From: Syntrophaceae bacterium
Lineage (GTDB): Bacteria; Desulfobacterota; Syntrophia; Syntrophales; Smithellaceae
Reading direction: 5' to 3'
NCBI GenBank assembly: GCA_016928765.1
Contig: JAFGKC010000036.1
Coordinates: forward strand, 1-43,887
DNA length: 43,887 nucleotides
Shown here: piece by piece, positions 1-43,887 of the stretch
Position numbering within the stretch: the stretch's first letter is position 1
Layout: every line of letters starts with the position of its first letter
The notes under the pieces: generated by a model
The model's input: the letters and a program-made list of their open reading frames with translations, nothing else
What the model was told of the DNA's origin: nothing
Database searches by the model: none
Position numbers and translations under genes: made by a program

Positions 1-29
1 AGGCGTCCCCCGGGACGCCTCTTTTTGTG
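1..29 (+). terminator. Rho-independent terminator of a + strand gene lying left of the window
   Basis: Perfect GC-rich inverted repeat AGGCGTCCC / GGGACGCCT (1-9 and 12-20) followed by CTTTTTGTG. Confidence 0.55.
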
Positions 30-92
30 CTTAGATATTATGCCTGATTTTGCTTTAATTTATCGAGTTGAATCTGTGCCTATGTCTCCACG

Positions 93-503
93 TTAATTCT
101 TGTTTTGTAATTGAAGATTGCTGGTTAAATGGTCAGCTCGTTCATAATCCTCTGCTTCGACCATAATTTGAATACTGTATGGTATTTTTGCTTCATTGAG
201 TGCCTGGAAAAACGGCTGCGCGTCTTCGGGATTGTCGATTATTATCAAAGGCAGAGCATCGCTGGGCAGCGTAATCATTTCTGCCGCTTCTTCATTATTT
301 TCTGTGTCTAATGATGTATTGACAGCAGGCGAATCTTCTTTAATATTCCTGTGCGTTGCCTCCTTTAAAATAATGTCGTAAACTCCTTCTTCAAAACTAT
401 CGTGCCCTAATCGAAGAAACTCCTTAATTACTTCATCTGATTGTTCCCTGTAATATTTCATGAGCTCTGTCTTTTTTCTCATATCCATAATGTTATTCTC
501 CAA
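93..503 (-). CDS. hypothetical acidic protein, 136 aa
   Basis: Clean ORF with a GGAGA Shine-Dalgarno sequence 9 nt upstream of the ATG. Low GC. No motif I can name with confidence. Confidence 0.5.
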   Translation of the reverse strand: MENNIMDMRKKTELMKYYREQSDEVIKEFLRLGHDSFEEGVYDIILKEATHRNIKEDSPAVNTSLDTENNEEAAEMITLPSDALPLIIIDNPEDAQPFFQALNEAKIPYSIQIMVEAEDYERADHLTSNLQLQNKN

Positions 504-565
504 TAATAAGTTGTAAGCTGACGACGAGATCAGCGACGCGGATTGCCAGCGTCCGCTGGAGCGAC

Positions 566-1642
566 TTATCGGGCAGCATTCTTATCAGTATCAGGGAGAG
601 ATCGCGGATGTTTCTGGAAAAACTCCCAAATGACATCCGTGGCCCTTATTTTGTTCGATGACTTGCCTACCATTCTTTCCGGCAAGAGGCTTTTTCCACC
701 GGCCCATGTGTGTCCCAAGCCATCGACTGCAATGTAAACAACCTCGGCGGTGCCCATGCACAAAACGTATGTTTCCATGCGCACGCCGCCAGCGTCGGAA
801 ATGCTTGCCGCCGTATCGGGACACCCAAACGCCTTGATCCATTTCCGGAGCGAATCGCGCACGGGTGGCTTTGGTTTCGCGCGCGCATGGTCGCCGGCAC
901 CGGTTGCGAGTTTCGGCACGCCACCCTCAATCAAGTTCAGCGGATCGGCCGTGCCTGTGATGTAGCACATGGAAACCGGGCGCTGGAACTTTGGAGGATC
1001 AAACCATAGCGCGCCCGCGACTGGGGCAATGGCGGCGACCCGATGCGACAATTCCGCGGCGATGCGAAAACTCATGGAGGCACCGTTGGAAAAGCCGCTG
1101 ATGAAAATCCTGCGCTGATCCAGCGTGAAGCGCGCCGCAAGATCATCGAGCATGGCGGCGATGAAGCCGACATCGTCCGGAGCCTCTTGGCCGGAATAAA
1201 ACCGATCGGAACCATCGTTCCACAGTTGAGGGTTGCCCGCAAAACTGCTTCGCCGTGCCGGATTGCGTGCCATGGCGTTGGGGAAAACAGCCAGGAAGCC
1301 CTCCTTGTCGGCCTTCTCCGCCCACCCCGTCTCCCACATTGCCGCTCTAGCGGTACCTCCACCGCCATGCAGCATGATCACCAACGGCAAAGGTGTTTGC
1401 GGCCCGTGGGAAGTGGGGACATAGACAATGTAACTCCGCTCCAAGCCGTTTACGGCGAGGGTCAGCGCGTGGCTGCCCGGTTTCACATACGTTTCCCCAC
1501 AGTAGGCAGTCTGAATATTGAACGCCAGGACAGAAGAGAAGCAGATAAGGAAAATTTTTAACGAGATCGCCATAGTCTTCCTGATCTTACGATATCTCAT
1601 TCGCGTATTACCTCCGCTGTCTTTTGCCGCCATCGATGGCAA
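566..1642 (-). CDS. secreted PHB-depolymerase-family / CE1-type esterase
   Basis: MLHGGGG oxyanion-type motif and GFSNGAS (GxSxG nucleophile elbow). N-terminal signal peptide MAISLKIFLICFSSVLAF. The likely true start is the ATG at 1600 (GGAGG 10 nt upstream); position 1642 is a TTG. About 60-67% GC, far above the neighbouring genes. Confidence 0.75.
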   Translation of the reverse strand: MPSMAAKDSGGNTRMRYRKIRKTMAISLKIFLICFSSVLAFNIQTAYCGETYVKPGSHALTLAVNGLERSYIVYVPTSHGPQTPLPLVIMLHGGGGTARAAMWETGWAEKADKEGFLAVFPNAMARNPARRSSFAGNPQLWNDGSDRFYSGQEAPDDVGFIAAMLDDLAARFTLDQRRIFISGFSNGASMSFRIAAELSHRVAAIAPVAGALWFDPPKFQRPVSMCYITGTADPLNLIEGGVPKLATGAGDHARAKPKPPVRDSLRKWIKAFGCPDTAASISDAGGVRMETYVLCMGTAEVVYIAVDGLGHTWAGGKSLLPERMVGKSSNKIRATDVIWEFFQKHPRSLPDTDKNAAR

Positions 1643-1687
1643 TCAGCCGCTCAGTTTTTTGCGTCGGCTGAATTAGCCTTGTTAGGC
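1641..1687 (-). repeat. attC-like repeat, copy G (degenerate, right end lost)
   Basis: The minus strand reads GCCTAACAAGGCTAATTCAGCCGACGCAAAAAACTGAGCGGCTGATT. The left half matches copies A, B and D (RYYYAAC-AAGG-C-AAT..AGCCGA), but there is no GTTRRRY end. Confidence 0.35.
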
Positions 1688-1693
1688 GCTTTC

Positions 1694-2173
1694 CTAAAAG
1701 CTCTGCAATGCTTTGATTACGGGGTATATCAATCCAGCGATCAAAAGCAGAGTAATGAAAGGTCGATTAATGTTTTGCCATTTATAATTCTTTTTTCTGA
1801 TGGCATCTATACTATGATTAATTCCCGAAAAAAAGAAAAAGAAAATGAAGGCAAAAAGAATAGTCAATTCCGCTTTGATACCCCATTTGCTAATATATAC
1901 AATAATCGCCACTACGGCATAAGAAAGCAAGGCGATAGCAGACTGCCTTTGATAATTACTCCCAACTTCGAACCCCTTTAGTTCTGCCGACTTTTTAGCA
2001 AAAAATATACCTTCCAAACCGGATATACCTGCAATGGTTACGATTATGATGGGTATCATGAAATGTAACTGGGCAATAGGGTTGTAGCCATCTGCAAAAC
2101 CAATTCGATAGCCAAAGAAAAACGCGATGGCAACGCCCGCAATTCGGATAATATCTAGTAACTGTAATAGCAT
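1694..2173 (-). CDS. small integral membrane protein, 159 aa, about 5 TM segments
   Basis: Hydrophobic segments run throughout. AAGGAG lies 6 nt upstream of the ATG. About 33% GC. Confidence 0.6.
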   Translation of the reverse strand: MLLQLLDIIRIAGVAIAFFFGYRIGFADGYNPIAQLHFMIPIIIVTIAGISGLEGIFFAKKSAELKGFEVGSNYQRQSAIALLSYAVVAIIVYISKWGIKAELTILFAFIFFFFFSGINHSIDAIRKKNYKWQNINRPFITLLLIAGLIYPVIKALQSF

Positions 2174-2243
2174 GACTTACTCCTTTCTCATGCCTTCGAC
2201 ACTAAAAAGGCATACCTTTTCATCGACTTATTTATTTTCTGGT

Positions 2244-2299
2244 GCCCAACGAAAAGCTCACCCGGAACGTAGTGATCGGCTGTATTGCCCTTGTTGAGC
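2244..2299 (-). repeat. attC-like repeat, copy A (56 nt)
   Basis: The minus strand reads GCTCAACAAGGGCAATACAGCCGATCACTACGTTCCGGGTGAGCTTTTCGTTGGGC. It is bounded by GCTCAAC (RYYYAAC) and GTTGGGC (GTTRRRY). Confidence 0.5.
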
Positions 2300-2331
2300 C
2301 TTTATAAAAGTGTTGCCAATGTTCGGTTCGC

Positions 2332-2862
2332 TCACTGATGATGAACAAATATCAATTTGCTTGTGTCAAAACCCAGCGTTGTTGCTTTAGCTATGAGGAT
2401 ATCCTTCAGCTCTTGTTTTATTTTAGGGCTTCGAGCTAGAATCCACAAATAAGACTTATTTGGCCCGCACACGAGCGCATGTTGATAATTTTCACGGTCA
2501 AGTTCAAATACGACATAAGAACTATAAAAGGGCCCAAAGAAAGAAACTTTCAAGTAACCTTGATCTGGGCTTTTAACGAATAAGGCCTTTCCTTCAGCTT
2601 CTTTCCATTTTTTTTCTTTTTCAGAGTAACCGCGGTTTAACACCCTGACGCTGCCGTCGTCTCGCAAACTATAGTTTGCCGTTACTTGGCTCAACCCCCG
2701 TTCAAAATAATAATCCAAACGGGCAATTTCGTACCACTGCCCTAAATATTTGTCTAATTTGAAATTATCAACTGGTTTTACATTTTCTGGTATTCCAGCG
2801 CAACCAGCTAAGAACAGAAAAAATATTATTGCTATCTTGTTCATCTCTGTTTCTCCCTTCAA
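2332..2862 (-). CDS. blc: bacterial lipocalin (outer-membrane lipoprotein Blc family)
   Basis: Lipobox LFLAGC, then the lipocalin signature DKYLGQWYEIARLD with YFERG. The likely start is the ATG at 2844; position 2862 is a TTG abutting repeat B. Confidence 0.85.
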   Translation of the reverse strand: MKGETEMNKIAIIFFLFLAGCAGIPENVKPVDNFKLDKYLGQWYEIARLDYYFERGLSQVTANYSLRDDGSVRVLNRGYSEKEKKWKEAEGKALFVKSPDQGYLKVSFFGPFYSSYVVFELDRENYQHALVCGPNKSYLWILARSPKIKQELKDILIAKATTLGFDTSKLIFVHHQ

Positions 2863-2863
2863 A

Positions 2864-2919
2864 GCCTAACGAAAAAATCAGCCGGAGCGTAGCGATCGGG
2901 TGTATTGCTTTTGTTATAG
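2864..2919 (-). repeat. attC-like repeat, copy B (56 nt)
   Basis: The minus strand reads CTATAACAAAAGCAATACACCCGATCGCTACGCTCCGGCTGATTTTTTCGTTAGGC. The TAA stop of ORF 2914-3276 lies inside the left box, and the copy ends in GTTAGGC. Confidence 0.5.
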
Positions 2920-3276
2920 ATCTTTTTTCATTTCAATTAATGAACCGTCTTTGTTTACCCAGTATATTTTCCATGTGATATTGGTCGTGGGCAATTTAAT
3001 TTTCGTTTCAATGTCATTGCTAAGCAAAAGTGTGCCGAAAACATAAATTGTATCTTTTTCAATTTTCGCATGTGGCTTAACAAAGCAAGCAGAAGCAGCC
3101 TTGCTAGACCCACCCTTTAAGAATAATTGGTCTTGAATAATTTTTACTGATGGTGGCGTGAATAATTCATCATAGTTTACTTCCGGTTTTGGACAACCTG
3201 CAAGTAAAAGAACAAATAAAATTAATATTGTCTTCGTGGTAATATTTTTCATTTTACCCTTACATAAAGAAAACAT
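2914..3276 (-). CDS. small lipoprotein, hypothetical
   Basis: Signal peptide with lipobox LLLAGC. The probable start is the ATG at 3252 (MKNITTK...), because the first ATG lies inside repeat C. Confidence 0.55.
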   Translation of the reverse strand: MFSLCKGKMKNITTKTILILFVLLLAGCPKPEVNYDELFTPPSVKIIQDQLFLKGGSSKAASACFVKPHAKIEKDTIYVFGTLLLSNDIETKIKLPTTNITWKIYWVNKDGSLIEMKKDL

Positions 3277-3316
3277 CAGCCGGAGCGTTAATGATCGGCT
3301 ATATTGTTTTTTATAC
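3263..3316 (-). repeat. attC-like repeat, copy C (54 nt, right box degenerate)
   Basis: The minus strand reads GTATAAAAAACAATATAGCCGATCATTAACGCTCCGGCTGATGTTTTCTTTATG. The TAA stop of ORF 3311-4138 lies inside its left end. Confidence 0.4.
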
Positions 3317-4138
3317 TGTTTTTTTATTTAATAATGTTTTGTGTACCATTACTTCAACTATCCATATACTGGCTGTTACGAATACAACATCAATAATAAT
3401 TCGTAAGAATAAATCTAAAACTGACACTTGCAAGTAAACTAATACAAACAAATTATAAATTAGCCAATAACTCCCGAAAGTTAAACATCCAAATCGGATC
3501 GCGCGTATTACGGTAGGAATGTCATTTCTCTCTTCCCGTAAAAGCTTATACATTAGACTAAGCCATATTCCGATACCCAGAGTCCAGGAAAAAGTTTCCC
3601 ACGGCTTTTGCGTATAAGCTGATAAAACATGAATTACGTCATAGCTTAAATATCGTCCGATTAGAAAAAATAGCGGAACCAGTACAAAGGGCTTCCATGT
3701 TAATTTATTTTGCTGACTTATATTCAGCTTCCCGGTACCCGTCATCAGCGATAGCATTAATGCTAACAAGACTAAAGATGCCCCGTCAGCGGCACCTCCG
3801 CGAAGTTCATTCAGCAGTGAAGAGTCAAAGACGAGATTCATTTCAATGATTGCCAAAAAAGTCAGGATGCCAAAGGCAATACCAAAACGCCATCCTTTTA
3901 CGGTCTTTGTTCCAGGCAAATATTTCTGAATCAGGACAAATACTATTGCTACAGTCGTAAAGAAAACAATGAGCATTGCAGTAGCTGCAGGCAAGATCAA
4001 CCCTTTTTCCGCTAAAATACTGGGACGAAAATTGTAGTTAATGCGCGGCACAAAAAGAATATGCAGGATCACATCCGCGAATACCGCAATGATAATACAA
4101 ATAACCACTTTCCAGTAATTTGATTTTAATATGGTCAT
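3311..4138 (-). CDS. polytopic membrane protein, 275 aa, about 8 TM segments, hypothetical
   Basis: Long hydrophobic stretches. A GGGAGAG Shine-Dalgarno sequence lies upstream. About 30% GC. Confidence 0.6.
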   Translation of the reverse strand: MTILKSNYWKVVICIIIAVFADVILHILFVPRINYNFRPSILAEKGLILPAATAMLIVFFTTVAIVFVLIQKYLPGTKTVKGWRFGIAFGILTFLAIIEMNLVFDSSLLNELRGGAADGASLVLLALMLSLMTGTGKLNISQQNKLTWKPFVLVPLFFLIGRYLSYDVIHVLSAYTQKPWETFSWTLGIGIWLSLMYKLLREERNDIPTVIRAIRFGCLTFGSYWLIYNLFVLVYLQVSVLDLFLRIIIDVVFVTASIWIVEVMVHKTLLNKKTV

Positions 4139-4229
4139 TTATTTACACTCTCCCGAAATATGACATTACATTGCGTATGACAATTAATATACATAGAAAG
4201 AGAAAACTATGAAAACAGAATTTAATTAT

Positions 4230-4316
4230 TTTTCTGGATTCCCCGGTCGCGCCGGGGAATGACAGTTGAGTGATTTATTTTATTTCCGCGTGATAGCTTT
4301 GCAGTGATTTTGCCCG
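4230..4316. repeat. 87-nt direct repeat, copy 1: duplicate of the carB 3' end plus its downstream hairpin
   Basis: Matches 4796-4882 apart from an ~11-nt divergent core. It still encodes [13 protein letters not shown]-stop, the last 13 codons of carB, with one synonymous change. It contains the hairpin GGATTCCCCGG-TCGCG-CCGGGGAATGAC (4236-4265). Confidence 0.85.
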
Positions 4317-4322
4317 GCAAGT

Positions 4323-4508
4323 TCAATGTGCGCTTCCTTTGAGCATTTTAATAATGTGTTTTGCTAAAGTGTCTTTGATTTCATTGTGCCGGGGAATCGG
4401 TTGAGATATTTTTGTTTGAGGATTCTGGTACCAATCGTGTCTACCTCCATGACGAATGAATACGCATTCCATTTGTTCAAGAGAACGAATCAAATCTTTA
4501 CGCTTCAT
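4323..4508 (-). CDS. hicA: HicA-family mRNA interferase toxin
   Basis: 61 aa. Typical HicA pattern (MKRKDLIRSLEQ...FIRHGGRHDWY...IPRH.EI), with a 4-nt ATGA overlap onto the upstream antitoxin gene. Confidence 0.85.
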   Translation of the reverse strand: MKRKDLIRSLEQMECVFIRHGGRHDWYQNPQTKISQPIPRHNEIKDTLAKHIIKMLKGSAH

Positions 4509-4696
4509 GCGACGCGAAGTTCCCCGACACGAATAACATGAGGGATTTTACCGCCGGTTAATTCTTCGTAAATATCTTTAAGATTTTCCTTTAATTCATC
4601 AAGCGTTTCCCCCTGTGTTTTATAATCAGGAAATTCTTCAAGCCAGCCCACGAACATATCGTCTTCTTGATAATAGACAAATTTTTTATTTTCCAT
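4505..4696 (-). CDS. hicB: HicB-like (UPF0150) antitoxin
   Basis: 63 aa. Contains F.G...EFP...TQGETLDEL..NLK..I, typical of the HicB N-terminal domain. Translationally coupled to hicA. Confidence 0.8.
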   Translation of the reverse strand: MENKKFVYYQEDDMFVGWLEEFPDYKTQGETLDELKENLKDIYEELTGGKIPHVIRVGELRVA

Positions 4697-4717
4697 TCAA
4701 ATCACCTTATTTAGGTT

Positions 4718-4740
4718 TGATGTTTCATAATATTACATCA
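4718..4740 (-). promoter_or_regulatory. candidate hicBA operator / promoter
   Basis: Inverted repeat TGATGT-N11-ACATCA overlaps a minus-strand TAATAT -10-like hexamer (4730-4735), about 25-45 nt upstream of hicB. Confidence 0.3.
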
Positions 4741-4795
4741 TTTAAAAAAAAATAAAAAGGCAATATTTTGCTATAGAGGCAGAGTGATTTGGTAA

Positions 4796-4882
4796 TTTTC
4801 TGGATTACCCGGTCGCGCCGGGTAATGACAGCACAGTTTTTTATTTTATTTCCGCGTGATAGCTTTGCAGTGATTTCGCCCG
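4796..4882. repeat. 87-nt direct repeat, copy 2 (functional carB 3' end plus downstream hairpin)
   Basis: Partner of 4230-4316. It contains the hairpin GGATTACCCGG-TCGCG-CCGGGTAATGAC (4802-4831). Confidence 0.85.
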
Positions 4883-7800
4883 TCCGTGTCCTTCGCGGAA
4901 CGCGGCAATTCCTTTGACGGCGGCAACCGCGGCGGCGGCGGTGGTAATATAAGGTATTTTATATTTGATCGCCGCTTTGCGGATGTAGGAATCGTCATGC
5001 TTGCTCAAACGCCCTGCCGGTGTGTTAATGACCAGTTGTATCTCGCCGTTTTTAATCGCATCGACAATGTTGGGGCGTCCTTCGTGCATTTTAAAAATTG
5101 GCTCAGATGAAATTCCTTTTTCGGCCAAAATTTTATTTGTTCCCTCGGTAGCCCTGATTTTGAAGCCGATTTTTTCAAAAGCGCGCGCCACTTCCAGCAT
5201 GCCGCTTTTGTCTATGTCCGCCACGGTGATAAGCACCGCTCCTTCGCCGGGAAGGCTCTGTCCCGTGGCTTCCTGCGCCTTGAAATACGCCAGGCCGAAA
5301 GAATCGGCCAGCCCCAAAACTTCTCCGGTAGAGCGCATTTCCGGACCCAGCACGGGATCAACTTCCTGATACATGTTAAAGGGGAAAACCGCTTCTTTCA
5401 CGCCGAAGTGGCGCAAAACTCTGGTTTTCAAATTTAAATCCTTAAGCTTTTTACCCAGCATGATTTGCGCGGCTACACGCGCCATGGAAATGTTGCACAC
5501 TTTGGAAACCAGCGGCACGGTGCGTGAAGCGCGCGGATTTGCTTCCAGTATATAAACAATATCGCTAGCGATGGCGTATTGAATATTCATTAAACCGACG
5601 ACGCCGAACTCGATAGCAATCTTTTTTGTGTAGTCATTAATTGTATGGATGTGTTTGGCCGGGATGCTGATGGGCGGAATCACACACGCCGAATCGCCGG
5701 AATGAACACCGGCAAGTTCAATATGTTCCATCACCGCCGGCACAAAAGCGTCTGTGCCGTCAGAAATTGCGTCTGCTTCCACTTCAATGGCGTTTTCTAA
5801 AAATTTGTCAATCAAGATGGGACGCTCCGGCGTAACGCCTACCGCGGCGGCAACATATCTTTTGAGCATTTCTTCATCATGAACAACTTCCATGCCGCGC
5901 CCGCCCAAAACGTAAGATGGGCGTACCATCAGCGGATAGCCGATTTTTCCGGCAACTTTGAGCGCTTGCTCCAGATTACTAGCCATTCCTGATTCCGGCA
6001 TGGGAATGCCCAGCTTATCCATCATTTCGCGAAAACGGTCGCGGTCTTCGGCTAGATCTATAGTTTCCGGCGATGTGCCGATAATTTTAACGCCGGCCTT
6101 CGCGAGCTCCGCCGCGATGTTCAATGGTGTCTGCCCGCCGAATTGACAAATCACGCCTTCGGGTTTTTCCTTTTCGTATATACTCAAAACGTCTTCCACG
6201 GTGAGCGGTTCGAAATAAAGTTTGTCGGATGTATCGTAATCGGTGGAGACGGTTTCCGGGTTACAGTTGACCATGATGGATTCAAAGCCTTCATCGCGCA
6301 GGGCGAAAGCCGCGTGCACACAGCAATAGTCAAACTCAATGCCTTGGCCGATACGGTTGGGCCCGCCGCCCAACACCATAATCTTGCGGCGGTTATCTAC
6401 GGATACTTTATCCGGCGCGTTGTAGGTGGAATAATAATAAGCCGCGTTTTCCACGCCGCTTACCGGCACGGCATCCCATGCCTCGGCAAGTCCCGCGGCC
6501 AGGCGCTGTTTGCGTATTTCTTCTTCTTTCTTTCCTAAAATTTGTGCGAGATACCTGTCGGCAAAACCGTCTTTTTTTGCCTGAATTAATAAATTATCAG
6601 GAAGCGATTTTCCTTTATAAGCAAGAATCTTTTCTTCCAATTCCACCAGTTCTTTCATCTGCTGGATGAACCATTTTTTAATGTACGTTTTAGCATGCAG
6701 CGCTTCCACTGTAACGCCTTTGCGCAGAGCTTCATACATGATGAATTGGCGTTCACTGGATGGTTCGGCAAGCATTTCCATTAAATCTTCAAGCGGTTTT
6801 TTGTTAAAGTCTTTGGCAAAGCCCAGACCGTAGCGGCCTTTCTCCAGGGAACGGATAGATTTAAGAAATGCCTCCTTGTAATTTTTGCCGATGCTCATTA
6901 CTTCGCCCACGGCGCGCATCTGCGTGCCGAGTTTATCCTGCGCGCCGGGGAATTTTTCAAAATCCCACCGGGCGAATTTTACCACCACATAGTCGCCGGA
7001 GGGCGTGTATTTATCCAAAGTGCCTTCACGCCAGTAGGGAATTTCATCGAGCGTTAAACCGGCGGCTAGCATCGAGGAAATCATGGCGATAGGGAAGCCG
7101 GTGGCTTTGGAAGCCAGCGCGGAGGAGCGCGATGTGCGCGGATTAATTTCAATCACCACCACTCTGTCGGTTTTGGGATCATGCGCGAATTGAACGTTTG
7201 TGCCGCCGATAACCTGAATTGCCTCCACGATATCATAAGAATACTTTTGCAGGCGTTTCTGCAGTTCTTCCGAGATGGTCAGCATGGGCGCGGTACAGTA
7301 GGAATCGCCGGTGTGCACACCCATGGCATCGACATTTTCAATAAAGCAAACGGTAATCATCTGGCCTTTGGCGTCGCGGACAACTTCCAGCTCCAGTTCC
7401 TCCCAGCCGATGACAGACTCTTCAATGAGTATCTGGCCGATTAAGCTTGCCGAAATTCCACGACTCGCGATAAGTCTAAGCTCTTCCAGATTATATACGA
7501 TGCCGCCGCCCGTGCCGCCCATAGTGTAAGCCGGACGGACGACCACCGGGTAGCCAAGCCCTGCGGCGATTTTTTCCGCCTCTTCCACAGTTGTGGCCGG
7601 TTCGCTTTTGGCATTTCGATGCCCAGCTTGTTCATCGTTTCTTTAAAAGCTATTCTATCCTCGCCGCGCTCGATAGCGTCCACCTGCACGCCGATAACTT
7701 TTACATTGTGTCTTTTTAAAATTCCCTTTTTGTGCAGCTCTGATGTCAGATTAAGGCCGGTCTGGCCGCCGAGGTTAGGCAGGATGGCATCCGGTTTTTC

Positions 7801-8040
7801 GTTTTCGATAATTTCGGTCAGCGCCTGTATGTTTAGGGGCTCGATATAAGTTACATCAGCCATGCCAGGATCGGTCATGATTGTTGCCGGATTAGAATTT
7901 ACCAGCACAACTGCATAACCAAGTTTGCGCAGCGCCTTGCAGGCCTGGGTGCCGGAATAGTCAAATTCACACGCTTGCCCGATAACGATAGGGCCGGAGC
8001 CGATAATCAGTACTTTTTTAATGTCGTCGCGTTTTCCCAT
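4841..8040 (-). CDS. carB: carbamoyl-phosphate synthase large subunit, split by a 1-nt frameshift at 7606-7609 (possible pseudogene or homopolymer sequencing error)
   Basis: The 199-aa ORF (7441-8040) carries the CarB N-terminus ([21 protein letters not shown]). The 915-aa ORF (4841-7588) carries the rest (two ATP-grasp halves and an MGS-like C-terminus). Adding one A to the A4 run restores ...[31 protein letters not shown]..., giving a total of 1066 aa. Confidence 0.9.
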
Positions 8041-8085
8041 TCGTGTTTTTAATCCTTAATTAAGTATTTATTACTGTAAATTTTT

Positions 8086-8490
8086 TTATTTTTTGTATTC
8101 GGCATCAATCGTGATGCCGATTCCGCCGCGCACGGCAAACTGCGCGCTTACTTTGCACCAGCGAGGCTTTAGCGCCGCGACCAGATCATCCAGAATAACG
8201 TTAGCCACGTGTTCATGAAAAACACCTTCATCGCGGAAAGACCACAGATAAAATTTGAGCGATTTTGATTCGATAATTTTTTTATCCGGAATGTACTCAA
8301 TTTTTATCTTGGCAAAATCCGGCTGGCCGGTTTTGGGGCAGATGCAAGTAAATTCTTCGGTTTGAAGTGTTACCACATAATCACGCCCGGGGTGATGATT
8401 GGGAAAAGTTTCTAATTTTTTTGAAGGTTTTACCAATTTGCCCAGAAGCGTCAATCCGGCAAGGTCGGTTTTTTTGGTGCTTTCAGCCAT
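8086..8490 (-). CDS. queF: NADPH-dependent 7-cyano-7-deazaguanine (preQ0) reductase, unimodular type
   Basis: Catalytic Cys context [14 protein letters not shown] and the QueF motif [13 protein letters not shown]. Confidence 0.9.
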
Positions 8491-8637
8491 GAAATTTTCC
8501 TGATTAAAAAGAGTATATCCCTTTACCGAAAGTCCGCCATAATTTCAAGAACATTCGTCAGTATGGCCAAAAAAGTGTCTTTATTCTGGTCTTTATGGTA
8601 AATTAGCAAATAAAACAAAAAAGGAGAACCCCTGAAT

Positions 8638-8829
8638 ATGGCAGAAAATAATCCGAAAATTCCTGAAAATACGTGGAAGTGCAGCAACTGCGGCAACACG
8701 CTAGAGGCAATCACACCGCCGGAGATTTGTCCTTCCTGCAAGCAGAAATGCGAATTTATGAATGTGACCTGCTATCAGCCCGGCTGCGGCTTTACGGGGA
8801 TGGACAACCGGCTGAAACCGACAAAGTAA
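8638..8829 (+). CDS. small rubredoxin-like / zinc-ribbon protein (7 Cys)
   Basis: CSNC...CPSC pairs plus further Cys residues. AGGAGA Shine-Dalgarno sequence 9 nt upstream of the ATG. Confidence 0.55.
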   Translation: MAENNPKIPENTWKCSNCGNTLEAITPPEICPSCKQKCEFMNVTCYQPGCGFTGMDNRLKPTK

Positions 8830-8833
8830 AATT

Positions 8834-9595
8834 CTACTTCAGCTCAAACTCAAAGGTGCTCACCACTCTAATCTTTTTTACAGGCGAGCTGGTCGGGCTG
8901 TAATAAGCCGATTCATCATTGCCGTCGCTGCCGAATATCTGGATATTGCCTTGGTTTGCCGAGCGAATCTTTCCTACTTTTACATCAGAATCCGAAGCAA
9001 ATTGCTGCGCGGTCAGCCGCGCGTTTTGCGTGGCTTCCGCCAGTAGCTGAGGACGCAGTTCGTTAAAAGCCGTGAGCATGTAACGGGGATTAGCCATGCC
9101 GTCCATCTGGCCATCAAGCAGCACGCCTGATTTGAGCAGCTTGTCTGTTTCCCCCAGTGTTTTAATCACCAGGTCAATGTTTTTGGTCGTGACGCGCACT
9201 GCGCTTGTGACAACATATCTGAAGCGTTCGTTTGCTTGGCCGGAGTCATAGTCGCGCGCCAGCTTATCGACAATTTTCATCGGCTGTAAACTTATATCCT
9301 CTTCTTTAAATCCCTGATTTTTGAGAAAGGAAACAGTTAATTCTTTGTCCGCGGTTATTCTGGCGTGCGCGTCTTTTAAATTTTCACCTGCCCTGCGAAA
9401 AGAGAGTGTCCAGACAGCTTGATCGGCCTTTACTTCTTTTTCCACCAGCCCTTTGACGGTTACTGTGCGGACATCTGCTTTAAAACGAGCGGCGCCATTT
9501 CCTATATAATAACCGCCAATAGCCAGACCAATTAAAAAGCATACGCCAATTATTATTGCTGAAACGATGATAGTCTGTTTTTCATCCAGTGACAT
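8834..9595 (-). CDS. SIMPL (DUF541) domain-containing protein with an N-terminal membrane anchor
   Basis: One N-terminal TM segment, then a YggE/SIMPL-like layout (...ATQNARLTAQQFA...VGKIRSANQG...). Confidence 0.6.
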   Translation of the reverse strand: MSLDEKQTIIVSAIIIGVCFLIGLAIGGYYIGNGAARFKADVRTVTVKGLVEKEVKADQAVWTLSFRRAGENLKDAHARITADKELTVSFLKNQGFKEEDISLQPMKIVDKLARDYDSGQANERFRYVVTSAVRVTTKNIDLVIKTLGETDKLLKSGVLLDGQMDGMANPRYMLTAFNELRPQLLAEATQNARLTAQQFASDSDVKVGKIRSANQGNIQIFGSDGNDESAYYSPTSSPVKKIRVVSTFEFELK

Positions 9596-9621
9596 TTTCT
9601 GCCCCCTTTAATATATAGTTT

Positions 9622-10962
9622 TTATAAATATTGTTTTGCCATGCGCTTGCCTTCTTCCACATTGACTCGTGAAAGCAAAATTGCGCCGGTGATAAAAAGC
9701 ACGATAATGGAAAGGATGCCATAGCGGGCGTTTCCGGTAATTAAAGTGACAGCACCCATCAGGACTGGTCCCAAAACAGCCGCGAATTTTCCCAGCATGT
9801 TGTAAAACCCGAAGAACTGCGCTGATTTATTCACGGGAATAATCTGCGCAAAAAAACTTCTGCTTAAGGCCTGGATGCCTCCCTGGAAAAGTCCAATGCA
9901 CGCGGCTAACGCGAAAAAATGCCATTTTTGTGTCATAAAGAATGCCATCAAGGTTATTAGAGTGTAGGCGCAGATGGCAATCATAATAGCTTTTTTGGTG
10001 CCGATGCGCATGGAGAATAACCCATACAAAATTGCCGCGGGAAAAGCGATAAACTGCACCATCAGCAACGCCGCGATAAGCGAGCCGCTGTCGAATCCCA
10101 GTGATTTGCCGTAATCCACAGCCATGCGGATAATCGTATCCACACCGTCGATATAAAACCAGTAAGCCAGAAGAAAAAGCGCCACAACTTTGAGATGCCG
10201 AATATCGCGCAGAGTTCCGGCAAGCTGCTGCCAGCCCTCAACAACAGCCTGGAGAAGTGGCGCGCCTTTTTCGGCCTTTGGTTCTTTTACAAAAAGAAAT
10301 AGCGGTATGGAAAAAACCGCCCACCAGATGGCCACGGACAAAAACGAAAGTTTTACGGCCATAGCCTTGCCGGAAATTCCGAAAAACGCGGGAAATTGAA
10401 ACATCAGGACATTGAGCAAGAAAAGCAGCCCGCCACCGATGTAACCCAACCCGAATCCCAGCGTGGAGGTAAAATCCATTTTCTTTTCTGAGGATACCCC
10501 GGTAATGAGTGAATCATAAAAGATATTGCCGCCGGCAAAACCCACGGTTGCGGCCACGTAAAAAATAACGGCCTGCATCCAATGCCCCTGCGCCACCATG
10601 AAAAGTGAGCCAGTCATGACCACGCCAAGGAAAGCAAAGAAGAAAAGAAAATTCTTCTTTGCAGAACCGCGGTCAGCCACCGCCCCAAGAAAAGGCGCCA
10701 GTGCGGCAACGATTATAGAAGAGATCGAATTGGCTAGCCCCAGATAAAAAGTGCTCTGCTGCGGCAGGTTGGGATCAGCCCAATATTCTTTGAAAAAAAT
10801 AGGGAAGAAACCGGCCATGACGGTGGTGGCAAAAGCCGAGTTCGCCCAATCGTACATTGCCCAGGATACAACGGTTTTCTTCTGATCCAGCATATTGCCT
10901 CCCGTAATCAGGAAGTTGAAGTAATGATGCCTTTCAGTGCCATATTTAGTGGCAAAAAACAA
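9622..10962 (-). CDS. MFS transporter, UMF1 / Atg22-like family
   Basis: N-terminal SWAMYDWANSAF signature and about 12 TM segments. The likely start is the ATG at 10893 (GGGAGG 4 nt upstream). Confidence 0.8.
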   Translation of the reverse strand: MFFATKYGTERHHYFNFLITGGNMLDQKKTVVSWAMYDWANSAFATTVMAGFFPIFFKEYWADPNLPQQSTFYLGLANSISSIIVAALAPFLGAVADRGSAKKNFLFFFAFLGVVMTGSLFMVAQGHWMQAVIFYVAATVGFAGGNIFYDSLITGVSSEKKMDFTSTLGFGLGYIGGGLLFLLNVLMFQFPAFFGISGKAMAVKLSFLSVAIWWAVFSIPLFLFVKEPKAEKGAPLLQAVVEGWQQLAGTLRDIRHLKVVALFLLAYWFYIDGVDTIIRMAVDYGKSLGFDSGSLIAALLMVQFIAFPAAILYGLFSMRIGTKKAIMIAICAYTLITLMAFFMTQKWHFFALAACIGLFQGGIQALSRSFFAQIIPVNKSAQFFGFYNMLGKFAAVLGPVLMGAVTLITGNARYGILSIIVLFITGAILLSRVNVEEGKRMAKQYL

Positions 10963-11008
10963 TCGAGATTAATTGAGGAATATAAACCGACGAAAGTAAA
11001 AAATATTT

Positions 11009-12595
11009 TTAGCTTTTTTCCATGGTTTTGTGGAATTTAACTTTTGGCCATTCTTCCATGGTGTGCGACAGTCGCCAATCGCTTGCCGCCAGATAAACAA
11101 TGTTGCCTTCCGTGTCCACGGCAAGATTAGACTGATTCTTTTTTTGAAATTCTTCCATGAGCTTGGTGTCATCACAGGTGACCCAGCGGGCGGCCGCGTA
11201 ATCTGTTTTTTCATAATCGGCGTAAACGCTGTATTCATCTTTGAGCCTCGTCATTGTCACATCAAACTGTAAAGCGCCGACCGCGCCCAGAATATTGTCC
11301 GAGCCCCACAGGGGTTTGAAAACCTGAATCGCGCCTTCTTCGGAAAGCTGCTGGAGGCCTTTTTGCAAATGCTTCATGCGCAGCGGGTCTTTTAGCCGCA
11401 CGCGGCAGAAATGTTCCGGCGCGAAGTGCGGAATGCCGGTGAATTTTAAAAATTCTTTTTGTGTAAAAGTGTCACCGACTTTTATCGTGCCGTGATTATG
11501 CAGGCCGATGATATCGCCGGGGTATGCTTCTTCAACATTAGTGCGGTCCTGCGCCATAAAAATAGTGGCATTGGCCAAAGACACTTCTTTGCCGATACGG
11601 TGATGGATGACGCGCATGCCTCGCTCAAATTTACCGGAACAAATACGCAAAAAAGCAATGCGGTCGCGGTGCGCCGGATCCATGTTGGCTTGGATTTTAA
11701 AAACAAAACCGGAAAAATCATCTTCATCGGGGCTGACTTGCCTTGTTGTAGTGGGGCGGGCTACAGGAGGCGGCGCGATTTCCACAAAAGCCTCCAAAAG
11801 TTCCTTGACGCCGAAGTTGTTGATGGCGCTGCCGAAAAATACCGGGGTCTGGCCAGCCTTGAGATATTCTTTGATGTCAAAGGGATTAGCCGCCCCTTCT
11901 AATAAGGCGATTTCATCCCGCATTTCGTTGGCTTGACTCTCCAATAATTCATCAAGCAGGGGATCGGATAAATCGTTGATAACAACTCCATCTTCCGAAC
12001 GCTTGGCTTTCCCAGGAGTGAAGAGATGCAATTTTTTGTTGTAAAGATTATAAACACCCTTGAAGCGTTTGCCCATACCGATAGGCCAGGATAGGGGCGA
12101 GCATTCAATCTGCAATTTATCTTCGATATCAGCGAGAATTTCAAGCGGGGGCAGGGAATCACGGTCAAGCTTATTAATAAAGGTGATAATCGGCGTGTTG
12201 CGCAGACGGCAGACTTCCATTAATTTTTGTGTTTGCGTCTCCACGCCTTTTGCGCCGTCGATTACCATTAACGCGCTGTCCACAGCAGTGAGCACCCGAT
12301 AAGTGTCTTCGGAGAAATCTTGATGCCCGGGCGTATCCAGAAGATTAATGTCGCAATCCGCGTATTCGAATTTCATGACGGATGATGTAACGGAAATACC
12401 GCGTTCCTTTTCGATAGACATCCAGTCGCTCAAAGCGTGCTTGGATGCTTTGCGGGCTTTGACCGCGCCGGCCATTTGAATAGCCCCGCCGAAAAGCAAC
12501 AACTTTTCCGTCAGCGTGGTTTTGCCCGCGTCGGGATGGCTGATAATCCCGAAAGTGCGCCGCCGTTCTATTTCTTTTAACAGTTGCTTACTCAC
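11009..12595 (-). CDS. prfC: peptide chain release factor 3
   Basis: [30 protein letters not shown] and NKLD GTPase motifs. The 528-aa length fits RF3. Confidence 0.92.
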
Positions 12596-12607
12596 GCTAA
12601 CCCCATC

Positions 12608-13576
12608 TCAGAAAGCCGTATAGACAAAAACATTATTTTCCATTTCTTCCGATATCCTGCCTTCGGCTTTAAGTTCCTGCAGATACACGAATGTTTCGTT
12701 GAGTGCCAGAAATTTTTCAAAATCCGGCAGATCTTCGCCGAATATCTCCTGGGCGACGTCGCGAGCGGTTTTAGGTGCGCTGTTTAAAAAACCGTAAAAA
12801 TAGTTTTTGCGCTGCTCGTGATGCGCGCGTATCTCGGCGATTCTTTCGTCAACAGAAGATAATGAATTGCCATGCCCTGGATGAATTTCCGCGCAGCCAA
12901 GATTTTCAATCTTGCCTAGCGATTCCAGATAAGTTTTCAGCGGCTGGTAATTATCGTCAAATATATTAGGGGTGAGGCTGGGAGCGATATAAGGTAGTAT
13001 GTGATCTCCCGCCAAAAGAAATTTCTCTTCAGGGAAGAAAAAACAGATATGGCCGTTGGCATGCCCCGGCGTGGAAATTACTTGAAATTGAGTCGAGCCA
13101 AATTTGCAGACCTGCTTATCTTTTAAAATATCGTCAGCGCCAAACTCCGTGATAATGGCGCGGATATCTTCAAACTCGTCGATAATGGCGTCTATTTCCG
13201 CGGGCGTCATACCGTGGCTCGCGTAAAAGTTTCTGGCTTGCGCCACCGCTTCGTCTGACTTGCGGTAATGCTGATATTCATCAAACGCCGGCGCGGAGAG
13301 AAAGACTTTCGCGCCCGTCATTTTCTGCAAGAGCCCTGCCATGCTGCAGTGATCGGTATGCACATGCGTCAGATAAATCTGCCGGATGTTTTGGATGTCG
13401 AGGCCGACGCTTTGCAAATCGCTCTCGAGCGCCGCCAGCGCGCTATCCGTATTTAAACCTGTGTCAAAAAGCGCGAGGTTTTTATCCTGAGCCAAAAGAT
13501 AAGCGTGCACGTGCCTTAAGCGGTAAGGCATGCGTGAAGTTATGCGGTAAAAATTTTTCTGAAGTTCTGTAATCAT
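12608..13576 (-). CDS. MBL-fold metallo-hydrolase
   Basis: HxHxDH motif (THVHTDH) plus downstream His/Asp ligands (TPGHANGH). Confidence 0.8.
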   Translation of the reverse strand: MITELQKNFYRITSRMPYRLRHVHAYLLAQDKNLALFDTGLNTDSALAALESDLQSVGLDIQNIRQIYLTHVHTDHCSMAGLLQKMTGAKVFLSAPAFDEYQHYRKSDEAVAQARNFYASHGMTPAEIDAIIDEFEDIRAIITEFGADDILKDKQVCKFGSTQFQVISTPGHANGHICFFFPEEKFLLAGDHILPYIAPSLTPNIFDDNYQPLKTYLESLGKIENLGCAEIHPGHGNSLSSVDERIAEIRAHHEQRKNYFYGFLNSAPKTARDVAQEIFGEDLPDFEKFLALNETFVYLQELKAEGRISEEMENNVFVYTAF

Positions 13577-13646
13577 TTTTATTTATCTGTTATGCTGATA
13601 ATTTATAATCAGGCTCCTGTGTTTTTCTAACCTCCGATGTCACAAT

Positions 13647-13738
13647 GTCTTTGCGAGCGAATGAAATGAGCGAAGCAATCTCGTAAGTATCATGATATAT
13701 TTAGATTGCCACGTCCGCCACGGCGGACTCGCAATGAC
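13647..13738. repeat. composite REP/MITE-like palindromic element (GTCATTGCGAG...GCAATC type, two inverted units)
   Basis: GTCTTTGCGAG-N-GAAGCAATC (13647-13680) faces GATTGC-N-CTCGCAATGAC (13704-13738). Confidence 0.6.
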
Positions 13739-13786
13739 AAAGTAGGATTACAGCACGGTTTTTTCACCAGGATAACAAAATTTATA

Positions 13787-15607
13787 TTAATCGTCTTTGC
13801 GGCTTTTCATCTGCCGTTTGGTCGCGTCGAGTTCCATTTTTCTCAGGCGAACGCTTTTGGGGGTAATTTCCACAAGTTCATCTTCGGCAATAAATTCGAT
13901 GGCCTGATCCAGAGATAAAATGCGCGGCGGCCTTAAAATTACTGTCGCGTCAGAAGAGGATGCCCGCATATTCGTCAGCTTCTTTTCTTTGGTGATGTTC
14001 ACATTCAAGTCGCTCGCGCGGTTGCGCTCCCCTATAATCATGCCCGCGTAAACGTCCGTTCCTATTTCCACAATCATTTCGCCGCGGTCTTCCATTGCAA
14101 AACTCGCGTATGATGTGACGCGGCCTGCACGGTCGGAGACCAATGCTCCCGTCATGCGCTGCGGTATCGCGCCAAACCATGGCGCGTAATCTTCCAATAA
14201 TGAATTCATCACGCCACCGCCTTTGGTATCGGTCAAAAACTGACTGCGGAAACCGATCAGGCCGCGCGAAGGAATCAAAAATTCCATGCTGACTCTGCCC
14301 GATCCTTTATTAACCAGGCTCTCCATGCGGCCTTTTCGTATGGAGAGTTTTTCAGTGATTTTGCCCACAAATTCTTCCGGTATATCCAGAAACAGCCTTT
14401 CCACCGGCTCATAAGTTTTACCTTTTTCTTCCCGGGTGATTACCCGCGGGCGTGACACCATTAATTCGTAGCCTTCGCGGCGCATCGTTTCCACTAATAC
14501 CGCCATCTGCAATTCTCCGCGGCCGCAAACTTCAAAGGCGTCGGTTCTTCCCAGCTTTTTTATTCGGATAGCGACATTGCGCAGTGCTTCTTTTTCCAGC
14601 CGCTCCAGCAAGTGGCGCGAGGTAAGATATTTTCCTTCCTTGCCGGCAAAGGGGCTGTTATTGACATAAAAAATCATCGATACTGTCGGCTCATCCACCT
14701 GCAAGCGGGGTAATGCGCGCGGTTCGTCCAGAGACGATATGGTATCACCGATGCTGACATTTTCCACGCCGGATAAAGCGATAATGTCGCCGGACTCAAC
14801 GCTTTCAACCGGTTTTTTTGTCAGGCCGTAAAAAGTATAAAGCGCGGAGAATTTAACGTTAGGAATTATTTTTTCCTGCGTGCAGAGGCTGTAGCTCACA
14901 TTCATTTCCAGTTTGCCGCTTTGTAGTCGCCCTACGGCAATTTGTCCCATGTAAGAATCATAATCCAGATTGGTAACCAGAAATTGCGGGATGTCCTCAT
15001 CATTTCCTTGCGGCGCGGGTATACGCTCAATGATTGTCTGCAAGAGCGGCTGCAAATCGTTACTGTCATCGCCAAGTTTTTTATGGCTTACGCCGATTTT
15101 GGCGTTAGTATAAAGAATAGGGAATTCTATTTGTTTCTCTTCGGCGCCCAAATCTATAAAGAGGTCGTAGGTATCGTTGATTACTTCTTCGATACGTGCG
15201 TCCGAGCGGTCAATTTTATTAATCACTAAAATAATCGGCAGATGCAGACCGAGCGCCTTTTTTAAAACGAAACGGGTTTGCGGCAGCGGTCCTTCACTGG
15301 CATCAACCAATAGTATCGCGCCGTCAACCATGTTGAGGCTCCGCTCCACCTCGCCGCCGAAATCGGCGTGTCCGGGCGTGTCCACAATATTGATTTTTAC
15401 GCCGTTATAATCAACGGCCGTGTTTTTGGCCATGATGGTGATCCCGCGTTCTTTTTCCAAATCCATAGAATCCATCACGCGGTCCTCAACGGCCTGATTT
15501 ATCCGAAACACTCCAGTCTGCTTCAGCATGGCGTTGAGCAGTGTGGTTTTGCCGTGATCGACGTGGGAAATTATGGCAATATTTCGTATATGATCTTTTT
15601 TCATCAC
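13787..15607 (-). CDS. typA: translational GTPase TypA/BipA
   Basis: [22 protein letters not shown] and NKID motifs. 606 aa with the BipA-type C-terminus. Confidence 0.92.
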
Positions 15608-15798
15608 TTTACATTCCTAAAGGGCATCTTTTGTTAACTGGTTTTCGCGGTGGATATGGGCTGGAATTTAACCAATTTTAAACTGGGATGGCCGAACCTT
15701 TCTTTATCTGAGCGCGTTTCCATAGCAAAAAGACGGTTTTTTAGCCAGCTATTTCTTTTCTATATATATTCGAAGAAAACGTTATTTTTGAAATAGTC

Positions 15799-15827
15799 TT
15801 TACAAATCAGTGGCGGAGCACTATATT
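15799..15827 (+). promoter_or_regulatory. candidate sigma70-type promoter for hsp20-lon
   Basis: TTTACA-N17-TATATT. However, it lies about 180 nt upstream of the hsp20 start, with hairpin repeats in between. Confidence 0.3.
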
Positions 15828-15876
15828 TTGAAGCGAGCACTTAATATATTGAGACATTTGCAAGACTCCTCTATTC

Positions 15877-15946
15877 GTCATTCCGGCGAAAGCCGGAATC
15901 TAGGAAATGCTTGATAATACTGGATACCGGCCTTCGCCGGTATGAC
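15877..15946. repeat. REP/MITE-like palindromic element (two inverted GTCAT hairpin units)
   Basis: GTCATTCCGGCGAAAGCCGGAATC ... GGATACCGGCCTTCGCCGGTATGAC. The arms are about 20/24 complementary and flank a 22-nt core. Confidence 0.65.
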
Positions 15947-16000
15947 ATAATTGGTGGTTTTATGCAGTTGTGGAAAGGTCTCATATTATCAATTTAATAG

Positions 16001-16450
16001 GTGAGAGAAATGAATTTTATTAAAATAAAGTTTGTCAGTAATCTCGAAGACGAATTCCAAAAAGCGGTTAATGAAGTTTTTAATATGGTCAGCCCGCTGT
16101 TTAAATACCATGAATCAGTATGGCGCCCCAGTGTGGATGTGTACGAGTCCGCCGCGGAAATCATCGTTCTGGCGGAGGTAGCGGGCATGAACAAAGAAGA
16201 GCTTCATATCGAGATTGATCACCGGAGAATAAAAATAGCGGGGGTGCGCAAATCTATCGCCGAAGAGCAGGAAATCCGCTATCGCCTGGCGGAAATTCCG
16301 CGCGGCTATTTTGAAAGAAACATTACATTGCCGGATATGGTGGACGCGGAATCCGCAGTCGCTTCTTATGCCGAAGGTGTTTTGATGATCCGGGTAAATA
16401 AAATACCGGTAAATAAGACGCATCGCGTTACCGTTACCTCAGAGGAATAA
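16001..16450 (+). CDS. Hsp20 / alpha-crystallin family small heat-shock protein
   Basis: Alpha-crystallin domain pattern (VDVYESAAEIIVLAEVAGMNKEELHIEI ... GVLMIRVNK). The likely start is the ATG at 16010, preceded by AGGTGAG. Confidence 0.85.
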   Translation: MREMNFIKIKFVSNLEDEFQKAVNEVFNMVSPLFKYHESVWRPSVDVYESAAEIIVLAEVAGMNKEELHIEIDHRRIKIAGVRKSIAEEQEIRYRLAEIPRGYFERNITLPDMVDAESAVASYAEGVLMIRVNKIPVNKTHRVTVTSEE

Positions 16451-16487
16451 TTATGGCGTTATTTTTGCGATGACCTAACCGGAGGAT

Positions 16488-18860
16488 TTGATGGCTGAAC
16501 AAATAAAGACAGAAGATAAAAAATTTAAGATACCAGAAATAATTCCCATCCTTTCACTGCAAAGCATTTTGGTTTTCCCTAAAATGATGGCGCCGCTGGA
16601 AGTGGCGGGTGGGCATTACGCCTTGCTTGTTGATGAGGCCATGACCAAGGACAGGCTGGTCGGCCTGATTATGTCGAAGCGGGAACTTACGGGCGAAGAC
16701 GATCGTTATAAGATGGAAGATTTGCACAACACCGGGACATGTTCCGTAATTTTACGCATGGCCAAAACGGCGGAAAACAAAACGCAGATGCTTTTGCAGG
16801 GTATCAGCCGTTTTCAGATTGTGGAGTTGGTGGAAGGCAAACCCTACCAGCAGGCGCGCATCAAAGTAATTGAGGACGCGGAAGCCAAAGATATTGAAAC
16901 AGAAGCGCTGATGGCCAATCTGCTGGTTTTGTTCGACAGAATTCTTAAGCTTTCTCCTTTCCTTCCACCGGAATTCGGGCCGATGGCCAAATCGATTACG
17001 GAAGCGGGGACGCTCGCGGATTTGATTGCGTCCATTATTAACGCTCCGGTTGAGGAAAAGCAGAAAATACTCGACAGCCTTGATGTAAAGACGCGCCTGA
17101 AAGAATTGACCCGCATGGTCAATCATCAGATGGAAGTTCTGGAGCTGGGCAACAAAATCCAGACCAAAGTCAAAGATGATATGGATAAAAGCCAGCACGA
17201 ATATTATCTGCGCCAGCAGCTCAAAGCGATTAAGCAGGAGCTGGGCGAAGCGGATGAAAATGCAGTGGAAACAGAGGAATACCGCAAAAAGATTGAAGAG
17301 AAAAAGGTGCCCGAAGAAGCCAAGAAAGAAGCGCTGCGCGAGTTGGAGCGGCTCTCGCGCATGAATCCCGCTTCCGCGGAATACACGGTATCATCCACTT
17401 ATCTGGATTGGATTACCGCCCTGCCTTGGAACGAATCCACTCCGGACAATCTTGATATCAAAAAAGCGCGGGAAGTCCTGGATGAAGACCATTATGGGCT
17501 GGAAAAAGCTAAAAAACGCATTATCGAATACCTTGCCGTACGCAAGTTAAAGCCGGATTCCAAAGGGCCGATTTTATGTTTTGTTGGCCCTCCGGGTACG
17601 GGAAAAACTTCTCTGGGGCATTCCATCGCGCGGGCGCTGGAGAGAAAATTCGTGCGCATCTCTATGGGCGGCGTGCGCGACGAGGCGGAAATCCGCGGCC
17701 ATCGCCGCACGTATATCGGCGCTTTGCCCGGCCGCGTTATTCAGGGATTGCGGCGCGCGGAATCGAACAATCCTGTTTTTATGCTCGACGAGATCGACAA
17801 GGTCGGCTCTGATTTTCGCGGCGATCCATCTTCGGCGCTTTTGGAAGTGCTTGATCCCCAGCAGAATAATTCTTTTTCCGATCATTATTTGGATGTGCCG
17901 TTCGATCTTTCGCATGTGATGTTTATCACTACGGCCAATATTCTGGATACGATTCCACCGGCTCTGCTCGACAGGCTCGAAGTAATAGAACTCACCGGTT
18001 ACACGCAGGTGGAAAAAGTTAAAATAGCTGAAAGATATTTGATTCCCCGGCAGTTGACCGAAAACGGCCTTAAGCCTGAGCAGCTCAAAATCAACAGCGC
18101 TGCTCTCGAAAGCATTATTAAAGGCTACACCAGAGAAGCGGGCGTGAGAAATCTCGAGCGGGAAATCGCTAATGTCTGCCGCGGTGTCGCCTCGGAAATT
18201 GCCGAAGAAAAAACCGAATCGAAAATAGTAACACCAAAAGAATTACACAAATATCTTGGGCCGGTGCGCGTTATGACGGATTTTGACGCGCGCATATCCA
18301 AACCCGGCATTGCCATAGGGCTTGCCTGGACGCCCGTGGGCGGCGATTTATTGTTCATTGAAGCGACCGCCATGAAAGGCAAGAAGAGCTTAACTTTGAC
18401 CGGTCAGTTGGGTGACGTGATGAAAGAATCTGCCGCCGCGGCTTTGAGCTTTATCCGCACCAATTCCAAGGCGCTGGGTGTCGCGGCTAATTTCTTTGAG
18501 GATTTGGATATTCACATCCATGTTCCCGCGGGCGCGATCCCCAAAGATGGCCCTTCGGCAGGCGTGACCATGCTCACCGCTCTGACTTCGCTTTTGACCA
18601 ACCGTAAGATAAAAAAGAATTTGGCGATGACAGGTGAAATCACCCTGCGCGGCGCGGTGCTTCCCGTAGGCGGCATCAAGGAAAAGGTGCTTGCCGCTTA
18701 CCGCGCGGGGATCAAAACCATAATTTTACCCGCATGGAATAAAAAGGATTTGGAAGACATTCCTCGCGATGTGCAAAAAAGCATCAAATTTCATTTTGTC
18801 GAAGATATGCTGGAAGTGCTGAAACTGGCGCTGGAAACTAAAGGTAAGAAAAAAAGGTGA
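16488..18860 (+). CDS. lon: ATP-dependent Lon protease (endopeptidase La)
   Basis: Walker [10 protein letters not shown] and catalytic Ser context PKDGPSAG. LonA N-domain present. The likely start is the ATG at 16491, after GGAGGA. Confidence 0.95.
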
Positions 18861-18941
18861 TTTGCTAAATGAAGTAAGATTGTATTGAAAATCGGAAAAT
18901 ACCGATTGGGTATATTAATTGTTTGGTAGCTAAATAAGGTA

Positions 18942-19553
18942 ATGTGCAACATGGTTGAAAATAAAATTAATAGATTCGTAATAGCTCAAGAGCAATTGCC
19001 TGAAAAATTTCCTACACATCGGCATCAATCGGAGTTTTGGGAAAGTTTAGGTCGGGCCGTTGGTACATTTGGATTTCTTGAGGAAGTGTTAGGTAAGGCC
19101 ATATTTGCTTTATCGGGCACACGACCTTACGAAGAAAATGAGATAAAAATTGCCTATGAAAAATGGCTCCCAAAACTGGAGCGAGCACTGTATGACCAGC
19201 TTGGAGGTCTTATAGATAGTTTTGGTAAAGCAGTTCGCGAACATCCAAAATCAAAAATAAATAACCTAGATGAACTGTTGGTGGATTTAAAAAAGGCTGC
19301 GGAAATGCGAAATCTATTATGCCACGGATCATGGGGACCTCCTGATGATTCCGGCGCCTCTCTGCCATTGTTTGTAAACCGCCAAATGGAAATCTTTGAT
19401 ACTAAGGTGGATTGTGCATTTCTCAATCAGGTGCAATTGCATGCGGCCAGTTTAGCATGTGAGGTGATAAACACTGTAACTCATATGGGCTTCCAATTCC
19501 CAGGGTCTTCTGGACCAGGAGTTAAAATCTGGAACAATGAGAAAAAGCAATGA
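18942..19553 (+). CDS. hypothetical protein with an HEPN-like Rx4H motif
   Basis: AAEMRNLLCHG (R123...H128; nt 19308-19325) sits in a region that reads as predominantly helical, with no other recognisable domain. Confidence 0.5.
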   Translation: MCNMVENKINRFVIAQEQLPEKFPTHRHQSEFWESLGRAVGTFGFLEEVLGKAIFALSGTRPYEENEIKIAYEKWLPKLERALYDQLGGLIDSFGKAVREHPKSKINNLDELLVDLKKAAEMRNLLCHGSWGPPDDSGASLPLFVNRQMEIFDTKVDCAFLNQVQLHAASLACEVINTVTHMGFQFPGSSGPGVKIWNNEKKQ

Positions 19554-19590
19554 ATATTCTTATGTTTGAATTTGATCAAAATAAATAGTT

Positions 19591-19646
19591 GCCCAACAAG
19601 GGCAATCCGGCCGATCGCTGCGCTCCGGCTAATTTTTTTGTTAGAT
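19591..19646 (+). repeat. attC-like repeat, copy D (56 nt)
   Basis: GCCCAACAAGGGCAATCCGGCCGATCGCTGCGCTCCGGCTAATTTTTTTGTTAGAT, bounded by GCCCAAC (RYYYAAC) and GTTAGAT (GTTRRRY). Confidence 0.5.
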
Positions 19647-19666
19647 GAGAAAATAAATAAATTATT

Positions 19667-20608
19667 ATGAATAGACCACTTGTTTTTATTAGTTATGCTG
19701 GCGATGAATTAGATTTGGCTGATTTTGTCAAAAATTTTCTACTACGAGTATCAGGTAATAAAATAGAAGTGTTTGTGGCGAAACGGGATATATCATCAGG
19801 AGCAGATCCTTTAAAAACTATGTTAAATGAAAAATTAAGAAATGCTGATGCAATTATTCCTATTTGTTCTTATAAGAGCAAGGATACTCCATGGCTATGG
19901 TGGGAATCGGCCTCAGTCTGGGCTAAAACTGGAAAAGTTCACCCTCTTTTCACGAATATTTCAGCAAATGTATTCGGCGGCCCACTCATTTTAGTTGTGC
20001 AAGGAAAGGAGTTTTTTACAAAACAAGAATTTTTTCAAACAATAGATGCGCTCTGCAAAAATGTAAATATAACAGTAACTCAATTGGATTTTACGGAAGA
20101 AGAGGCGGTTAGATATACTGAACTAGAGAAAGCTAGTTCAGTATATACTCATCCAGCAAGTATTAAGATCGACTATAAAATTATTGAGCAAACCCAACTC
20201 TACCATAAGTATTCTCTAATATTTGAAATACAAAATAAGAGCGAAATTGCTTTTGACGACATAGTATTAGATATATTCTTTCCCACAGAATATCTAATTA
20301 TAAAAAACTGGAATTATCCTTTTTTAGCTTCATCACTTCCAACGGATAAGCCGGGATATACATGTCTAACATTCATATTCAACAACATATCGGAGAAAGC
20401 TAAACAAAAATTTTCTCAATTTCTGCTGCCAGAAAAAATATTAAAAATATTTGGCGTAGATGAAGGAAGAATTAACAGCTTAGAATATGAGATGGATAAT
20501 AACAGATGGGGCAGTAGGTATAAATACAAAATAAGTTATAATTTGTATATAAACAAGAAAGCCCCTCAAAGGGGAAGCATAGATTTTTCTACCCTGCAAT
20601 TCTTTTAA
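19667..20608 (+). CDS. TIR-domain protein with an uncharacterised ~170-aa C-terminal domain
   Basis: The N-terminus matches the bacterial TIR pattern: VFISYAGDE...A.F....L.....IEVFVAKRDISSGADP......L.NADAIIPICS..Y..S.PWLWWE. E80 (nt 19904-19906) aligns with the WCxxE catalytic Glu. About 33% GC. Confidence 0.7.
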   Translation: MNRPLVFISYAGDELDLADFVKNFLLRVSGNKIEVFVAKRDISSGADPLKTMLNEKLRNADAIIPICSYKSKDTPWLWWESASVWAKTGKVHPLFTNISANVFGGPLILVVQGKEFFTKQEFFQTIDALCKNVNITVTQLDFTEEEAVRYTELEKASSVYTHPASIKIDYKIIEQTQLYHKYSLIFEIQNKSEIAFDDIVLDIFFPTEYLIIKNWNYPFLASSLPTDKPGYTCLTFIFNNISEKAKQKFSQFLLPEKILKIFGVDEGRINSLEYEMDNNRWGSRYKYKISYNLYINKKAPQRGSIDFSTLQFF

Positions 20609-20670
20609 TCAACATCTAATAAGTAGATCTAGCGGATCACGTGACGCTCCGGATAAATTTTTCGTTCACA
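20607..20670 (+). repeat. attC-like repeat, copy E (64 nt, boxes degenerate)
   Basis: AATCAAC...GATCACGTGACGCTCCGGATAAATTTTTCGTTCACA. The right half is conserved with the family, and the TIR gene's TAA stop overlaps the left box. Confidence 0.35.
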
Positions 20671-20844
20671 GCAGGTATTTCGCCACAAAGGATAAAAAGC
20701 CATTCCCGCGAATGGTAAAGTCTACCCCGATTGACAACGCATTTACAAATCTGGTATGGGCAACGTCGATTGCTTGCTTTGACTCATTTAGCTGACTGTG
20801 GAGCTGGCCAGCCAAGATGAACAAAATCCAGCATCAAAATATTA

Positions 20845-21753
20845 TTGTTTTATTTTAAATCTACAGGAGAAAAAATGAAAGACTTTAAAGGCAAGACCGC
20901 TTTCGTGACCGGCGGAGCGGAAGGAATCGGATATTTTATCGGCCAGATGCTGGCCAAACAGGGCATGAACGTGATGCTCTCAGATATCGACACGAAAATG
21001 CTGAATTCGGCTGTCAAAACACTTCAGGCCGAAGGTCTGAAAGTACAAGGCGTTCCCCTGGATGTCACGCTGAAAGAAGAGTGGATTGCCGCCGCCCAAA
21101 AGACGGTTGAAGCATTCGGCAAAGTGCATATGCTGGTCGGCAATGCCGGTGTGGGCCCAAACGGCGCGCATCACACCATCGGGGAAAACAACTGGCGTTG
21201 GGTGCTGGATGTAAATGTAATGGGGCTTGTTTTCGGTGGCGAGGTGTTCATCCCTCTTTTGAAAGCCCATGGCGAAGGCGGATATATTCTGAATGTCGCT
21301 TCCATGGCCGGAATTCAGGGCGTGTCTTATGCCGGTGCCTACTGCGCGAGTAAAGCGGCCGCCGTGAGTATCTCTGAATCCTGGCGCTCCGAACTCCAAA
21401 AAGACGGCATTGTGGTTTCGGTTTTGTGTCCGGCGTTTGTTAAATCCCGCATCTATGACAGCATGCGCAACCGCCAGGCGCGCTACGGTGGGCCGGTAAG
21501 TTTTGATGATCTGGTCAAGGAGAAGCCAAAACGGGCATTCAATAAAGAGCTGGTGGTTACCGGCATTGACACGGATATTGTTGCCAACCGCGTTTTGGAA
21601 GGGCTGAAAGAAGAAGAATTCTATATTTTTACACATCCCCATTTTCGCGAGATGATAGAGAAGCTCAACGCCGAGCTAATCAGCGCTATGGAAAAAGCGG
21701 AAGCCAGCCCGGCGCTGGAAAGCGTTCCGCGTAAAGGGGTTATTATTTATTGA
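20845..21753 (+). CDS. SDR-family oxidoreductase
   Basis: TGGAEGIG cofactor motif and YCASK (YxxxK). The likely start is the ATG at 20875, after AGGAGA. About 52% GC. Confidence 0.85.
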   Translation: MFYFKSTGEKMKDFKGKTAFVTGGAEGIGYFIGQMLAKQGMNVMLSDIDTKMLNSAVKTLQAEGLKVQGVPLDVTLKEEWIAAAQKTVEAFGKVHMLVGNAGVGPNGAHHTIGENNWRWVLDVNVMGLVFGGEVFIPLLKAHGEGGYILNVASMAGIQGVSYAGAYCASKAAAVSISESWRSELQKDGIVVSVLCPAFVKSRIYDSMRNRQARYGGPVSFDDLVKEKPKRAFNKELVVTGIDTDIVANRVLEGLKEEEFYIFTHPHFREMIEKLNAELISAMEKAEASPALESVPRKGVIIY

Positions 21754-21782
21754 AGAATTGCCGCACCAAGTAAACACAAAAT

Positions 21783-21825
21783 ATTTAACGACCGCGCAGC
21801 GCTCCGGCTGATTTTTTTGTTAGTG
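21783..21825 (+). repeat. attC-like repeat, copy F (43 nt, shortened left half)
   Basis: ATTTAACGACCGCGCAGCGCTCCGGCTGATTTTTTTGTTAGTG. Confidence 0.4.
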
Positions 21826-21844
21826 CTTTCATGGAGGTATTGAA

Positions 21845-22378
21845 ATGAATTTATATTTTAGATTAATCTGGACAATAATTCGATCATTTTTCAGGCCAAA
21901 GATCAATTTTTCTGATGAAGTAGTTCTTAAACTTCGTATTTTCCCCAATGATTTGGATATAAATCGCCATTTAAATAATGGTCGTTATTTAACCATCCTT
22001 GATTTAGGAAGCATTGATCTCTTTCTAAGAAGCGGTGTTTTAGTCCGAGCTATTAGAAATGGATTCAGACCAATGATAGGAGGACTAATCGTAACATACC
22101 GTAATAGTTTGTCGTTGTTTGAGCAGTGTACACTTACCATGAAGTTGAAAGCGTGGGATGATTATTGGAATTATTTTAAGTTTGAATTTCGGAAGGTAGA
22201 TGGACGGCTTTCTGCCTCCGGATATTTTAAGGGAGCGTTTGTATCAAAAAATGGTTTAGTCCCAAATAATGTGGCAGATGAAATTTTTGAATATAAGCAT
22301 GGCTTTTGTGAACTGCCTCCAGCGGTAGAAAATTGGATAAGGGCAGAAAATCATCTATCTGGAGAGAGTATCACCTAG
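21845..22378 (+). CDS. hotdog-fold acyl-CoA thioesterase family protein (4HBT_2-like)
   Basis: RIFPNDLDINRHLNNGRYLTILDLG pattern. GGAGG Shine-Dalgarno sequence 8 nt upstream. Confidence 0.65.
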   Translation: MNLYFRLIWTIIRSFFRPKINFSDEVVLKLRIFPNDLDINRHLNNGRYLTILDLGSIDLFLRSGVLVRAIRNGFRPMIGGLIVTYRNSLSLFEQCTLTMKLKAWDDYWNYFKFEFRKVDGRLSASGYFKGAFVSKNGLVPNNVADEIFEYKHGFCELPPAVENWIRAENHLSGESIT

Positions 22379-22379
22379 C

Positions 22380-22410
22380 AAAAAAAGCGGCCGCGAAAAA
22401 CCGGGCCGCT
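22380..22410 (-). terminator. Rho-independent terminator (reads as a terminator on the minus strand, downstream of pfk)
   Basis: Stem AGCGGCC / GGCCGCT around an 11-nt loop. On the minus strand it is followed by T7. Confidence 0.5.
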
Positions 22411-22443
22411 TATAATGCGTTATATGAAAACATCTTATTTCAT

Positions 22444-22518
22444 TAGCATTAAAAGTATTACACGCTTTGAAATTATCTTGCTCAAACTATTTTAAGCCGC
22501 AGATTGCGGGCGCTGTGA
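22444..22518. repeat. direct repeat, copy 1: remnant of the DEAD-box helicase 3' end plus downstream sequence
   Basis: Aligns to 32920-32992, with the right ~50 nt about 90% identical. On the minus strand it still reads SQRPQSAA-stop, versus SQRSQSAA-stop at the real helicase C-terminus. Confidence 0.75.
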
Positions 22519-22531
22519 TTTTGAATTAGCT

Positions 22532-23635
22532 TTAACGCATAGTTCTGCGTCCGTTGTACCTTTCTGTATCGTAATATTTTTCTACATCGACTAATTTTAG
22601 CTTATCGATAATTTCTTTAAGGGGAACACCGGTAATTTCTCCGCGCACCCAGGAGACCATGCGCCCGAAATCCTCATTGATAATCATGTCAACGGCGGCG
22701 ATACCAAACCTTCTTGCCATCAGGCGATCGTAGGCGGAAGGTGTTCCGCCGCGCTGGAGATGGCTCAGGATGATATGGCGTGATTCAAACCCGGTTTTGC
22801 TTTGAATTTCAGAGGCCACGTAACTAGCAATTCCGCCAATCGATTCATGCCCGAAATCATCAACGCAACTATCTTTGAGACATTCCCGCCCTCCCGCGGG
22901 CTTGGCCGCTTCGGTAACCACAATGATGGAATAGTTGATTTCACGGCCATGCCGCTGCCGCAAAAGTTCACATACGCGTTCCATGTCAAACGGATATTCG
23001 GGGATAAGAATAATATACGCGCCGCTGCATTCGCCGCCGTGGAGAGCAAGCCAGCCGGCATGGCGTCCCATTGTTTCCACAACAAAAATACGGCCATGGG
23101 AGCCGGCAGTTGTTCTCAACCGGTCGATTTCTTCCATGATAACGTTAACCGCGGTGTCAAAACCCAGTGAATATTCAGTTCCCATAAGATCATTGTCGAT
23201 TGTCTTGGGGATACCCACCGTTTTGATACCCAACTTATGTAATTTATAGGCGACACCCAGGGTATCTTCGCCGCCGATGACAACCAGCGCGTCAATTTCC
23301 AACTTTTTTATATTATTGATTAGTTTTGCCGAACGGTCATTTTGGGGATTAAAGGGATTTGTTCGCGACGTTCCCAGGTTTGTTCCTCCGTAACGATCCC
23401 ATGTCCGGACGATCTCTTCGTCTAAATGTTTGATGTACTTCTCGCAGCTTCTCGGATCATCGGGATCAACATCGACAATGCCTTTCCAGCCGTCAGCAAT
23501 GCCAAGAACTTCAAAAGACATGGAACGATTGGCCGCAATTTTCGGATCGAGCGCGCTTTTCGTTACCCATTTGATAGCGCCGTTGAGTCCCGGACAGTCC
23601 CCTCCGCCTGTTAGTATGGCTATTTTCATTTTCAT
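22532..23635 (-). CDS. pfkA: 6-phosphofructokinase (PfkA family; phosphoryl donor ATP or PPi not resolvable from sequence)
   Basis: TGGGDCPGLN, VVIGGEDTLG, IPKTIDNDL and TMGRHAGW motifs. Confidence 0.88.
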   Translation of the reverse strand: MKMKIAILTGGGDCPGLNGAIKWVTKSALDPKIAANRSMSFEVLGIADGWKGIVDVDPDDPRSCEKYIKHLDEEIVRTWDRYGGTNLGTSRTNPFNPQNDRSAKLINNIKKLEIDALVVIGGEDTLGVAYKLHKLGIKTVGIPKTIDNDLMGTEYSLGFDTAVNVIMEEIDRLRTTAGSHGRIFVVETMGRHAGWLALHGGECSGAYIILIPEYPFDMERVCELLRQRHGREINYSIIVVTEAAKPAGGRECLKDSCVDDFGHESIGGIASYVASEIQSKTGFESRHIILSHLQRGGTPSAYDRLMARRFGIAAVDMIINEDFGRMVSWVRGEITGVPLKEIIDKLKLVDVEKYYDTERYNGRRTMR

Positions 23636-23693
23636 AATTTTCTTCCTTGGCGTAGTAAAAATATTTAAATTTTTAAATGAAAAAAAGAACCCT

Positions 23694-26600
23694 TTATTCT
23701 GATAGCGATATACTTTGATCCATGCCCGCGGCTGGTATTTTTACCTCGACCAAATGTTCTTGCCGATCATTAATCAGTTGAATTGTCCGGTCGGGTCTCG
23801 CGAAGCCGTCCAGGGTGACACTCGTTTCTTCGTCGCTGTCATCTGTTTGCCGCACAGTAATTTTGTAAGAAGTCTCTCTAAACGTATAAAGAATTGTGAA
23901 CTCATTCCAATGGGCGGGAAGGCAGGGCTTAAAACTCATTTTATCCATATTGATCGAGAGTCCCAAAAGTGATTCCAGGATTAGCCGGTACATCCAGGCT
24001 GCGGAACCGGTAAACCATGTCCAACCGCCGCGGCCGACATGCGGCGAAACAGCATAAACGTCGGAAGCAACAACATAAGGCTCAACTTTATAGATAGCGA
24101 CTTGCGCTGGCGATAGCCCGTGATTGATCGGATTGATTATGGACAATAGATCCCACAGGCGCTGATGGTCGCCAAGCGCCGCAAAGGCCATGGCCGCCCA
24201 GATGGCCGCGTGTGTGTACTGGCCGCCATTTTCTCTCACGCCGGGTACATAACCTTTAATATAGCCTGGTTCCATTTCAGCTTTATCAAATGGCGGGTCA
24301 AGCAATTGGATCAGTTTTTTATCCCGGTGAACCAGAAGCAAATCTACGGATTCCATAGCTTGCCGCATTCGTTCAGGAGTACCGGCTCCCGATAGAACAG
24401 ACCAGCTTTGCGCAATCGAGTCAATACGGCATTCCATGTTTGTTGCCGATCCCAATAAAGATCCGTCATCGAAATAGGCGCGGCGGTACCACTGGCCGTC
24501 CCAACCTTCGCGCTCAATGCTTTGCCGCAACTTGCTTGCCTGGCTATGGCACAACTCGGCAAAAGCCATGTCACTTTTAAGACGGGCGATTTCGGCAAAC
24601 TTAATTAATATTTCGTAAAGGAAAAAGCCCATCCAGACACTTTCGCCTTGGCCTCCTTCTCCCACCTTATTCATACCGTCATTCCAATCGCCTGTGCCCA
24701 TCAGCGGCAGGCCATGACTGCCGAATCTTAGACCTTTTTTAATCGCTCGCGCGCAGTGATCGTATAAACTAGCTGTTTCATCAGCAATACCCGGCAGATC
24801 GTAATAAGAATCCTCGTCTTCTCTTACCTGGCGGCCATCAATAAATCTGACGAGTTCATCCAAAATGCTCAAATCACCGGTAGTGATAATATAGCGACTC
24901 ACGGCCAAAGGCAGCCACAGATAATCATCAGAACATCGTGTGCGCACTCCCCTTCCTGAAGGCGGATGCCACCAATGCTGGGCATCGCCATCCTGAAATT
25001 GACGGCTCGCGCACAAAAGCAGGTGCTGACGGACAAGAGCAGGCACGGCATAAACAAGCGCCATGGTATCCTGTAGCTGGTCACGGAATCCGAAGGCGCC
25101 GCCGGACTGGTAATAACCGTTACGCGCCCAAAGACGGCAGGCGATCGTCTGGTATAAAAGCCAGCCATTGGCCAGCACATTCACAGACACATCCGGAGTT
25201 TCTATTTGTATGATACCCAGAGTCTTGCGCCAGTATTCCTGCACCGCCTCCAGAACGCCTTGCGCGATGGTTGATCCTCTAAAACTTTTGACTGTGTTGC
25301 TGGCATCATCCGCGCCCCTTCTTCCGGTAACACCCAGCCTGAAGATTGTTTCCTGAACTTGCCCGGTGTCTAATTCCAAATTAACTTGGATGGCGCCGCA
25401 CGGATCCAGAGCCGCGCCAACTTTGCCGGAAAGTTGTGTCCGCGTCATTGCCGCAGGAGCAGAAAGCGCGCCATTGCGCCCGATAAACTCCGTTCTGTCT
25501 CCGGTGATGGTGCGATTTTTATCGTCTACATCAAAGAAAACCACCCGGTCGGCAAATTCCGCGTTGTAAGCGTTGCGCGCGAAAAGCGCTCCGCTTCCCG
25601 TATCGACTTCGGTGGTCACATGCATCATTGTTTTGGACCGCAAATCACCGAGTACCCACTCCACGTAACCTGTTACCGACAGGCTGCGGGATCGGCCCGA
25701 ATCATTGCGCAATTTTAATACGGTAAATTTAACCGGCGCGTCGATGGCCACATAGATCCACAGTTCTGATCGAATTCCTTCTTCCGTATGTTCGAAAACA
25801 CTATAACCGAATCCATGCCGGCTGATGTAGGGTATTGCCGAGCGGCAGGGCAGGGGCGCGGGCGACCAGAAATGACCAGTTTCTTCATCACGTATATAGA
25901 ATGCTTCTCCACTGAGATCGCTTACGGGATCGTTGTACCAGGGTGTCAGGCGGAACTCATGAGCATTCTCCTTCCATGTTGAAGCAGACCCGCTCTCTGA
26001 AACAACTGTTCCAAAGTGCGGGTTAGCCAATACATTCGCCCAGGGTGCCGGTGTCACCTGACCCGGTTTTGTCGTGATGACATATTCACGCCCGTCGGGT
26101 GTAAATCCGCCCAGTCCGTTTTCGAAAAGCAGAGGGGATGAAGGAATTTCCTCTGTCTTCCGGATTCCCGTATATTGCGCGCGAGTCGGTTTGAAACGCG
26201 GAACAACTGTTTCTCTAAGAGAACGGCGGCTGATTTGCTCCGCCAGAGTTCCCCAGTTATCCTTGATTACTATACGGGCAACAGTTTGCAGAAGAATCCT
26301 GTCTTCATTGGATATCTGATCACCGGGCCGGAGAAATATGCCACCTGGCTTATCTACAACTTTTGCTTCCCTCCCTGCTGTAATCATGTCTTTTATCTGG
26401 TCGTGGAGGAATTGTCTGTAGATTGCATTATCTTCATTCCAAATCATTAAATCCACCGCCAGGCCTTTTAAGCGCCAGTACGCGTGCGCCTGTTCGAGTT
26501 GACGCACAAGTTCGATGTTTGCGTGGTCACCGATCTGGAGCAATACAATGGGCAAATCTCCGGAAATGGCGTAACCCCATAAACCAGATTGCCCTCGACG

Positions 26601-29600
26601 GTTTTTGATGATTATTTTCTGATCAGCGCGCAGTGATGCATTGCCGTAAATGACGCAACCGGCCAATTGTCCGTAAAGTTGAGCGTCGGCTTCCGAGGCA
26701 TTGATTTGATGCAAGACTACCTGGCTGTGGGTCCACGCCAGATCAAAAACACGATCAGCAAGACGCTGATCGTGATATTTTTCGGAAAGGCCAAGCGCCT
26801 GCTCCCGGGTTTCACTGATACCGGAAACAATATCAATCATCACCGATTCTCCCGCGTCCAGCTTAACGCGGCAACGTATCGCCGCTATGGGATCGAGAAC
26901 GGAGCCTTGAGTATTCGAAAGCGTTTCTAAAATATTTTCAGACCAACGCATCGCCTGAGGATCGGCCAAAGTATTTCCACGGCCGATAAACTTTAAGCGA
27001 TCCGTTTCATAGGAAACATCCTTGTTTGGTTTACCGTGCAAGGCCATCAGGTGAAACATCCAGCGCGAAGGTTCATCTTTTGAACGCGGCCTTCTTGTGC
27101 AGAGAATTGTCTGGCGTTCACGGATGATTTCCGTCTGAACAAAAAGATTGGCGAACGCGGGATGCAGCGCGTCAGCTGCGGGCTCCGCCAGAACAATTTC
27201 CGCGTAACTGGTTATATCCAGATCTCTTGGCTTTCGCGAACGGTTGGTGATGCGAACACGGCGCAGTTCAATATCATCCTCGGGGGATACGGCTATTTGA
27301 GTGTGTGTGTCGATTTCATGATCGCGACGCCGAAACTCAACTCTGGCGTCAGAGAAAATTGCTTCATATCTTTCCGGCTGTTTCAGAGTTGGTTGATAAG
27401 CTGTTGACCAAAACTCTCCATTGGTCGTATCGCGAATATAACAGAATGTTCCCCAATTATCGCGGGTAGAGTCTTCACGCCAGCGTGTGACGGCCAGATT
27501 GTTCCAGCGGCTGTATCCACCCCCCGCGTTGGTGATCATCACATGGTATCTTCCATTGGACAATAATTGCACCTTCGGTACTGGTGTATGGGGAGTGTTA
27601 AATATGCGCGCCGGAAACTCCTGAGTGATTGTAGCTTTACGTATGGTAGCGTCCTCGGAGATCTGCCGGTAGAAGGCCACCGCCCGGGGAATACGCTCCT
27701 GTAGCAGCAGCATGGTTGATTGAAACATCGGCTCGGACGCGAAACGTTTTTGCATCGGACAATCAAGCAGCAGATGGGACAAGGCCAGCAAACTCATGCC
27801 CTGGTGATGAGCCATGAAGGATTTGACCACAACACTCGATTTACCGCGAGGCAGACGCGAAGAAGTGTAATCTATCGCTTCGTAAAAACCATATGGCCCT
27901 TCCATGCCCTCTCTGGCCAGCTGCTGCAAATTCAGGCAGGCTTCTTCCGGCGCGACCATCAACGCCAGAGCTGAAGCATACGGCGCGACAACCAGATCAT
28001 CGGAAAGTCCTCGTTTGAGGCCGAGCCCCGGAACACCAAAGGCACGATACTGGTAGTTTTGATGGACATCTATTGTACTGTAACCGGATTCGGAAATGCC
28101 CCAAGGCACGCCACGGCTTTTTCCATAGTCAATCTGCCTGCGGACAGCCGCCGTGTATGTCTGATCCAACAGTGTGCTTTCATAAGTGGGCATCACCAAA
28201 AGCGGCATAAGATATTCGAACATTGAACCGTCCCAGGAAAGAAGAACCGGATATCTCCCCGGATTTGTCAGCAGGCGTCCCAGGGCAAACCAGTTTTCCT
28301 GAGGCAACTGTCCCTGCGCGATACCGATAAAACTGCAAAATCTGGCCTCTGAAGCCAAGAGGTCATAGTAACTTGCGTCCCGGCGGCGCTCAGTGGTGTT
28401 ATAGCCAATAGTCAACAGATGACTTCCTTTATCATAAAGAAAACTATAATCCATATCAGCAAAGTCATTTGCTTGTGCTGCCAAGCGGTCAATTGCCGTT
28501 ATTCTTTCCAAGGCGCGCTGAGAGCCTTCCTTGATCATCCGGCGAAAATCGGAAAACCACGCTTTCTCTTCGGCAGTTGCGTTGATGCTAAGCATGCTTT
28601 CGATTACGTTTTTTAATTTCTTTTTTGATGTTATCAATTCCCGTAACGTGGGAATTTCCATAGTTTCAAGAAACTCGCTTAGCCTGGCTGAAGGGGGTGT
28701 AAGTGTAATCCACGGACAGAAAAAAGAAATTTCTTCCAAGGCATCGGAACATTGATGCACCAGAGTTTTTACCCACCACAAGGCATCACTATCGTTGTTT
28801 GTGTCAAAGGCGCGGGCAAGATCAATTGAGGCGTTTGCCAGATCTTCGAGGCGCCGTCGCAATGGCTTAATCATATTTTTATCGGGATCCGGCAATGAGG
28901 ACAGATATTTTTGAAAATCGGCAAGCTGTTTTGGCGCTCCCGCTCCCGCAACTTCAGCCAGAACAGTAATAGTGTCGCCAATGCCGTTAAACCATTGAAA
29001 TCCGCAAATCTTCTGATCGGGAAGCTCAATAAGTCCCCGCCGTAACGTTAATAAGTGACCGCTGAGATTTCCACTATCCACGGTGGATATGTAATGAGGC
29101 CGCAGTGTGGCTAGGCTTTGTGTGTCGTACCAGTTATAAAAGTGACCACGATAGCGCTGCAATTTCCCCATCGTATGGAAGGCATCGGTGGTGCGTTCGA
29201 TTAAGTCTCCCAGCGAAATATAACCAAAATCATACGCGGATAAATTTGCAAGCAAGGCCAGTCCCATGTTTGTCGGCGATGTGCGATGCGCGATGACGGC
29301 AGCCGGATGTTCCTGATAGTTATCCGGCGGCAGCCAATTATCATCGGGCCCGACAAATGTTTCGAAGAACGCCCAGGTTTTACGGGCAATTTTTCTCAGA
29401 AAAATCATTTGCTCTTCTTTAAGTTTTATAACACCGGACGCAATTGGCCTGCTGACCCACCACGTAACCCCGGGAGATAGAAACCACAGAACCAGGACAA
29501 ACAAAGCCGCGCCAAGAGCGCCGGGTCTGGCCATCATGAGATAAATAAATAGCGCTAAAGAAAGTAAAGGAGCTATCCACATCGACCGGCAGGAAGCGGC

Positions 29601-32456
29601 AAAGGTATTCAGGTTGCGGCTCGCCAAATTTCCGGAAGGATTCCACTCCAGCAGCCGCTTATGTGAAACGTGCATTCGCCAGAGAGTACGCGCAATCGCG
29701 TCCAGGCTAAAAAATGCTTCATAGGGAAGGCAAACGAGGGTGTACAAAGTCTGAACAAAGTGCCTGCGGGCCTGACGCAGTGCTGTGAAAAAGTGTTGGT
29801 TCCATAAGACATCTCCCGGCTTGCGGAACAGTTCCAGAAGTATTTCGCCCGCGGGAGGAATAAGAAGAATGCCGATCACCAATATTGTCCATAACCAAAC
29901 CGGAGAAATGATGGCCCATCCCATAATTAACATCAAGGTCAAAGCCGCGGGAACCAGAGAGCGCCGGAGGTTGTCGAAAATCTTCCACTGGGAAAGCCAG
30001 GATATTTTATTTTTCTGCTGTCTGCCGTCTGCGGTGGGCACGGCCGATCTCAGCCAACTGGCAATTTGCCAGTCTCCGCGAATCCAGCGATGTCTGCGGT
30101 TCACATCTACGTGGTATTGAGAGGGGTATTCCTCGTATAGCTGAACATCAGAAAGCAAGCCCGAACGCGCATAACAACCTTCTATCAGATCATGGCTGAG
30201 TATCCGGTTTTCCGGGAAGCGGCCACCCAGAGCCTGCTCAAACGCATCGACATCATAAATGCCTTTACCTATGTATGAACCTTCACCAAAAACATCCTGG
30301 TAGATATTGGAAACAACGCGCGTATAAGGGTCAAAGCCGGTTTCACCCCCCCAGAGGCGCGCGTACCAAGATTTGCCGTCACCCGATAAGGTTTCGGCGA
30401 TACGCGGCTGAAGAATGCCGTAACCTTCACAAACGCGTTGCCGCGCTTCATCATAACGTGGACGATTCAGCGGATGGGCCATCGCCCCCACGAATTGCTG
30501 CGCGGAATCGCGAGGAAGTTGAGTATCCGTATCTAGCGTAATGACGTACTTCACATTAGATAATATTTCTGGAATACCAATGACGTGAGAGAAACAATCT
30601 TTTGCGCCGCCGCGCAGAAAAGCGTTCAGCTGGGCGATCTTTCCACGCTTGCGCTCATAACCCATCCAAATTTGCTCCTCGGGATTCCAGCTACGCGGAC
30701 GATGGAAGAGAAAGAAAGTTCCTCCTTTTGTGTCCCTATACTTATCATTTAGTTCTTCAATCCTCTTTTGAGCCAACTGAATCAGCTCATCGTCCGTGGA
30801 AGTTTTTTCTTCATGGGCATCGAGGAAGTCGGTTAGCAGGGCAAAATGCAGATTGTTATCCCGATTGGCCAAAAATCTTATTTCCAGTGATTCAACCAGG
30901 GCTTCTACGTTTTGAGCGGACGAAAGCATAGTCGGGATTACCACCAGCGTGCTTGATTCCGTAGGAATTTCCCTGGAAAAATCCATGCGCGGCAGCAGAT
31001 AAGGATGGGCGAAAAGCGTAGCCAGCCAGTTGATCAGAGCTACGGCGAGACTGCTTGCGCCCAGAATAAAAATAACAGCGATAGGCACAAGTATCCAGCC
31101 GTGCAAACTATGGTTTTGAACTTTTAGAAGTAAGCCGAAAGCCGTGATGAGAGTGATGGCCATGATGGCCGAAAGATATGTGAACAACGGAAACCTGGAA
31201 AAGATTTGACGGATGGACTCAGCGATGAGTTTGCGTACCTGAGCCCTTTGTTCAAGCTTGGGCAATCCCTTGTCGATTAGATAAAAACCAACATGAGTCT
31301 CCCGATCGCCATTTCTGCACGCGGATGAGGCTTGGCGTGATAAATCAATGGCTAAACGCGCCACGTCACTTTCGGAGAGGCGGCTTTTTTTTGCTATTTT
31401 TTCCACGGCGTGACGATAACGGTCTCTGGTGGTAAAATCCATTTTGATATAGACATCACATGGGTCTTCACGAAGAGTCTGTTCAACAACGCTCATTGTC
31501 TCCACAAACTCATGCCAGTTCATGGATGTCAGAAACCTCAGGCTGCCGATACTGTTACTCACAGATACCTGGTCGGCGGCCTGTTGCTGATTTTCGGAGC
31601 GGACCAGCTGTTCAATCGTCAAATGAGACTCGGCAAGCCGCTGCTCAATCCAGGTGATGGGCAGAGCCAGCGCCGGACTTTGTCCTTGCAAACGGCGCGT
31701 AAATTCCGCGACAAATGAACTTGTCATCGGTTGATCGGACCGTGCCATGTCGGCAATTACCAAAACGAGGCTTTTAGGATCGCTCCTCGCGATATTGGCC
31801 ATCTGGTTCGCCCAATAATCGGCGCGCTCCCTGTAGGCAATGCCAGCGGTAATTCGCGTTCCAATGCGCCTTAGATTTTCGATCAGCGCCAGCCGCAACA
31901 TAATCGGAATTGCCCACAACTCGCCCAATTTCAGAGGGGTTATTGTCTGGTAGGCCGTAACAAAGTTAATGAGACTTTCCATATCCACCCGTCCATCACC
32001 GTGAGAGATTGTCTCAAGGGCAATATCATATACACGGGGGAGCCCGGCCGATGGCCCGTTTTGCAGACGCGGCAATCCCCGGCTATAGCCTTTGGACAGG
32101 TGTCTTTTAGCCAGACGAATATGCTCTTCAATTAAGTAAAAGTTATCCAGAAGCCATTCTTCGGCAGGAGCTATTGTGCTGTTATCTTTAACCGCATCTG
32201 TCAGCTGGTTGCATGTTTTAATCAGAACATCTTCGTTGTTATGAAGCCGTGTCAGAAGCTGTTCCGAAGCCCTGGCACGAGTCAATTTATGCACATGCGC
32301 CAGCGCTTTGCCGCGCTGTTTCATCTGTTCGGAGCTTAGCAGTTCCGAGCGCAGCGGTAATTCATCAGTGGATTGTTTTTTTCCGAAAGCGCCGCCGGGA
32401 AAAGATTTTTTCAAGCCCGGCAATGTCGCTAAAGCTTTTTTATCGTTTAACTTCAA
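23694..32456 (-). CDS. cyclic beta-1,2-glucan synthase-like giant protein (NdvB/ChvB/Cgs family), 2920 aa
   Basis: TM segments flank a GT84-type domain (VITLDTDTQLPRD, GYGILQPR, SHDLIEG, RHRWIRGDWQ). The C-terminal region is GH94 / cellobiose-phosphorylase-like (GGAFGFRDQLQD, GTGDWNDGMN). TTG start preceded by GAGGAGG 8 nt upstream. Confidence 0.85.
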   Translation of the reverse strand: MKLNDKKALATLPGLKKSFPGGAFGKKQSTDELPLRSELLSSEQMKQRGKALAHVHKLTRARASEQLLTRLHNNEDVLIKTCNQLTDAVKDNSTIAPAEEWLLDNFYLIEEHIRLAKRHLSKGYSRGLPRLQNGPSAGLPRVYDIALETISHGDGRVDMESLINFVTAYQTITPLKLGELWAIPIMLRLALIENLRRIGTRITAGIAYRERADYWANQMANIARSDPKSLVLVIADMARSDQPMTSSFVAEFTRRLQGQSPALALPITWIEQRLAESHLTIEQLVRSENQQQAADQVSVSNSIGSLRFLTSMNWHEFVETMSVVEQTLREDPCDVYIKMDFTTRDRYRHAVEKIAKKSRLSESDVARLAIDLSRQASSACRNGDRETHVGFYLIDKGLPKLEQRAQVRKLIAESIRQIFSRFPLFTYLSAIMAITLITAFGLLLKVQNHSLHGWILVPIAVIFILGASSLAVALINWLATLFAHPYLLPRMDFSREIPTESSTLVVIPTMLSSAQNVEALVESLEIRFLANRDNNLHFALLTDFLDAHEEKTSTDDELIQLAQKRIEELNDKYRDTKGGTFFLFHRPRSWNPEEQIWMGYERKRGKIAQLNAFLRGGAKDCFSHVIGIPEILSNVKYVITLDTDTQLPRDSAQQFVGAMAHPLNRPRYDEARQRVCEGYGILQPRIAETLSGDGKSWYARLWGGETGFDPYTRVVSNIYQDVFGEGSYIGKGIYDVDAFEQALGGRFPENRILSHDLIEGCYARSGLLSDVQLYEEYPSQYHVDVNRRHRWIRGDWQIASWLRSAVPTADGRQQKNKISWLSQWKIFDNLRRSLVPAALTLMLIMGWAIISPVWLWTILVIGILLIPPAGEILLELFRKPGDVLWNQHFFTALRQARRHFVQTLYTLVCLPYEAFFSLDAIARTLWRMHVSHKRLLEWNPSGNLASRNLNTFAASCRSMWIAPLLSLALFIYLMMARPGALGAALFVLVLWFLSPGVTWWVSRPIASGVIKLKEEQMIFLRKIARKTWAFFETFVGPDDNWLPPDNYQEHPAAVIAHRTSPTNMGLALLANLSAYDFGYISLGDLIERTTDAFHTMGKLQRYRGHFYNWYDTQSLATLRPHYISTVDSGNLSGHLLTLRRGLIELPDQKICGFQWFNGIGDTITVLAEVAGAGAPKQLADFQKYLSSLPDPDKNMIKPLRRRLEDLANASIDLARAFDTNNDSDALWWVKTLVHQCSDALEEISFFCPWITLTPPSARLSEFLETMEIPTLRELITSKKKLKNVIESMLSINATAEEKAWFSDFRRMIKEGSQRALERITAIDRLAAQANDFADMDYSFLYDKGSHLLTIGYNTTERRRDASYYDLLASEARFCSFIGIAQGQLPQENWFALGRLLTNPGRYPVLLSWDGSMFEYLMPLLVMPTYESTLLDQTYTAAVRRQIDYGKSRGVPWGISESGYSTIDVHQNYQYRAFGVPGLGLKRGLSDDLVVAPYASALALMVAPEEACLNLQQLAREGMEGPYGFYEAIDYTSSRLPRGKSSVVVKSFMAHHQGMSLLALSHLLLDCPMQKRFASEPMFQSTMLLLQERIPRAVAFYRQISEDATIRKATITQEFPARIFNTPHTPVPKVQLLSNGRYHVMITNAGGGYSRWNNLAVTRWREDSTRDNWGTFCYIRDTTNGEFWSTAYQPTLKQPERYEAIFSDARVEFRRRDHEIDTHTQIAVSPEDDIELRRVRITNRSRKPRDLDITSYAEIVLAEPAADALHPAFANLFVQTEIIRERQTILCTRRPRSKDEPSRWMFHLMALHGKPNKDVSYETDRLKFIGRGNTLADPQAMRWSENILETLSNTQGSVLDPIAAIRCRVKLDAGESVMIDIVSGISETREQALGLSEKYHDQRLADRVFDLAWTHSQVVLHQINASEADAQLYGQLAGCVIYGNASLRADQKIIIKNRRGQSGLWGYAISGDLPIVLLQIGDHANIELVRQLEQAHAYWRLKGLAVDLMIWNEDNAIYRQFLHDQIKDMITAGREAKVVDKPGGIFLRPGDQISNEDRILLQTVARIVIKDNWGTLAEQISRRSLRETVVPRFKPTRAQYTGIRKTEEIPSSPLLFENGLGGFTPDGREYVITTKPGQVTPAPWANVLANPHFGTVVSESGSASTWKENAHEFRLTPWYNDPVSDLSGEAFYIRDEETGHFWSPAPLPCRSAIPYISRHGFGYSVFEHTEEGIRSELWIYVAIDAPVKFTVLKLRNDSGRSRSLSVTGYVEWVLGDLRSKTMMHVTTEVDTGSGALFARNAYNAEFADRVVFFDVDDKNRTITGDRTEFIGRNGALSAPAAMTRTQLSGKVGAALDPCGAIQVNLELDTGQVQETIFRLGVTGRRGADDASNTVKSFRGSTIAQGVLEAVQEYWRKTLGIIQIETPDVSVNVLANGWLLYQTIACRLWARNGYYQSGGAFGFRDQLQDTMALVYAVPALVRQHLLLCASRQFQDGDAQHWWHPPSGRGVRTRCSDDYLWLPLAVSRYIITTGDLSILDELVRFIDGRQVREDEDSYYDLPGIADETASLYDHCARAIKKGLRFGSHGLPLMGTGDWNDGMNKVGEGGQGESVWMGFFLYEILIKFAEIARLKSDMAFAELCHSQASKLRQSIEREGWDGQWYRRAYFDDGSLLGSATNMECRIDSIAQSWSVLSGAGTPERMRQAMESVDLLLVHRDKKLIQLLDPPFDKAEMEPGYIKGYVPGVRENGGQYTHAAIWAAMAFAALGDHQRLWDLLSIINPINHGLSPAQVAIYKVEPYVVASDVYAVSPHVGRGGWTWFTGSAAWMYRLILESLLGLSINMDKMSFKPCLPAHWNEFTILYTFRETSYKITVRQTDDSDEETSVTLDGFARPDRTIQLINDRQEHLVEVKIPAAGMDQSISLSE

Positions 32457-32529
32457 TGCTTGAACCTCCTCACTGGATGAAAAGCCGTCTATAGCCGGGT
32501 ATATTTTGTTTACGGGACGCGTTTATTTG

Positions 32530-32583
32530 TTTGGTTTGGTAAGCTGTATAATAAATACAGTACAAATCTGCTACCGAACCAAA
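32530..32583 (-). promoter_or_regulatory. nested inverted repeat upstream of the glucan synthase gene (possible operator or leader hairpin)
   Basis: TTTGGTTTGGTAAGC ... GCTACCGAACCAAA arms enclose TGTAT-AATAA-ATACA. The element lies 75-125 nt upstream of the TTG start and overlaps -10-like TATTAT/TATACA on the minus strand. Confidence 0.3.
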
Positions 32584-32919
32584 AATTATCAGCAACTGTT
32601 TGCCTTTTGAAAACAAAAAATTAAAACAGGGACATCGTGAAAAAAGAAAAATAACAAATATGGTGGAACGAAAAATGTCTTATAAACGTTTCGCTTTTAA
32701 TACATTAAATCGTTACAAAATTCAATGCCAATGTTATGTCCATTCCGGCGCAAGGTGCTATTCTGACACAAGTGAGGTTTATTATAGGGCTCAATCAACA
32801 CAAAATAATTAAAGAAATATCAGCATAAAAACCGGGTTTTGCTAAATAGGATTGACAAAGTAGGCTTAACCTTTGACCAAGCTTGATGTCACAGAACAAC
32901 AGAGTATCTTCTGCTTAGT

Positions 32920-32992
32920 TAGCATTAAAATATCGATTGCTTAGAAATTATCCTGCTCAAATTTTTTAAGCCGCGGATTGCGAGCGCTGTGA
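32920..32992. repeat. direct repeat, copy 2 (functional helicase 3' end plus downstream sequence)
   Basis: Partner of 22444-22518. Confidence 0.75.
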
Positions 32993-34246
32993 CCAAGATG
33001 ACCGGTTAGCATTGCCGAAGGAACGCTGTTTCGGTTTTCTTCTGGTTTGCATATGAGGAGCAAATGATTTTCTTCTGTTGATGGATTTCATATCAACCGT
33101 ATTTTTCTTAGATGAGCTATTGTGTATCTCGGAAGTTAATCCATCTACATTATGATATTGCAATTTTTCTCCGAGTATTCTTTTGAGGGAATGCGCGAGG
33201 CCCATGTCGTCTCCGGTCACAAAGGTAAAAGCGTCACCGGTTTTCGAGGCGCGCCCTGTTCTGCCGATGCGATGAGTATAGGCATCCGTGGTGGAAGGCA
33301 TATCATAATTAATGACATGCGATATGCGTGTCACGTCAATACCACGGGCGGCAATATCGGTGGCAACCATGATTTCGTAACGGCCATCACGGAAACCGTC
33401 CAGCGCTTGTTTGCGTTTCTGCTGGGTGAGATTTCCATGCAGTGAAATGACTTTGTGTCCCGATCTATCCAACTGCAGAGCTAAACTTTTTGCCCTTGAT
33501 TTTGTCCGCGTAAAAACCAGAACTGATTCCATTTCGGTCTTGTCCAGAATATCTTTGAGCAATGCTGTTTTAGTGCCCATCTGGACAGGGTAAAATCTAT
33601 GTGCCACCGTCATCACCGGCGCTGTGTGGCCGATTTGAATATTTACGGGATTGCGTAGAAGATCCATGGCCAGTTTACGCACATCGTCGGGCATTGTCGC
33701 GGAAAAAAGCAAGGTCTGTCGTTTTTCGGGAAGATGTTTTACGATTCTTCGAACATCCGGCAGAAAGCCCATATCAAACATATGATCCGCCTCATCGAGT
33801 ACCAAAACTTCCACATGGGACAAATCAACGGTGCCGCGTTCGATGTGATCAAGTAAACGGCCGGGGCAGGCGGAGATAATTTCCACATTACCGTGCAGTC
33901 TGTTGATCTGGTTATGAATGCTTACTCCGCCGTAAACAGCTGTACTGCGCAGCTTCGTTTTACGTCCCAGTTCTTTAATTGCTTCGAGGGTTTGCTCGCT
34001 TAACTCGCGTGTCGGAGCTATGATCAGGGCGCGGATATGGCCGAGCGGCTTTTCCATGAAACGCTGTAAAATCGGCAATACAAAGGCCGCGGTTTTTCCT
34101 GTTCCGGTCTGGGCAAGTCCCATAAGATCTCGGCCTTCCATGATCGGCGGGATTGCCTGTAGTTGAATCGGTGTCGGCTTTTGGTAACCAAGCATTCGCA
34201 CACCGGTCTGTATTTTTTCGTGTAACTCAAATTTCTGAAAACTCAT
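32966..34246 (-). CDS. DEAD-box ATP-dependent RNA helicase (RhlE-like)
   Basis: Q-motif region, AQTGTGKT, VLDEADHM (DEAD), SAT and HRIGRTGR, with a basic C-terminal tail. Confidence 0.92.
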   Translation of the reverse strand: MSFQKFELHEKIQTGVRMLGYQKPTPIQLQAIPPIMEGRDLMGLAQTGTGKTAAFVLPILQRFMEKPLGHIRALIIAPTRELSEQTLEAIKELGRKTKLRSTAVYGGVSIHNQINRLHGNVEIISACPGRLLDHIERGTVDLSHVEVLVLDEADHMFDMGFLPDVRRIVKHLPEKRQTLLFSATMPDDVRKLAMDLLRNPVNIQIGHTAPVMTVAHRFYPVQMGTKTALLKDILDKTEMESVLVFTRTKSRAKSLALQLDRSGHKVISLHGNLTQQKRKQALDGFRDGRYEIMVATDIAARGIDVTRISHVINYDMPSTTDAYTHRIGRTGRASKTGDAFTFVTGDDMGLAHSLKRILGEKLQYHNVDGLTSEIHNSSSKKNTVDMKSINRRKSFAPHMQTRRKPKQRSFGNANRSSWSQRSQSAA

Positions 34247-34623
34247 TTTTTATCCTTCATTTTTTGTATTTACCAGCTATCGGCATATTTGAACCCATCT
34301 CGAACCGTTGGGGCTGGTAAAGACACAACATTTCAAGCGCTTGTTTGCGCCAAAAATGCAGGCCACGAACACGGCATTAAATCTGGATTCTGTTTAGATT
34401 AGCGGAATTTTCCTGCGCAGATTTCTAATAAGAAAGGTGGGAAGGCAAATAACTATCGCAATCAATTGTGCGCTCTTGTACACGCATAACTGCCTAATAG
34501 CAAGGAATATCTTTATCCTAAATTGCTGTTTTTTTATTACGTTTAGAAAACCAGTTAACGCTAACTGTCATTTATTCAGTTCGCATTAAAATCATTATAC
34601 TCCTTGTGATAGTTAAGATTTTC

Positions 34624-34653
34624 TTGACATATGAGATAACTTCTGCGTTATGT
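34624..34653 (+). promoter_or_regulatory. candidate promoter for the NMO/FabK-like gene
   Basis: Perfect TTGACA, then an 18-nt spacer, then TTATGT. It is flanked by GATAAC / GTTATG half-site repeats. Confidence 0.3.
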
Positions 34654-34737
34654 ACGCAATATTGATAACTTAACCCACATAAAAATCATTATCTTTATTA
34701 TTCTAGCTGATAAAAAATGGTAACATAAAGGAGCGAA

Positions 34738-35865
34738 ATGAAAGAACTCAATATAAGGGGTCTAATAGCAAAAGTGCCTATTATTCAGGGCGGCATGGCC
34801 GTGGGAATTTCAAAACACAGGCTGGCTTCCGCGGTAGCCAATGCCGGAGGTATTGGTGTGATCGCCACAGCGGGAATCGCGCATTTGGCAGATGACGCAA
34901 GGACAAATTTTGTTGAAGCCAACAACAGGGTTTTTGCCGAAGAAATTAGAAAAGCAAAATCCCTTACCAAGGGAATCATCGGAGTTAATATAATGGCGGC
35001 GCTTTCCAATTATGCCTCGCTGGCGAAAGTGGCCATTAAAGAGAAAGCTGATATCATTTTTTCGGGAGCCGGATTGCCCTTAAGCCTTCCTTCGTTTTTG
35101 CCGGAAGGAAACATCAGCACAAAACTTGTACCTATCGTTTCTTCGGCGAAGGCTTTAGCGCTGATCGCGCGCCGCTGGATCGGTAAATTTAACTATGTTC
35201 CAGACGCGGTGGTGATCGAAGGCCCATTAGCCGGCGGGCATTTGGGTTTCAAAAAAGAGGATATTTTTAATGAAGAGTATTCCCTGGAGAAACTGGTTCC
35301 TGAGGTTGTGGCACAGGCAAAAGAACTGGAAGATAAACACGGTAAGCCTGTTCCGGTAATTGCCGCCGGCGGTATTTATTCCGGCGCGGACATCCGGAAA
35401 TTTATTGAAATGGGAGCATCCGGTGTGCAGATGGCCACGCGTTTTGTGGCGACGCATGAATGTGACGGCTCCGATGAAATAAAAAACGCCTTTGTCAACG
35501 CTAAAAAAGAAGACATTGTTATTATAGAAAGCCCGGTGGGAATGCCCGGAAGAGCTATTCGAAATCAATTTCTTGATGATGTGGCGGATGGCCGCAAAAA
35601 ACCTTTTAAGTGCCCTTTTCATTGCATCATAACCTGCAACATGAAAGATGCGCCTTATTGCATTGCCAATGCTTTATGTAACGCCACGGAAGGTAAGCTC
35701 TCAGAAGGATTTGCCTTCGCGGGCGAAAATGTCTGGCGGGTCGATAAGATTGTTCATGTGAGCGAACTCATGCAGTCATTGCAGGATGAATATGCTGAAG
35801 CGAAAAAGAATAATCAAAAAATTGCCGCAACGGTTCGTCCACAAGAACATAGATTATTCAGTTAG
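34738..35865 (+). CDS. nitronate monooxygenase / FabK-like FMN-dependent oxidoreductase (NPD family) with a C-terminal Cys cluster
   Basis: IIQGGMAVGIS...LA.AV.NAGGIGVIA, GPLAGGH and AAGGI motifs. There is an extra CPFHCIITCNMKDAPYC segment. Confidence 0.75.
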   Translation: MKELNIRGLIAKVPIIQGGMAVGISKHRLASAVANAGGIGVIATAGIAHLADDARTNFVEANNRVFAEEIRKAKSLTKGIIGVNIMAALSNYASLAKVAIKEKADIIFSGAGLPLSLPSFLPEGNISTKLVPIVSSAKALALIARRWIGKFNYVPDAVVIEGPLAGGHLGFKKEDIFNEEYSLEKLVPEVVAQAKELEDKHGKPVPVIAAGGIYSGADIRKFIEMGASGVQMATRFVATHECDGSDEIKNAFVNAKKEDIVIIESPVGMPGRAIRNQFLDDVADGRKKPFKCPFHCIITCNMKDAPYCIANALCNATEGKLSEGFAFAGENVWRVDKIVHVSELMQSLQDEYAEAKKNNQKIAATVRPQEHRLFS

Positions 35866-36715
35866 CATTGAAGGTATCGCACGCCTGGAAATTGCCCTGT
35901 TCAAATCCGCGTTTGAACCAACTCATGCGTTGTGCCGAACTGCCGTGCGTAAATGAATCGGGCACCACATAGCCCTGTGTCTTTTTCTGGATGCGGTCAT
36001 CGCCCACAGCGCTCGCGGCATTTATCCCTTCTTCCAGATCGCCTTCTTCCAGAATATCGCGTTTTTTCTGAGCGTGATGCGCCCACATTCCGGCAAAACA
36101 ATCAGCCTGTAATTCCAGCATCACATTTAATTTATTTTTGTCTGAAGTGTTGGAGCGCGCCTGAAGCTGAGTTACTTTTTGAATAATTCCCAGTTGCGTT
36201 TGCACGTGGTGGCCTATCTCATGGGCGATAACATAAGCCTGCGCGAAATCGCCGGAAGCGCCGAAGCGTGAGTGCAGCTCATTGAAAAATGCCAGATCGA
36301 GATAAACTTTCTGATCACCCGGGCAGTAAAAAGGCCCTGTAGCGGATTGAGCAAAGCCACAGGCGGAATCCACCGCGCCGGAAAATAAAACCAACCTCGG
36401 TTCCTGATAAGTCCGGCCCGCTTTATTAAATTGCTCATTCCAGACATCTTCTGTTTCCGCAAGTACCACAGCGACAAAATTGCGCATGTCATCATTAGCG
36501 GCAGGTTGAGCGCTTTCCTCAATGGTAGTAGATGAAGGCAGGCTCTGACCGACCTGCTGCAAGATCATAGTGGGATCTACGCCGAATAACAGACTGACAA
36601 CAACAATCGCCACCAGCCCCAGGCCGCTTATTCCTCCCACTTTCGCGCCGCGTGAAACAGACATCCCGCGCCGGTCTTCCACATTATCGCTTTGCCTTTC
36701 ACCTCTCCAACGCAT
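35858..36715 (-). CDS. ypfJ: YpfJ-family neutral zinc metallopeptidase
   Basis: N-terminal MRWRGERQSDNVEDRRG, one TM segment and the HEIGHH zinc motif. Confidence 0.85.
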   Translation of the reverse strand: MRWRGERQSDNVEDRRGMSVSRGAKVGGISGLGLVAIVVVSLLFGVDPTMILQQVGQSLPSSTTIEESAQPAANDDMRNFVAVVLAETEDVWNEQFNKAGRTYQEPRLVLFSGAVDSACGFAQSATGPFYCPGDQKVYLDLAFFNELHSRFGASGDFAQAYVIAHEIGHHVQTQLGIIQKVTQLQARSNTSDKNKLNVMLELQADCFAGMWAHHAQKKRDILEEGDLEEGINAASAVGDDRIQKKTQGYVVPDSFTHGSSAQRMSWFKRGFEQGNFQACDTFNAN

Positions 36716-36827
36716 GTTATTGCCTCCTTGAAATTAAAAGTTTATTATTCGCACAAAATTATTTGGAGATTCTAAGCCAACATCTTGAAACCTGCAACTG
36801 GTAATTATTAGAAAATAACCGTTGTCA

Positions 36828-37544
36828 TTAACCCCTTGTAATTGAATGCAAAAATACTTCGATTGCGTTAAGGCAGGCTTGCGGTTCGGCCTGTAAAATA
36901 AAGTGCGGCGCGTCAATTATTTTAATTTCCACAAAAGGCCCGATTTTTTTGATTTTTTCGGCGCAGGAGGCGGGAACCAGCCGGTCATTGAGCGCTTGAA
37001 GGTAGCAGCAGGGAATTTTTATCTTTGCAAGCCATGTGGTTACGTCAACCTCGTTAATAATTTTAAGCCGGTGCTGCATGACTCGTGCGGGAACCTTCGC
37101 GTGAACTTTTTTCCAAAGAGGCTTTAGCTTATCAATTAGCTTATCATCCCCGATGACGAATCTAAAAAAACGTTTTGGCATTTCCGGTTTGATAAGCAGG
37201 GGAAAACGCAAAAAGCGCATCACGCGCCAGACAACCGGACGCGGCGATTTCGCGAAAGTCGCGCACAAAATCAGCGCCTTGGCTTTGACGCGGCCTGAGC
37301 CGATCATTGCAATAGCCACCGGGCCGGAAAAAGATTCGGCAATAACAATGGGCGGCTCGCCCGGGGGAATCTGCGCGGCGGCGCACTCGACAGTTTCATC
37401 AAACGAAAGAAGCTTGTCGGTTGGATAGCGGATAATAGTGACTTTCGCATCTCGCGGCAGAAAAGGCAAAACGGGGTCAAAAGACAATCCCGTGCCGTCC
37501 ATGCCGGGCATAAAAACCAAATGCTGGTTGCGCGAAAAAGACAT
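36828..37544 (-). CDS. alpha/beta-fold hydrolase
   Basis: FMPGMDGTG start and nucleophile elbow AESFSG. About 240 aa. Confidence 0.65.
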   Translation of the reverse strand: MSFSRNQHLVFMPGMDGTGLSFDPVLPFLPRDAKVTIIRYPTDKLLSFDETVECAAAQIPPGEPPIVIAESFSGPVAIAMIGSGRVKAKALILCATFAKSPRPVVWRVMRFLRFPLLIKPEMPKRFFRFVIGDDKLIDKLKPLWKKVHAKVPARVMQHRLKIINEVDVTTWLAKIKIPCCYLQALNDRLVPASCAEKIKKIGPFVEIKIIDAPHFILQAEPQACLNAIEVFLHSITRG

Positions 37545-37553
37545 TTTTAAAAG

Positions 37554-37760
37554 CTAGCGCCTGAAAAAGTTTATTAATATAGTGATGACGATACTCAACA
37601 AAATCATGGAGACGATGGGAATAAATATTTTGCCGCGCTCGGTCTCTATCCGGATATCACCCGGTAGTTTGCCGAACCAGTTTATAAGCCACCGGGCGAA
37701 GTGATAAATAAGCCCCATGGCAATTAAAATTATTCCCGCGATGATCAGCCAGCGCGCCAT
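37554..37760 (-). CDS. DUF2905 family small membrane protein
   Basis: 68 aa, two TM segments, and a central GKLPGDI motif typical of the family. Confidence 0.75.
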   Translation of the reverse strand: MARWLIIAGIILIAMGLIYHFARWLINWFGKLPGDIRIETERGKIFIPIVSMILLSIVITILINFFRR

Positions 37761-37774
37761 TCCATGCTCTTAAT

Positions 37775-39490
37775 TTATTCATTCATCTCGTATTCGCCGT
37801 TTAAGGCAAACACATATTTCTTCCAGACGCGGCTGTACTGGGCATCGTCTCCCTGCGCCTTGATCAGCATGATTTCTTTGCAGTAGGCGCGTTGTTCATC
37901 TTTGGTGTTGTGCATCCCGTAAATCTGTAAGGCGAAGCGCGAAAAGTCACGCACCATAAAGTCAAATATCTGGTTGAGGATGTCCGGATCAAGATTATCA
38001 AATTTTGCCTGTTCCAAAATAAGCTGGCCATAAACTACTATGGAAAACATTTCTCCCAGCGGCAGAGAAAACAGCGGATCCATATCCTGCGCCTTGTCCG
38101 GCCCAGCCTTTTCCAGTAATTCCTTGAAAAGCTTTATCTGAGAGATGAAGATGGCGACATTCGGCAGATTTTTATTTGCTTCAAAGACCGGCTTATAATC
38201 ATGGAACTGGACACTGCCCAAGCCCTTGGTTGGCCCTTGATTGAACAGGAAAAGATCATCTTTGGCGGCTAAATCCGGCGCGACCGGTGTGTATTCCTTG
38301 GGGTTAAAAAAGTAATTCTTCATGAACTTGCGGATAAGCTGGACATTGACATGAACCGTGCCTTCCAGTTTGGACGGCCCCCGAACATCGGATGCGGCCA
38401 GCGAAAAATAAGTATCTTTTTCAAACCCTTTGGCGGCAATCACTTCCCACAGCAGATTTACCACTTCTTCGGCCTGCAGGGTAACTTTCATCTTACTGGT
38501 GGGATTGTAGAGCAGATAACGGCGGTCATCGGCGCTGGCGTTGCGGAAATAATCAGTGGCGCGCCGCTGATAAAGCTTCATCCCCACAATGCGCAGCCAA
38601 GCGTCCATAAAATTTTTCTTCACGTGCGGCATGTCGGTTACCGGCAGGCCGTAGAGAATACGGTTGGTCGCGTGCGTTATTGATTCATAAAAACAATGTT
38701 CGGTGATGCCGATGGAACCGGGGCCGATGTTGAATTTGCCGATGTTTACGGTGTTGAGCGATGAATCCCAGGCGTGCGAGCCGCGAGAAAGAATGTCATC
38801 CTCTGTAATCGGATAATCATGCAGCGCAAAGTTGGAAACATATTGCTGGTGAGAAACAACGTTCTTTTTGAGTTCATAGGCTTTGTGATGAAAGTTGGTG
38901 ACAAAAAAAGTGTAGTCATCCGTGCCGTCCTTGATTTTCCCCAGCGTGGAAACCATTTCCGCTTCGTTACCGTTGCCGATATAATATTTTTCACCATTGG
39001 CTACCCACGTGCCGTCAGGTTTTGGCGTTAGTGTTGTTTCGGTAGAATAAATGTCCGCGCCGTGTGTGCGCTCGGAAAGGCCGAAGGCGAAGATTGCGCC
39101 TTTTTTAAGAAGTTCGGCCGCCTTCTTTTTTGCTTTTTCATTAGGGCTCATCCAGATCGGGCCCAATCCCAAAATGCTCACCTGAAAGCAATACCAGTAA
39201 CCCAGGCCGTAAAAAGCCAGAAGCTCGGAAAATTCGCTGTTGCGGGCAGTGTCCCAGCGGCAGTCCGTATCGCCGCCGCCGTACTGGCTGGGGGTGAGCA
39301 GTTTTGCAAAGATTTGTTCTTTAGCGATAAAATCGACAAATTCTCGGTACCAGACTTTTTTATTGAAGTCTTCCGTGATTTTGGTTTTGCCCATTTTCTC
39401 GAAGAAGGCGATGGTTTTGTCCATTATGGATTTAGAGCCGGTATCAGACATCAGACTTTTGTACTTTTTTGGCTGAATCAAATAATTCAT
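37775..39490 (-). CDS. long-form acyl-CoA dehydrogenase family protein
   Basis: 571 aa. ACAD middle-domain pattern (FGLSERTHGADI...GEKYYIGNGN) and a helical C-terminal extension. Confidence 0.75.
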   Translation of the reverse strand: MNYLIQPKKYKSLMSDTGSKSIMDKTIAFFEKMGKTKITEDFNKKVWYREFVDFIAKEQIFAKLLTPSQYGGGDTDCRWDTARNSEFSELLAFYGLGYWYCFQVSILGLGPIWMSPNEKAKKKAAELLKKGAIFAFGLSERTHGADIYSTETTLTPKPDGTWVANGEKYYIGNGNEAEMVSTLGKIKDGTDDYTFFVTNFHHKAYELKKNVVSHQQYVSNFALHDYPITEDDILSRGSHAWDSSLNTVNIGKFNIGPGSIGITEHCFYESITHATNRILYGLPVTDMPHVKKNFMDAWLRIVGMKLYQRRATDYFRNASADDRRYLLYNPTSKMKVTLQAEEVVNLLWEVIAAKGFEKDTYFSLAASDVRGPSKLEGTVHVNVQLIRKFMKNYFFNPKEYTPVAPDLAAKDDLFLFNQGPTKGLGSVQFHDYKPVFEANKNLPNVAIFISQIKLFKELLEKAGPDKAQDMDPLFSLPLGEMFSIVVYGQLILEQAKFDNLDPDILNQIFDFMVRDFSRFALQIYGMHNTKDEQRAYCKEIMLIKAQGDDAQYSRVWKKYVFALNGEYEMNE

Positions 39491-39701
39491 TTTTCGCTCC
39501 TGTGATTAACACATTTTTAAGTTTATTTTACGCTGCGTAAAGAACGCTACCCGGCAGTTTCTTCAGGGCAATTTACGCTATTTTTAGTAAAAGAGCTACT
39601 TCTTTGAAAATCATCAAAAATAAAGTAATAATTTCTGATAGGCTGAAACAAAAAGTTAAAGTTAATTACAGCAAAAACCACTTGACTTTATTAATCAAAT
39701 G

Positions 39702-39729
39702 TTTAACCATTCGGTTAAACCAACTGGTT
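39702..39729. promoter_or_regulatory. candidate TetR operator(s) in the divergent acyl-CoA dehydrogenase / tetR intergenic region
   Basis: Perfect palindrome TTTAACC-ATTC-GGTTAAA (39702-39719), immediately followed by the near-palindrome AACCAACTGGTT (39718-39729). Confidence 0.4.
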
Positions 39730-39780
39730 GAATATAGAGATGGCTTCCCCTAGCGTAAGCGAAATTCGCCATGACTAGAT

Positions 39781-40434
39781 GTGCAAAGGAGTAAAGGCTT
39801 GTTTAGAAGGAAAACAGACATAAATAATCCCGGCAAGACGGCGGAAAAAATTTTAACCGCGGCGCGAAAAACGTTTGCCGAACACGGCTACAGCGGCACG
39901 CATGTGGATGAAATCGCGCGGCGCGCCGGCGTGAACAAAGCCACTCTTTATTACCAGATCGGCGATAAGGACACGCTCTACGCTAATGTTCTTCACCAGG
40001 TGTTGGGTAATATCGCCGAGAGAGTCTCTCAATCCGTAGCCCAGGAGAAAACTCCCGAAGAAAAACTCAGAGCATATATTTTATTTATCGCTGATGCCGT
40101 CGATAAGAATCCGGAGTTGCCGCCGATTATGATGCGTGAAGTTGCCTCCGGCGGAACGCATTTGCCACAGGTTGTTGCCGAAGACATAGCGTCAGTTCTA
40201 ACTGTTTTGCTGGAAATTCTGGAAGAGGGTAAAGAGCAAGATGTTTTTAATGATGTTGTGCCGTTTCTGGTTCACGCGATGATTATGGGCTCGATTCTCA
40301 TTTTTAAAATGGGCGCGCCGATTAAGGACAGGCAGATGTGGCTTCCCGATGATCTAAAGTCCCGCGATAAAAAATTGCCCGGAACTATCGGCGAAGAAGT
40401 AGCAAAGATGGTGCTCAAGGCGGTGAAAAAGTAA
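39781..40434 (+). CDS. TetR/AcrR family transcriptional regulator
   Basis: N-terminal HTH (AARKTFAEHGYSGTHVDEIARRAGVNKATLYYQIGDK). The start may be the TTG at 39799, 7 nt after AAGGAG. Confidence 0.88.
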   Translation: MQRSKGLFRRKTDINNPGKTAEKILTAARKTFAEHGYSGTHVDEIARRAGVNKATLYYQIGDKDTLYANVLHQVLGNIAERVSQSVAQEKTPEEKLRAYILFIADAVDKNPELPPIMMREVASGGTHLPQVVAEDIASVLTVLLEILEEGKEQDVFNDVVPFLVHAMIMGSILIFKMGAPIKDRQMWLPDDLKSRDKKLPGTIGEEVAKMVLKAVKK

Positions 40435-40448
40435 TCATCACCTGAATT

Positions 40449-40473
40449 GTCATACCGGCTACTCCGGCATGAC
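40449..40473. repeat. GTCAT-type REP-like hairpin between tetR and the efflux genes
   Basis: GTCATACCGG-CTACT-CCGGCATGAC. Confidence 0.5.
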
Positions 40474-40513
40474 GATAAGTAATTTTAACGAATGAAATAA
40501 ATAAGAGGAAGCA

Positions 40514-41341
40514 ATGCTGAAAAAAAGAATTATTATTATTTCTTTTATCGTTCTTTTTGTGAGTGTGGGGTTGTTTGTCTATTACGGCCAGAAAAAAAAC
40601 CGCGCGGGAGAGCTATTTTATTCCGGAACGATCGAGGCCACGCAGGCCAAGCTTTCTTTTCAGGTGCCGGGACGCGTGGCAAAGGTGAATTATCAGGAAG
40701 GCCAAACCGTAAAAAAGGACGAATTAATCGCCGAGCTGGATAGGGCGGAACTCGAAGCGCGATATGGGCAGGCCAAGGCATTAGCTCAATCCGCGTCGGA
40801 TACACTCGTCAACGCGCGGAAAAATTACAGGCGCTTTGAAGAACTATTTAAAAAAGGCGTTGTTTCCGAAAAAGAAAGAGATAATTTAAAGCTTAATTAT
40901 GAGATAGCGCAGTCAAAACTCGCCGAAACTCAATCTTTGCTGAAACAGGCGTCTGTTTATCTGGACTATACGCGGTTAAAATCACCGATGGACGGTGTTA
41001 TTACCAGCCGCAATATTGAGCCGGGTGAAACCGTGACAGCCGGGCGCGAAGTAATTACGGTTTCCGAGCTATCCAAAGTGGAATTAAAAATATTTGTTGA
41101 GGAGACACAAATCGGCAAAATCCGTCCCAATCAGAAAGCCGAGGTGAAGATAGATACTTTTCCCGATAAAGTTTATGAAGGGACTGTTTCTTACATTTCA
41201 TCCGAAGGCGAATTCACGCCCAAAATAATTCAGACCAAAAAAGAAAGGGTGAAGCTGGTGTATCTTGTCAAGGTGACGATAGAAAACCCCAATTTTGAAC
41301 TCAAAACAGGAATGCCCGCCGACGCCGTGCTCAAACCATAA
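40514..41341 (+). CDS. HlyD-family efflux adaptor (YbhG-like)
   Basis: N-terminal TM segment, a coiled-coil region, LKSPMDGVITSRNIEPGETV and a C-terminal GMPADA motif. Confidence 0.85.
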   Translation: MLKKRIIIISFIVLFVSVGLFVYYGQKKNRAGELFYSGTIEATQAKLSFQVPGRVAKVNYQEGQTVKKDELIAELDRAELEARYGQAKALAQSASDTLVNARKNYRRFEELFKKGVVSEKERDNLKLNYEIAQSKLAETQSLLKQASVYLDYTRLKSPMDGVITSRNIEPGETVTAGREVITVSELSKVELKIFVEETQIGKIRPNQKAEVKIDTFPDKVYEGTVSYISSEGEFTPKIIQTKKERVKLVYLVKVTIENPNFELKTGMPADAVLKP

Positions 41342-41346
41342 AGGAG

Positions 41347-42126
41347 GTGGTGATGGCCGCAAAGCTTTCCGCTTCCCCGCCGTTGGTATCCGTCAATGAT
41401 GTTTCCATGCGCTTTAACCAGATTGAAGCGCTTAAGGATATTTCTTTTCAGGTAGCAGCGGGCAGCATCTTCGGGCTGGTTGGCTCCGACGGAGCGGGCA
41501 AATCAACTCTTTTGCGGCTTGTCGCCACGATGATAAAACCATCACAGGGTGAGATTTATGTGGATGGTTTTAATGTGGTCACCGAAAGAAGGAAAGTTAA
41601 AAATATCATCGGCTATATGCCGCAGCGCTTTGGCCTTTATCAGGATTTGACCGTTGAAGAAAATATGGACTTTTTCATGGATATCTTCAACATCCCCCGC
41701 GCCGAGAGAAAAATAAGAAAAGAAAAATATCTGGGATTTTCCAATCTGCTTCCGTTTATGGACAGATTCGCGGGCAATCTTTCCGGTGGCATGAAGCAGA
41801 AACTGGGGCTTGCCTGCGTTTTGGTGCACGAACCGAAAGTGCTGATTTTGGATGAGCCCACCAACGGTGTTGACCCAGTATCGCGTAGGGAATTTTGGGA
41901 AATACTCGAAAGTATGAAAAAAGAGGGTATGACCATACTAGTTTCCACCGCGTATCTGGATGAAGGGGAAATCTGCGATCAGCTCGCGCTTATGCATCAA
42001 TCAATTATTCTCGAAACAGCCAAGCCTAAAGTAATGCGCGGGAAGTTTGAAACGCTGGAAGAGGCCATCATCGAAAAAATAAAAGAAGTGGATAAGGAGA
42101 TTGCTCATGACACTTTCCAGCTCTGA
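41347..42126 (+). CDS. ABC transporter ATP-binding protein (first ATPase)
   Basis: Walker A GSDGAGKST, signature LSGGMKQK and Walker B LILDEP. The likely start is the ATG at 41353. Confidence 0.9.
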   Translation: MVMAAKLSASPPLVSVNDVSMRFNQIEALKDISFQVAAGSIFGLVGSDGAGKSTLLRLVATMIKPSQGEIYVDGFNVVTERRKVKNIIGYMPQRFGLYQDLTVEENMDFFMDIFNIPRAERKIRKEKYLGFSNLLPFMDRFAGNLSGGMKQKLGLACVLVHEPKVLILDEPTNGVDPVSRREFWEILESMKKEGMTILVSTAYLDEGEICDQLALMHQSIILETAKPKVMRGKFETLEEAIIEKIKEVDKEIAHDTFQL

Positions 42127-42862
42127 TTCCATTTCCGTTACCAATCTGGAAAAGAAATTCGGCGATTTTGTCGCGGTGAATAAAATCAGCTTTTCCGTGA
42201 AAAAAGGCGAGATCTTCGGTTTTCTGGGCGCGAACGGTTCGGGCAAATCCACGACAATACGGATGTTGTGCGGCATTATTACCCCTACTTCCGGCGTCGG
42301 CACGGTGGCAGGCCATGATATTGTAACCCAGCCGGAAGAAGTCAAACATTCGATCGGTTACATGTCGCAGAAATTTTCTCTTTATGAAGATTTAACACCG
42401 TTTGAAAACATGCGTTTTTATCTGGGCGTTTACAGCGTCGATCGGGAGCTTTGGAATGAACGCATTGACTGGGTATTGAAGATGACCAGGCTCCAGGACG
42501 CCCGCGACCGGTTGACAAAGGAACTGCCCCCCGGCTGGCGCCAAAGACTTGCCCTGGGCTGTTCGCTTTTGCACAAGCCCGATGTTTTATTTTTGGATGA
42601 GCCGACATCCGGCGTCGATCCGGTCACTCGCCGCCACTTCTGGAATTTTATCTCGCAAATCGCCCGAGAGGGAATCACTGTTTTTGTCACCACGCATTAC
42701 ATGGATGAAGCGCAGTTTTGTGAGCGTATTGTCATGATTAACGCGGGATCTATTGTCGCTTCCGGCACGCCGAAAGAAATTATTGCCGCCGCCTGCCCCC
42801 GTAGGCCTGCCGCCGATCTGAATGACGCTTTTATCGCGCTGATGTCGCGGAGGGAGAAATGA
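42101..42862 (+). CDS. ABC transporter ATP-binding protein (second ATPase)
   Basis: Walker A GANGSGKST, degenerate signature LPPGWRQRL and Walker B LFLDEP. The likely start is the ATG at 42107, after AAGGAGA. Confidence 0.9.
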   Translation: MLMTLSSSDSISVTNLEKKFGDFVAVNKISFSVKKGEIFGFLGANGSGKSTTIRMLCGIITPTSGVGTVAGHDIVTQPEEVKHSIGYMSQKFSLYEDLTPFENMRFYLGVYSVDRELWNERIDWVLKMTRLQDARDRLTKELPPGWRQRLALGCSLLHKPDVLFLDEPTSGVDPVTRRHFWNFISQIAREGITVFVTTHYMDEAQFCERIVMINAGSIVASGTPKEIIAAACPRRPAADLNDAFIALMSRREK

Positions 42863-43887
42863 ATCCCACACGATTAAAGGCCATTATCCGTAAAGAATTT
42901 TATCATCTTATCAGAGACTACCGCAGCCTTTATCTTGCTTTTGCCACTCCGCTGATTCTGATAATTCTTTTCGGTTACGCGCTCAGCCTCGATGTGGATA
43001 ATGTGGAAACGGTTGTAGTGGATTATGATAAATCTTCAATGAGCCGCGATTTCGCCCGAAAACTTAATGCTTCGCCCTATTTCAACATTACCGGCCATGC
43101 TTCCCGCACGGCTGATGCCATTGGTTATCTGGACAGTGACGCCGCCAAAGTGGTTATTGTAATCGGCCCCGCTTTTATGAAAAACCTGCAGGCAGACCGT
43201 GAAGCGCAACTGCAAATTTTAATTGAAGGAAGCGACCCGAACTTTGCCGGCATCATCCGCGGCTATCTGACCGCCTTTACCGAGCAGTATAATCAAAAAT
43301 TGCTTTTAGATTTTCTCAACCGACAGGGAATGGAAGCTATTCGTCCGCCGGTGGATGGCCGCATCCGCATCTGGTTTAACGAAGACCTGGAAAGCCGCAA
43401 TTTTATCATTCCCGGCATCATCGCCATTATTATAATGATTGTCGGCTCGCTTTTAACGTCGCTCATTATCGCGCGCGAATACGAAAACGGCACGATGGAA
43501 ACGCTCAAGTCGCTGCCGGTAAAAGCGGGCGAACTGCTTTTAGGTAAAGCGACTCCATATTTTTTCATCGGGTTTACGGATGTTTTAGTGGCGATGCTTT
43601 TGGGTCAGATTCTTTTCGGCGTGGTGATGAAAGGAAATTTTCTGCTTATGATGGTTGCCACTTCGCTTTATTTGTGCGTGGCGCTGGCGCTGGGACTGCT
43701 TATTTCCACCGCGACCAAATCTCAGCTTGTCGCCAATCAGATGGCGATACTGATTACCTATCTGCCGTCACTTTTGCTTTCCAATTTTGTTTTTCCGATT
43801 GTGAATATGCCGAAGATTCTGCAGATGATTACTTACATTGTTCCGGCAAGATATTACATCGATATTTTAGGCGGCATTTATCTGCGC
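42859..43887 (+). CDS. ABC-2 type permease (YbhS/YbhR-like), 3'-truncated by the window edge
   Basis: Not in the ORF track because it has no stop in the window. The ATG overlaps the preceding TGA (ATGA). The frame is open for 343 codons to the end of the window (MNPTRLKAIIRKEFYHLIRDYRSL...IAREYENGTMETL...). Confidence 0.85.
   Translation, partial: MNPTRLKAIIRKEFYHLIRDYRSLYLAFATPLILIILFGYALSLDVDNVETVVVDYDKSSMSRDFARKLNASPYFNITGHASRTADAIGYLDSDAAKVVIVIGPAFMKNLQADREAQLQILIEGSDPNFAGIIRGYLTAFTEQYNQKLLLDFLNRQGMEAIRPPVDGRIRIWFNEDLESRNFIIPGIIAIIIMIVGSLLTSLIIAREYENGTMETLKSLPVKAGELLLGKATPYFFIGFTDVLVAMLLGQILFGVVMKGNFLLMMVATSLYLCVALALGLLISTATKSQLVANQMAILITYLPSLLLSNFVFPIVNMPKILQMITYIVPARYYIDILGGIYLR

Follow-up and report, generated by a model that had tools for sequence, protein, structure and literature searches.

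A probable integrase-less gene cassette array headed by an attI core downstream of lon in a Syntrophaceae bacterium

Introduction

In the 43,887-nt stretch of Syntrophaceae DNA analysed here (the window), a sequence-only reading had recognized an attC-like repeat behind three consecutive open reading frames downstream of lon, and had related it to inverted copies at a second locus. Are these repeats recombination sites that separate mobile gene cassettes, or are they ordinary intergenic punctuation? And if they are recombination sites, what accounts for an array at this position?

Sedentary chromosomal integrons, of which the Vibrio cholerae superintegron with its VCRs is an example, have homogeneous attC sites. 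To our knowledge, integrons of anaerobic syntrophs have barely been described. Half of the known cassette arrays have no integrase, and it is an open question where these come from and how active they are (Cury et al. 2016, PMC4889954; Loot et al., bioRxiv 10.1101/2022.09.11.507474). Such an array is termed a CALIN when two or more attC sites of like orientation follow each other at distances below 4 kb and no intI is close by; attI sites were not searchable in the survey that introduced this definition, being unknown for most integrons (Cury et al. 2016, PMC4889954).

Results

Organization of the lon locus

The lon gene (16488–18860, plus strand; Pfam Lon_C, LON_substr_bdg and AAA) forms the upstream flank and has the same orientation as everything that follows. 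An attI core remnant (..AAAATACCGATTGGGTATATTAATTGTT), detected with nhmmer, occupies 18886–18923, and its crossover GTT (18921–18923) lies only 63 nt past the lon stop codon. Cassette 1 (18922–19640) comprises an open reading frame at 18942–19553, belonging to a widespread unannotated family, and attC D (19591–19646), with R'' box GCCCAAC at 19591–19597 and R' box GTTAGAT at 19640–19646. Cassette 2 (19641–20664) carries a TIR-domain reading frame (19667–20608; Pfam TIR_2) and the decayed attC E (20613–20670), with R'' ATCTAAT and R' GTTCACA (20664–20670). Cassette 3 (20665–21819), the borders of which are inferred from the flanking G/TT sites, has a leader of about 180 nt before a short-chain dehydrogenase (SDR) reading frame (20845–21753; Pfam adh_short, 5e-45) and ends in attC F (21775–21825), with an intact 3' half (L', R' GTTAGTG) and a degenerate 5' half. 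Cassette 4 (21820–22419), after F, contains a thioesterase reading frame (21845–22378; Pfam 4HBT_2) and a divergent attC with a GC-rich stem (22373–22425), in which R'' ACCTAGC is a mutated ACCCAAC and R' GTTATAT spans 22419–22425. All these elements are on the plus strand.

The GC content is 0.409, 0.328, 0.494 and 0.368 for cassettes 1 to 4, respectively, compared to 0.496 for lon and 0.485 for pfk, bearing out the previously noted shift from the TIR to the SDR to the thioesterase cassette. Repeats D, E and F do trail the reading frame at 18942–19553, the TIR gene and the SDR gene as had been described, but the label "HEPN-like" given to the first of these genes has no profile support: Pfam returned no match for it, even at E ≤ 1. 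An Rx4H motif (RNLLCH) can be seen in it by eye only. A PADLOC search of the cassettes gave a weak bSEFIR match for the TIR protein (6e-6) and none for the other cassettes.

The first array (513–3332, minus strand, in covariance-model coordinates) contains five attC copies, and its cassette reading frames include a lipocalin, a DUF6790 protein and an esterase. Its own attI core remnant (GTATATTAATTGTC; 4179–4195, minus strand), an exact match to a 13-mer discussed below and a weak nhmmer match at 4195–4180, sits downstream of carB and a hicBA insertion. The two arrays are about 17 kb apart and inverted relative to each other. Both lie 3' of housekeeping genes, as claimed before: the lon gene stops at 18860, and the earlier description of the carB side holds.

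The repeats are members of an attC family

Read directly from the window, copy D is the 56-nt sequence previously quoted (19591–19646) and copy F the quoted 43 nt (21783–21825), with conservation limited to the 3' half. In copy E the right half alone is conserved; its length is 64 nt when counted from AATCAAC (20607) and 58 nt from CATCTAA (20613). A repeat search located the D-like inverted copies of the first array at 2866–2915 (84% complementary) and 2248–2299 (79%). The block singled out as most conserved, CGCTCCGGCTGATTTTTTYGTTAG, occurs four times in the window at up to three mismatches, against an expectation of 0.00 from 100 shuffles.

The repeat family is present in more than 118 genome stretches, mostly from Syntrophales, plus other delta-proteobacterial genomes. 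A covariance model, R1, was trained solely on family copies from outside the window. The sequence-only reading had named two outcomes that would refute it, one of them a failure of the repeats to score as attC. This refutation did not occur, since R1 scored all three repeats as members of the attC family: attC D with 59.5 bits (E 6e-17) and two non-standard pairs, making it the best-preserved site of the lon array; attC E with 26.3 bits (E 1.6e-5) and seven non-standard pairs; and attC F with 21.1 bits (E 1e-3). On the minus strand, the model placed the attC sites of the first array at 3259–3332 (45.2 bits), 2861–2935 (78.3 bits), 2241–2315 (60.4 bits), 1625–1704 (13.5 bits) and 513–591 (18.7 bits), and its scan of the window gave no credible match beyond the two arrays. 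The thioesterase attC was missed by R1 in the window, even at E ≤ 10; this site aligns with the corresponding site of locus L131, which R1 scores at 18.6 bits. Rfam had no match in the window at gathering thresholds.

Other members of the family adjoin integron integrases, which supports the earlier attC interpretation. Proteins of the IntI type, distinguished by a specific extra domain and matching TIGR02249 with 356–466 bits (the cutoff is 265 bits), are encoded next to family attC sites at six loci (L008, L035, L040, L075, L106 and L233); this adjacency is a property of the related loci only and not of the window. Full-length intI genes beside family members score 426–466 bits. In a class 1 integron the model also picked out attC_aadA1, with its borders exact, in register and without any non-standard pair. 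The shared features are R'' YCTAAC, a spacer of 5–6 nt, L'' ..AGCCGA, L' CGGCT.. and R' GTTAGRY. The match reached just 14.4 bits (E 0.055 in 12 kb), which means that outside the boxes attC_aadA1 and the Syntrophales repeats are unrelated in primary sequence. The dfrA1 attC of the same class 1 locus was missed by R1.

Across the aligned family, pairing of the L box reaches 94–96%, with compensatory changes in five of its nine pairs, and the observed covariation was reached by none of 500 shuffles. Overall, 82% of cells are paired, and sliding the partners lowers this to 22–48%. Of 150 top strands, 141 have A or C at the unpaired L'' position, which corresponds to T or G on the bottom strand. 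GTT opens the R' box in 146–149 of the 150 copies; R-rich positions and then a Y come next, and the composition beyond them is random. Site D conforms to the core-site consensus (R'' RYYYAAC, R' GTTRRRY); strictly taken, E and the 5' end of F deviate from it.

The folding check proposed earlier had a divided outcome: the family alignment backs the R/L-box structure, but the minimum free energies of D, E and F are no better than those of shuffled sequences (z between −0.8 and +0.5, both strands), and for D the canonical hairpin is not the minimum free energy fold. Copy B of the first array has the canonical bottom-strand fold, at −7.9 kcal/mol versus −2.9 kcal/mol for the top strand (z −1.8); the L127 ortholog of attC E has the canonical form and a folding energy of −20.7 kcal/mol (z −6), and the thioesterase attC hairpin has −11.9 kcal/mol (z −3.0). 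Folding energy is powerless for these 56-nt sites and was therefore not used as evidence in either direction. Decay has affected E, F and the thioesterase attC, and the loss of their R'' and L'' features means that most of the lon array may be non-recombinogenic.

Three of the gene-plus-repeat units occur as cassettes in other genomes

When compared to other loci, the homology borders of cassettes 1, 2 and 4 fall at G/TT. Homologs of the cassette 1 protein share 84–94% of their amino acids; one of them forms a single-gene cassette (L235) with the same 27-nt leader after G/TT, and another (L233) lies within a complete integron, with a near-identical attC. The TIR cassette has homologs (79–90%) in L126, L122 and L127, in unrelated contexts, and the homology begins at (G)TTAGATGAG and stops at the R' GTT. 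For the thioesterase, homology sets in a few nucleotides past the GTT. Its homolog in L131 (88%) is the first cassette, immediately past TATATAATTAATTGTT, and the one in L130 (96%) is preceded by a different cassette with a 45.9-bit attC. The TIR, thioesterase and "HEPN-like" units thus each consist of a reading frame and an attC, are bounded by G/TT on both sides and recur in varied contexts, as gene cassettes do. These observations support the conclusion that the repeats after lon are genuine attC sites separating four independently acquired gene cassettes. The sequence-only reading is supported with regard to the attC sites; the fourth cassette with its attC, the absence of intI and the attI core had been omitted from it.

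A conserved attI core heads both arrays

Both arrays start with a conserved core of about 35 nt (..GGTATATTAATTGTT). A 23-mer of this core was found in 99 metagenome stretches, and the 13-mer GTATATTAATTGT is exact at the array heads of many loci; the window has 13 of the 13 proximal bases. An attI site is defined by its place in the complete integrons of a lineage, beside intI and directly against the first cassette, with the crossover at GTT; the core examined for this role is ..CCAASTTGGTATATTAATTGTT. Among the 50 informative instances, being those with at least 1.5 kb upstream of the core, ten have a divergent intI starting 440–490 nt from the core GTT, and an eleventh intI is about 1.8 kb away; the four intI tested near the core match TIGR02249 with 401–418 bits. 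About 80% of instances have the core without intI. Of 58 instances, 28 have family attC sites on the same strand downstream of the core, and in none are such sites confined to the opposite strand. The same core heads arrays by truA, dxs, ilvB, plsC-like, ddl and DEAD-helicase genes.

Judged by its sequence, the segment at 18886–18923 qualifies as the attI site of this integron lineage, and the conserved core explains where both arrays start. It is probably the remnant left after intI and most of the intI–attI spacer were lost by deletion, and it may still be used by an IntI acting in trans.

Three alleles at one lon–attI junction

Loci L003 and L130 have the same lon gene, with nucleotide identities of 86–89% to the window up to position 18923. 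Exactly after the GTT at 18921–18923 the three sequences part, giving three alleles at lon. The attI-proximal cassettes differ in all three, and the distal thioesterase cassette is common to the window and L130. A junction common to the three, different proximal cassettes and a shared distal one is the polarity expected of insertion at attI after the deletion took place. The allelic differences could also reflect homologous replacement of whole arrays instead of in-situ IntI activity. The second refuting outcome named by the sequence-only reading, synteny of the reading-frame-plus-repeat units across relatives, did not occur either: L130 and L003 have lon and its junction in common with the window but differ from it in their cassettes.

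Discussion

A search for intI or an intI pseudogene with four IntI queries (tblastn) found none on the 43.9-kb contig (best E > 1), so the lon locus, where no intI stands beside attI and the array, is not a complete integron. Three attC sites detected by R1 and one divergent attC are clustered inside 2.9 kb, which, with no intI on the contig, makes the lon array a CALIN. Very probably, then, the segment at 18886–22425 is an integrase-less cassette array consisting of an attI core 3' of lon and four co-oriented cassettes, each with its attC. An IntI exchanges cassettes by cutting between G and TT, both in the R' box of the folded single-stranded attC and in the double-stranded attI; new cassettes consequently come in at the attI-proximal end, leaving older ones distal and decaying. 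In the lon array the integrase would have to be supplied in trans, from elsewhere in the genome or by an incoming element. The cassettes are presumably transcribed through read-through from lon.

That the repeats merely punctuate operons, as intrinsic terminators or as an intergenic repeat of the REP/MITE type, and have no role in recombination is highly improbable. It is true that in every copy a T run follows a short GC stem (CGGCTGATTTTTT), that the folding energies are nothing out of the ordinary and that E and F resemble decaying repeats. However, an intrinsic terminator needs a GC-rich stem of 5 bp or more with a T tract behind it on the transcribed strand, and the terminator scan calls no plus-strand site at D, E or F, for which we reject such an identity; the copies occur exclusively 3' of co-oriented reading frames, in two arrays; they adjoin IntI in other genomes; the gene-plus-repeat units travel as blocks bounded at G/TT; the array content varies among close relatives; and there is no match to an Rfam family. 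A terminator-like site is present on the minus strand at 22403–22388, inside the thioesterase attC, which may double as a bidirectional terminator shared with pfk.

The insertion point, a GTT so close to a housekeeping gene and with no intI remnant, is also what would be seen if an integrase had put the cassettes into an arbitrary secondary site (attG, minimally GWT) 3' of lon, in which case the array would be a product of this non-classical route and not what remains of an integron platform. As shown by Loot et al. (bioRxiv 10.1101/2022.09.11.507474), IntI inserts cassettes at GWT sites throughout a genome; they put this route forward as an origin of small CALINs and of SALINs, and in their description attG sites resemble attI neither in sequence nor in structure. 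The lon locus resembles the products of that route in having cassettes outside a complete integron, by a housekeeping gene and oriented for read-through. Here, however, the target is not a bare GWT but the conserved 35-nt core in front of the GTT. This core is not lon-specific; it heads arrays beside other genes as well, and complete integrons have it at a distance of about 460 nt from a divergent intI. Moreover, arrays rather than single cassettes were built at the site. We consider an attG origin improbable.

A less remote alternative, although still an unlikely one in our estimation, is a dead relic: an integron whose integrase was deleted and whose three alleles stem from ancient divergence or homologous exchange rather than from ongoing turnover. 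The degraded state of three of the four attC sites and the lack of intI on the contig fit this explanation, and loss of the integrase is among the origins that Cury et al. (2016, PMC4889954) list for CALINs. Against it, attC D is well preserved, and the three loci have the lon–attI deletion junction in common, yet carry different proximal cassettes in front of a distal thioesterase shared by two of them (the window and L130).

The lon array is real, but an element of a largely known kind. Like the CALINs surveyed by Cury et al. (2016), it is small (3–4 sites) and its cassettes are not resistance cassettes and are mostly of unknown function; it differs from them in that its head keeps the attI core of the matching complete integrons, and in that two such arrays are present 17 kb apart and inverted. 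As in the V. cholerae superintegron, the attC sites are highly similar within the lineage, cassette content varies between relatives, and toxin-antitoxin, lipocalin, defence-like and unknown genes belong to the cargo. In contrast to that superintegron, there is no adjacent intI, the attC sites are very short (about 56 nt, with a terminal loop of about 12 nt), and each genome has many small arrays instead of one large array.

Beyond the lon array itself, we tentatively raise a broader possibility, a distributed integron, in which the attI core of about 35 nt would, in this Syntrophales-type lineage, alone suffice as a landing pad served in trans. Genomes would then have many integrase-less, attI-headed mini-arrays, placed directly 3' of strongly expressed housekeeping genes such as lon, carB, ddl, dxs and truA, which would be transcribed by read-through and would go on exchanging cassettes via one remote or transient integrase. 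If true, this would give CALINs a concrete and testable origin and function. The lon locus offers a clean comparative case, with one lon–attI junction in three lineages, different proximal cassettes and a shared distal one; together with the retention of the core in about 80% of instances without intI, it makes live, trans-served CALIN platforms directly testable. An attI-headed array without integrase that still shows cassette turnover is a useful twist on a known element, and the attC model and attI core can be used for mining cassettes, including those with TIR- and defence-type genes, in anaerobic syntrophs.

Two further readings of the attI region were discarded. A module of about 250 nt around attI might have been a long attC-like hairpin, given a 14-nt inverted repeat with arms 121–127 nt apart; no covariation is seen at the centre base of the 14-nt repeats (15 C/C cases) and z reaches just −1.4, so double-stranded protein sites are more likely. 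The module of L053 had no Rfam match at E ≤ 1. An extended −10 promoter (TGgTATATT) in the core was likewise set aside as speculation, the window copy having an extra G and the promoter scan being negative. A second attI type (TTTTCCACTTATTACACTGTT) was seen beside intI at L008, L033, L035, L040, L114 and L233, and without intI at L004, L031 and L078, the last of which looked phage-like.

Repeat copies and cargo downstream of lon

The plus-strand array downstream of lon carries three repeat copies, D, E and F, which were all re-read directly where the sequence-only reading had placed them, each behind its ORF. Copy D, a 56-mer at 19591-19646, follows the ORF at 18942-19553; copy E, ending at 20670, follows the ORF at 19667-20608 (TIR_2); and copy F, ending at 21825, follows the ORF at 20845-21753 (adh_short). 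Four occurrences of the conserved repeat block were counted in the window, with none expected, and inverted copies at 2248-2299 and 2866-2915 are 79-84% complementary to D, so that one repeat family does mark two inverted loci. On the plus strand 3' of copy F lies a thioesterase ORF (Pfam 4HBT_2), a fourth cassette that had been overlooked. Its attC site (22373-22425, plus strand) is GC-rich and of a different sequence type from the family attC; its R'' box is mutated (ACCTAGC versus ACCCAAC in the stretch L131) and its R' box reads GTTATAT. The cargo differs widely in GC content, as had been claimed: 0.41, 0.33, 0.49 and 0.37 for the HEPN-like, TIR, SDR and thioesterase units, with lon at 0.50 and pfk at 0.49. 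Within its long leader the SDR cassette has a hairpin at 20700-20715, CCATTCCCGCGAATGG, which resembles the carB-associated hairpins (CATTACCCGG..CCGGGTAATC) and was called terminator-like on the minus strand.

Identity of the repeats

Searched as an exact pattern in one genome per species, the repeat block is present in more than 118 stretches, mostly from Syntrophales, Smithella, Syntrophus and other delta-proteobacterial MAGs. Several of these stretches have a full-length tyrosine recombinase adjoining the repeats; it shows 46-50% identity to IntI1 and scores 426-466 bits with the integron-integrase model TIGR02249 (cutoff 265). One of them, L008, is laid out as a textbook integron, with intI on one strand and, on the other, short co-oriented ORFs each followed by a repeat. 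A covariance model of the family, R1, trained on 87 copies from other sequences, detects eight sites in the window; all lie within the two arrays and are co-oriented with the ORFs (B, 78 bits; C, 60; D, 59.5; A, 45; E, 26; F, 21; H, 19; G, 13.5; copies A, B, C, G and H belong to the inverted array near carB); the window holds no other credible site. These scores, and the integrases beside family members elsewhere, substantiate the proposed attC-like nature of the repeats.

By the folding test that had been suggested, free folding of D, E and F is indistinguishable from that of shuffled sequence; the support for an attC structure comes from the family. Among 150 members, the R- and L-box structure is 82% paired, versus 22-48% with partners slid, and the L box is 96% paired, with compensatory changes in five of its nine pairs (for example, CAGCCG/CGGCTG to CACCCG/CGGGTG); none of 500 shuffles reached the observed covariation. 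In 141 of the 150 top strands the single unpaired L'' base is A or C, so that the bottom strand has T or G there; the extrahelical bases of attC sites are usually described as T and G. The R' box opens with GTT, then has R-rich positions and a Y, and random composition begins immediately beyond. The family repeat has the attC layout defined by Cury et al. (PMC4889954): R box, unpaired spacer, L box with extrahelical base and variable terminal structure. As a cross-family check, R1 was applied to attC_aadA1 (a 60-mer, found exactly in 1962 plasmids); in a class 1 integron it located this site with both borders exact and flagged no non-standard pair, albeit with only 14.4 bits.

Against ordinary terminators, no plus-strand terminator call falls on the repeats; an Rfam search gave no matches. 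The finding is real and its interpretation as integron cassettes correct: the lon-side element is a CALIN-type cassette array of a Syntrophales attC family, a known kind of element.

The attI core at the array head

Both arrays in the window have the 13-mer GTATATTAATTGT, with T or C as the next base, ahead of their first cassette (18910-18922, plus strand; 4180-4192, minus strand). The 13-mer stands exactly conserved at array heads in many loci, beside lon, truA, dxs, ilvB, an acyltransferase, a DEAD helicase and ddl, and an extended 23-mer was found in 99 stretches in a metagenome scan. Among 50 core instances with at least 1.5 kb upstream, a divergent intI starts 440-490 nt from the core GTT in ten and lies about 1.8 kb away in one more; the four core-associated intI genes tested all match TIGR02249, with 401-418 bits. 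Internally deleted intI fragments were found at two further instances. The divergent intI near 11 of the 50 identifies the motif as the attI core from complete integrons; at about 80% of the motif's sites intI has been lost. Conservation between integron lineages is confined to the final ~35 nt, exactly the part retained in the window. Of 58 informative instances, 28 have family attC sites 3' of the core on its own strand, and none has them solely on the opposite strand.

An attI-containing module of about 266 nt, without intI, was also observed inside arrays (L160, 1238-1506; also L145, L190, L192, L202, L111 and L218). It runs directly from the R' GTT of the preceding attC to a GTT of its own, after which another cassette follows; it may reflect either tandem arrays after intI loss or an ORF-less cassette-like module. 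The inverted repeat of the longer attI module showed no covariation and probably represents two binding sites for protein. A second attI type (..CCACTTATTGCRCTGTT) adjoins intI in L008, L033, L035, L040, L114 and L233 and occurs without adjacent intI in L004 (371-391), L031 (554-574) and L078 (1969-1989 and 2860-2880), so intI loss with retention of the core may extend beyond one attI lineage.

Cassette turnover beside lon

Two related stretches, L130 (89-91% nucleotide identity to the window) and L003 (86-88%), share lon and the following 63 nt with the window, and all three part ways immediately past the GTT at 18921-18923. There the window continues with the HEPN-like, TIR and SDR cassettes, L130 with a two-gene cassette (189 and 270 residues) and L003 with at least four other cassettes. 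The units are therefore not syntenic and invariant among relatives; had they been so, the cassette reading would have been refuted. The window and L130 rejoin within attC F and have the thioesterase and pfk in common. Insertion at attI predicts this pattern, in which the proximal cassettes vary and the distal one is conserved; whole-array homologous replacement could also imitate turnover.

The sequence just 3' of the DEAD-box helicase gene has a second copy 3' of pfk in the window (22443-22518 and 32919-32992, 84-88% identical). The L003 array runs directly into the helicase, suggesting an insertion or rearrangement, in the lineage of the window, of a ~10.4-kb segment with pfk and a 2920-residue ORF (23694-32456).

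The same cassettes at other loci

Homologs of the TIR cassette, 79-90% identical, occur in unrelated contexts: behind ddl; between an SMC-like gene and methyltransferase and rhomboid genes; and in an array with SEFIR/TIR, FRG and HamA. Homology with the window starts exactly at (G)TTAGATGAG and stops at the GTT of the co-travelling attC, with unrelated flanks. In L127 this attC is canonical (ATCTAAC..TTCCAGCCG..CGGCTGAA..GTTAGGC; -21 kcal/mol, z -6), making copy E in the window a decayed version of it. The L127 array (2941-7182), which also holds DUF8245, SEFIR/TIR, FRG and HamA (Hachiman-type) genes, resembles a defence island put together from cassettes.

The 'HEPN-like' ORF (18942-19553) has no Pfam or PADLOC match; its family is very large (1629 matches), of proteins of ~200 residues without Pfam annotation. 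A homolog in L235 is a single-gene cassette with an identical 27-nt leader after G|TT, and another, in L233, lies within a complete integron behind a methyltransferase, its attC near-identical to D and showing a compensatory CACCCG/CGGGTG change. That members at least 60% identical are spread over distant phyla (Geobacter, Bacteroidetes, Parachlamydia, Methylobacter, Kiritimatiellales) suggests that the gene is highly mobile. The thioesterase is the first cassette behind the array head in L131, and in L130 it is preceded by a different cassette with a 45.9-bit attC.

Absence of the integrase

No IntI-like sequence was found in the window, the whole 43,887-nt NCBI contig of this Syntrophaceae MAG, and the array therefore falls under the published definition of a CALIN (Cury et al., PMC4889954). 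It differs from a bare insertion at an attG site, which is by definition unlike attI (Loot et al., bioRxiv 10.1101/2022.09.11.507474), in carrying an attI core. An ancestral deletion would have taken out intI and most of the spacer, before the three alleles diverged, since the junction is common to all three. An IntI acting in trans may continue to use the core, and the cassettes may be transcribed by read-through from lon. Only D is well preserved in the lon-side array; the decay of E, F and the thioesterase attC counts against continuing activity. What merits pursuit is this integrase-less architecture headed by an attI core, with evidence of turnover.

Observations near carB

Between carB and the array near it, a direct repeat of 90 nt (4227-4316 and 4793-4882, 90% identical, amid minus-strand genes) flanks a hicBA toxin-antitoxin pair (hicB-like, 4505-4696; hicA, 4323-4508; minus strand). 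Pfam confirms HicA (7.9e-11), and the HicB-like match is weak. The repeat comprises the last ~42 nt of carB, the stop codon and a hairpin (TGTCATTACCCGGCGCGACCGGGTAATCCAG); the arrangement resembles a site-specific insertion with duplication of the target gene's 3' end. carB itself is split into overlapping minus-strand ORFs (7441-8040 and 4841-7588, overlapping at 7441-7588), suggesting either a frameshift or a misassembly; the carbamoyl-phosphate synthase large subunit is otherwise intact.

Follow-up and report, generated by a model that had tools for sequence, protein, structure and literature searches.

In pSlfn5, a Schlafen nuclease carries a fused Ig-like sensor to which a T5 tail-assembly chaperone binds, and swapping the sensor transfers specificity (PMC13056530). 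The sensor has been likened to integrin and complement C5/MG domains (RorSlfn5; Nat Microbiol 2026, PMC13056530). Among single-protein systems that pair an NADase head with a sensor, Vulcan consists of NIR/DUF4062 and HEAT repeats, Evangelion of DUF4062 and AUX, and DSR2 of SIR2 and a tail-tube sensor, while SpbK is a TIR protein. That integron cassettes form a reservoir of defence genes is well established (Darracq 2025, Kieffer 2025, Getz 2025); TIR is not mentioned in the preprint of the chromosomal-integron study.

Here, we analysed a 43,887-nucleotide stretch of DNA (the window), a housekeeping region between lon and pfk, in which an ORF with an ATG start (19667..20608, + strand) codes for a 313-aa protein in which a TIR domain is followed by a linker helix and then by a β-sandwich at the C-terminus. 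It matches an NCBI Syntrophaceae MAG protein at 100% identity. As in pSlfn5, a putative toxic enzyme at the N-terminus and a C-terminal Ig-like β-sandwich of a previously unknown family are joined in one protein; the structural neighbours of the pSlfn5 sensor are of the same kind as those of the window C-domain (the two were compared by description only), and in both proteins more variation is seen in the C-terminal half than in the N-terminal one. The effectors differ, being a tRNA-cleaving Schlafen RNase in pSlfn5 and a TIR, with NAD+ as the predicted target, in the window protein. With Vulcan, Evangelion, DSR2, and SpbK, the window protein shares a one-gene layout in which an N-terminal, putatively NAD-consuming Rossmann-like head with a catalytic-type Glu precedes a candidate C-terminal protein-sensing region. 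However, the head is a canonical TIR_2 rather than DUF4062 or SIR2, the candidate sensor is an all-β sandwich rather than HEAT repeats, an α-solenoid, or AUX, and there is no sequence relationship beyond the TIR.

SPARTA TIR-APAZ proteins, which likewise have an N-terminal TIR followed by a second domain, gave the best Foldseek matches of the full model (E=5e-7, 250–280 aligned columns). At a TMq of ~0.36 and an rmsd of >20 Å, only the TIR superposes. Assignment to SPARTA/TIR-APAZ was rejected, as no APAZ was present among the 50 structural matches listed for the C-domain alone and no Argonaute gene adjoins. Weak matches were obtained to two other TIR-superfamily anti-phage proteins, Thoeris ThsB and bSEFIR. 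The ThsB_TIR score (15.7 bits) was below the cut-off of 21.2 and no ThsA was found, while the match to bSEFIR (PADLOC PDLC03957; E=6e-6) covered residues 1–68 only, corresponding to model positions 35–102 of 412; neither assignment was retained. The sequence-only reading of this DNA had proposed an undescribed TIR architecture. The architecture is indeed absent from PADLOC, where the partial bSEFIR match is the only one, while for fusion to an Ig-like sensor pSlfn5 provides a precedent (PMC13056530).

TIR domain and C-terminal β-sandwich

The AlphaFold2 (AF2) model of the full-length protein (pLDDT 92.3) consists of three parts: a TIR domain (residues 1–132; 19667..20062, + strand), a linker helix, and a β-sandwich. 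The TIR domain contains the βA motif FISY, the BB-loop FVAKRD, the βC motif IIPICS, and the αC motif PWLWWE. Pfam TIR_2 (PF13676) matched residues 6–95 with E=1.7e-8 and 35.4 bits, against a gathering cut-off of 28. Precomputed Pfam annotation contained TIR_2 in 92 of the 94 homologues listed, the remaining two being partial hits without annotation. F7, S9, Y10, A38, D41, C67, W76, W78, W79, and E80 were invariant whether 20 or 56 relatives were aligned, and FISY, the BB-loop AKRD, and WxWWE(80) did not vary across the larger set. β and α elements alternate in the modelled TIR, and its flavodoxin-like fold superposes on solved TIR domains. In Foldseek, the model matched TIR NADases best (SPARTA TIR-APAZ, plant TIRs, AbTir, SpbK, and TIR-STING), with a probability of 1.00 for many TIR structures; TMt values of 0.58–0.69 were reached with the TIR-only chains 5for and 9phb, the SpbK TIR being the best TIR-only match by target TM (0.69).

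The codon of the predicted catalytic Glu80 (19904..19906, + strand) corresponds to the start of helix αC. In the AF2 model, E80 is within a predicted helix (75–88) that follows a strand (62–67), and in an alignment with the TIR-like chain 8wcf_A its counterpart is the E of PWVKYE. The N-terminal domain is a TIR with a conserved catalytic-type Glu, and NADase activity is predicted for it; the hallmarks of NADase-type TIRs, namely the Glu at the start of αC, the βA motif, and the BB loop, can all be recognized in its sequence. TIR domains are also known to produce signalling nucleotides or to serve as scaffolds.

The Ig-like β-sandwich (residues ~161–313; 20147..20605, + strand) is preceded by the linker helix at residues 144–158 and is proposed to be a sensor or regulatory module. 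Its landmarks are H180, N190, F205-P206, Y231, P255, Y274, D277, and a C-terminal LQxF. When modelled alone, the C-domain had a pLDDT of 90.9 and a pTM of 0.79 (AF2). Structure searches returned generic Ig-like sandwiches only, all with TM <0.5, the neighbours including a macroglobulin RBD, integrin αV, and C3c. The C-terminal half matched nothing in Pfam, NCBIfam, or PADLOC and had no PDB sequence match; no Pfam match recurred in the C-domains of 24 family members, and no BFVD structure matched with E ≤1e-3. Since an Ig-like fold at these scores is generic, the C-domain could mediate oligomerisation rather than sensing. The TIR pattern near residues 1–90, the motifs quoted for it, and the choice of E80 as a catalytic-type Glu, all put forward in the sequence-only reading, agree with these data. 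The C-terminal domain is as uncharacterised as had been claimed, and its start has to be moved from about residue 140 to ~160, after the helix.

The TIR gene as an integron cassette

The TIR gene occupies a 1024-bp cassette with a single ORF (19641..20664, + strand), equal in length to the spacing between two attC cores and with a GC content of 32.8% vs. 46.5% for the window. The upstream attC (19591..19646, + strand), which closes a preceding HEPN-like cassette, has R″ GCCCAAC at 19591–19597 and R′ GTTAGAT at 19640–19646. Its core has two mismatches to the family 24-mer, the site can be aligned end to end with 77 other copies, and as an imperfect palindrome it is 77.6% paired vs. 31–51% in slid registers. 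The crossover falls between the G at 19640 and the TT that begins at 19641, and so the TIR cassette starts at 19641. The 5′ end of the cassette, TTAGATGAG..., is kept in orthologues whose upstream genes are unrelated; the same cassette follows differing upstream genes in the window and at loci L001, L002, L005, and L095. The attC of the TIR cassette itself (20614..20670, + strand; R″ ATCTAAT at 20614–20620, R′ GTTCACA at 20664–20670) is decayed. Its core has five mismatches but still aligns full length with the attC family; the R″ box, which in orthologues follows the stop codon and reads ATCTAAC (reverse-complementary to the cassette 5′ GTTAGAT), is ATCTAAT here, and R′ is GTTCACA instead of GTTRRRY. 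The 5′ GTTAGAT pairs with the 3′ ATCTAAC at loci L068–L073, and at six of seven positions in the window and L001.

A third co-oriented attC (21770..21825, + strand; R′ GTTAGTG at 21819–21825, one core mismatch) follows an SDR gene (20845–21753), which lies between it and the TIR cassette. Another attC cluster, of opposite orientation (2246..3287, − strand; cores at 2246, 2866, and 3264), flanks lipocalin, lipoprotein, and membrane-protein cassettes; it is separate from the TIR gene and is mentioned as context only. In total, the core motif occurs five to six times in the window vs. 0.43 expected, and the exact core was found in 55 stretches from ~50 species. In the family, for which 78 copies were aligned, attC copies were co-oriented in 30/30 multi-copy loci with cassette-like spacing, and in related genomes the family adjoins TIGR02249 integron integrases (426–435 bits vs. 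a cut-off of 265). The lead to these integrases came from tblastn with an IntI1 probe, and the matches were then verified with NCBIfam. Single-copy DNA folds of the repeats were individually unimpressive, and covariation was not significant, the family being too homogeneous. Interpretation of the repeats as REP elements or terminators was rejected because of the strict co-orientation, the cassette-like spacing, and the adjacency to IntI. The TIR gene is proven to be a genuine integron cassette, and its 3′ attC in the window is a degenerate member of the family; the attC-like flanks and 33% GC proposed earlier were confirmed, with the correction that the 3′ site is decayed.

The upstream cassette (18906..19640, + strand) carries a 203-aa ORF (18942–19553). 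The TTGGGT at its 5′ end, at 18906, complements the cassette's own R″ GCCCAAC, and it is from this R″/R′ complementarity that we infer the 5′ boundary. The earlier suggestion that this neighbour is HEPN-like agrees with an invariant RNxxxH, while the match to Csx1 is only weak (E=0.024); an HEPN-like assignment is plausible. No SIR2/SLOG, Macro, pAgo, STING, or NLR gene adjoins the TIR gene in the window, as had been stated. No tyrosine recombinase or intI was found in the 43.9-kb window, including with the tblastn probe. Lacking an adjacent integrase, the window does not contain a complete integron but two CALIN-like clusters in housekeeping DNA. Rfam and tRNA scans gave no hits in the window. 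The TIR cassette resembles defence-carrying integron cassettes in being a promoterless, attC-bounded, one-ORF unit of ~1 kb with a compact candidate defence gene and host-atypical GC. It differs from them in its hosts, which are Syntrophales and other anaerobes rather than Vibrio or the carriers of clinical class 1 integrons, and in that the CALIN-like cluster around the window copy has no integrase.

Whatever the family does, the copy in the window could be a stranded, silent fossil. The mutated R″ and R′ boxes and attC core of the cassette point in this direction, as do the missing intI, a promoter scan of the window in which promoter-like sites were at chance level and no Pc promoter was found, and a similar fossil copy among housekeeping genes at L095. 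Against this, the ORF is full length, every family-invariant residue is kept, and the window copy has dN/dS values of 0.13–0.22 relative to orthologues (median 0.14 for seven cassette orthologues, as in a functional gene). Such values mean that purifying selection acted on the window copy until recently; this implies that it was expressed, possibly via read-through from lon or from the upstream cassette. We consider it unlikely that the copy is a fossil; that explanation concerns mobility and expression and is compatible with the functional assignment considered below.

The C-terminal domain in other proteins

The C-domain profile retrieved 100 representatives by hmmsearch, with the domain at the C-terminus in every one. 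The heads identified among 94 were TIR_2 (24), TIR (14), SLFN_AlbA_2 (12), Pycsar-type TIR (3), NDT-like (at least 2), and HNH (1); N-terminal extensions of longer relatives matched no Pfam family. Schlafen-headed proteins were reached at E-values of 8e-8 to 1e-4 in a library of 1.84 billion sequences, and their heads were confirmed as SLFN_AlbA_2. Alignment of TIR-linked vs. Schlafen-linked C-domains with HHalign gave a probability of 98.1% and E=8e-14 over 136 columns. These comparisons demonstrate homology, at the sequence level, between the window C-domain and those of Schlafen/AlbA_2-headed proteins. What is new here is that one C-domain, as recognized by these profiles, is common to TIR, Schlafen, Pycsar-type TIR, NDT-like, and HNH heads. 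Head swapping that includes Schlafen and Pycsar-type TIR is a pattern typical of defence. By analogy, the window C-domain and the pSlfn5 sensor may belong to the same domain family; RorSlfn5, at 43 kDa, is larger than the Schlafen fusions found here (~305 aa).

The two halves of the protein evolve at different rates. Mean pairwise identity across the family was 50% for the C-domain vs. 64% for the TIR, which was the more conserved part in 923/946 pairs, and ω was 0.195 for the C-domain vs. 0.082 for the TIR, the C-domain value being higher in 21/21 pairs. Faster evolution of the C-domain would fit sensor-like behaviour; simply weaker constraint fits too.

The genomic settings of relatives vary. 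DarTG, ThsB, and helicases are found near relatives, as are a type I R-M system, a Gabija-like OLD/UvrD pair, and a ParB-MTase, AAA_15 and Mrr, and integrases or transposases. Several independent contexts are dense defence islands, and the surroundings of some relatives are purely housekeeping or biosynthetic. No neighbour or partner gene is conserved among the relatives' loci. A conserved upstream partner was rejected, the 203-aa ORF of the window, the 226-aa ORF of L005, and the 310-aa ORF of L066 being mutually unrelated. The family was not found in plasmid collections of cultured organisms, where matches to the Schlafen fusion comprised the Schlafen head only. Phage origin was likewise rejected, as viral contigs and INPHARED phages contained no relatives.

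Proposed function and alternatives

We favour, with fair though not high confidence, the explanation that the gene, dispersed as an integron cassette, encodes a self-contained anti-phage system in one protein, made up of a TIR NADase effector and an Ig-like sensor. According to this model, the N-terminal TIR would act as an NAD+ glycohydrolase that uses Glu80, and in the uninfected cell the C-terminal β-sandwich, serving as sensor or regulator, would hold it inactive. Upon infection, the sandwich would bind a protein made by the phage, which by analogy could be a structural or assembly protein, and this would lead to the TIR–TIR association that TIR NADases need; NAD+ would then be depleted and the infection aborted. 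That the protein cleaves NAD+, responds to a trigger, oligomerises, and confers defence is what we infer, and the role of the C-domain as a phage-protein sensor is suggested by analogy and shares the probability of this abortive-infection model as a whole. The defence function raised in the sequence-only reading gains support from the relatives in defence islands, from the occurrence of the C-domain on other presumably toxic heads, and from the faster-evolving C-terminal half. Counting against the model are the absence of the family from plasmid and phage collections of cultured organisms and from viral contigs, the other activities of which TIR domains are capable, the generic nature of the Ig-like fold, and, for the window copy, the decayed attC boxes and a promoter signal no stronger than chance.

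A Thoeris-like arrangement, in which the C-domain would sense the phage, the TIR would make an NAD-derived signal of the gcADPR or His-ADPR type, and a distant ThsA-like effector would respond, appears quite improbable. The best PDB sequence match of the protein is a ThsB/DUF1863-type “Molecular chaperone Tir”, and one relative adjoins a ThsB_TIR gene. The ThsB_TIR Pfam match is weak for the window protein (E=0.021) and better for several relatives, of which the TIR-only P0058 exceeded the cut-off of 21.2 with 22.7 bits (1.4e-4). ThsB proteins are known to sense phage proteins (PMC11312562), which also speaks for such an arrangement. However, no ThsA-type gene (SIR2-SLOG or Macro-TM) adjoins in the window or in any of 11 further contexts, and the C-domain is also found on heads predicted to be direct toxins (Schlafen RNase, HNH). 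A one-gene integron cassette moves alone, which favours a self-sufficient system over Thoeris-like signalling.

The protein could also have no immune role and act instead as a TIR toxin, in NAD metabolism, or in protein interactions, for example as a cassette-array addiction/stabilisation module or an inter-bacterial effector, with the β-sandwich as a binding or oligomerisation domain; toxin-type genes are frequent in chromosomal integrons, and sandwiches of the Ig-like type are interaction modules of a generic kind. Roles outside defence are known for some bacterial TIR proteins (10.64898/2026.06.25.731849), and the purely housekeeping or biosynthetic contexts of certain relatives would agree with such a role, but this explanation, too, has a low probability given that no conserved cognate antitoxin or immunity gene adjoins, that no obvious hydrophobic signal or secretion sequence was seen in the ORF translation (judged by eye), and that several independent contexts are defence islands and the head swaps include Schlafen and Pycsar-type TIR.

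The single-protein abortive-infection model can be extended, more tentatively and at somewhat less than even probability, to the family as a whole: the β-sandwich would be a widespread, unnamed phage-protein sensor family, interchangeable on at least five toxic heads and the same as the pSlfn5 sensor, and the TIR version would be a self-sufficient NAD-depleting system moved by integrons among anaerobic syntrophs. The five heads concerned are canonical TIR, Pycsar-type TIR, NDT-like nucleoside hydrolase, Schlafen RNase, and HNH.

Since the protein is small and partnerless and has an obvious catalytic-dead control (E80Q), the hypothesis is directly testable. If confirmed, a one-gene TIR system of ~0.94 kb would join the defence catalogue, and a single Ig-like sensor family would be seen to have recombined with several unrelated effectors, providing natural chimeras for asking how one sensor fold activates chemically different enzymes. 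The immune repertoire and integron content of anaerobic syntrophs are essentially unexplored. The view of integron cassettes as defence libraries would be extended beyond Vibrio and clinical integrons to anaerobes, among them the Syntrophales, in which one attC type is conserved across at least 50 species.

The TIR gene and its protein family

The open reading frame at 19667..20608 (+ strand, ATG start, 313 aa) was found exactly where a sequence-only reading had placed it, and its product matches a Syntrophaceae MAG protein at NCBI with 100% identity. The TIR domain claimed in that reading was borne out by a Pfam TIR_2 match to residues 6–95 (35.4 bits, E = 1.7e-8; gathering cut-off 28). ThsB_TIR scored below threshold, PADLOC returned just a partial bSEFIR match (residues 1–68), and an NCBIfam scan gave no meaningful match.

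A search of 5.8 billion proteins yielded 94 relatives from Syntrophaceae/Smithella, Omnitrophota, Nitrospirota, Desulfobacterales, and other uncultured anaerobes, ~46 of them collinear over the full length at 36–90% identity. The TIR module of the family is also found without the C-terminal domain (C-domain), and in some relatives it is preceded by unannotated N-terminal extensions of 110–165 aa. These extensions are of at least two unrelated types (carried by relatives P0017/P0019/P0025 and P0028/P0033/P0034/P0041); because one type also occurs in TIR-only proteins such as P0058, a second interchangeable module is suggested.

Residues F7, S9, Y10, A38, D41, C67, W76, W78, W79, E80, W85, P93, Q112, and G113 show no variation across 56 sequences. 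An AlphaFold2 model based on the 56-sequence alignment (pLDDT 92.3) contains a TIR domain of beta/alpha elements (residues 1–132), a linker helix (144–158), and an all-beta domain (164–310). E80, the predicted catalytic glutamate, opens the predicted alphaC helix (75–88), after strand 62–67; its counterpart in 8wcf_A, a solved ThsB/DUF1863-type TIR, is the glutamate in the segment PWVKYE.

Among seven cassette orthologues, median dN/dS was 0.14, and the gene is therefore functional. Omega was 0.082 in the TIR domain vs. 0.195 in the C-domain (larger in the C-domain in 21/21 pairs), and family-wide mean pairwise identity was 64% and 50%, respectively. These values fit a conserved effector joined to a faster-evolving sensor; weaker constraint alone could also explain the faster change.

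A C-terminal domain shared among different heads

As the sequence-only reading had proposed, the C-terminal half is uncharacterised: outside the TIR region, Pfam gave no match in the window protein or across 24 family members, and no PDB sequence relative was found by single sequence or profile. Its invariant residues are H180, N190, P206, Y231, L253, P255, and Y274, and a C-terminal LQxF is conserved among relatives. Foldseek comparison of the full model with the PDB matched TIR NADases (SPARTA TIR-APAZ, plant TIRs, AbTir, SpbK, TIR-STING); the long SPARTA alignments had TMq 0.36 and rmsd >20 Å, and the superposition is therefore limited to the TIR. The C-domain modelled alone (pLDDT 90.9, pTM 0.79) resembled generic sandwiches only, every TM being <0.5, including the alpha-macroglobulin receptor-binding domain, glycoside hydrolase accessory domains, transglutaminase barrels, integrin alphaV, and complement C3c. 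APAZ was absent from the 50 structural matches listed for the C-domain alone, and no match in a viral structure library reached an E of 1e-3.

A C-domain profile searched against 1.84 billion representatives matched 100 proteins (32 below 1e-10), with the domain at the extreme C-terminus in every one. Pfam scans of 94 additional representatives identified TIR_2 (24 members) and TIR (14) heads, counted separately and probably overlapping, together with SLFN_AlbA_2 (12), CAP12/Pycsar-type TIR (3), Nuc_deoxyrib_tr (2), and HNH (1) heads. In further C-domain proteins, the head contains the motif CFVIMPIGD...NPNVFYELG and is read here as NDT-like. In reciprocal profile–profile comparison, TIR-linked and Schlafen-linked C-domains matched with 98.1% probability (E = 8e-14, 136 columns), and all landmarks were aligned (HxYxL..N, FP, YxMD, and W.(L/V)Y...PPQxG...LQxF-COOH). 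Such effector swapping is the signature of a sensor/regulatory module in single-protein defence systems. A direct precedent from 2026 is pSlfn5, in which a Schlafen tRNase carries an Ig-like beta-sandwich of a "previously unknown" kind. Its authors compare this sandwich with domains of integrin and complement C5; it binds T5-type tail-assembly chaperones, and in chimeras, specificity travels with the domain (PMC13056530). The pSlfn5 sandwich and the C-domain may belong to one domain family.

The integron cassette and its attC family

Cassette GC was 32.8% vs. 46.5% for the window, in line with the 33% claimed earlier. Past the stop codon of each of the two low-GC ORFs lies the motif CGCTCCGG(C/A)T(A/G)A(A/T)TTTTT..GTT; this motif has 5–6 copies in the window vs. 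0.43 expected, each in the gap from a stop codon to the following RBS-ATG. Exact copies of its 24-mer core are present in 55 stretches from ~50 species, chiefly Syntrophales/Smithella and also other "Deltaproteobacteria" (loci L008–L062). In an exhaustive Hamming scan, copies were co-oriented in 30/30 multi-copy loci with spacings of typically 330–2200 nt, and shuffled sequence gave zero matches. The 78 aligned copies show the classic attC layout (R'' YTAAC, L'', loop, L', R' GTTAGRY, bulged base), with 77.6% of cells paired vs. 31–51% in slid registers; covariation did not reach significance, owing to the excessive homogeneity of the family. In L009, L015, and L062, arrays diverge from adjoining ORFs scoring 426–435 bits against TIGR02249 "integron integrase" (cut-off 265). 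The attC type occurs both in classic intI-plus-array integrons (e.g., L009:3182-6937, intI L009:23-1075) and as scattered solo/CALIN copies; a few matches fall in bins assigned to Methanobacterium, Phycisphaerales, and Ignavibacteriales, where transfer or faulty binning may explain them.

The most telling sequence evidence for cassette status is the G|TT crossover rule, by which the 5' end of a cassette must complement R'' of its own attC. G|TTAGAT(G/A)A... precedes the gene in the window and in L001/L002, L005, L069, L070, L071, L073, and L095, with unrelated upstream DNA. In L068–L073, ...CAACATCTAAC follows the stop codon; its ATCTAAC is the exact reverse complement of GTTAGAT, and attC bodies of varying length come next, ending in GTTGGCT, GTTAGAT, or GTTAGGC. 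This establishes the gene as a genuine mobile cassette, as the sequence-only reading had it; in the window it covers 19641-20664 (1024 bp). Relatives at 52% identity or less are located on other islands, without these boundaries.

The window itself is a housekeeping region (carB, queF, prfC, typA, hsp20, lon, pfk) with no integrase, and the TIR cassette's own attC has decayed there, with R'' ATCTAAT, R' GTTCACA, and 5 mismatches in the core. The copy is CALIN-like and probably immobilised. That the window copy alone is a silent fossil is rather unlikely, and would be compatible with function at the family level.

Upstream, a 203-aa ORF (18942-19553, +) forms a separate cassette, its 5' TTGGGT at 18906 complementing its own R'' GCCCAAC. 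Its family is very large and unannotated (1629 matches, ~200 aa, 58–94% identity, many phyla). The HEPN-like label given to it earlier is plausible: an RNxxxH motif (R123, N124, H128) is invariant in 22 sequences and compatible with a HEPN-type RNase; Pfam and PDB searches gave no match. Downstream, 180 nt without a convincing ORF separate the decayed attC from an SDR gene whose GC (50.7%) is normal; next come an attC copy, with its core at 21800, and a 4HBT thioesterase (SDR to thioesterase, 20845-22378, +). Ordinary-looking metabolic genes thus also appear to be cassettes here. A giant 2920-aa ORF (23694-32456, −) adjoins pfk. In the opposite orientation, 16 kb away, a second cluster of three attC copies (2246-3287, −), likewise without integrase and within housekeeping DNA, flanks genes for a lipocalin (2332-2862), a 120-aa lipoprotein (2914-3276), and a 275-aa membrane protein (3311-4138).

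Genomic contexts and a possible role in defence

The gene has different neighbours in each context, with no relationship among the upstream ORFs. Several of these settings are islands dense in defence or mobile genes, with AAA_23/SMC_N ATPase or transposase; a PIN toxin–antitoxin pair; AAA_15 and Mrr_cat; DUF4011 helicase, DarT, Macro, ThsB-TIR, serine recombinase, and PLD-SNF2; YhcG and integrase; type I R-M, an OLD-TOPRIM/UvrD (Gabija-like) pair, and ParB-methylase; or integrase and Fic. Two are plainly housekeeping or biosynthetic. A TIR protein with no immune role is improbable. Consistent with the earlier claim of no adjacent partner, ThsA, pAgo, STING, SAVED, or NLR genes were not seen in these contexts. 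A ThsB-like signal generator working with a distant effector is as improbable as a non-immune role. In a Desulfobacterales relative (41% identical; L066:5072-6004, L067:614-1546), a 310-aa ORF overlaps the TIR gene start by 4 nt, which suggests translational coupling; it has no Pfam match, is unrelated to the window's upstream ORF, and could be a lineage-specific partner.

We consider it fairly probable that the TIR protein is a self-sufficient abortive-infection protein, in which the C-terminal Ig-like domain would act as the sensor controlling a TIR NADase that would work through Glu80, and whose gene would spread as an integron cassette. TIR NADase effectors, single-protein head-plus-sensor systems, and integron defence cassettes are already known, and the Ig-like sensor class was recently described for Schlafen. 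In the libraries and literature searched, this fusion of a TIR with a beta-sandwich, the range of heads to which the C-domain is joined, and the carriage of such a gene by Syntrophales integrons were undescribed. The reading of this architecture as a defence protein is open to direct testing.

Follow-up and report, generated by a model that had tools for sequence, protein, structure and literature searches.

The 43.9-kb stretch of Smithellaceae DNA analysed here (the window) carries on its minus strand an intact DEAD-box RNA helicase gene, a large gene for a cyclic beta-1,2-glucan synthase (cgs) and a phosphofructokinase gene (pfk), and the last codons of the helicase are found a second time downstream of pfk (Table 1). 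The cgs product matched the PDB entries 8rf0 and 8rf9 (NdvB/Cgs) with E = 0 and 2037 bits, and the proximal ~300 nt of the AT-rich spacer next to cgs accompany this gene in another lineage (L003). The GC content of the block (0.46–0.54) is unremarkable against that of the backbone (0.42–0.52), in agreement with the first-pass annotation of this DNA.

Past the second helicase tail lies a predicted terminator (DNA fold −13.2 kcal/mol, z = −3.1), which probably ended the helicase transcript originally and now ends the cgs–pfk transcript. The same tail adjoins, as had been noticed before, the distal end of an array whose ORFs are spaced by ~55-nt attC-like repeats and whose content is different in each relative.

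Table 1 Features of the helicase–pfk region in the window (zt, segment derived from the 3' end of the Zn-peptidase gene zn285).
Feature	Position	Strand	Evidence or remarks
Variable array, four ORFs downstream of lon, far end abutting copy 1	18942..22378	+	families D6, I1–I3
Predicted intrinsic terminator, hairpin and T-run, 33 nt past copy 1	22388..22411	−	terminator scan
Remainder of copy 1: 5-nt linker and zt	22444..22491	−	40/51 matches to zn285 tail
Orphan helicase tail in copy 1	22492..22518	−	last 8 codons and stop, SQRPQSAA*
Right-junction microhomology, TCACAGCGC	22510..22518	−	pfk-downstream sequences of 13 lineages
Putative inserted block, ~10.4 kb	22519..32898	−	13 nt, pfk, cgs and AT-rich promoter spacer
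pfk, phosphofructokinase, 367 aa	22532..23635	−	PF00365; NCBIfam PFK_mixed/ATP-PFK
cgs/ndvB, cyclic beta-1,2-glucan synthase with GH94 phosphorylase domain, 2920 aa	23694..32456	−	PF06165, PF17167, PF10091
AT-rich promoter spacer, ~440 nt	32457–32898	−	left-junction alignment
Remainder of copy 2: more diverged zt directly past helicase stop	32920..32965	−	39/51 matches to zn285 tail
True helicase tail in copy 2	32966..32992	−	last 8 codons and stop, SQRSQSAA*
DEAD-box RNA helicase, RhlE/CshA-like, 426 aa, intact	32966..34246	−	
True 3' end of zn285 (Zn-peptidase), ...FEQGNFQACDTFNAN*	35858..35905	−	source of the zt segments

Composition of the flanking repeats

The direct repeats at 22444–22518 and 32920–32992 had been described as about 90% identical over ~50 nt, and the alignment of their 50-nt core (GAAATTATC...GCTGTGA) indeed contains 45 matches (90%). 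A BLAST self-comparison paired 22443–22518 with 32919–32992 at 84.2% over 76 nt, and the repeat searched by BLAST against the whole window gave 89% over 55 nt (E = 3.6e-10). Only two copies are present in the window, with 0.00 occurrences of the degenerate core pattern expected from 100 shuffles. Both reading frames reported earlier could be read in the sequence: copy 2 comprises the true helicase stop (32966–32968) and the last eight codons, whereas copy 1, starting 13 nt past the pfk stop codon (22532–22534), reads SQRPQSAA* on the minus strand without a helicase body.

The description of the repeat as the helicase 3' end holds for 27 nt, which is all of its helicase coding part, and an orphan remnant of identical length occurs in L178. 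The other ~46 nt, past the helicase stop, derive in degraded form from the 3' coding end of a nearby Zn-peptidase gene, zn285 (35858–35905), and are referred to here as zt, so that the repeat is a composite of two gene ends. The two zt segments scored 23 and 26 in local alignments with the zn285 tail, against a null of 7.6 ± 1.3 with a maximum of 15 (n = 2946), and the zt that follows the helicase in L085 has kept the FEQGNFQACDTFNAN* reading at 91% identity. The true zn285 end and the zt of copy 2 (32920–32965) together bracket NMO and the helicase gene. Neither this nested make-up nor the differences between lineages at the right junction, described below, featured in the first-pass annotation.

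The zt segments fall into two groups. Those of copy 1, which are of the type found after the real helicase stop in genomes without the block, cluster with the L085 zt and with true zn285 tails (79–88%), and those of copy 2 from four lineages form another cluster (74–88% among themselves), with only 69–79% identity between the two. This is the pattern to be expected of a resident copy 1 and of a copy 2 that came along with the block.

Neither copy of the repeat has a significant fold (z = −0.02 and +0.84), and no Rfam family matched the repeat or any other part of the window. We consider it reasonably probable that the repeat is a scar and not a working element.

Read support for both junctions, which had been proposed as a check, was obtained for one of them. 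A Logan contig of run X1 spans 21500–24504 with zero differences from the window, so the copy-1 junction has been assembled independently; the copy-2 junction had no covering contig in the 56% of the run that was readable. The geometry of the window is, however, contiguous in independent assemblies of the relatives L002, L178 and L181–L186. A circular or excised form, an empty-site read or a joint between 22.5 kb and 32.9 kb did not appear among the X1 Logan contigs listed.

Occupied and empty sites in related Smithellaceae

In related Smithellaceae genomes, the zn285–lon locus was found in three states. The first is without the helicase, with hyd and zn285 facing a Na/H exchanger gene and lon (L193–L195). 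The second has the helicase but no cgs–pfk, either as zn285, NMO and helicase facing lon (L187–L189) or as hyd, helicase and zt facing lon (L083–L086), and at all of these empty sites variable ORFs lie between helicase and lon. The third is the occupied order of helicase, cgs, pfk, remnant and lon, seen in the window, L002 and L178; L181–L186 have this gene order with the helicase remnant gone, and L181 has kept an orphan zt segment (zt') ~150 nt past pfk. L181 is occupied at a distance from the window similar to that of L085. The only pfk of the empty-site L085 genome lies elsewhere (L004), and in more distant relatives pfk and the helicase stand in other, stable contexts.

Comparison of an empty with an occupied site identifies the resident copy. 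The real helicase end of L187 with its flank (12539–14185) aligns with the orphan of L178 and its flank (11118–12778) at 91.2% over 1.66 kb, and L187 11829–12586 matches L178 1–757. As the helicase end of the empty site is collinear with the orphan of the occupied one, copy 1 represents the original helicase end.

The block also occurs at a second locus, with a methyltransferase gene on one side and a DUF3795 gene on the other (L001 and L170–L174), where window positions 32872..22509 correspond to L001 763..11127 at 93.6% identity over 10.37 kb and no flanking repeat was found at the L001 copy. The presence of this segment at a separate locus of another lineage indicates that the block moves as a unit. 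Together with the empty sites and the L178/L187 collinearity, this bears out the proposal of a joint arrival or rearrangement of pfk, the synthase gene and the AT-rich spacer.

Divergence of the block tracks core-gene divergence among the relatives, which gives no direct sign of horizontal arrival and indicates an old event with vertical inheritance since, an age that the first-pass annotation had allowed for. That annotation had also held that relatives with the same gene order lacking repeats, together with vertical descent of the synthase, would speak against an insertion. The same order with the helicase remnant gone does exist in L181–L186 and the descent does look vertical; we read the combination as an old event that was then inherited vertically.

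Junctions and origin of the duplicated gene end

The left junction, which lies beyond the homology of helicase tail and zt, is constant, being identical across all occupied lineages. The right junction takes three forms in three lineages: it falls at helicase codon 419 in the window and L178, at codon 363 in L002, and L181 has no remnant. Two of these three, at codons 419 and 363, coincide with a match to the sequence natively found downstream of pfk, which reads ATCATAGCGCC in L181 and L001 and TTAAAGCGCT in L003. The microhomology at the right junction measures 8–10 nt (TCAYAGCGC), and TCACAGCGC is common to the native pfk-downstream sequence and helicase codons 419–421; in L002, the microhomologies ATCA and ATAG match the native sequence downstream of pfk.

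The first-pass annotation had raised the possibility that the remnant is the tail of a decayed paralogous helicase with more homologous sequence upstream. The L002 remnant is longer (197 nt, with 63 intact in-frame codons), but in the window, L178 and L002 alike the remnant starts abruptly 12–13 nt past the pfk stop, and no helicase homology was found upstream of it in any of the three. The L002 remnant is accordingly a longer tail fragment and no paralogue.

We place the probability of a layered insertion as the explanation for the whole locus at about 0.6. Ancestrally, lon and the Zn-peptidase gene would have faced each other, and DNA would have been added between them in layers. A first layer, comprising NMO and the helicase gene, may have stranded the Zn-peptidase tail past the helicase stop. 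A later layer, the 10.4-kb block of promoter spacer, cgs and pfk, would then have been added at a point about 85 nt past the helicase stop. On its left, the incoming DNA would have recombined through homology in the helicase end, bringing its own helicase tail and Zn-peptidase remnant, the present copy 2, while its right end would have been joined illegitimately within the microhomology TCAYAGCGC at helicase codon 419. The final 27 nt of the resident helicase gene, with the Zn-peptidase remnant and the terminator, would thereby have been displaced by 10.4 kb to become copy 1.

Judged from sequence, the block insertion most likely combined homology-anchored recombination on one side with an illegitimate join on the other. 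In such homology-facilitated illegitimate recombination, foreign DNA is inserted beside an anchor and nearby recipient sequence is duplicated or deleted, with no element-encoded enzyme, and the process has been described in laboratory transformation of Acinetobacter and Streptococcus. The inserted DNA is reportedly joined within the homologous anchor on one side and at a few bases of microhomology on the other (de Vries and Wackernagel, 2002; Prudhomme et al., 2002); here the constant left junction lies beyond the homology of helicase tail and zt, and the right one in a microhomology. The concept appears in PMC6382021 and PMC8116780. For the Smithellaceae, junction anatomy suggests that it operates; we infer that the incoming DNA came from a different cell, with homology anchoring one of its sides, and that the events took the order given above.

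L002 fits this history less well. Its repeat copies are 92% alike, compared to ~82% for helicase tails and 78% for the spacer between species, so gene conversion or a younger secondary event is needed. Additionally, its 197-nt remnant is followed by a segment, S, that is native pfk-downstream DNA in L181 and L001, and this counts against a single homology-anchored acquisition, which does not predict S there.

These observations lend themselves to an event within the chromosome, in which tandem duplication or a replication template switch between pfk-downstream ATCATAGCG and similar helicase sequences at codon 363 or 419 was followed by partial collapse through illegitimate deletion; the block would already have stood beside the helicase, and the repeat would be silent on its arrival. 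The L002 fragment has ATCA at its left boundary and ATAG at its right one, both contained in the native heptamer ATCATAG, and the native segment S comes after it, an arrangement that resembles a patch placed in the pfk 3' flank; the L002 copies look younger than the species split, and L181 has the same gene order with zero helicase remnant. We nevertheless regard such an event as unlikely, because the orphan of the window and L178 runs into resident-type zt and, in L178, then into 1.66 kb orthologous to the helicase-end flank of L187, which displacement fits better than a patch. Two illegitimate events per lineage would also be required, and the orphan zt' past pfk in L181 would be left unexplained.

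A decayed or non-autonomous site-specific integrative element, with the helicase 3' end as attachment site, the repeats as attL and attR and an integrase now lost or supplied from elsewhere in the genome, would likewise account for the existence of empty sites, for the block at two loci and for the recurrence of the geometry at carB and zn285. Cis-mobilizable elements (CIMEs), known from the ICESt1/ICESt3 literature, are integrase-less islands flanked by direct copies of a housekeeping gene's 3' end, and such insertions pile up at one site; they keep defined att sites used by the integrase of a related ICE, and for the block no such ICE, att core or integrase is evident within the window. CIMEs and accretion at the fda 3' end in streptococcal ICEs are a subject of PMC7563491. 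At E. coli icd, integration of e14 (and phage 21) duplicated the 3' end and left icdC as a stranded C-terminal fragment, and recombination between icd and icdC can reduce the two to a single gene (PMC13626634, citing Hill et al. 1989). The window shares with e14/icd an intact gene that reads into the insert and a C-terminal pseudogene at its far end (PMC13626634), direct repeats that contain the target-gene 3' end and of which one completes the gene, and an unoccupied site in relatives. In contrast, e14 carries a site-specific integrase gene of its own and, once the SOS response is induced, excises at a fixed core, whereas the block, with two metabolic genes of host-like, backbone composition, has no integrase at its end and a right crossover that varies between microhomologies; one fixed core should have given one position, not three in three lineages. 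Pfam scans found no integrase, transposase or recombinase in the larger ORFs of the window or the L001 flanks, excisionase and relaxase genes were absent from the block, the 43.9-kb window and the L001 flanks, the window contains no tRNA and no ICE gene, and the L001 copy lacks a flanking repeat. Taken together, these points make an integrative element quite unlikely.

Other mobile classes fit no better. An integron cassette is contradicted by block ends that lack the ~55-nt array repeat, by the insignificant fold of the repeat copies, and by a length of 10.4 kb with genes opposed to the array. A transposon or IS is contradicted by the missing transposase and by a duplication of 75–200 nt, compared to target-site duplications of 2–14 bp; inspection by eye gave no convincing inverted repeat at either end of the block.

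In principle, recombination between the repeats could have produced the empty sites secondarily, through loss of the block. If helicase–cgs–pfk were the ancestral order, so that L085 and L187 had undergone deletion and the window lineage no insertion, such recombination would restore the single helicase end observed, crossing over within the 27 helicase nucleotides would leave zt of the copy-1 type as in L085 and L187, and occupancy in L181, at the distance of L085, would follow. This is very unlikely: loop-out would have deleted pfk, but the L085 genome has its single pfk elsewhere, L193 is without even the helicase, distant relatives keep both genes in other contexts, and the origin of the repeat itself would go unexplained.

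That copy 1 is all that remains of a decayed helicase paralogue, or the repeat a functional element (terminator, small RNA or attC) overlapping the gene end, is largely refuted and highly improbable, for all the in-frame codons in L002 and the nearby terminator, as in every lineage the remnant lies next to the pfk stop without helicase homology further upstream, and the repeat occurs only twice in the window, has neither significant fold nor Rfam match and lacks the conserved motif of the array's attC-like repeats.

Stranded gene ends at an insertion hotspot

The stranded-tail pattern recurs. The likeness to carB/hicBA that had been pointed out is apparent, with a duplicated carB tail bracketing hicBA in the window just as the zn285 tail brackets NMO and the helicase; in L193, a 100-nt fragment of zn285 brackets the Na/H exchanger gene, and in L072 an ORF tail of 139 nt is duplicated. 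Beyond the layered insertion itself, a tentative and rather doubtful generalisation is that Smithellaceae move chromosomal gene blocks without an element-encoded recombinase, by loop-out or uptake of a block that neighbours a copy of a conserved gene's 3' end and its re-entry into related genomes through that short homology and a microhomology join, stranding a resident gene end each time. If true, this would account for the three orphan tails in the window and those of L193 and L072, as well as for the differing right junctions and the cgs–pfk pair at a second locus, and orphan gene tails would form a readable record of the order of gene gain at hotspots.

In the tycheposon arrays of Prochlorococcus genomic islands, with repeated integration at one site, newer arrivals push older ones inward and partial copies of the target gene mark older events (bioRxiv 10.1101/2020.12.28.424599), resembling the nested layers of zn285 and helicase tails described here; tycheposons, however, use tRNA targets and tyrosine recombinases, whereas the window locus has the ends of protein-coding genes as targets and lacks a recombinase. 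That conserved core genes can enclose integration hotspots is a general concept (PMC2617782), and the short zn285/hyd–lon interval, with different accessory genes in every related genome, is such an insertion hotspot in uncultured Smithellaceae. It is an ordinary rearrangement scar, though an unusually well layered one: unlike usual hotspots, it keeps the insertion order as nested orphan gene ends.

A composite direct repeat around the cgs-pfk block

The window carries direct repeats at 22444-22518 (copy 1) and 32920-32992 (copy 2), between which lie pfk, the cyclic beta-1,2-glucan synthase gene cgs and ~440 nt of AT-rich spacer. The ~90% identity over ~50 nt that the first-pass annotation had reported was confirmed, with 45 of 50 positions identical in the core (GAAATTATC...GCTGTGA), and BLAST aligned the copies at 84% over 76 nt and at 89% over 55 nt (E = 3.6e-10 within the window); 0.00 occurrences of the degenerate core pattern were expected in shuffles. 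Direct reading bore out the two tails that it had described, a genuine SQRSQSAA-stop in copy 2 and SQRPQSAA-stop in copy 1 downstream of pfk, and the GC content of the block was found to be similar to that of the backbone, as noted there. Read support, proposed as a check on both junctions, was obtained for that of copy 1, where a Logan contig from the source run X1, a sediment metagenome, spans 21500-24504 with zero differences to the window; in the independent assemblies of relatives, the helicase-block-orphan geometry is likewise contiguous. A search of public contigs for a helicase protein identical to this one returned no record.

The repeat is composite: its helicase coding part comprises only 27 nt, while the next ~46 nt, designated zt, are a degraded copy of the 3'-terminal coding sequence of zn285, the Zn-peptidase gene. 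Local alignment of the zn285 tail to the two copies gave scores of 23 and 26 (null 7.6 +/- 1.3, maximum 15), and in the related locus L085 the sequence 3' of the helicase stop still reads FEQGNFQACDTFNAN-stop, with 91% identity to the zn285 tail of the window. Because zt derives from the zn285 tail, as these scores and L085 show, two nested tail duplications can be discerned: a zn285-tail duplication brackets NMO and the helicase, and a duplication of the helicase tail plus zt the cgs-pfk block, the first nested within the second.

The 10-mer TTAATGCTAA, common to the repeat and the pfk end, showed no clear enrichment (10 matches against 4.65 expected), and a search of the window for Rfam families and tRNA genes found none. 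A multi-copy element was ruled out, with just two copies of the repeat in the window, as was a terminator or other structured element, since no significant fold was detected (z = -0.02 and +0.84) and the terminator falls outside the repeat. As a gene end that has been displaced, the repeat dates gene gains and puts them in order, and is not itself regulatory or mobile sequence.

Coordinates of annotated features in the window
Feature	Position	Strand	Remarks
Intrinsic terminator	22388-22411	-	outside the repeat; left in place with the resident helicase end
Copy 1 (helicase tail and zt)	22444-22518	-	reads SQRPQSAA-stop; starts 13 nt past the pfk stop
pfk	22532-23635	-	phosphofructokinase gene; stop 13 nt before copy 1
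cgs	23694-32456	-	2920-aa cyclic beta-1,2-glucan synthase; PDB 8rf0/8rf9 match, E = 0; GH94 domains
DEAD-box helicase	32966-34246	-	426 aa; copy 2 supplies the stop and last eight codons, SQRSQSAA-stop
zt remnants	32920-32965 and 22444-22486	-	both matched to zn285 tail 35858-35905
zn285 (Zn-peptidase)	35858-36715; true tail 35858-35905	-	tail ends ...FEQGNFQACDTFNAN-stop
hicA	4323-4508		bracketed by the carB repeat; HicA = PF07927
hicB	4505-4696		hicB-hicA toxin-antitoxin pair, bracketed by the carB repeat
~55-nt repeats	19591-19650, 20640-20668, 21795-21823	+	CGCTCCGGCT core
~55-nt repeats	2247-2299, 2866-2915, 3265-3288	-	CGCTCCGGCT core

Occupied and empty states of the helicase site

Related loci (L handles) were fetched by anchoring on pfk, the helicase, further pfk cluster members and zn285. 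The nearest helicase and PFK homologues belong to Smithellaceae/Syntrophales metagenome-assembled genomes; a helicase-based metagenome scan returned mostly distant relatives in unrelated contexts. In the occupied state (window, L002, L081/L178 and L181-186) the order is heli->cgs->pfk-> ... <-lon. Helicase-only sites take the form zn285, OMP gene, <-NMO, heli->, <-366-aa ORF, <-lon in L187-189, and hyd->heli->zt, then three small ORFs facing it, <-lon in L083-86; the genome of L085 (SPRUCE 595) has pfk on a separate contig (L004), from which cgs is absent. A doubly empty state (L193-195) reads hyd->zn285-> <-Na/H exchanger <-lon <-hsp20 typA->, without NMO, helicase, cgs or pfk. Between the Na+/H+ exchanger gene and lon, L193 carries a 100-nt orphan zn285 3' fragment (10550-10648 vs 8725-8824; 85% identity to the gene), the mark of a further gene-tail-bracketed insertion at the same hotspot.

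Comparison of these states indicates where the block entered. The helicase-only L187, at 12539-14185 (last 27 nt of the real helicase, zt and the 366-aa ORF), is collinear with the orphan and its flank in the occupied L178 (11118-12778; 91.2% over 1.66 kb), and L187 11829-12586 matches the L178 helicase body plus copy 2. Moreover, the copy-1 zts of the window, L178 and L181 share 79-88% identity with true zn285 tails and with the zt at the empty site of L085, whereas the copy-2 zts (window, L178, L002, L181) are 74-88% identical among themselves and just 69-79% to the copy-1 set. This grouping of zts by position rather than by genome, together with the L187/L178 collinearity, indicates that the block entered upstream of the resident helicase end, which stayed put along with its zt and the terminator. 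On these alignments, copy 1 is the original helicase end, and the terminator presumably now ends the cgs-pfk transcript.

The block also occurs at a second locus. Window 32872..22509 aligns with L001 (UBA4810) 763..11127 at 93.6% identity over 10.37 kb; at that locus it is flanked by a methyltransferase gene on one side and DUF3795/CHASE2-cyclase genes on the other, without a helicase or a flanking repeat. The same context was found in five further contigs; as delimited in L170 (763-11196; also L001 and L171-L174), the entire spacer-cgs-pfk segment plus 95 nt of native pfk-downstream DNA lies between the methyltransferase and DUF3795 genes. An empty site with the L001 flanks was not found among the fetched loci. 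The block moves as a unit, and the earlier proposal that pfk, synthase and spacer arrived together at the helicase 3' end is supported by the empty sites, the L187/L178 collinearity and the 10.37-kb block at the second locus. One sample, ERZ27315071, gives both L170, with its block at the second locus, and L187, with its empty helicase site, a link at the level of the sample.

Close helicase relatives also occur in other surroundings. In L169 (7815-9206), L087, L167 and L168 the helicase is 94-97% identical and homology to the window ends at its stop; L169 has a SocA_Panacea module 3' of the helicase. Upstream, L169, L087 and L167 have a mechanosensitive-channel gene in place of zn285 and only fragments of NMO. 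The independent contigs L167 and L168 both terminate at helicase codon 374, as if the assembler had met a repeat.

Junctions, age and mode of entry

The left junction is constant in the occupied lineages, running from the helicase stop through zt, ~25 nt common with L085 and ~60 nt into the block. At the right junction, the window and L178 have 13 nt after the pfk stop, then the helicase sequence from codon 419 on, TCACAG(C/T)GC..., and then zt. L002 has 12-13 nt, a 197-nt helicase tail (11117-11313; 63 codons in frame, 16 substitutions, 7 amino-acid changes, 92% to its own gene) and then segment S, the native pfk-downstream DNA of L181 and L001. L181-186 have ~115 nt of native pfk-downstream DNA including S, followed by an orphan zt' (23/27 positions shared with the L085 zt; alignment score 19, null maximum 16), and lack any helicase remnant. 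The native pfk-downstream sequence, ...AAATCATAGCGCC... in L181 and L001 and TTAAAGCGCT in L003, matches helicase codons 419 (GGTCACAGCGC) and 363 (TATCATAACG), which places the window/L178 and L002 junctions in 8-10-nt microhomologies. The 27-nt remnant of the window may be an L002-type 197-nt remnant that lost 170 nt between TCATAACG and TCACAGCG; however, this deletion is no longer needed, because TCATAGCGCC is native pfk-downstream sequence (L003, L181, L001). A MAFFT alignment of S (L181/L001) to the helicase tail was discarded as spurious, since L002 holds both the full remnant and S.

Nucleotide identity to the window in lon and typA, respectively, is 88.8 and 89.6% for L178, 86.4 and 90.5% for L002, 83.2 and 83.3% for L181, and 81.1 and 84.3% for L085, and in cgs it is 91.5% for L178, 88.5% for L002 and 86.1% for L181. 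Set against that of the core genes, the divergence of cgs indicates that block and flanks have been inherited together from before the split of these lineages, in keeping with the way in which the zts sort by position. The two copies in L002 are 92% alike, compared to ~82% for helicase tails and 78% for the spacer between species; that its orphan tail is closer to its own gene than the helicase tails of different species are to one another points to gene conversion or to a secondary event of recent date. Segment S after the L002 remnant is not predicted by a simple single event, against which the likeness of the copies also counts; to explain both, gene conversion or secondary events are needed, or else acquisition that recurred with new joins on the right.

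We favour, with a probability of about 0.6, a homology-anchored insertion just downstream of the helicase combined with an illegitimate microhomology join that orphaned the resident end. Incoming DNA would have been anchored on one side through homology in the helicase end and joined illegitimately within microhomology on the other; the resident helicase end would have been pushed away, surviving as the orphan copy. Read from sequence, the anatomy of the locus fits homology-facilitated illegitimate recombination or insertion-duplication. That the repeats are instead scars left by template switches or by the collapse of tandem duplications seems improbable to us, and slightly more so that the block is a non-autonomous site-specific element whose integrase was lost or is encoded elsewhere, as the junctions vary between lineages and no integrase, transposase or relaxase was found in the window or the L001 flanks. 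Inspection of the block ends by eye revealed no convincing inverted repeats. Ancestral occupancy, with the empty-site genomes explained by secondary loss, is distinctly unlikely given that the L085 genome has pfk elsewhere and L193 is doubly empty. We give hardly any weight to the idea that copy 1 is what remains of a paralogue or serves as a functional element.

Among known systems, the helicase/orphan-tail geometry is that of e14 at icd, with its icdC pseudogene (PMC13626634), and of islands at the fda 3' end (PMC7563491), and the nested orphan layers recall tycheposons, whose successive integrations are marked by partial tRNAs (bioRxiv 10.1101/2020.12.28.424599). However, the helicase locus lacks what defines these families, having neither an integrase nor a fixed core. 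What the locus shows is a rearrangement scar of an ordinary kind in an integration hotspot, unusually informative because its orphan ends are nested. As a clean natural case of nested orphan 3' ends at a hotspot without a recombinase gene, the locus is useful for studying the entry of accessory genes into genomes without obvious mobile elements. For annotation, short in-frame 'gene ends' behind unrelated genes in these genomes are relics, not genes to be called.

Linkage of cgs and pfk, and further repeats

In these syntrophic bacteria cgs and pfk travel together, in three arrangements, one of them at two loci: cgs->pfk->, pfk-> <-cgs (L003, L072) and pfk->cgs-> (six more distant loci, L068, L071, L073-L075 and L079). 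In L003, the proximal ~300 nt of the spacer accompanies cgs, which there converges on pfk. Adjacency in three orientations in three clades suggests selection for keeping the pair together, and the linkage hints at a functional tie of glucan synthesis with this phosphofructokinase. The contexts of pfk are stable within the Smithella and Syntrophus clades, with at least six among the closest relatives; Rrf2-MnmA was rejected as the ancestral pfk locus, this context being restricted to L005, L006 and L175-177.

The PFK C-terminus varies by context, ending ...RRTMR-stop after cgs in the window, L001 and L002, ...RRTILEC-stop in L178, and in other contexts (L072, L004, L080) usually ...RRTIL-stop or something close to it. 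Since it tracks context (window 22532-22560, L003-L006, L178), the pfk 3' end was probably altered around the time of rearrangement. L004 has a 245-nt direct repeat (3437-3681 vs 11113-11357, 88% identical) that begins directly after pfk and brackets 7.4 kb including pfk; the distal portion of this repeat is a member of a multi-copy family (also 14131-14216, 15754-15839 and 16341-16401) with a hairpin and a TTGACA...TATACT promoter-like motif.

Elsewhere in the window, the ~55-nt repeats separate small unrelated ORFs, including those for a TIR-domain protein, an SDR, a thioesterase and a lipocalin, in two arrays of opposite orientation, at about 1680-4140 and at 18942-22378. The ends of some copies resemble those of attC sites (GCTCAAC...GTTGGGC, GTTAGGC), and a fold with paired ends forms in only one copy. 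The arrays look like integron cassette arrays, although the window is without an integrase.

The likeness of the carB/hicBA region to the helicase locus, drawn in the first-pass annotation, is borne out: a 90-nt direct repeat (4227-4316 and 4793-4882, 90% identical), made up of the last 42 nt of carB and a 48-nt hairpin region, brackets hicB-hicA, giving the same order of intact gene, insert and orphan tail. carB itself is split into two overlapping minus-strand ORFs, 7441-8040 (199 aa, pre-ATP-grasp domain) and 4841-7588 (915 aa), implying a frameshift near 7590-7670 that may be a sequencing error or the mark of a pseudogene.
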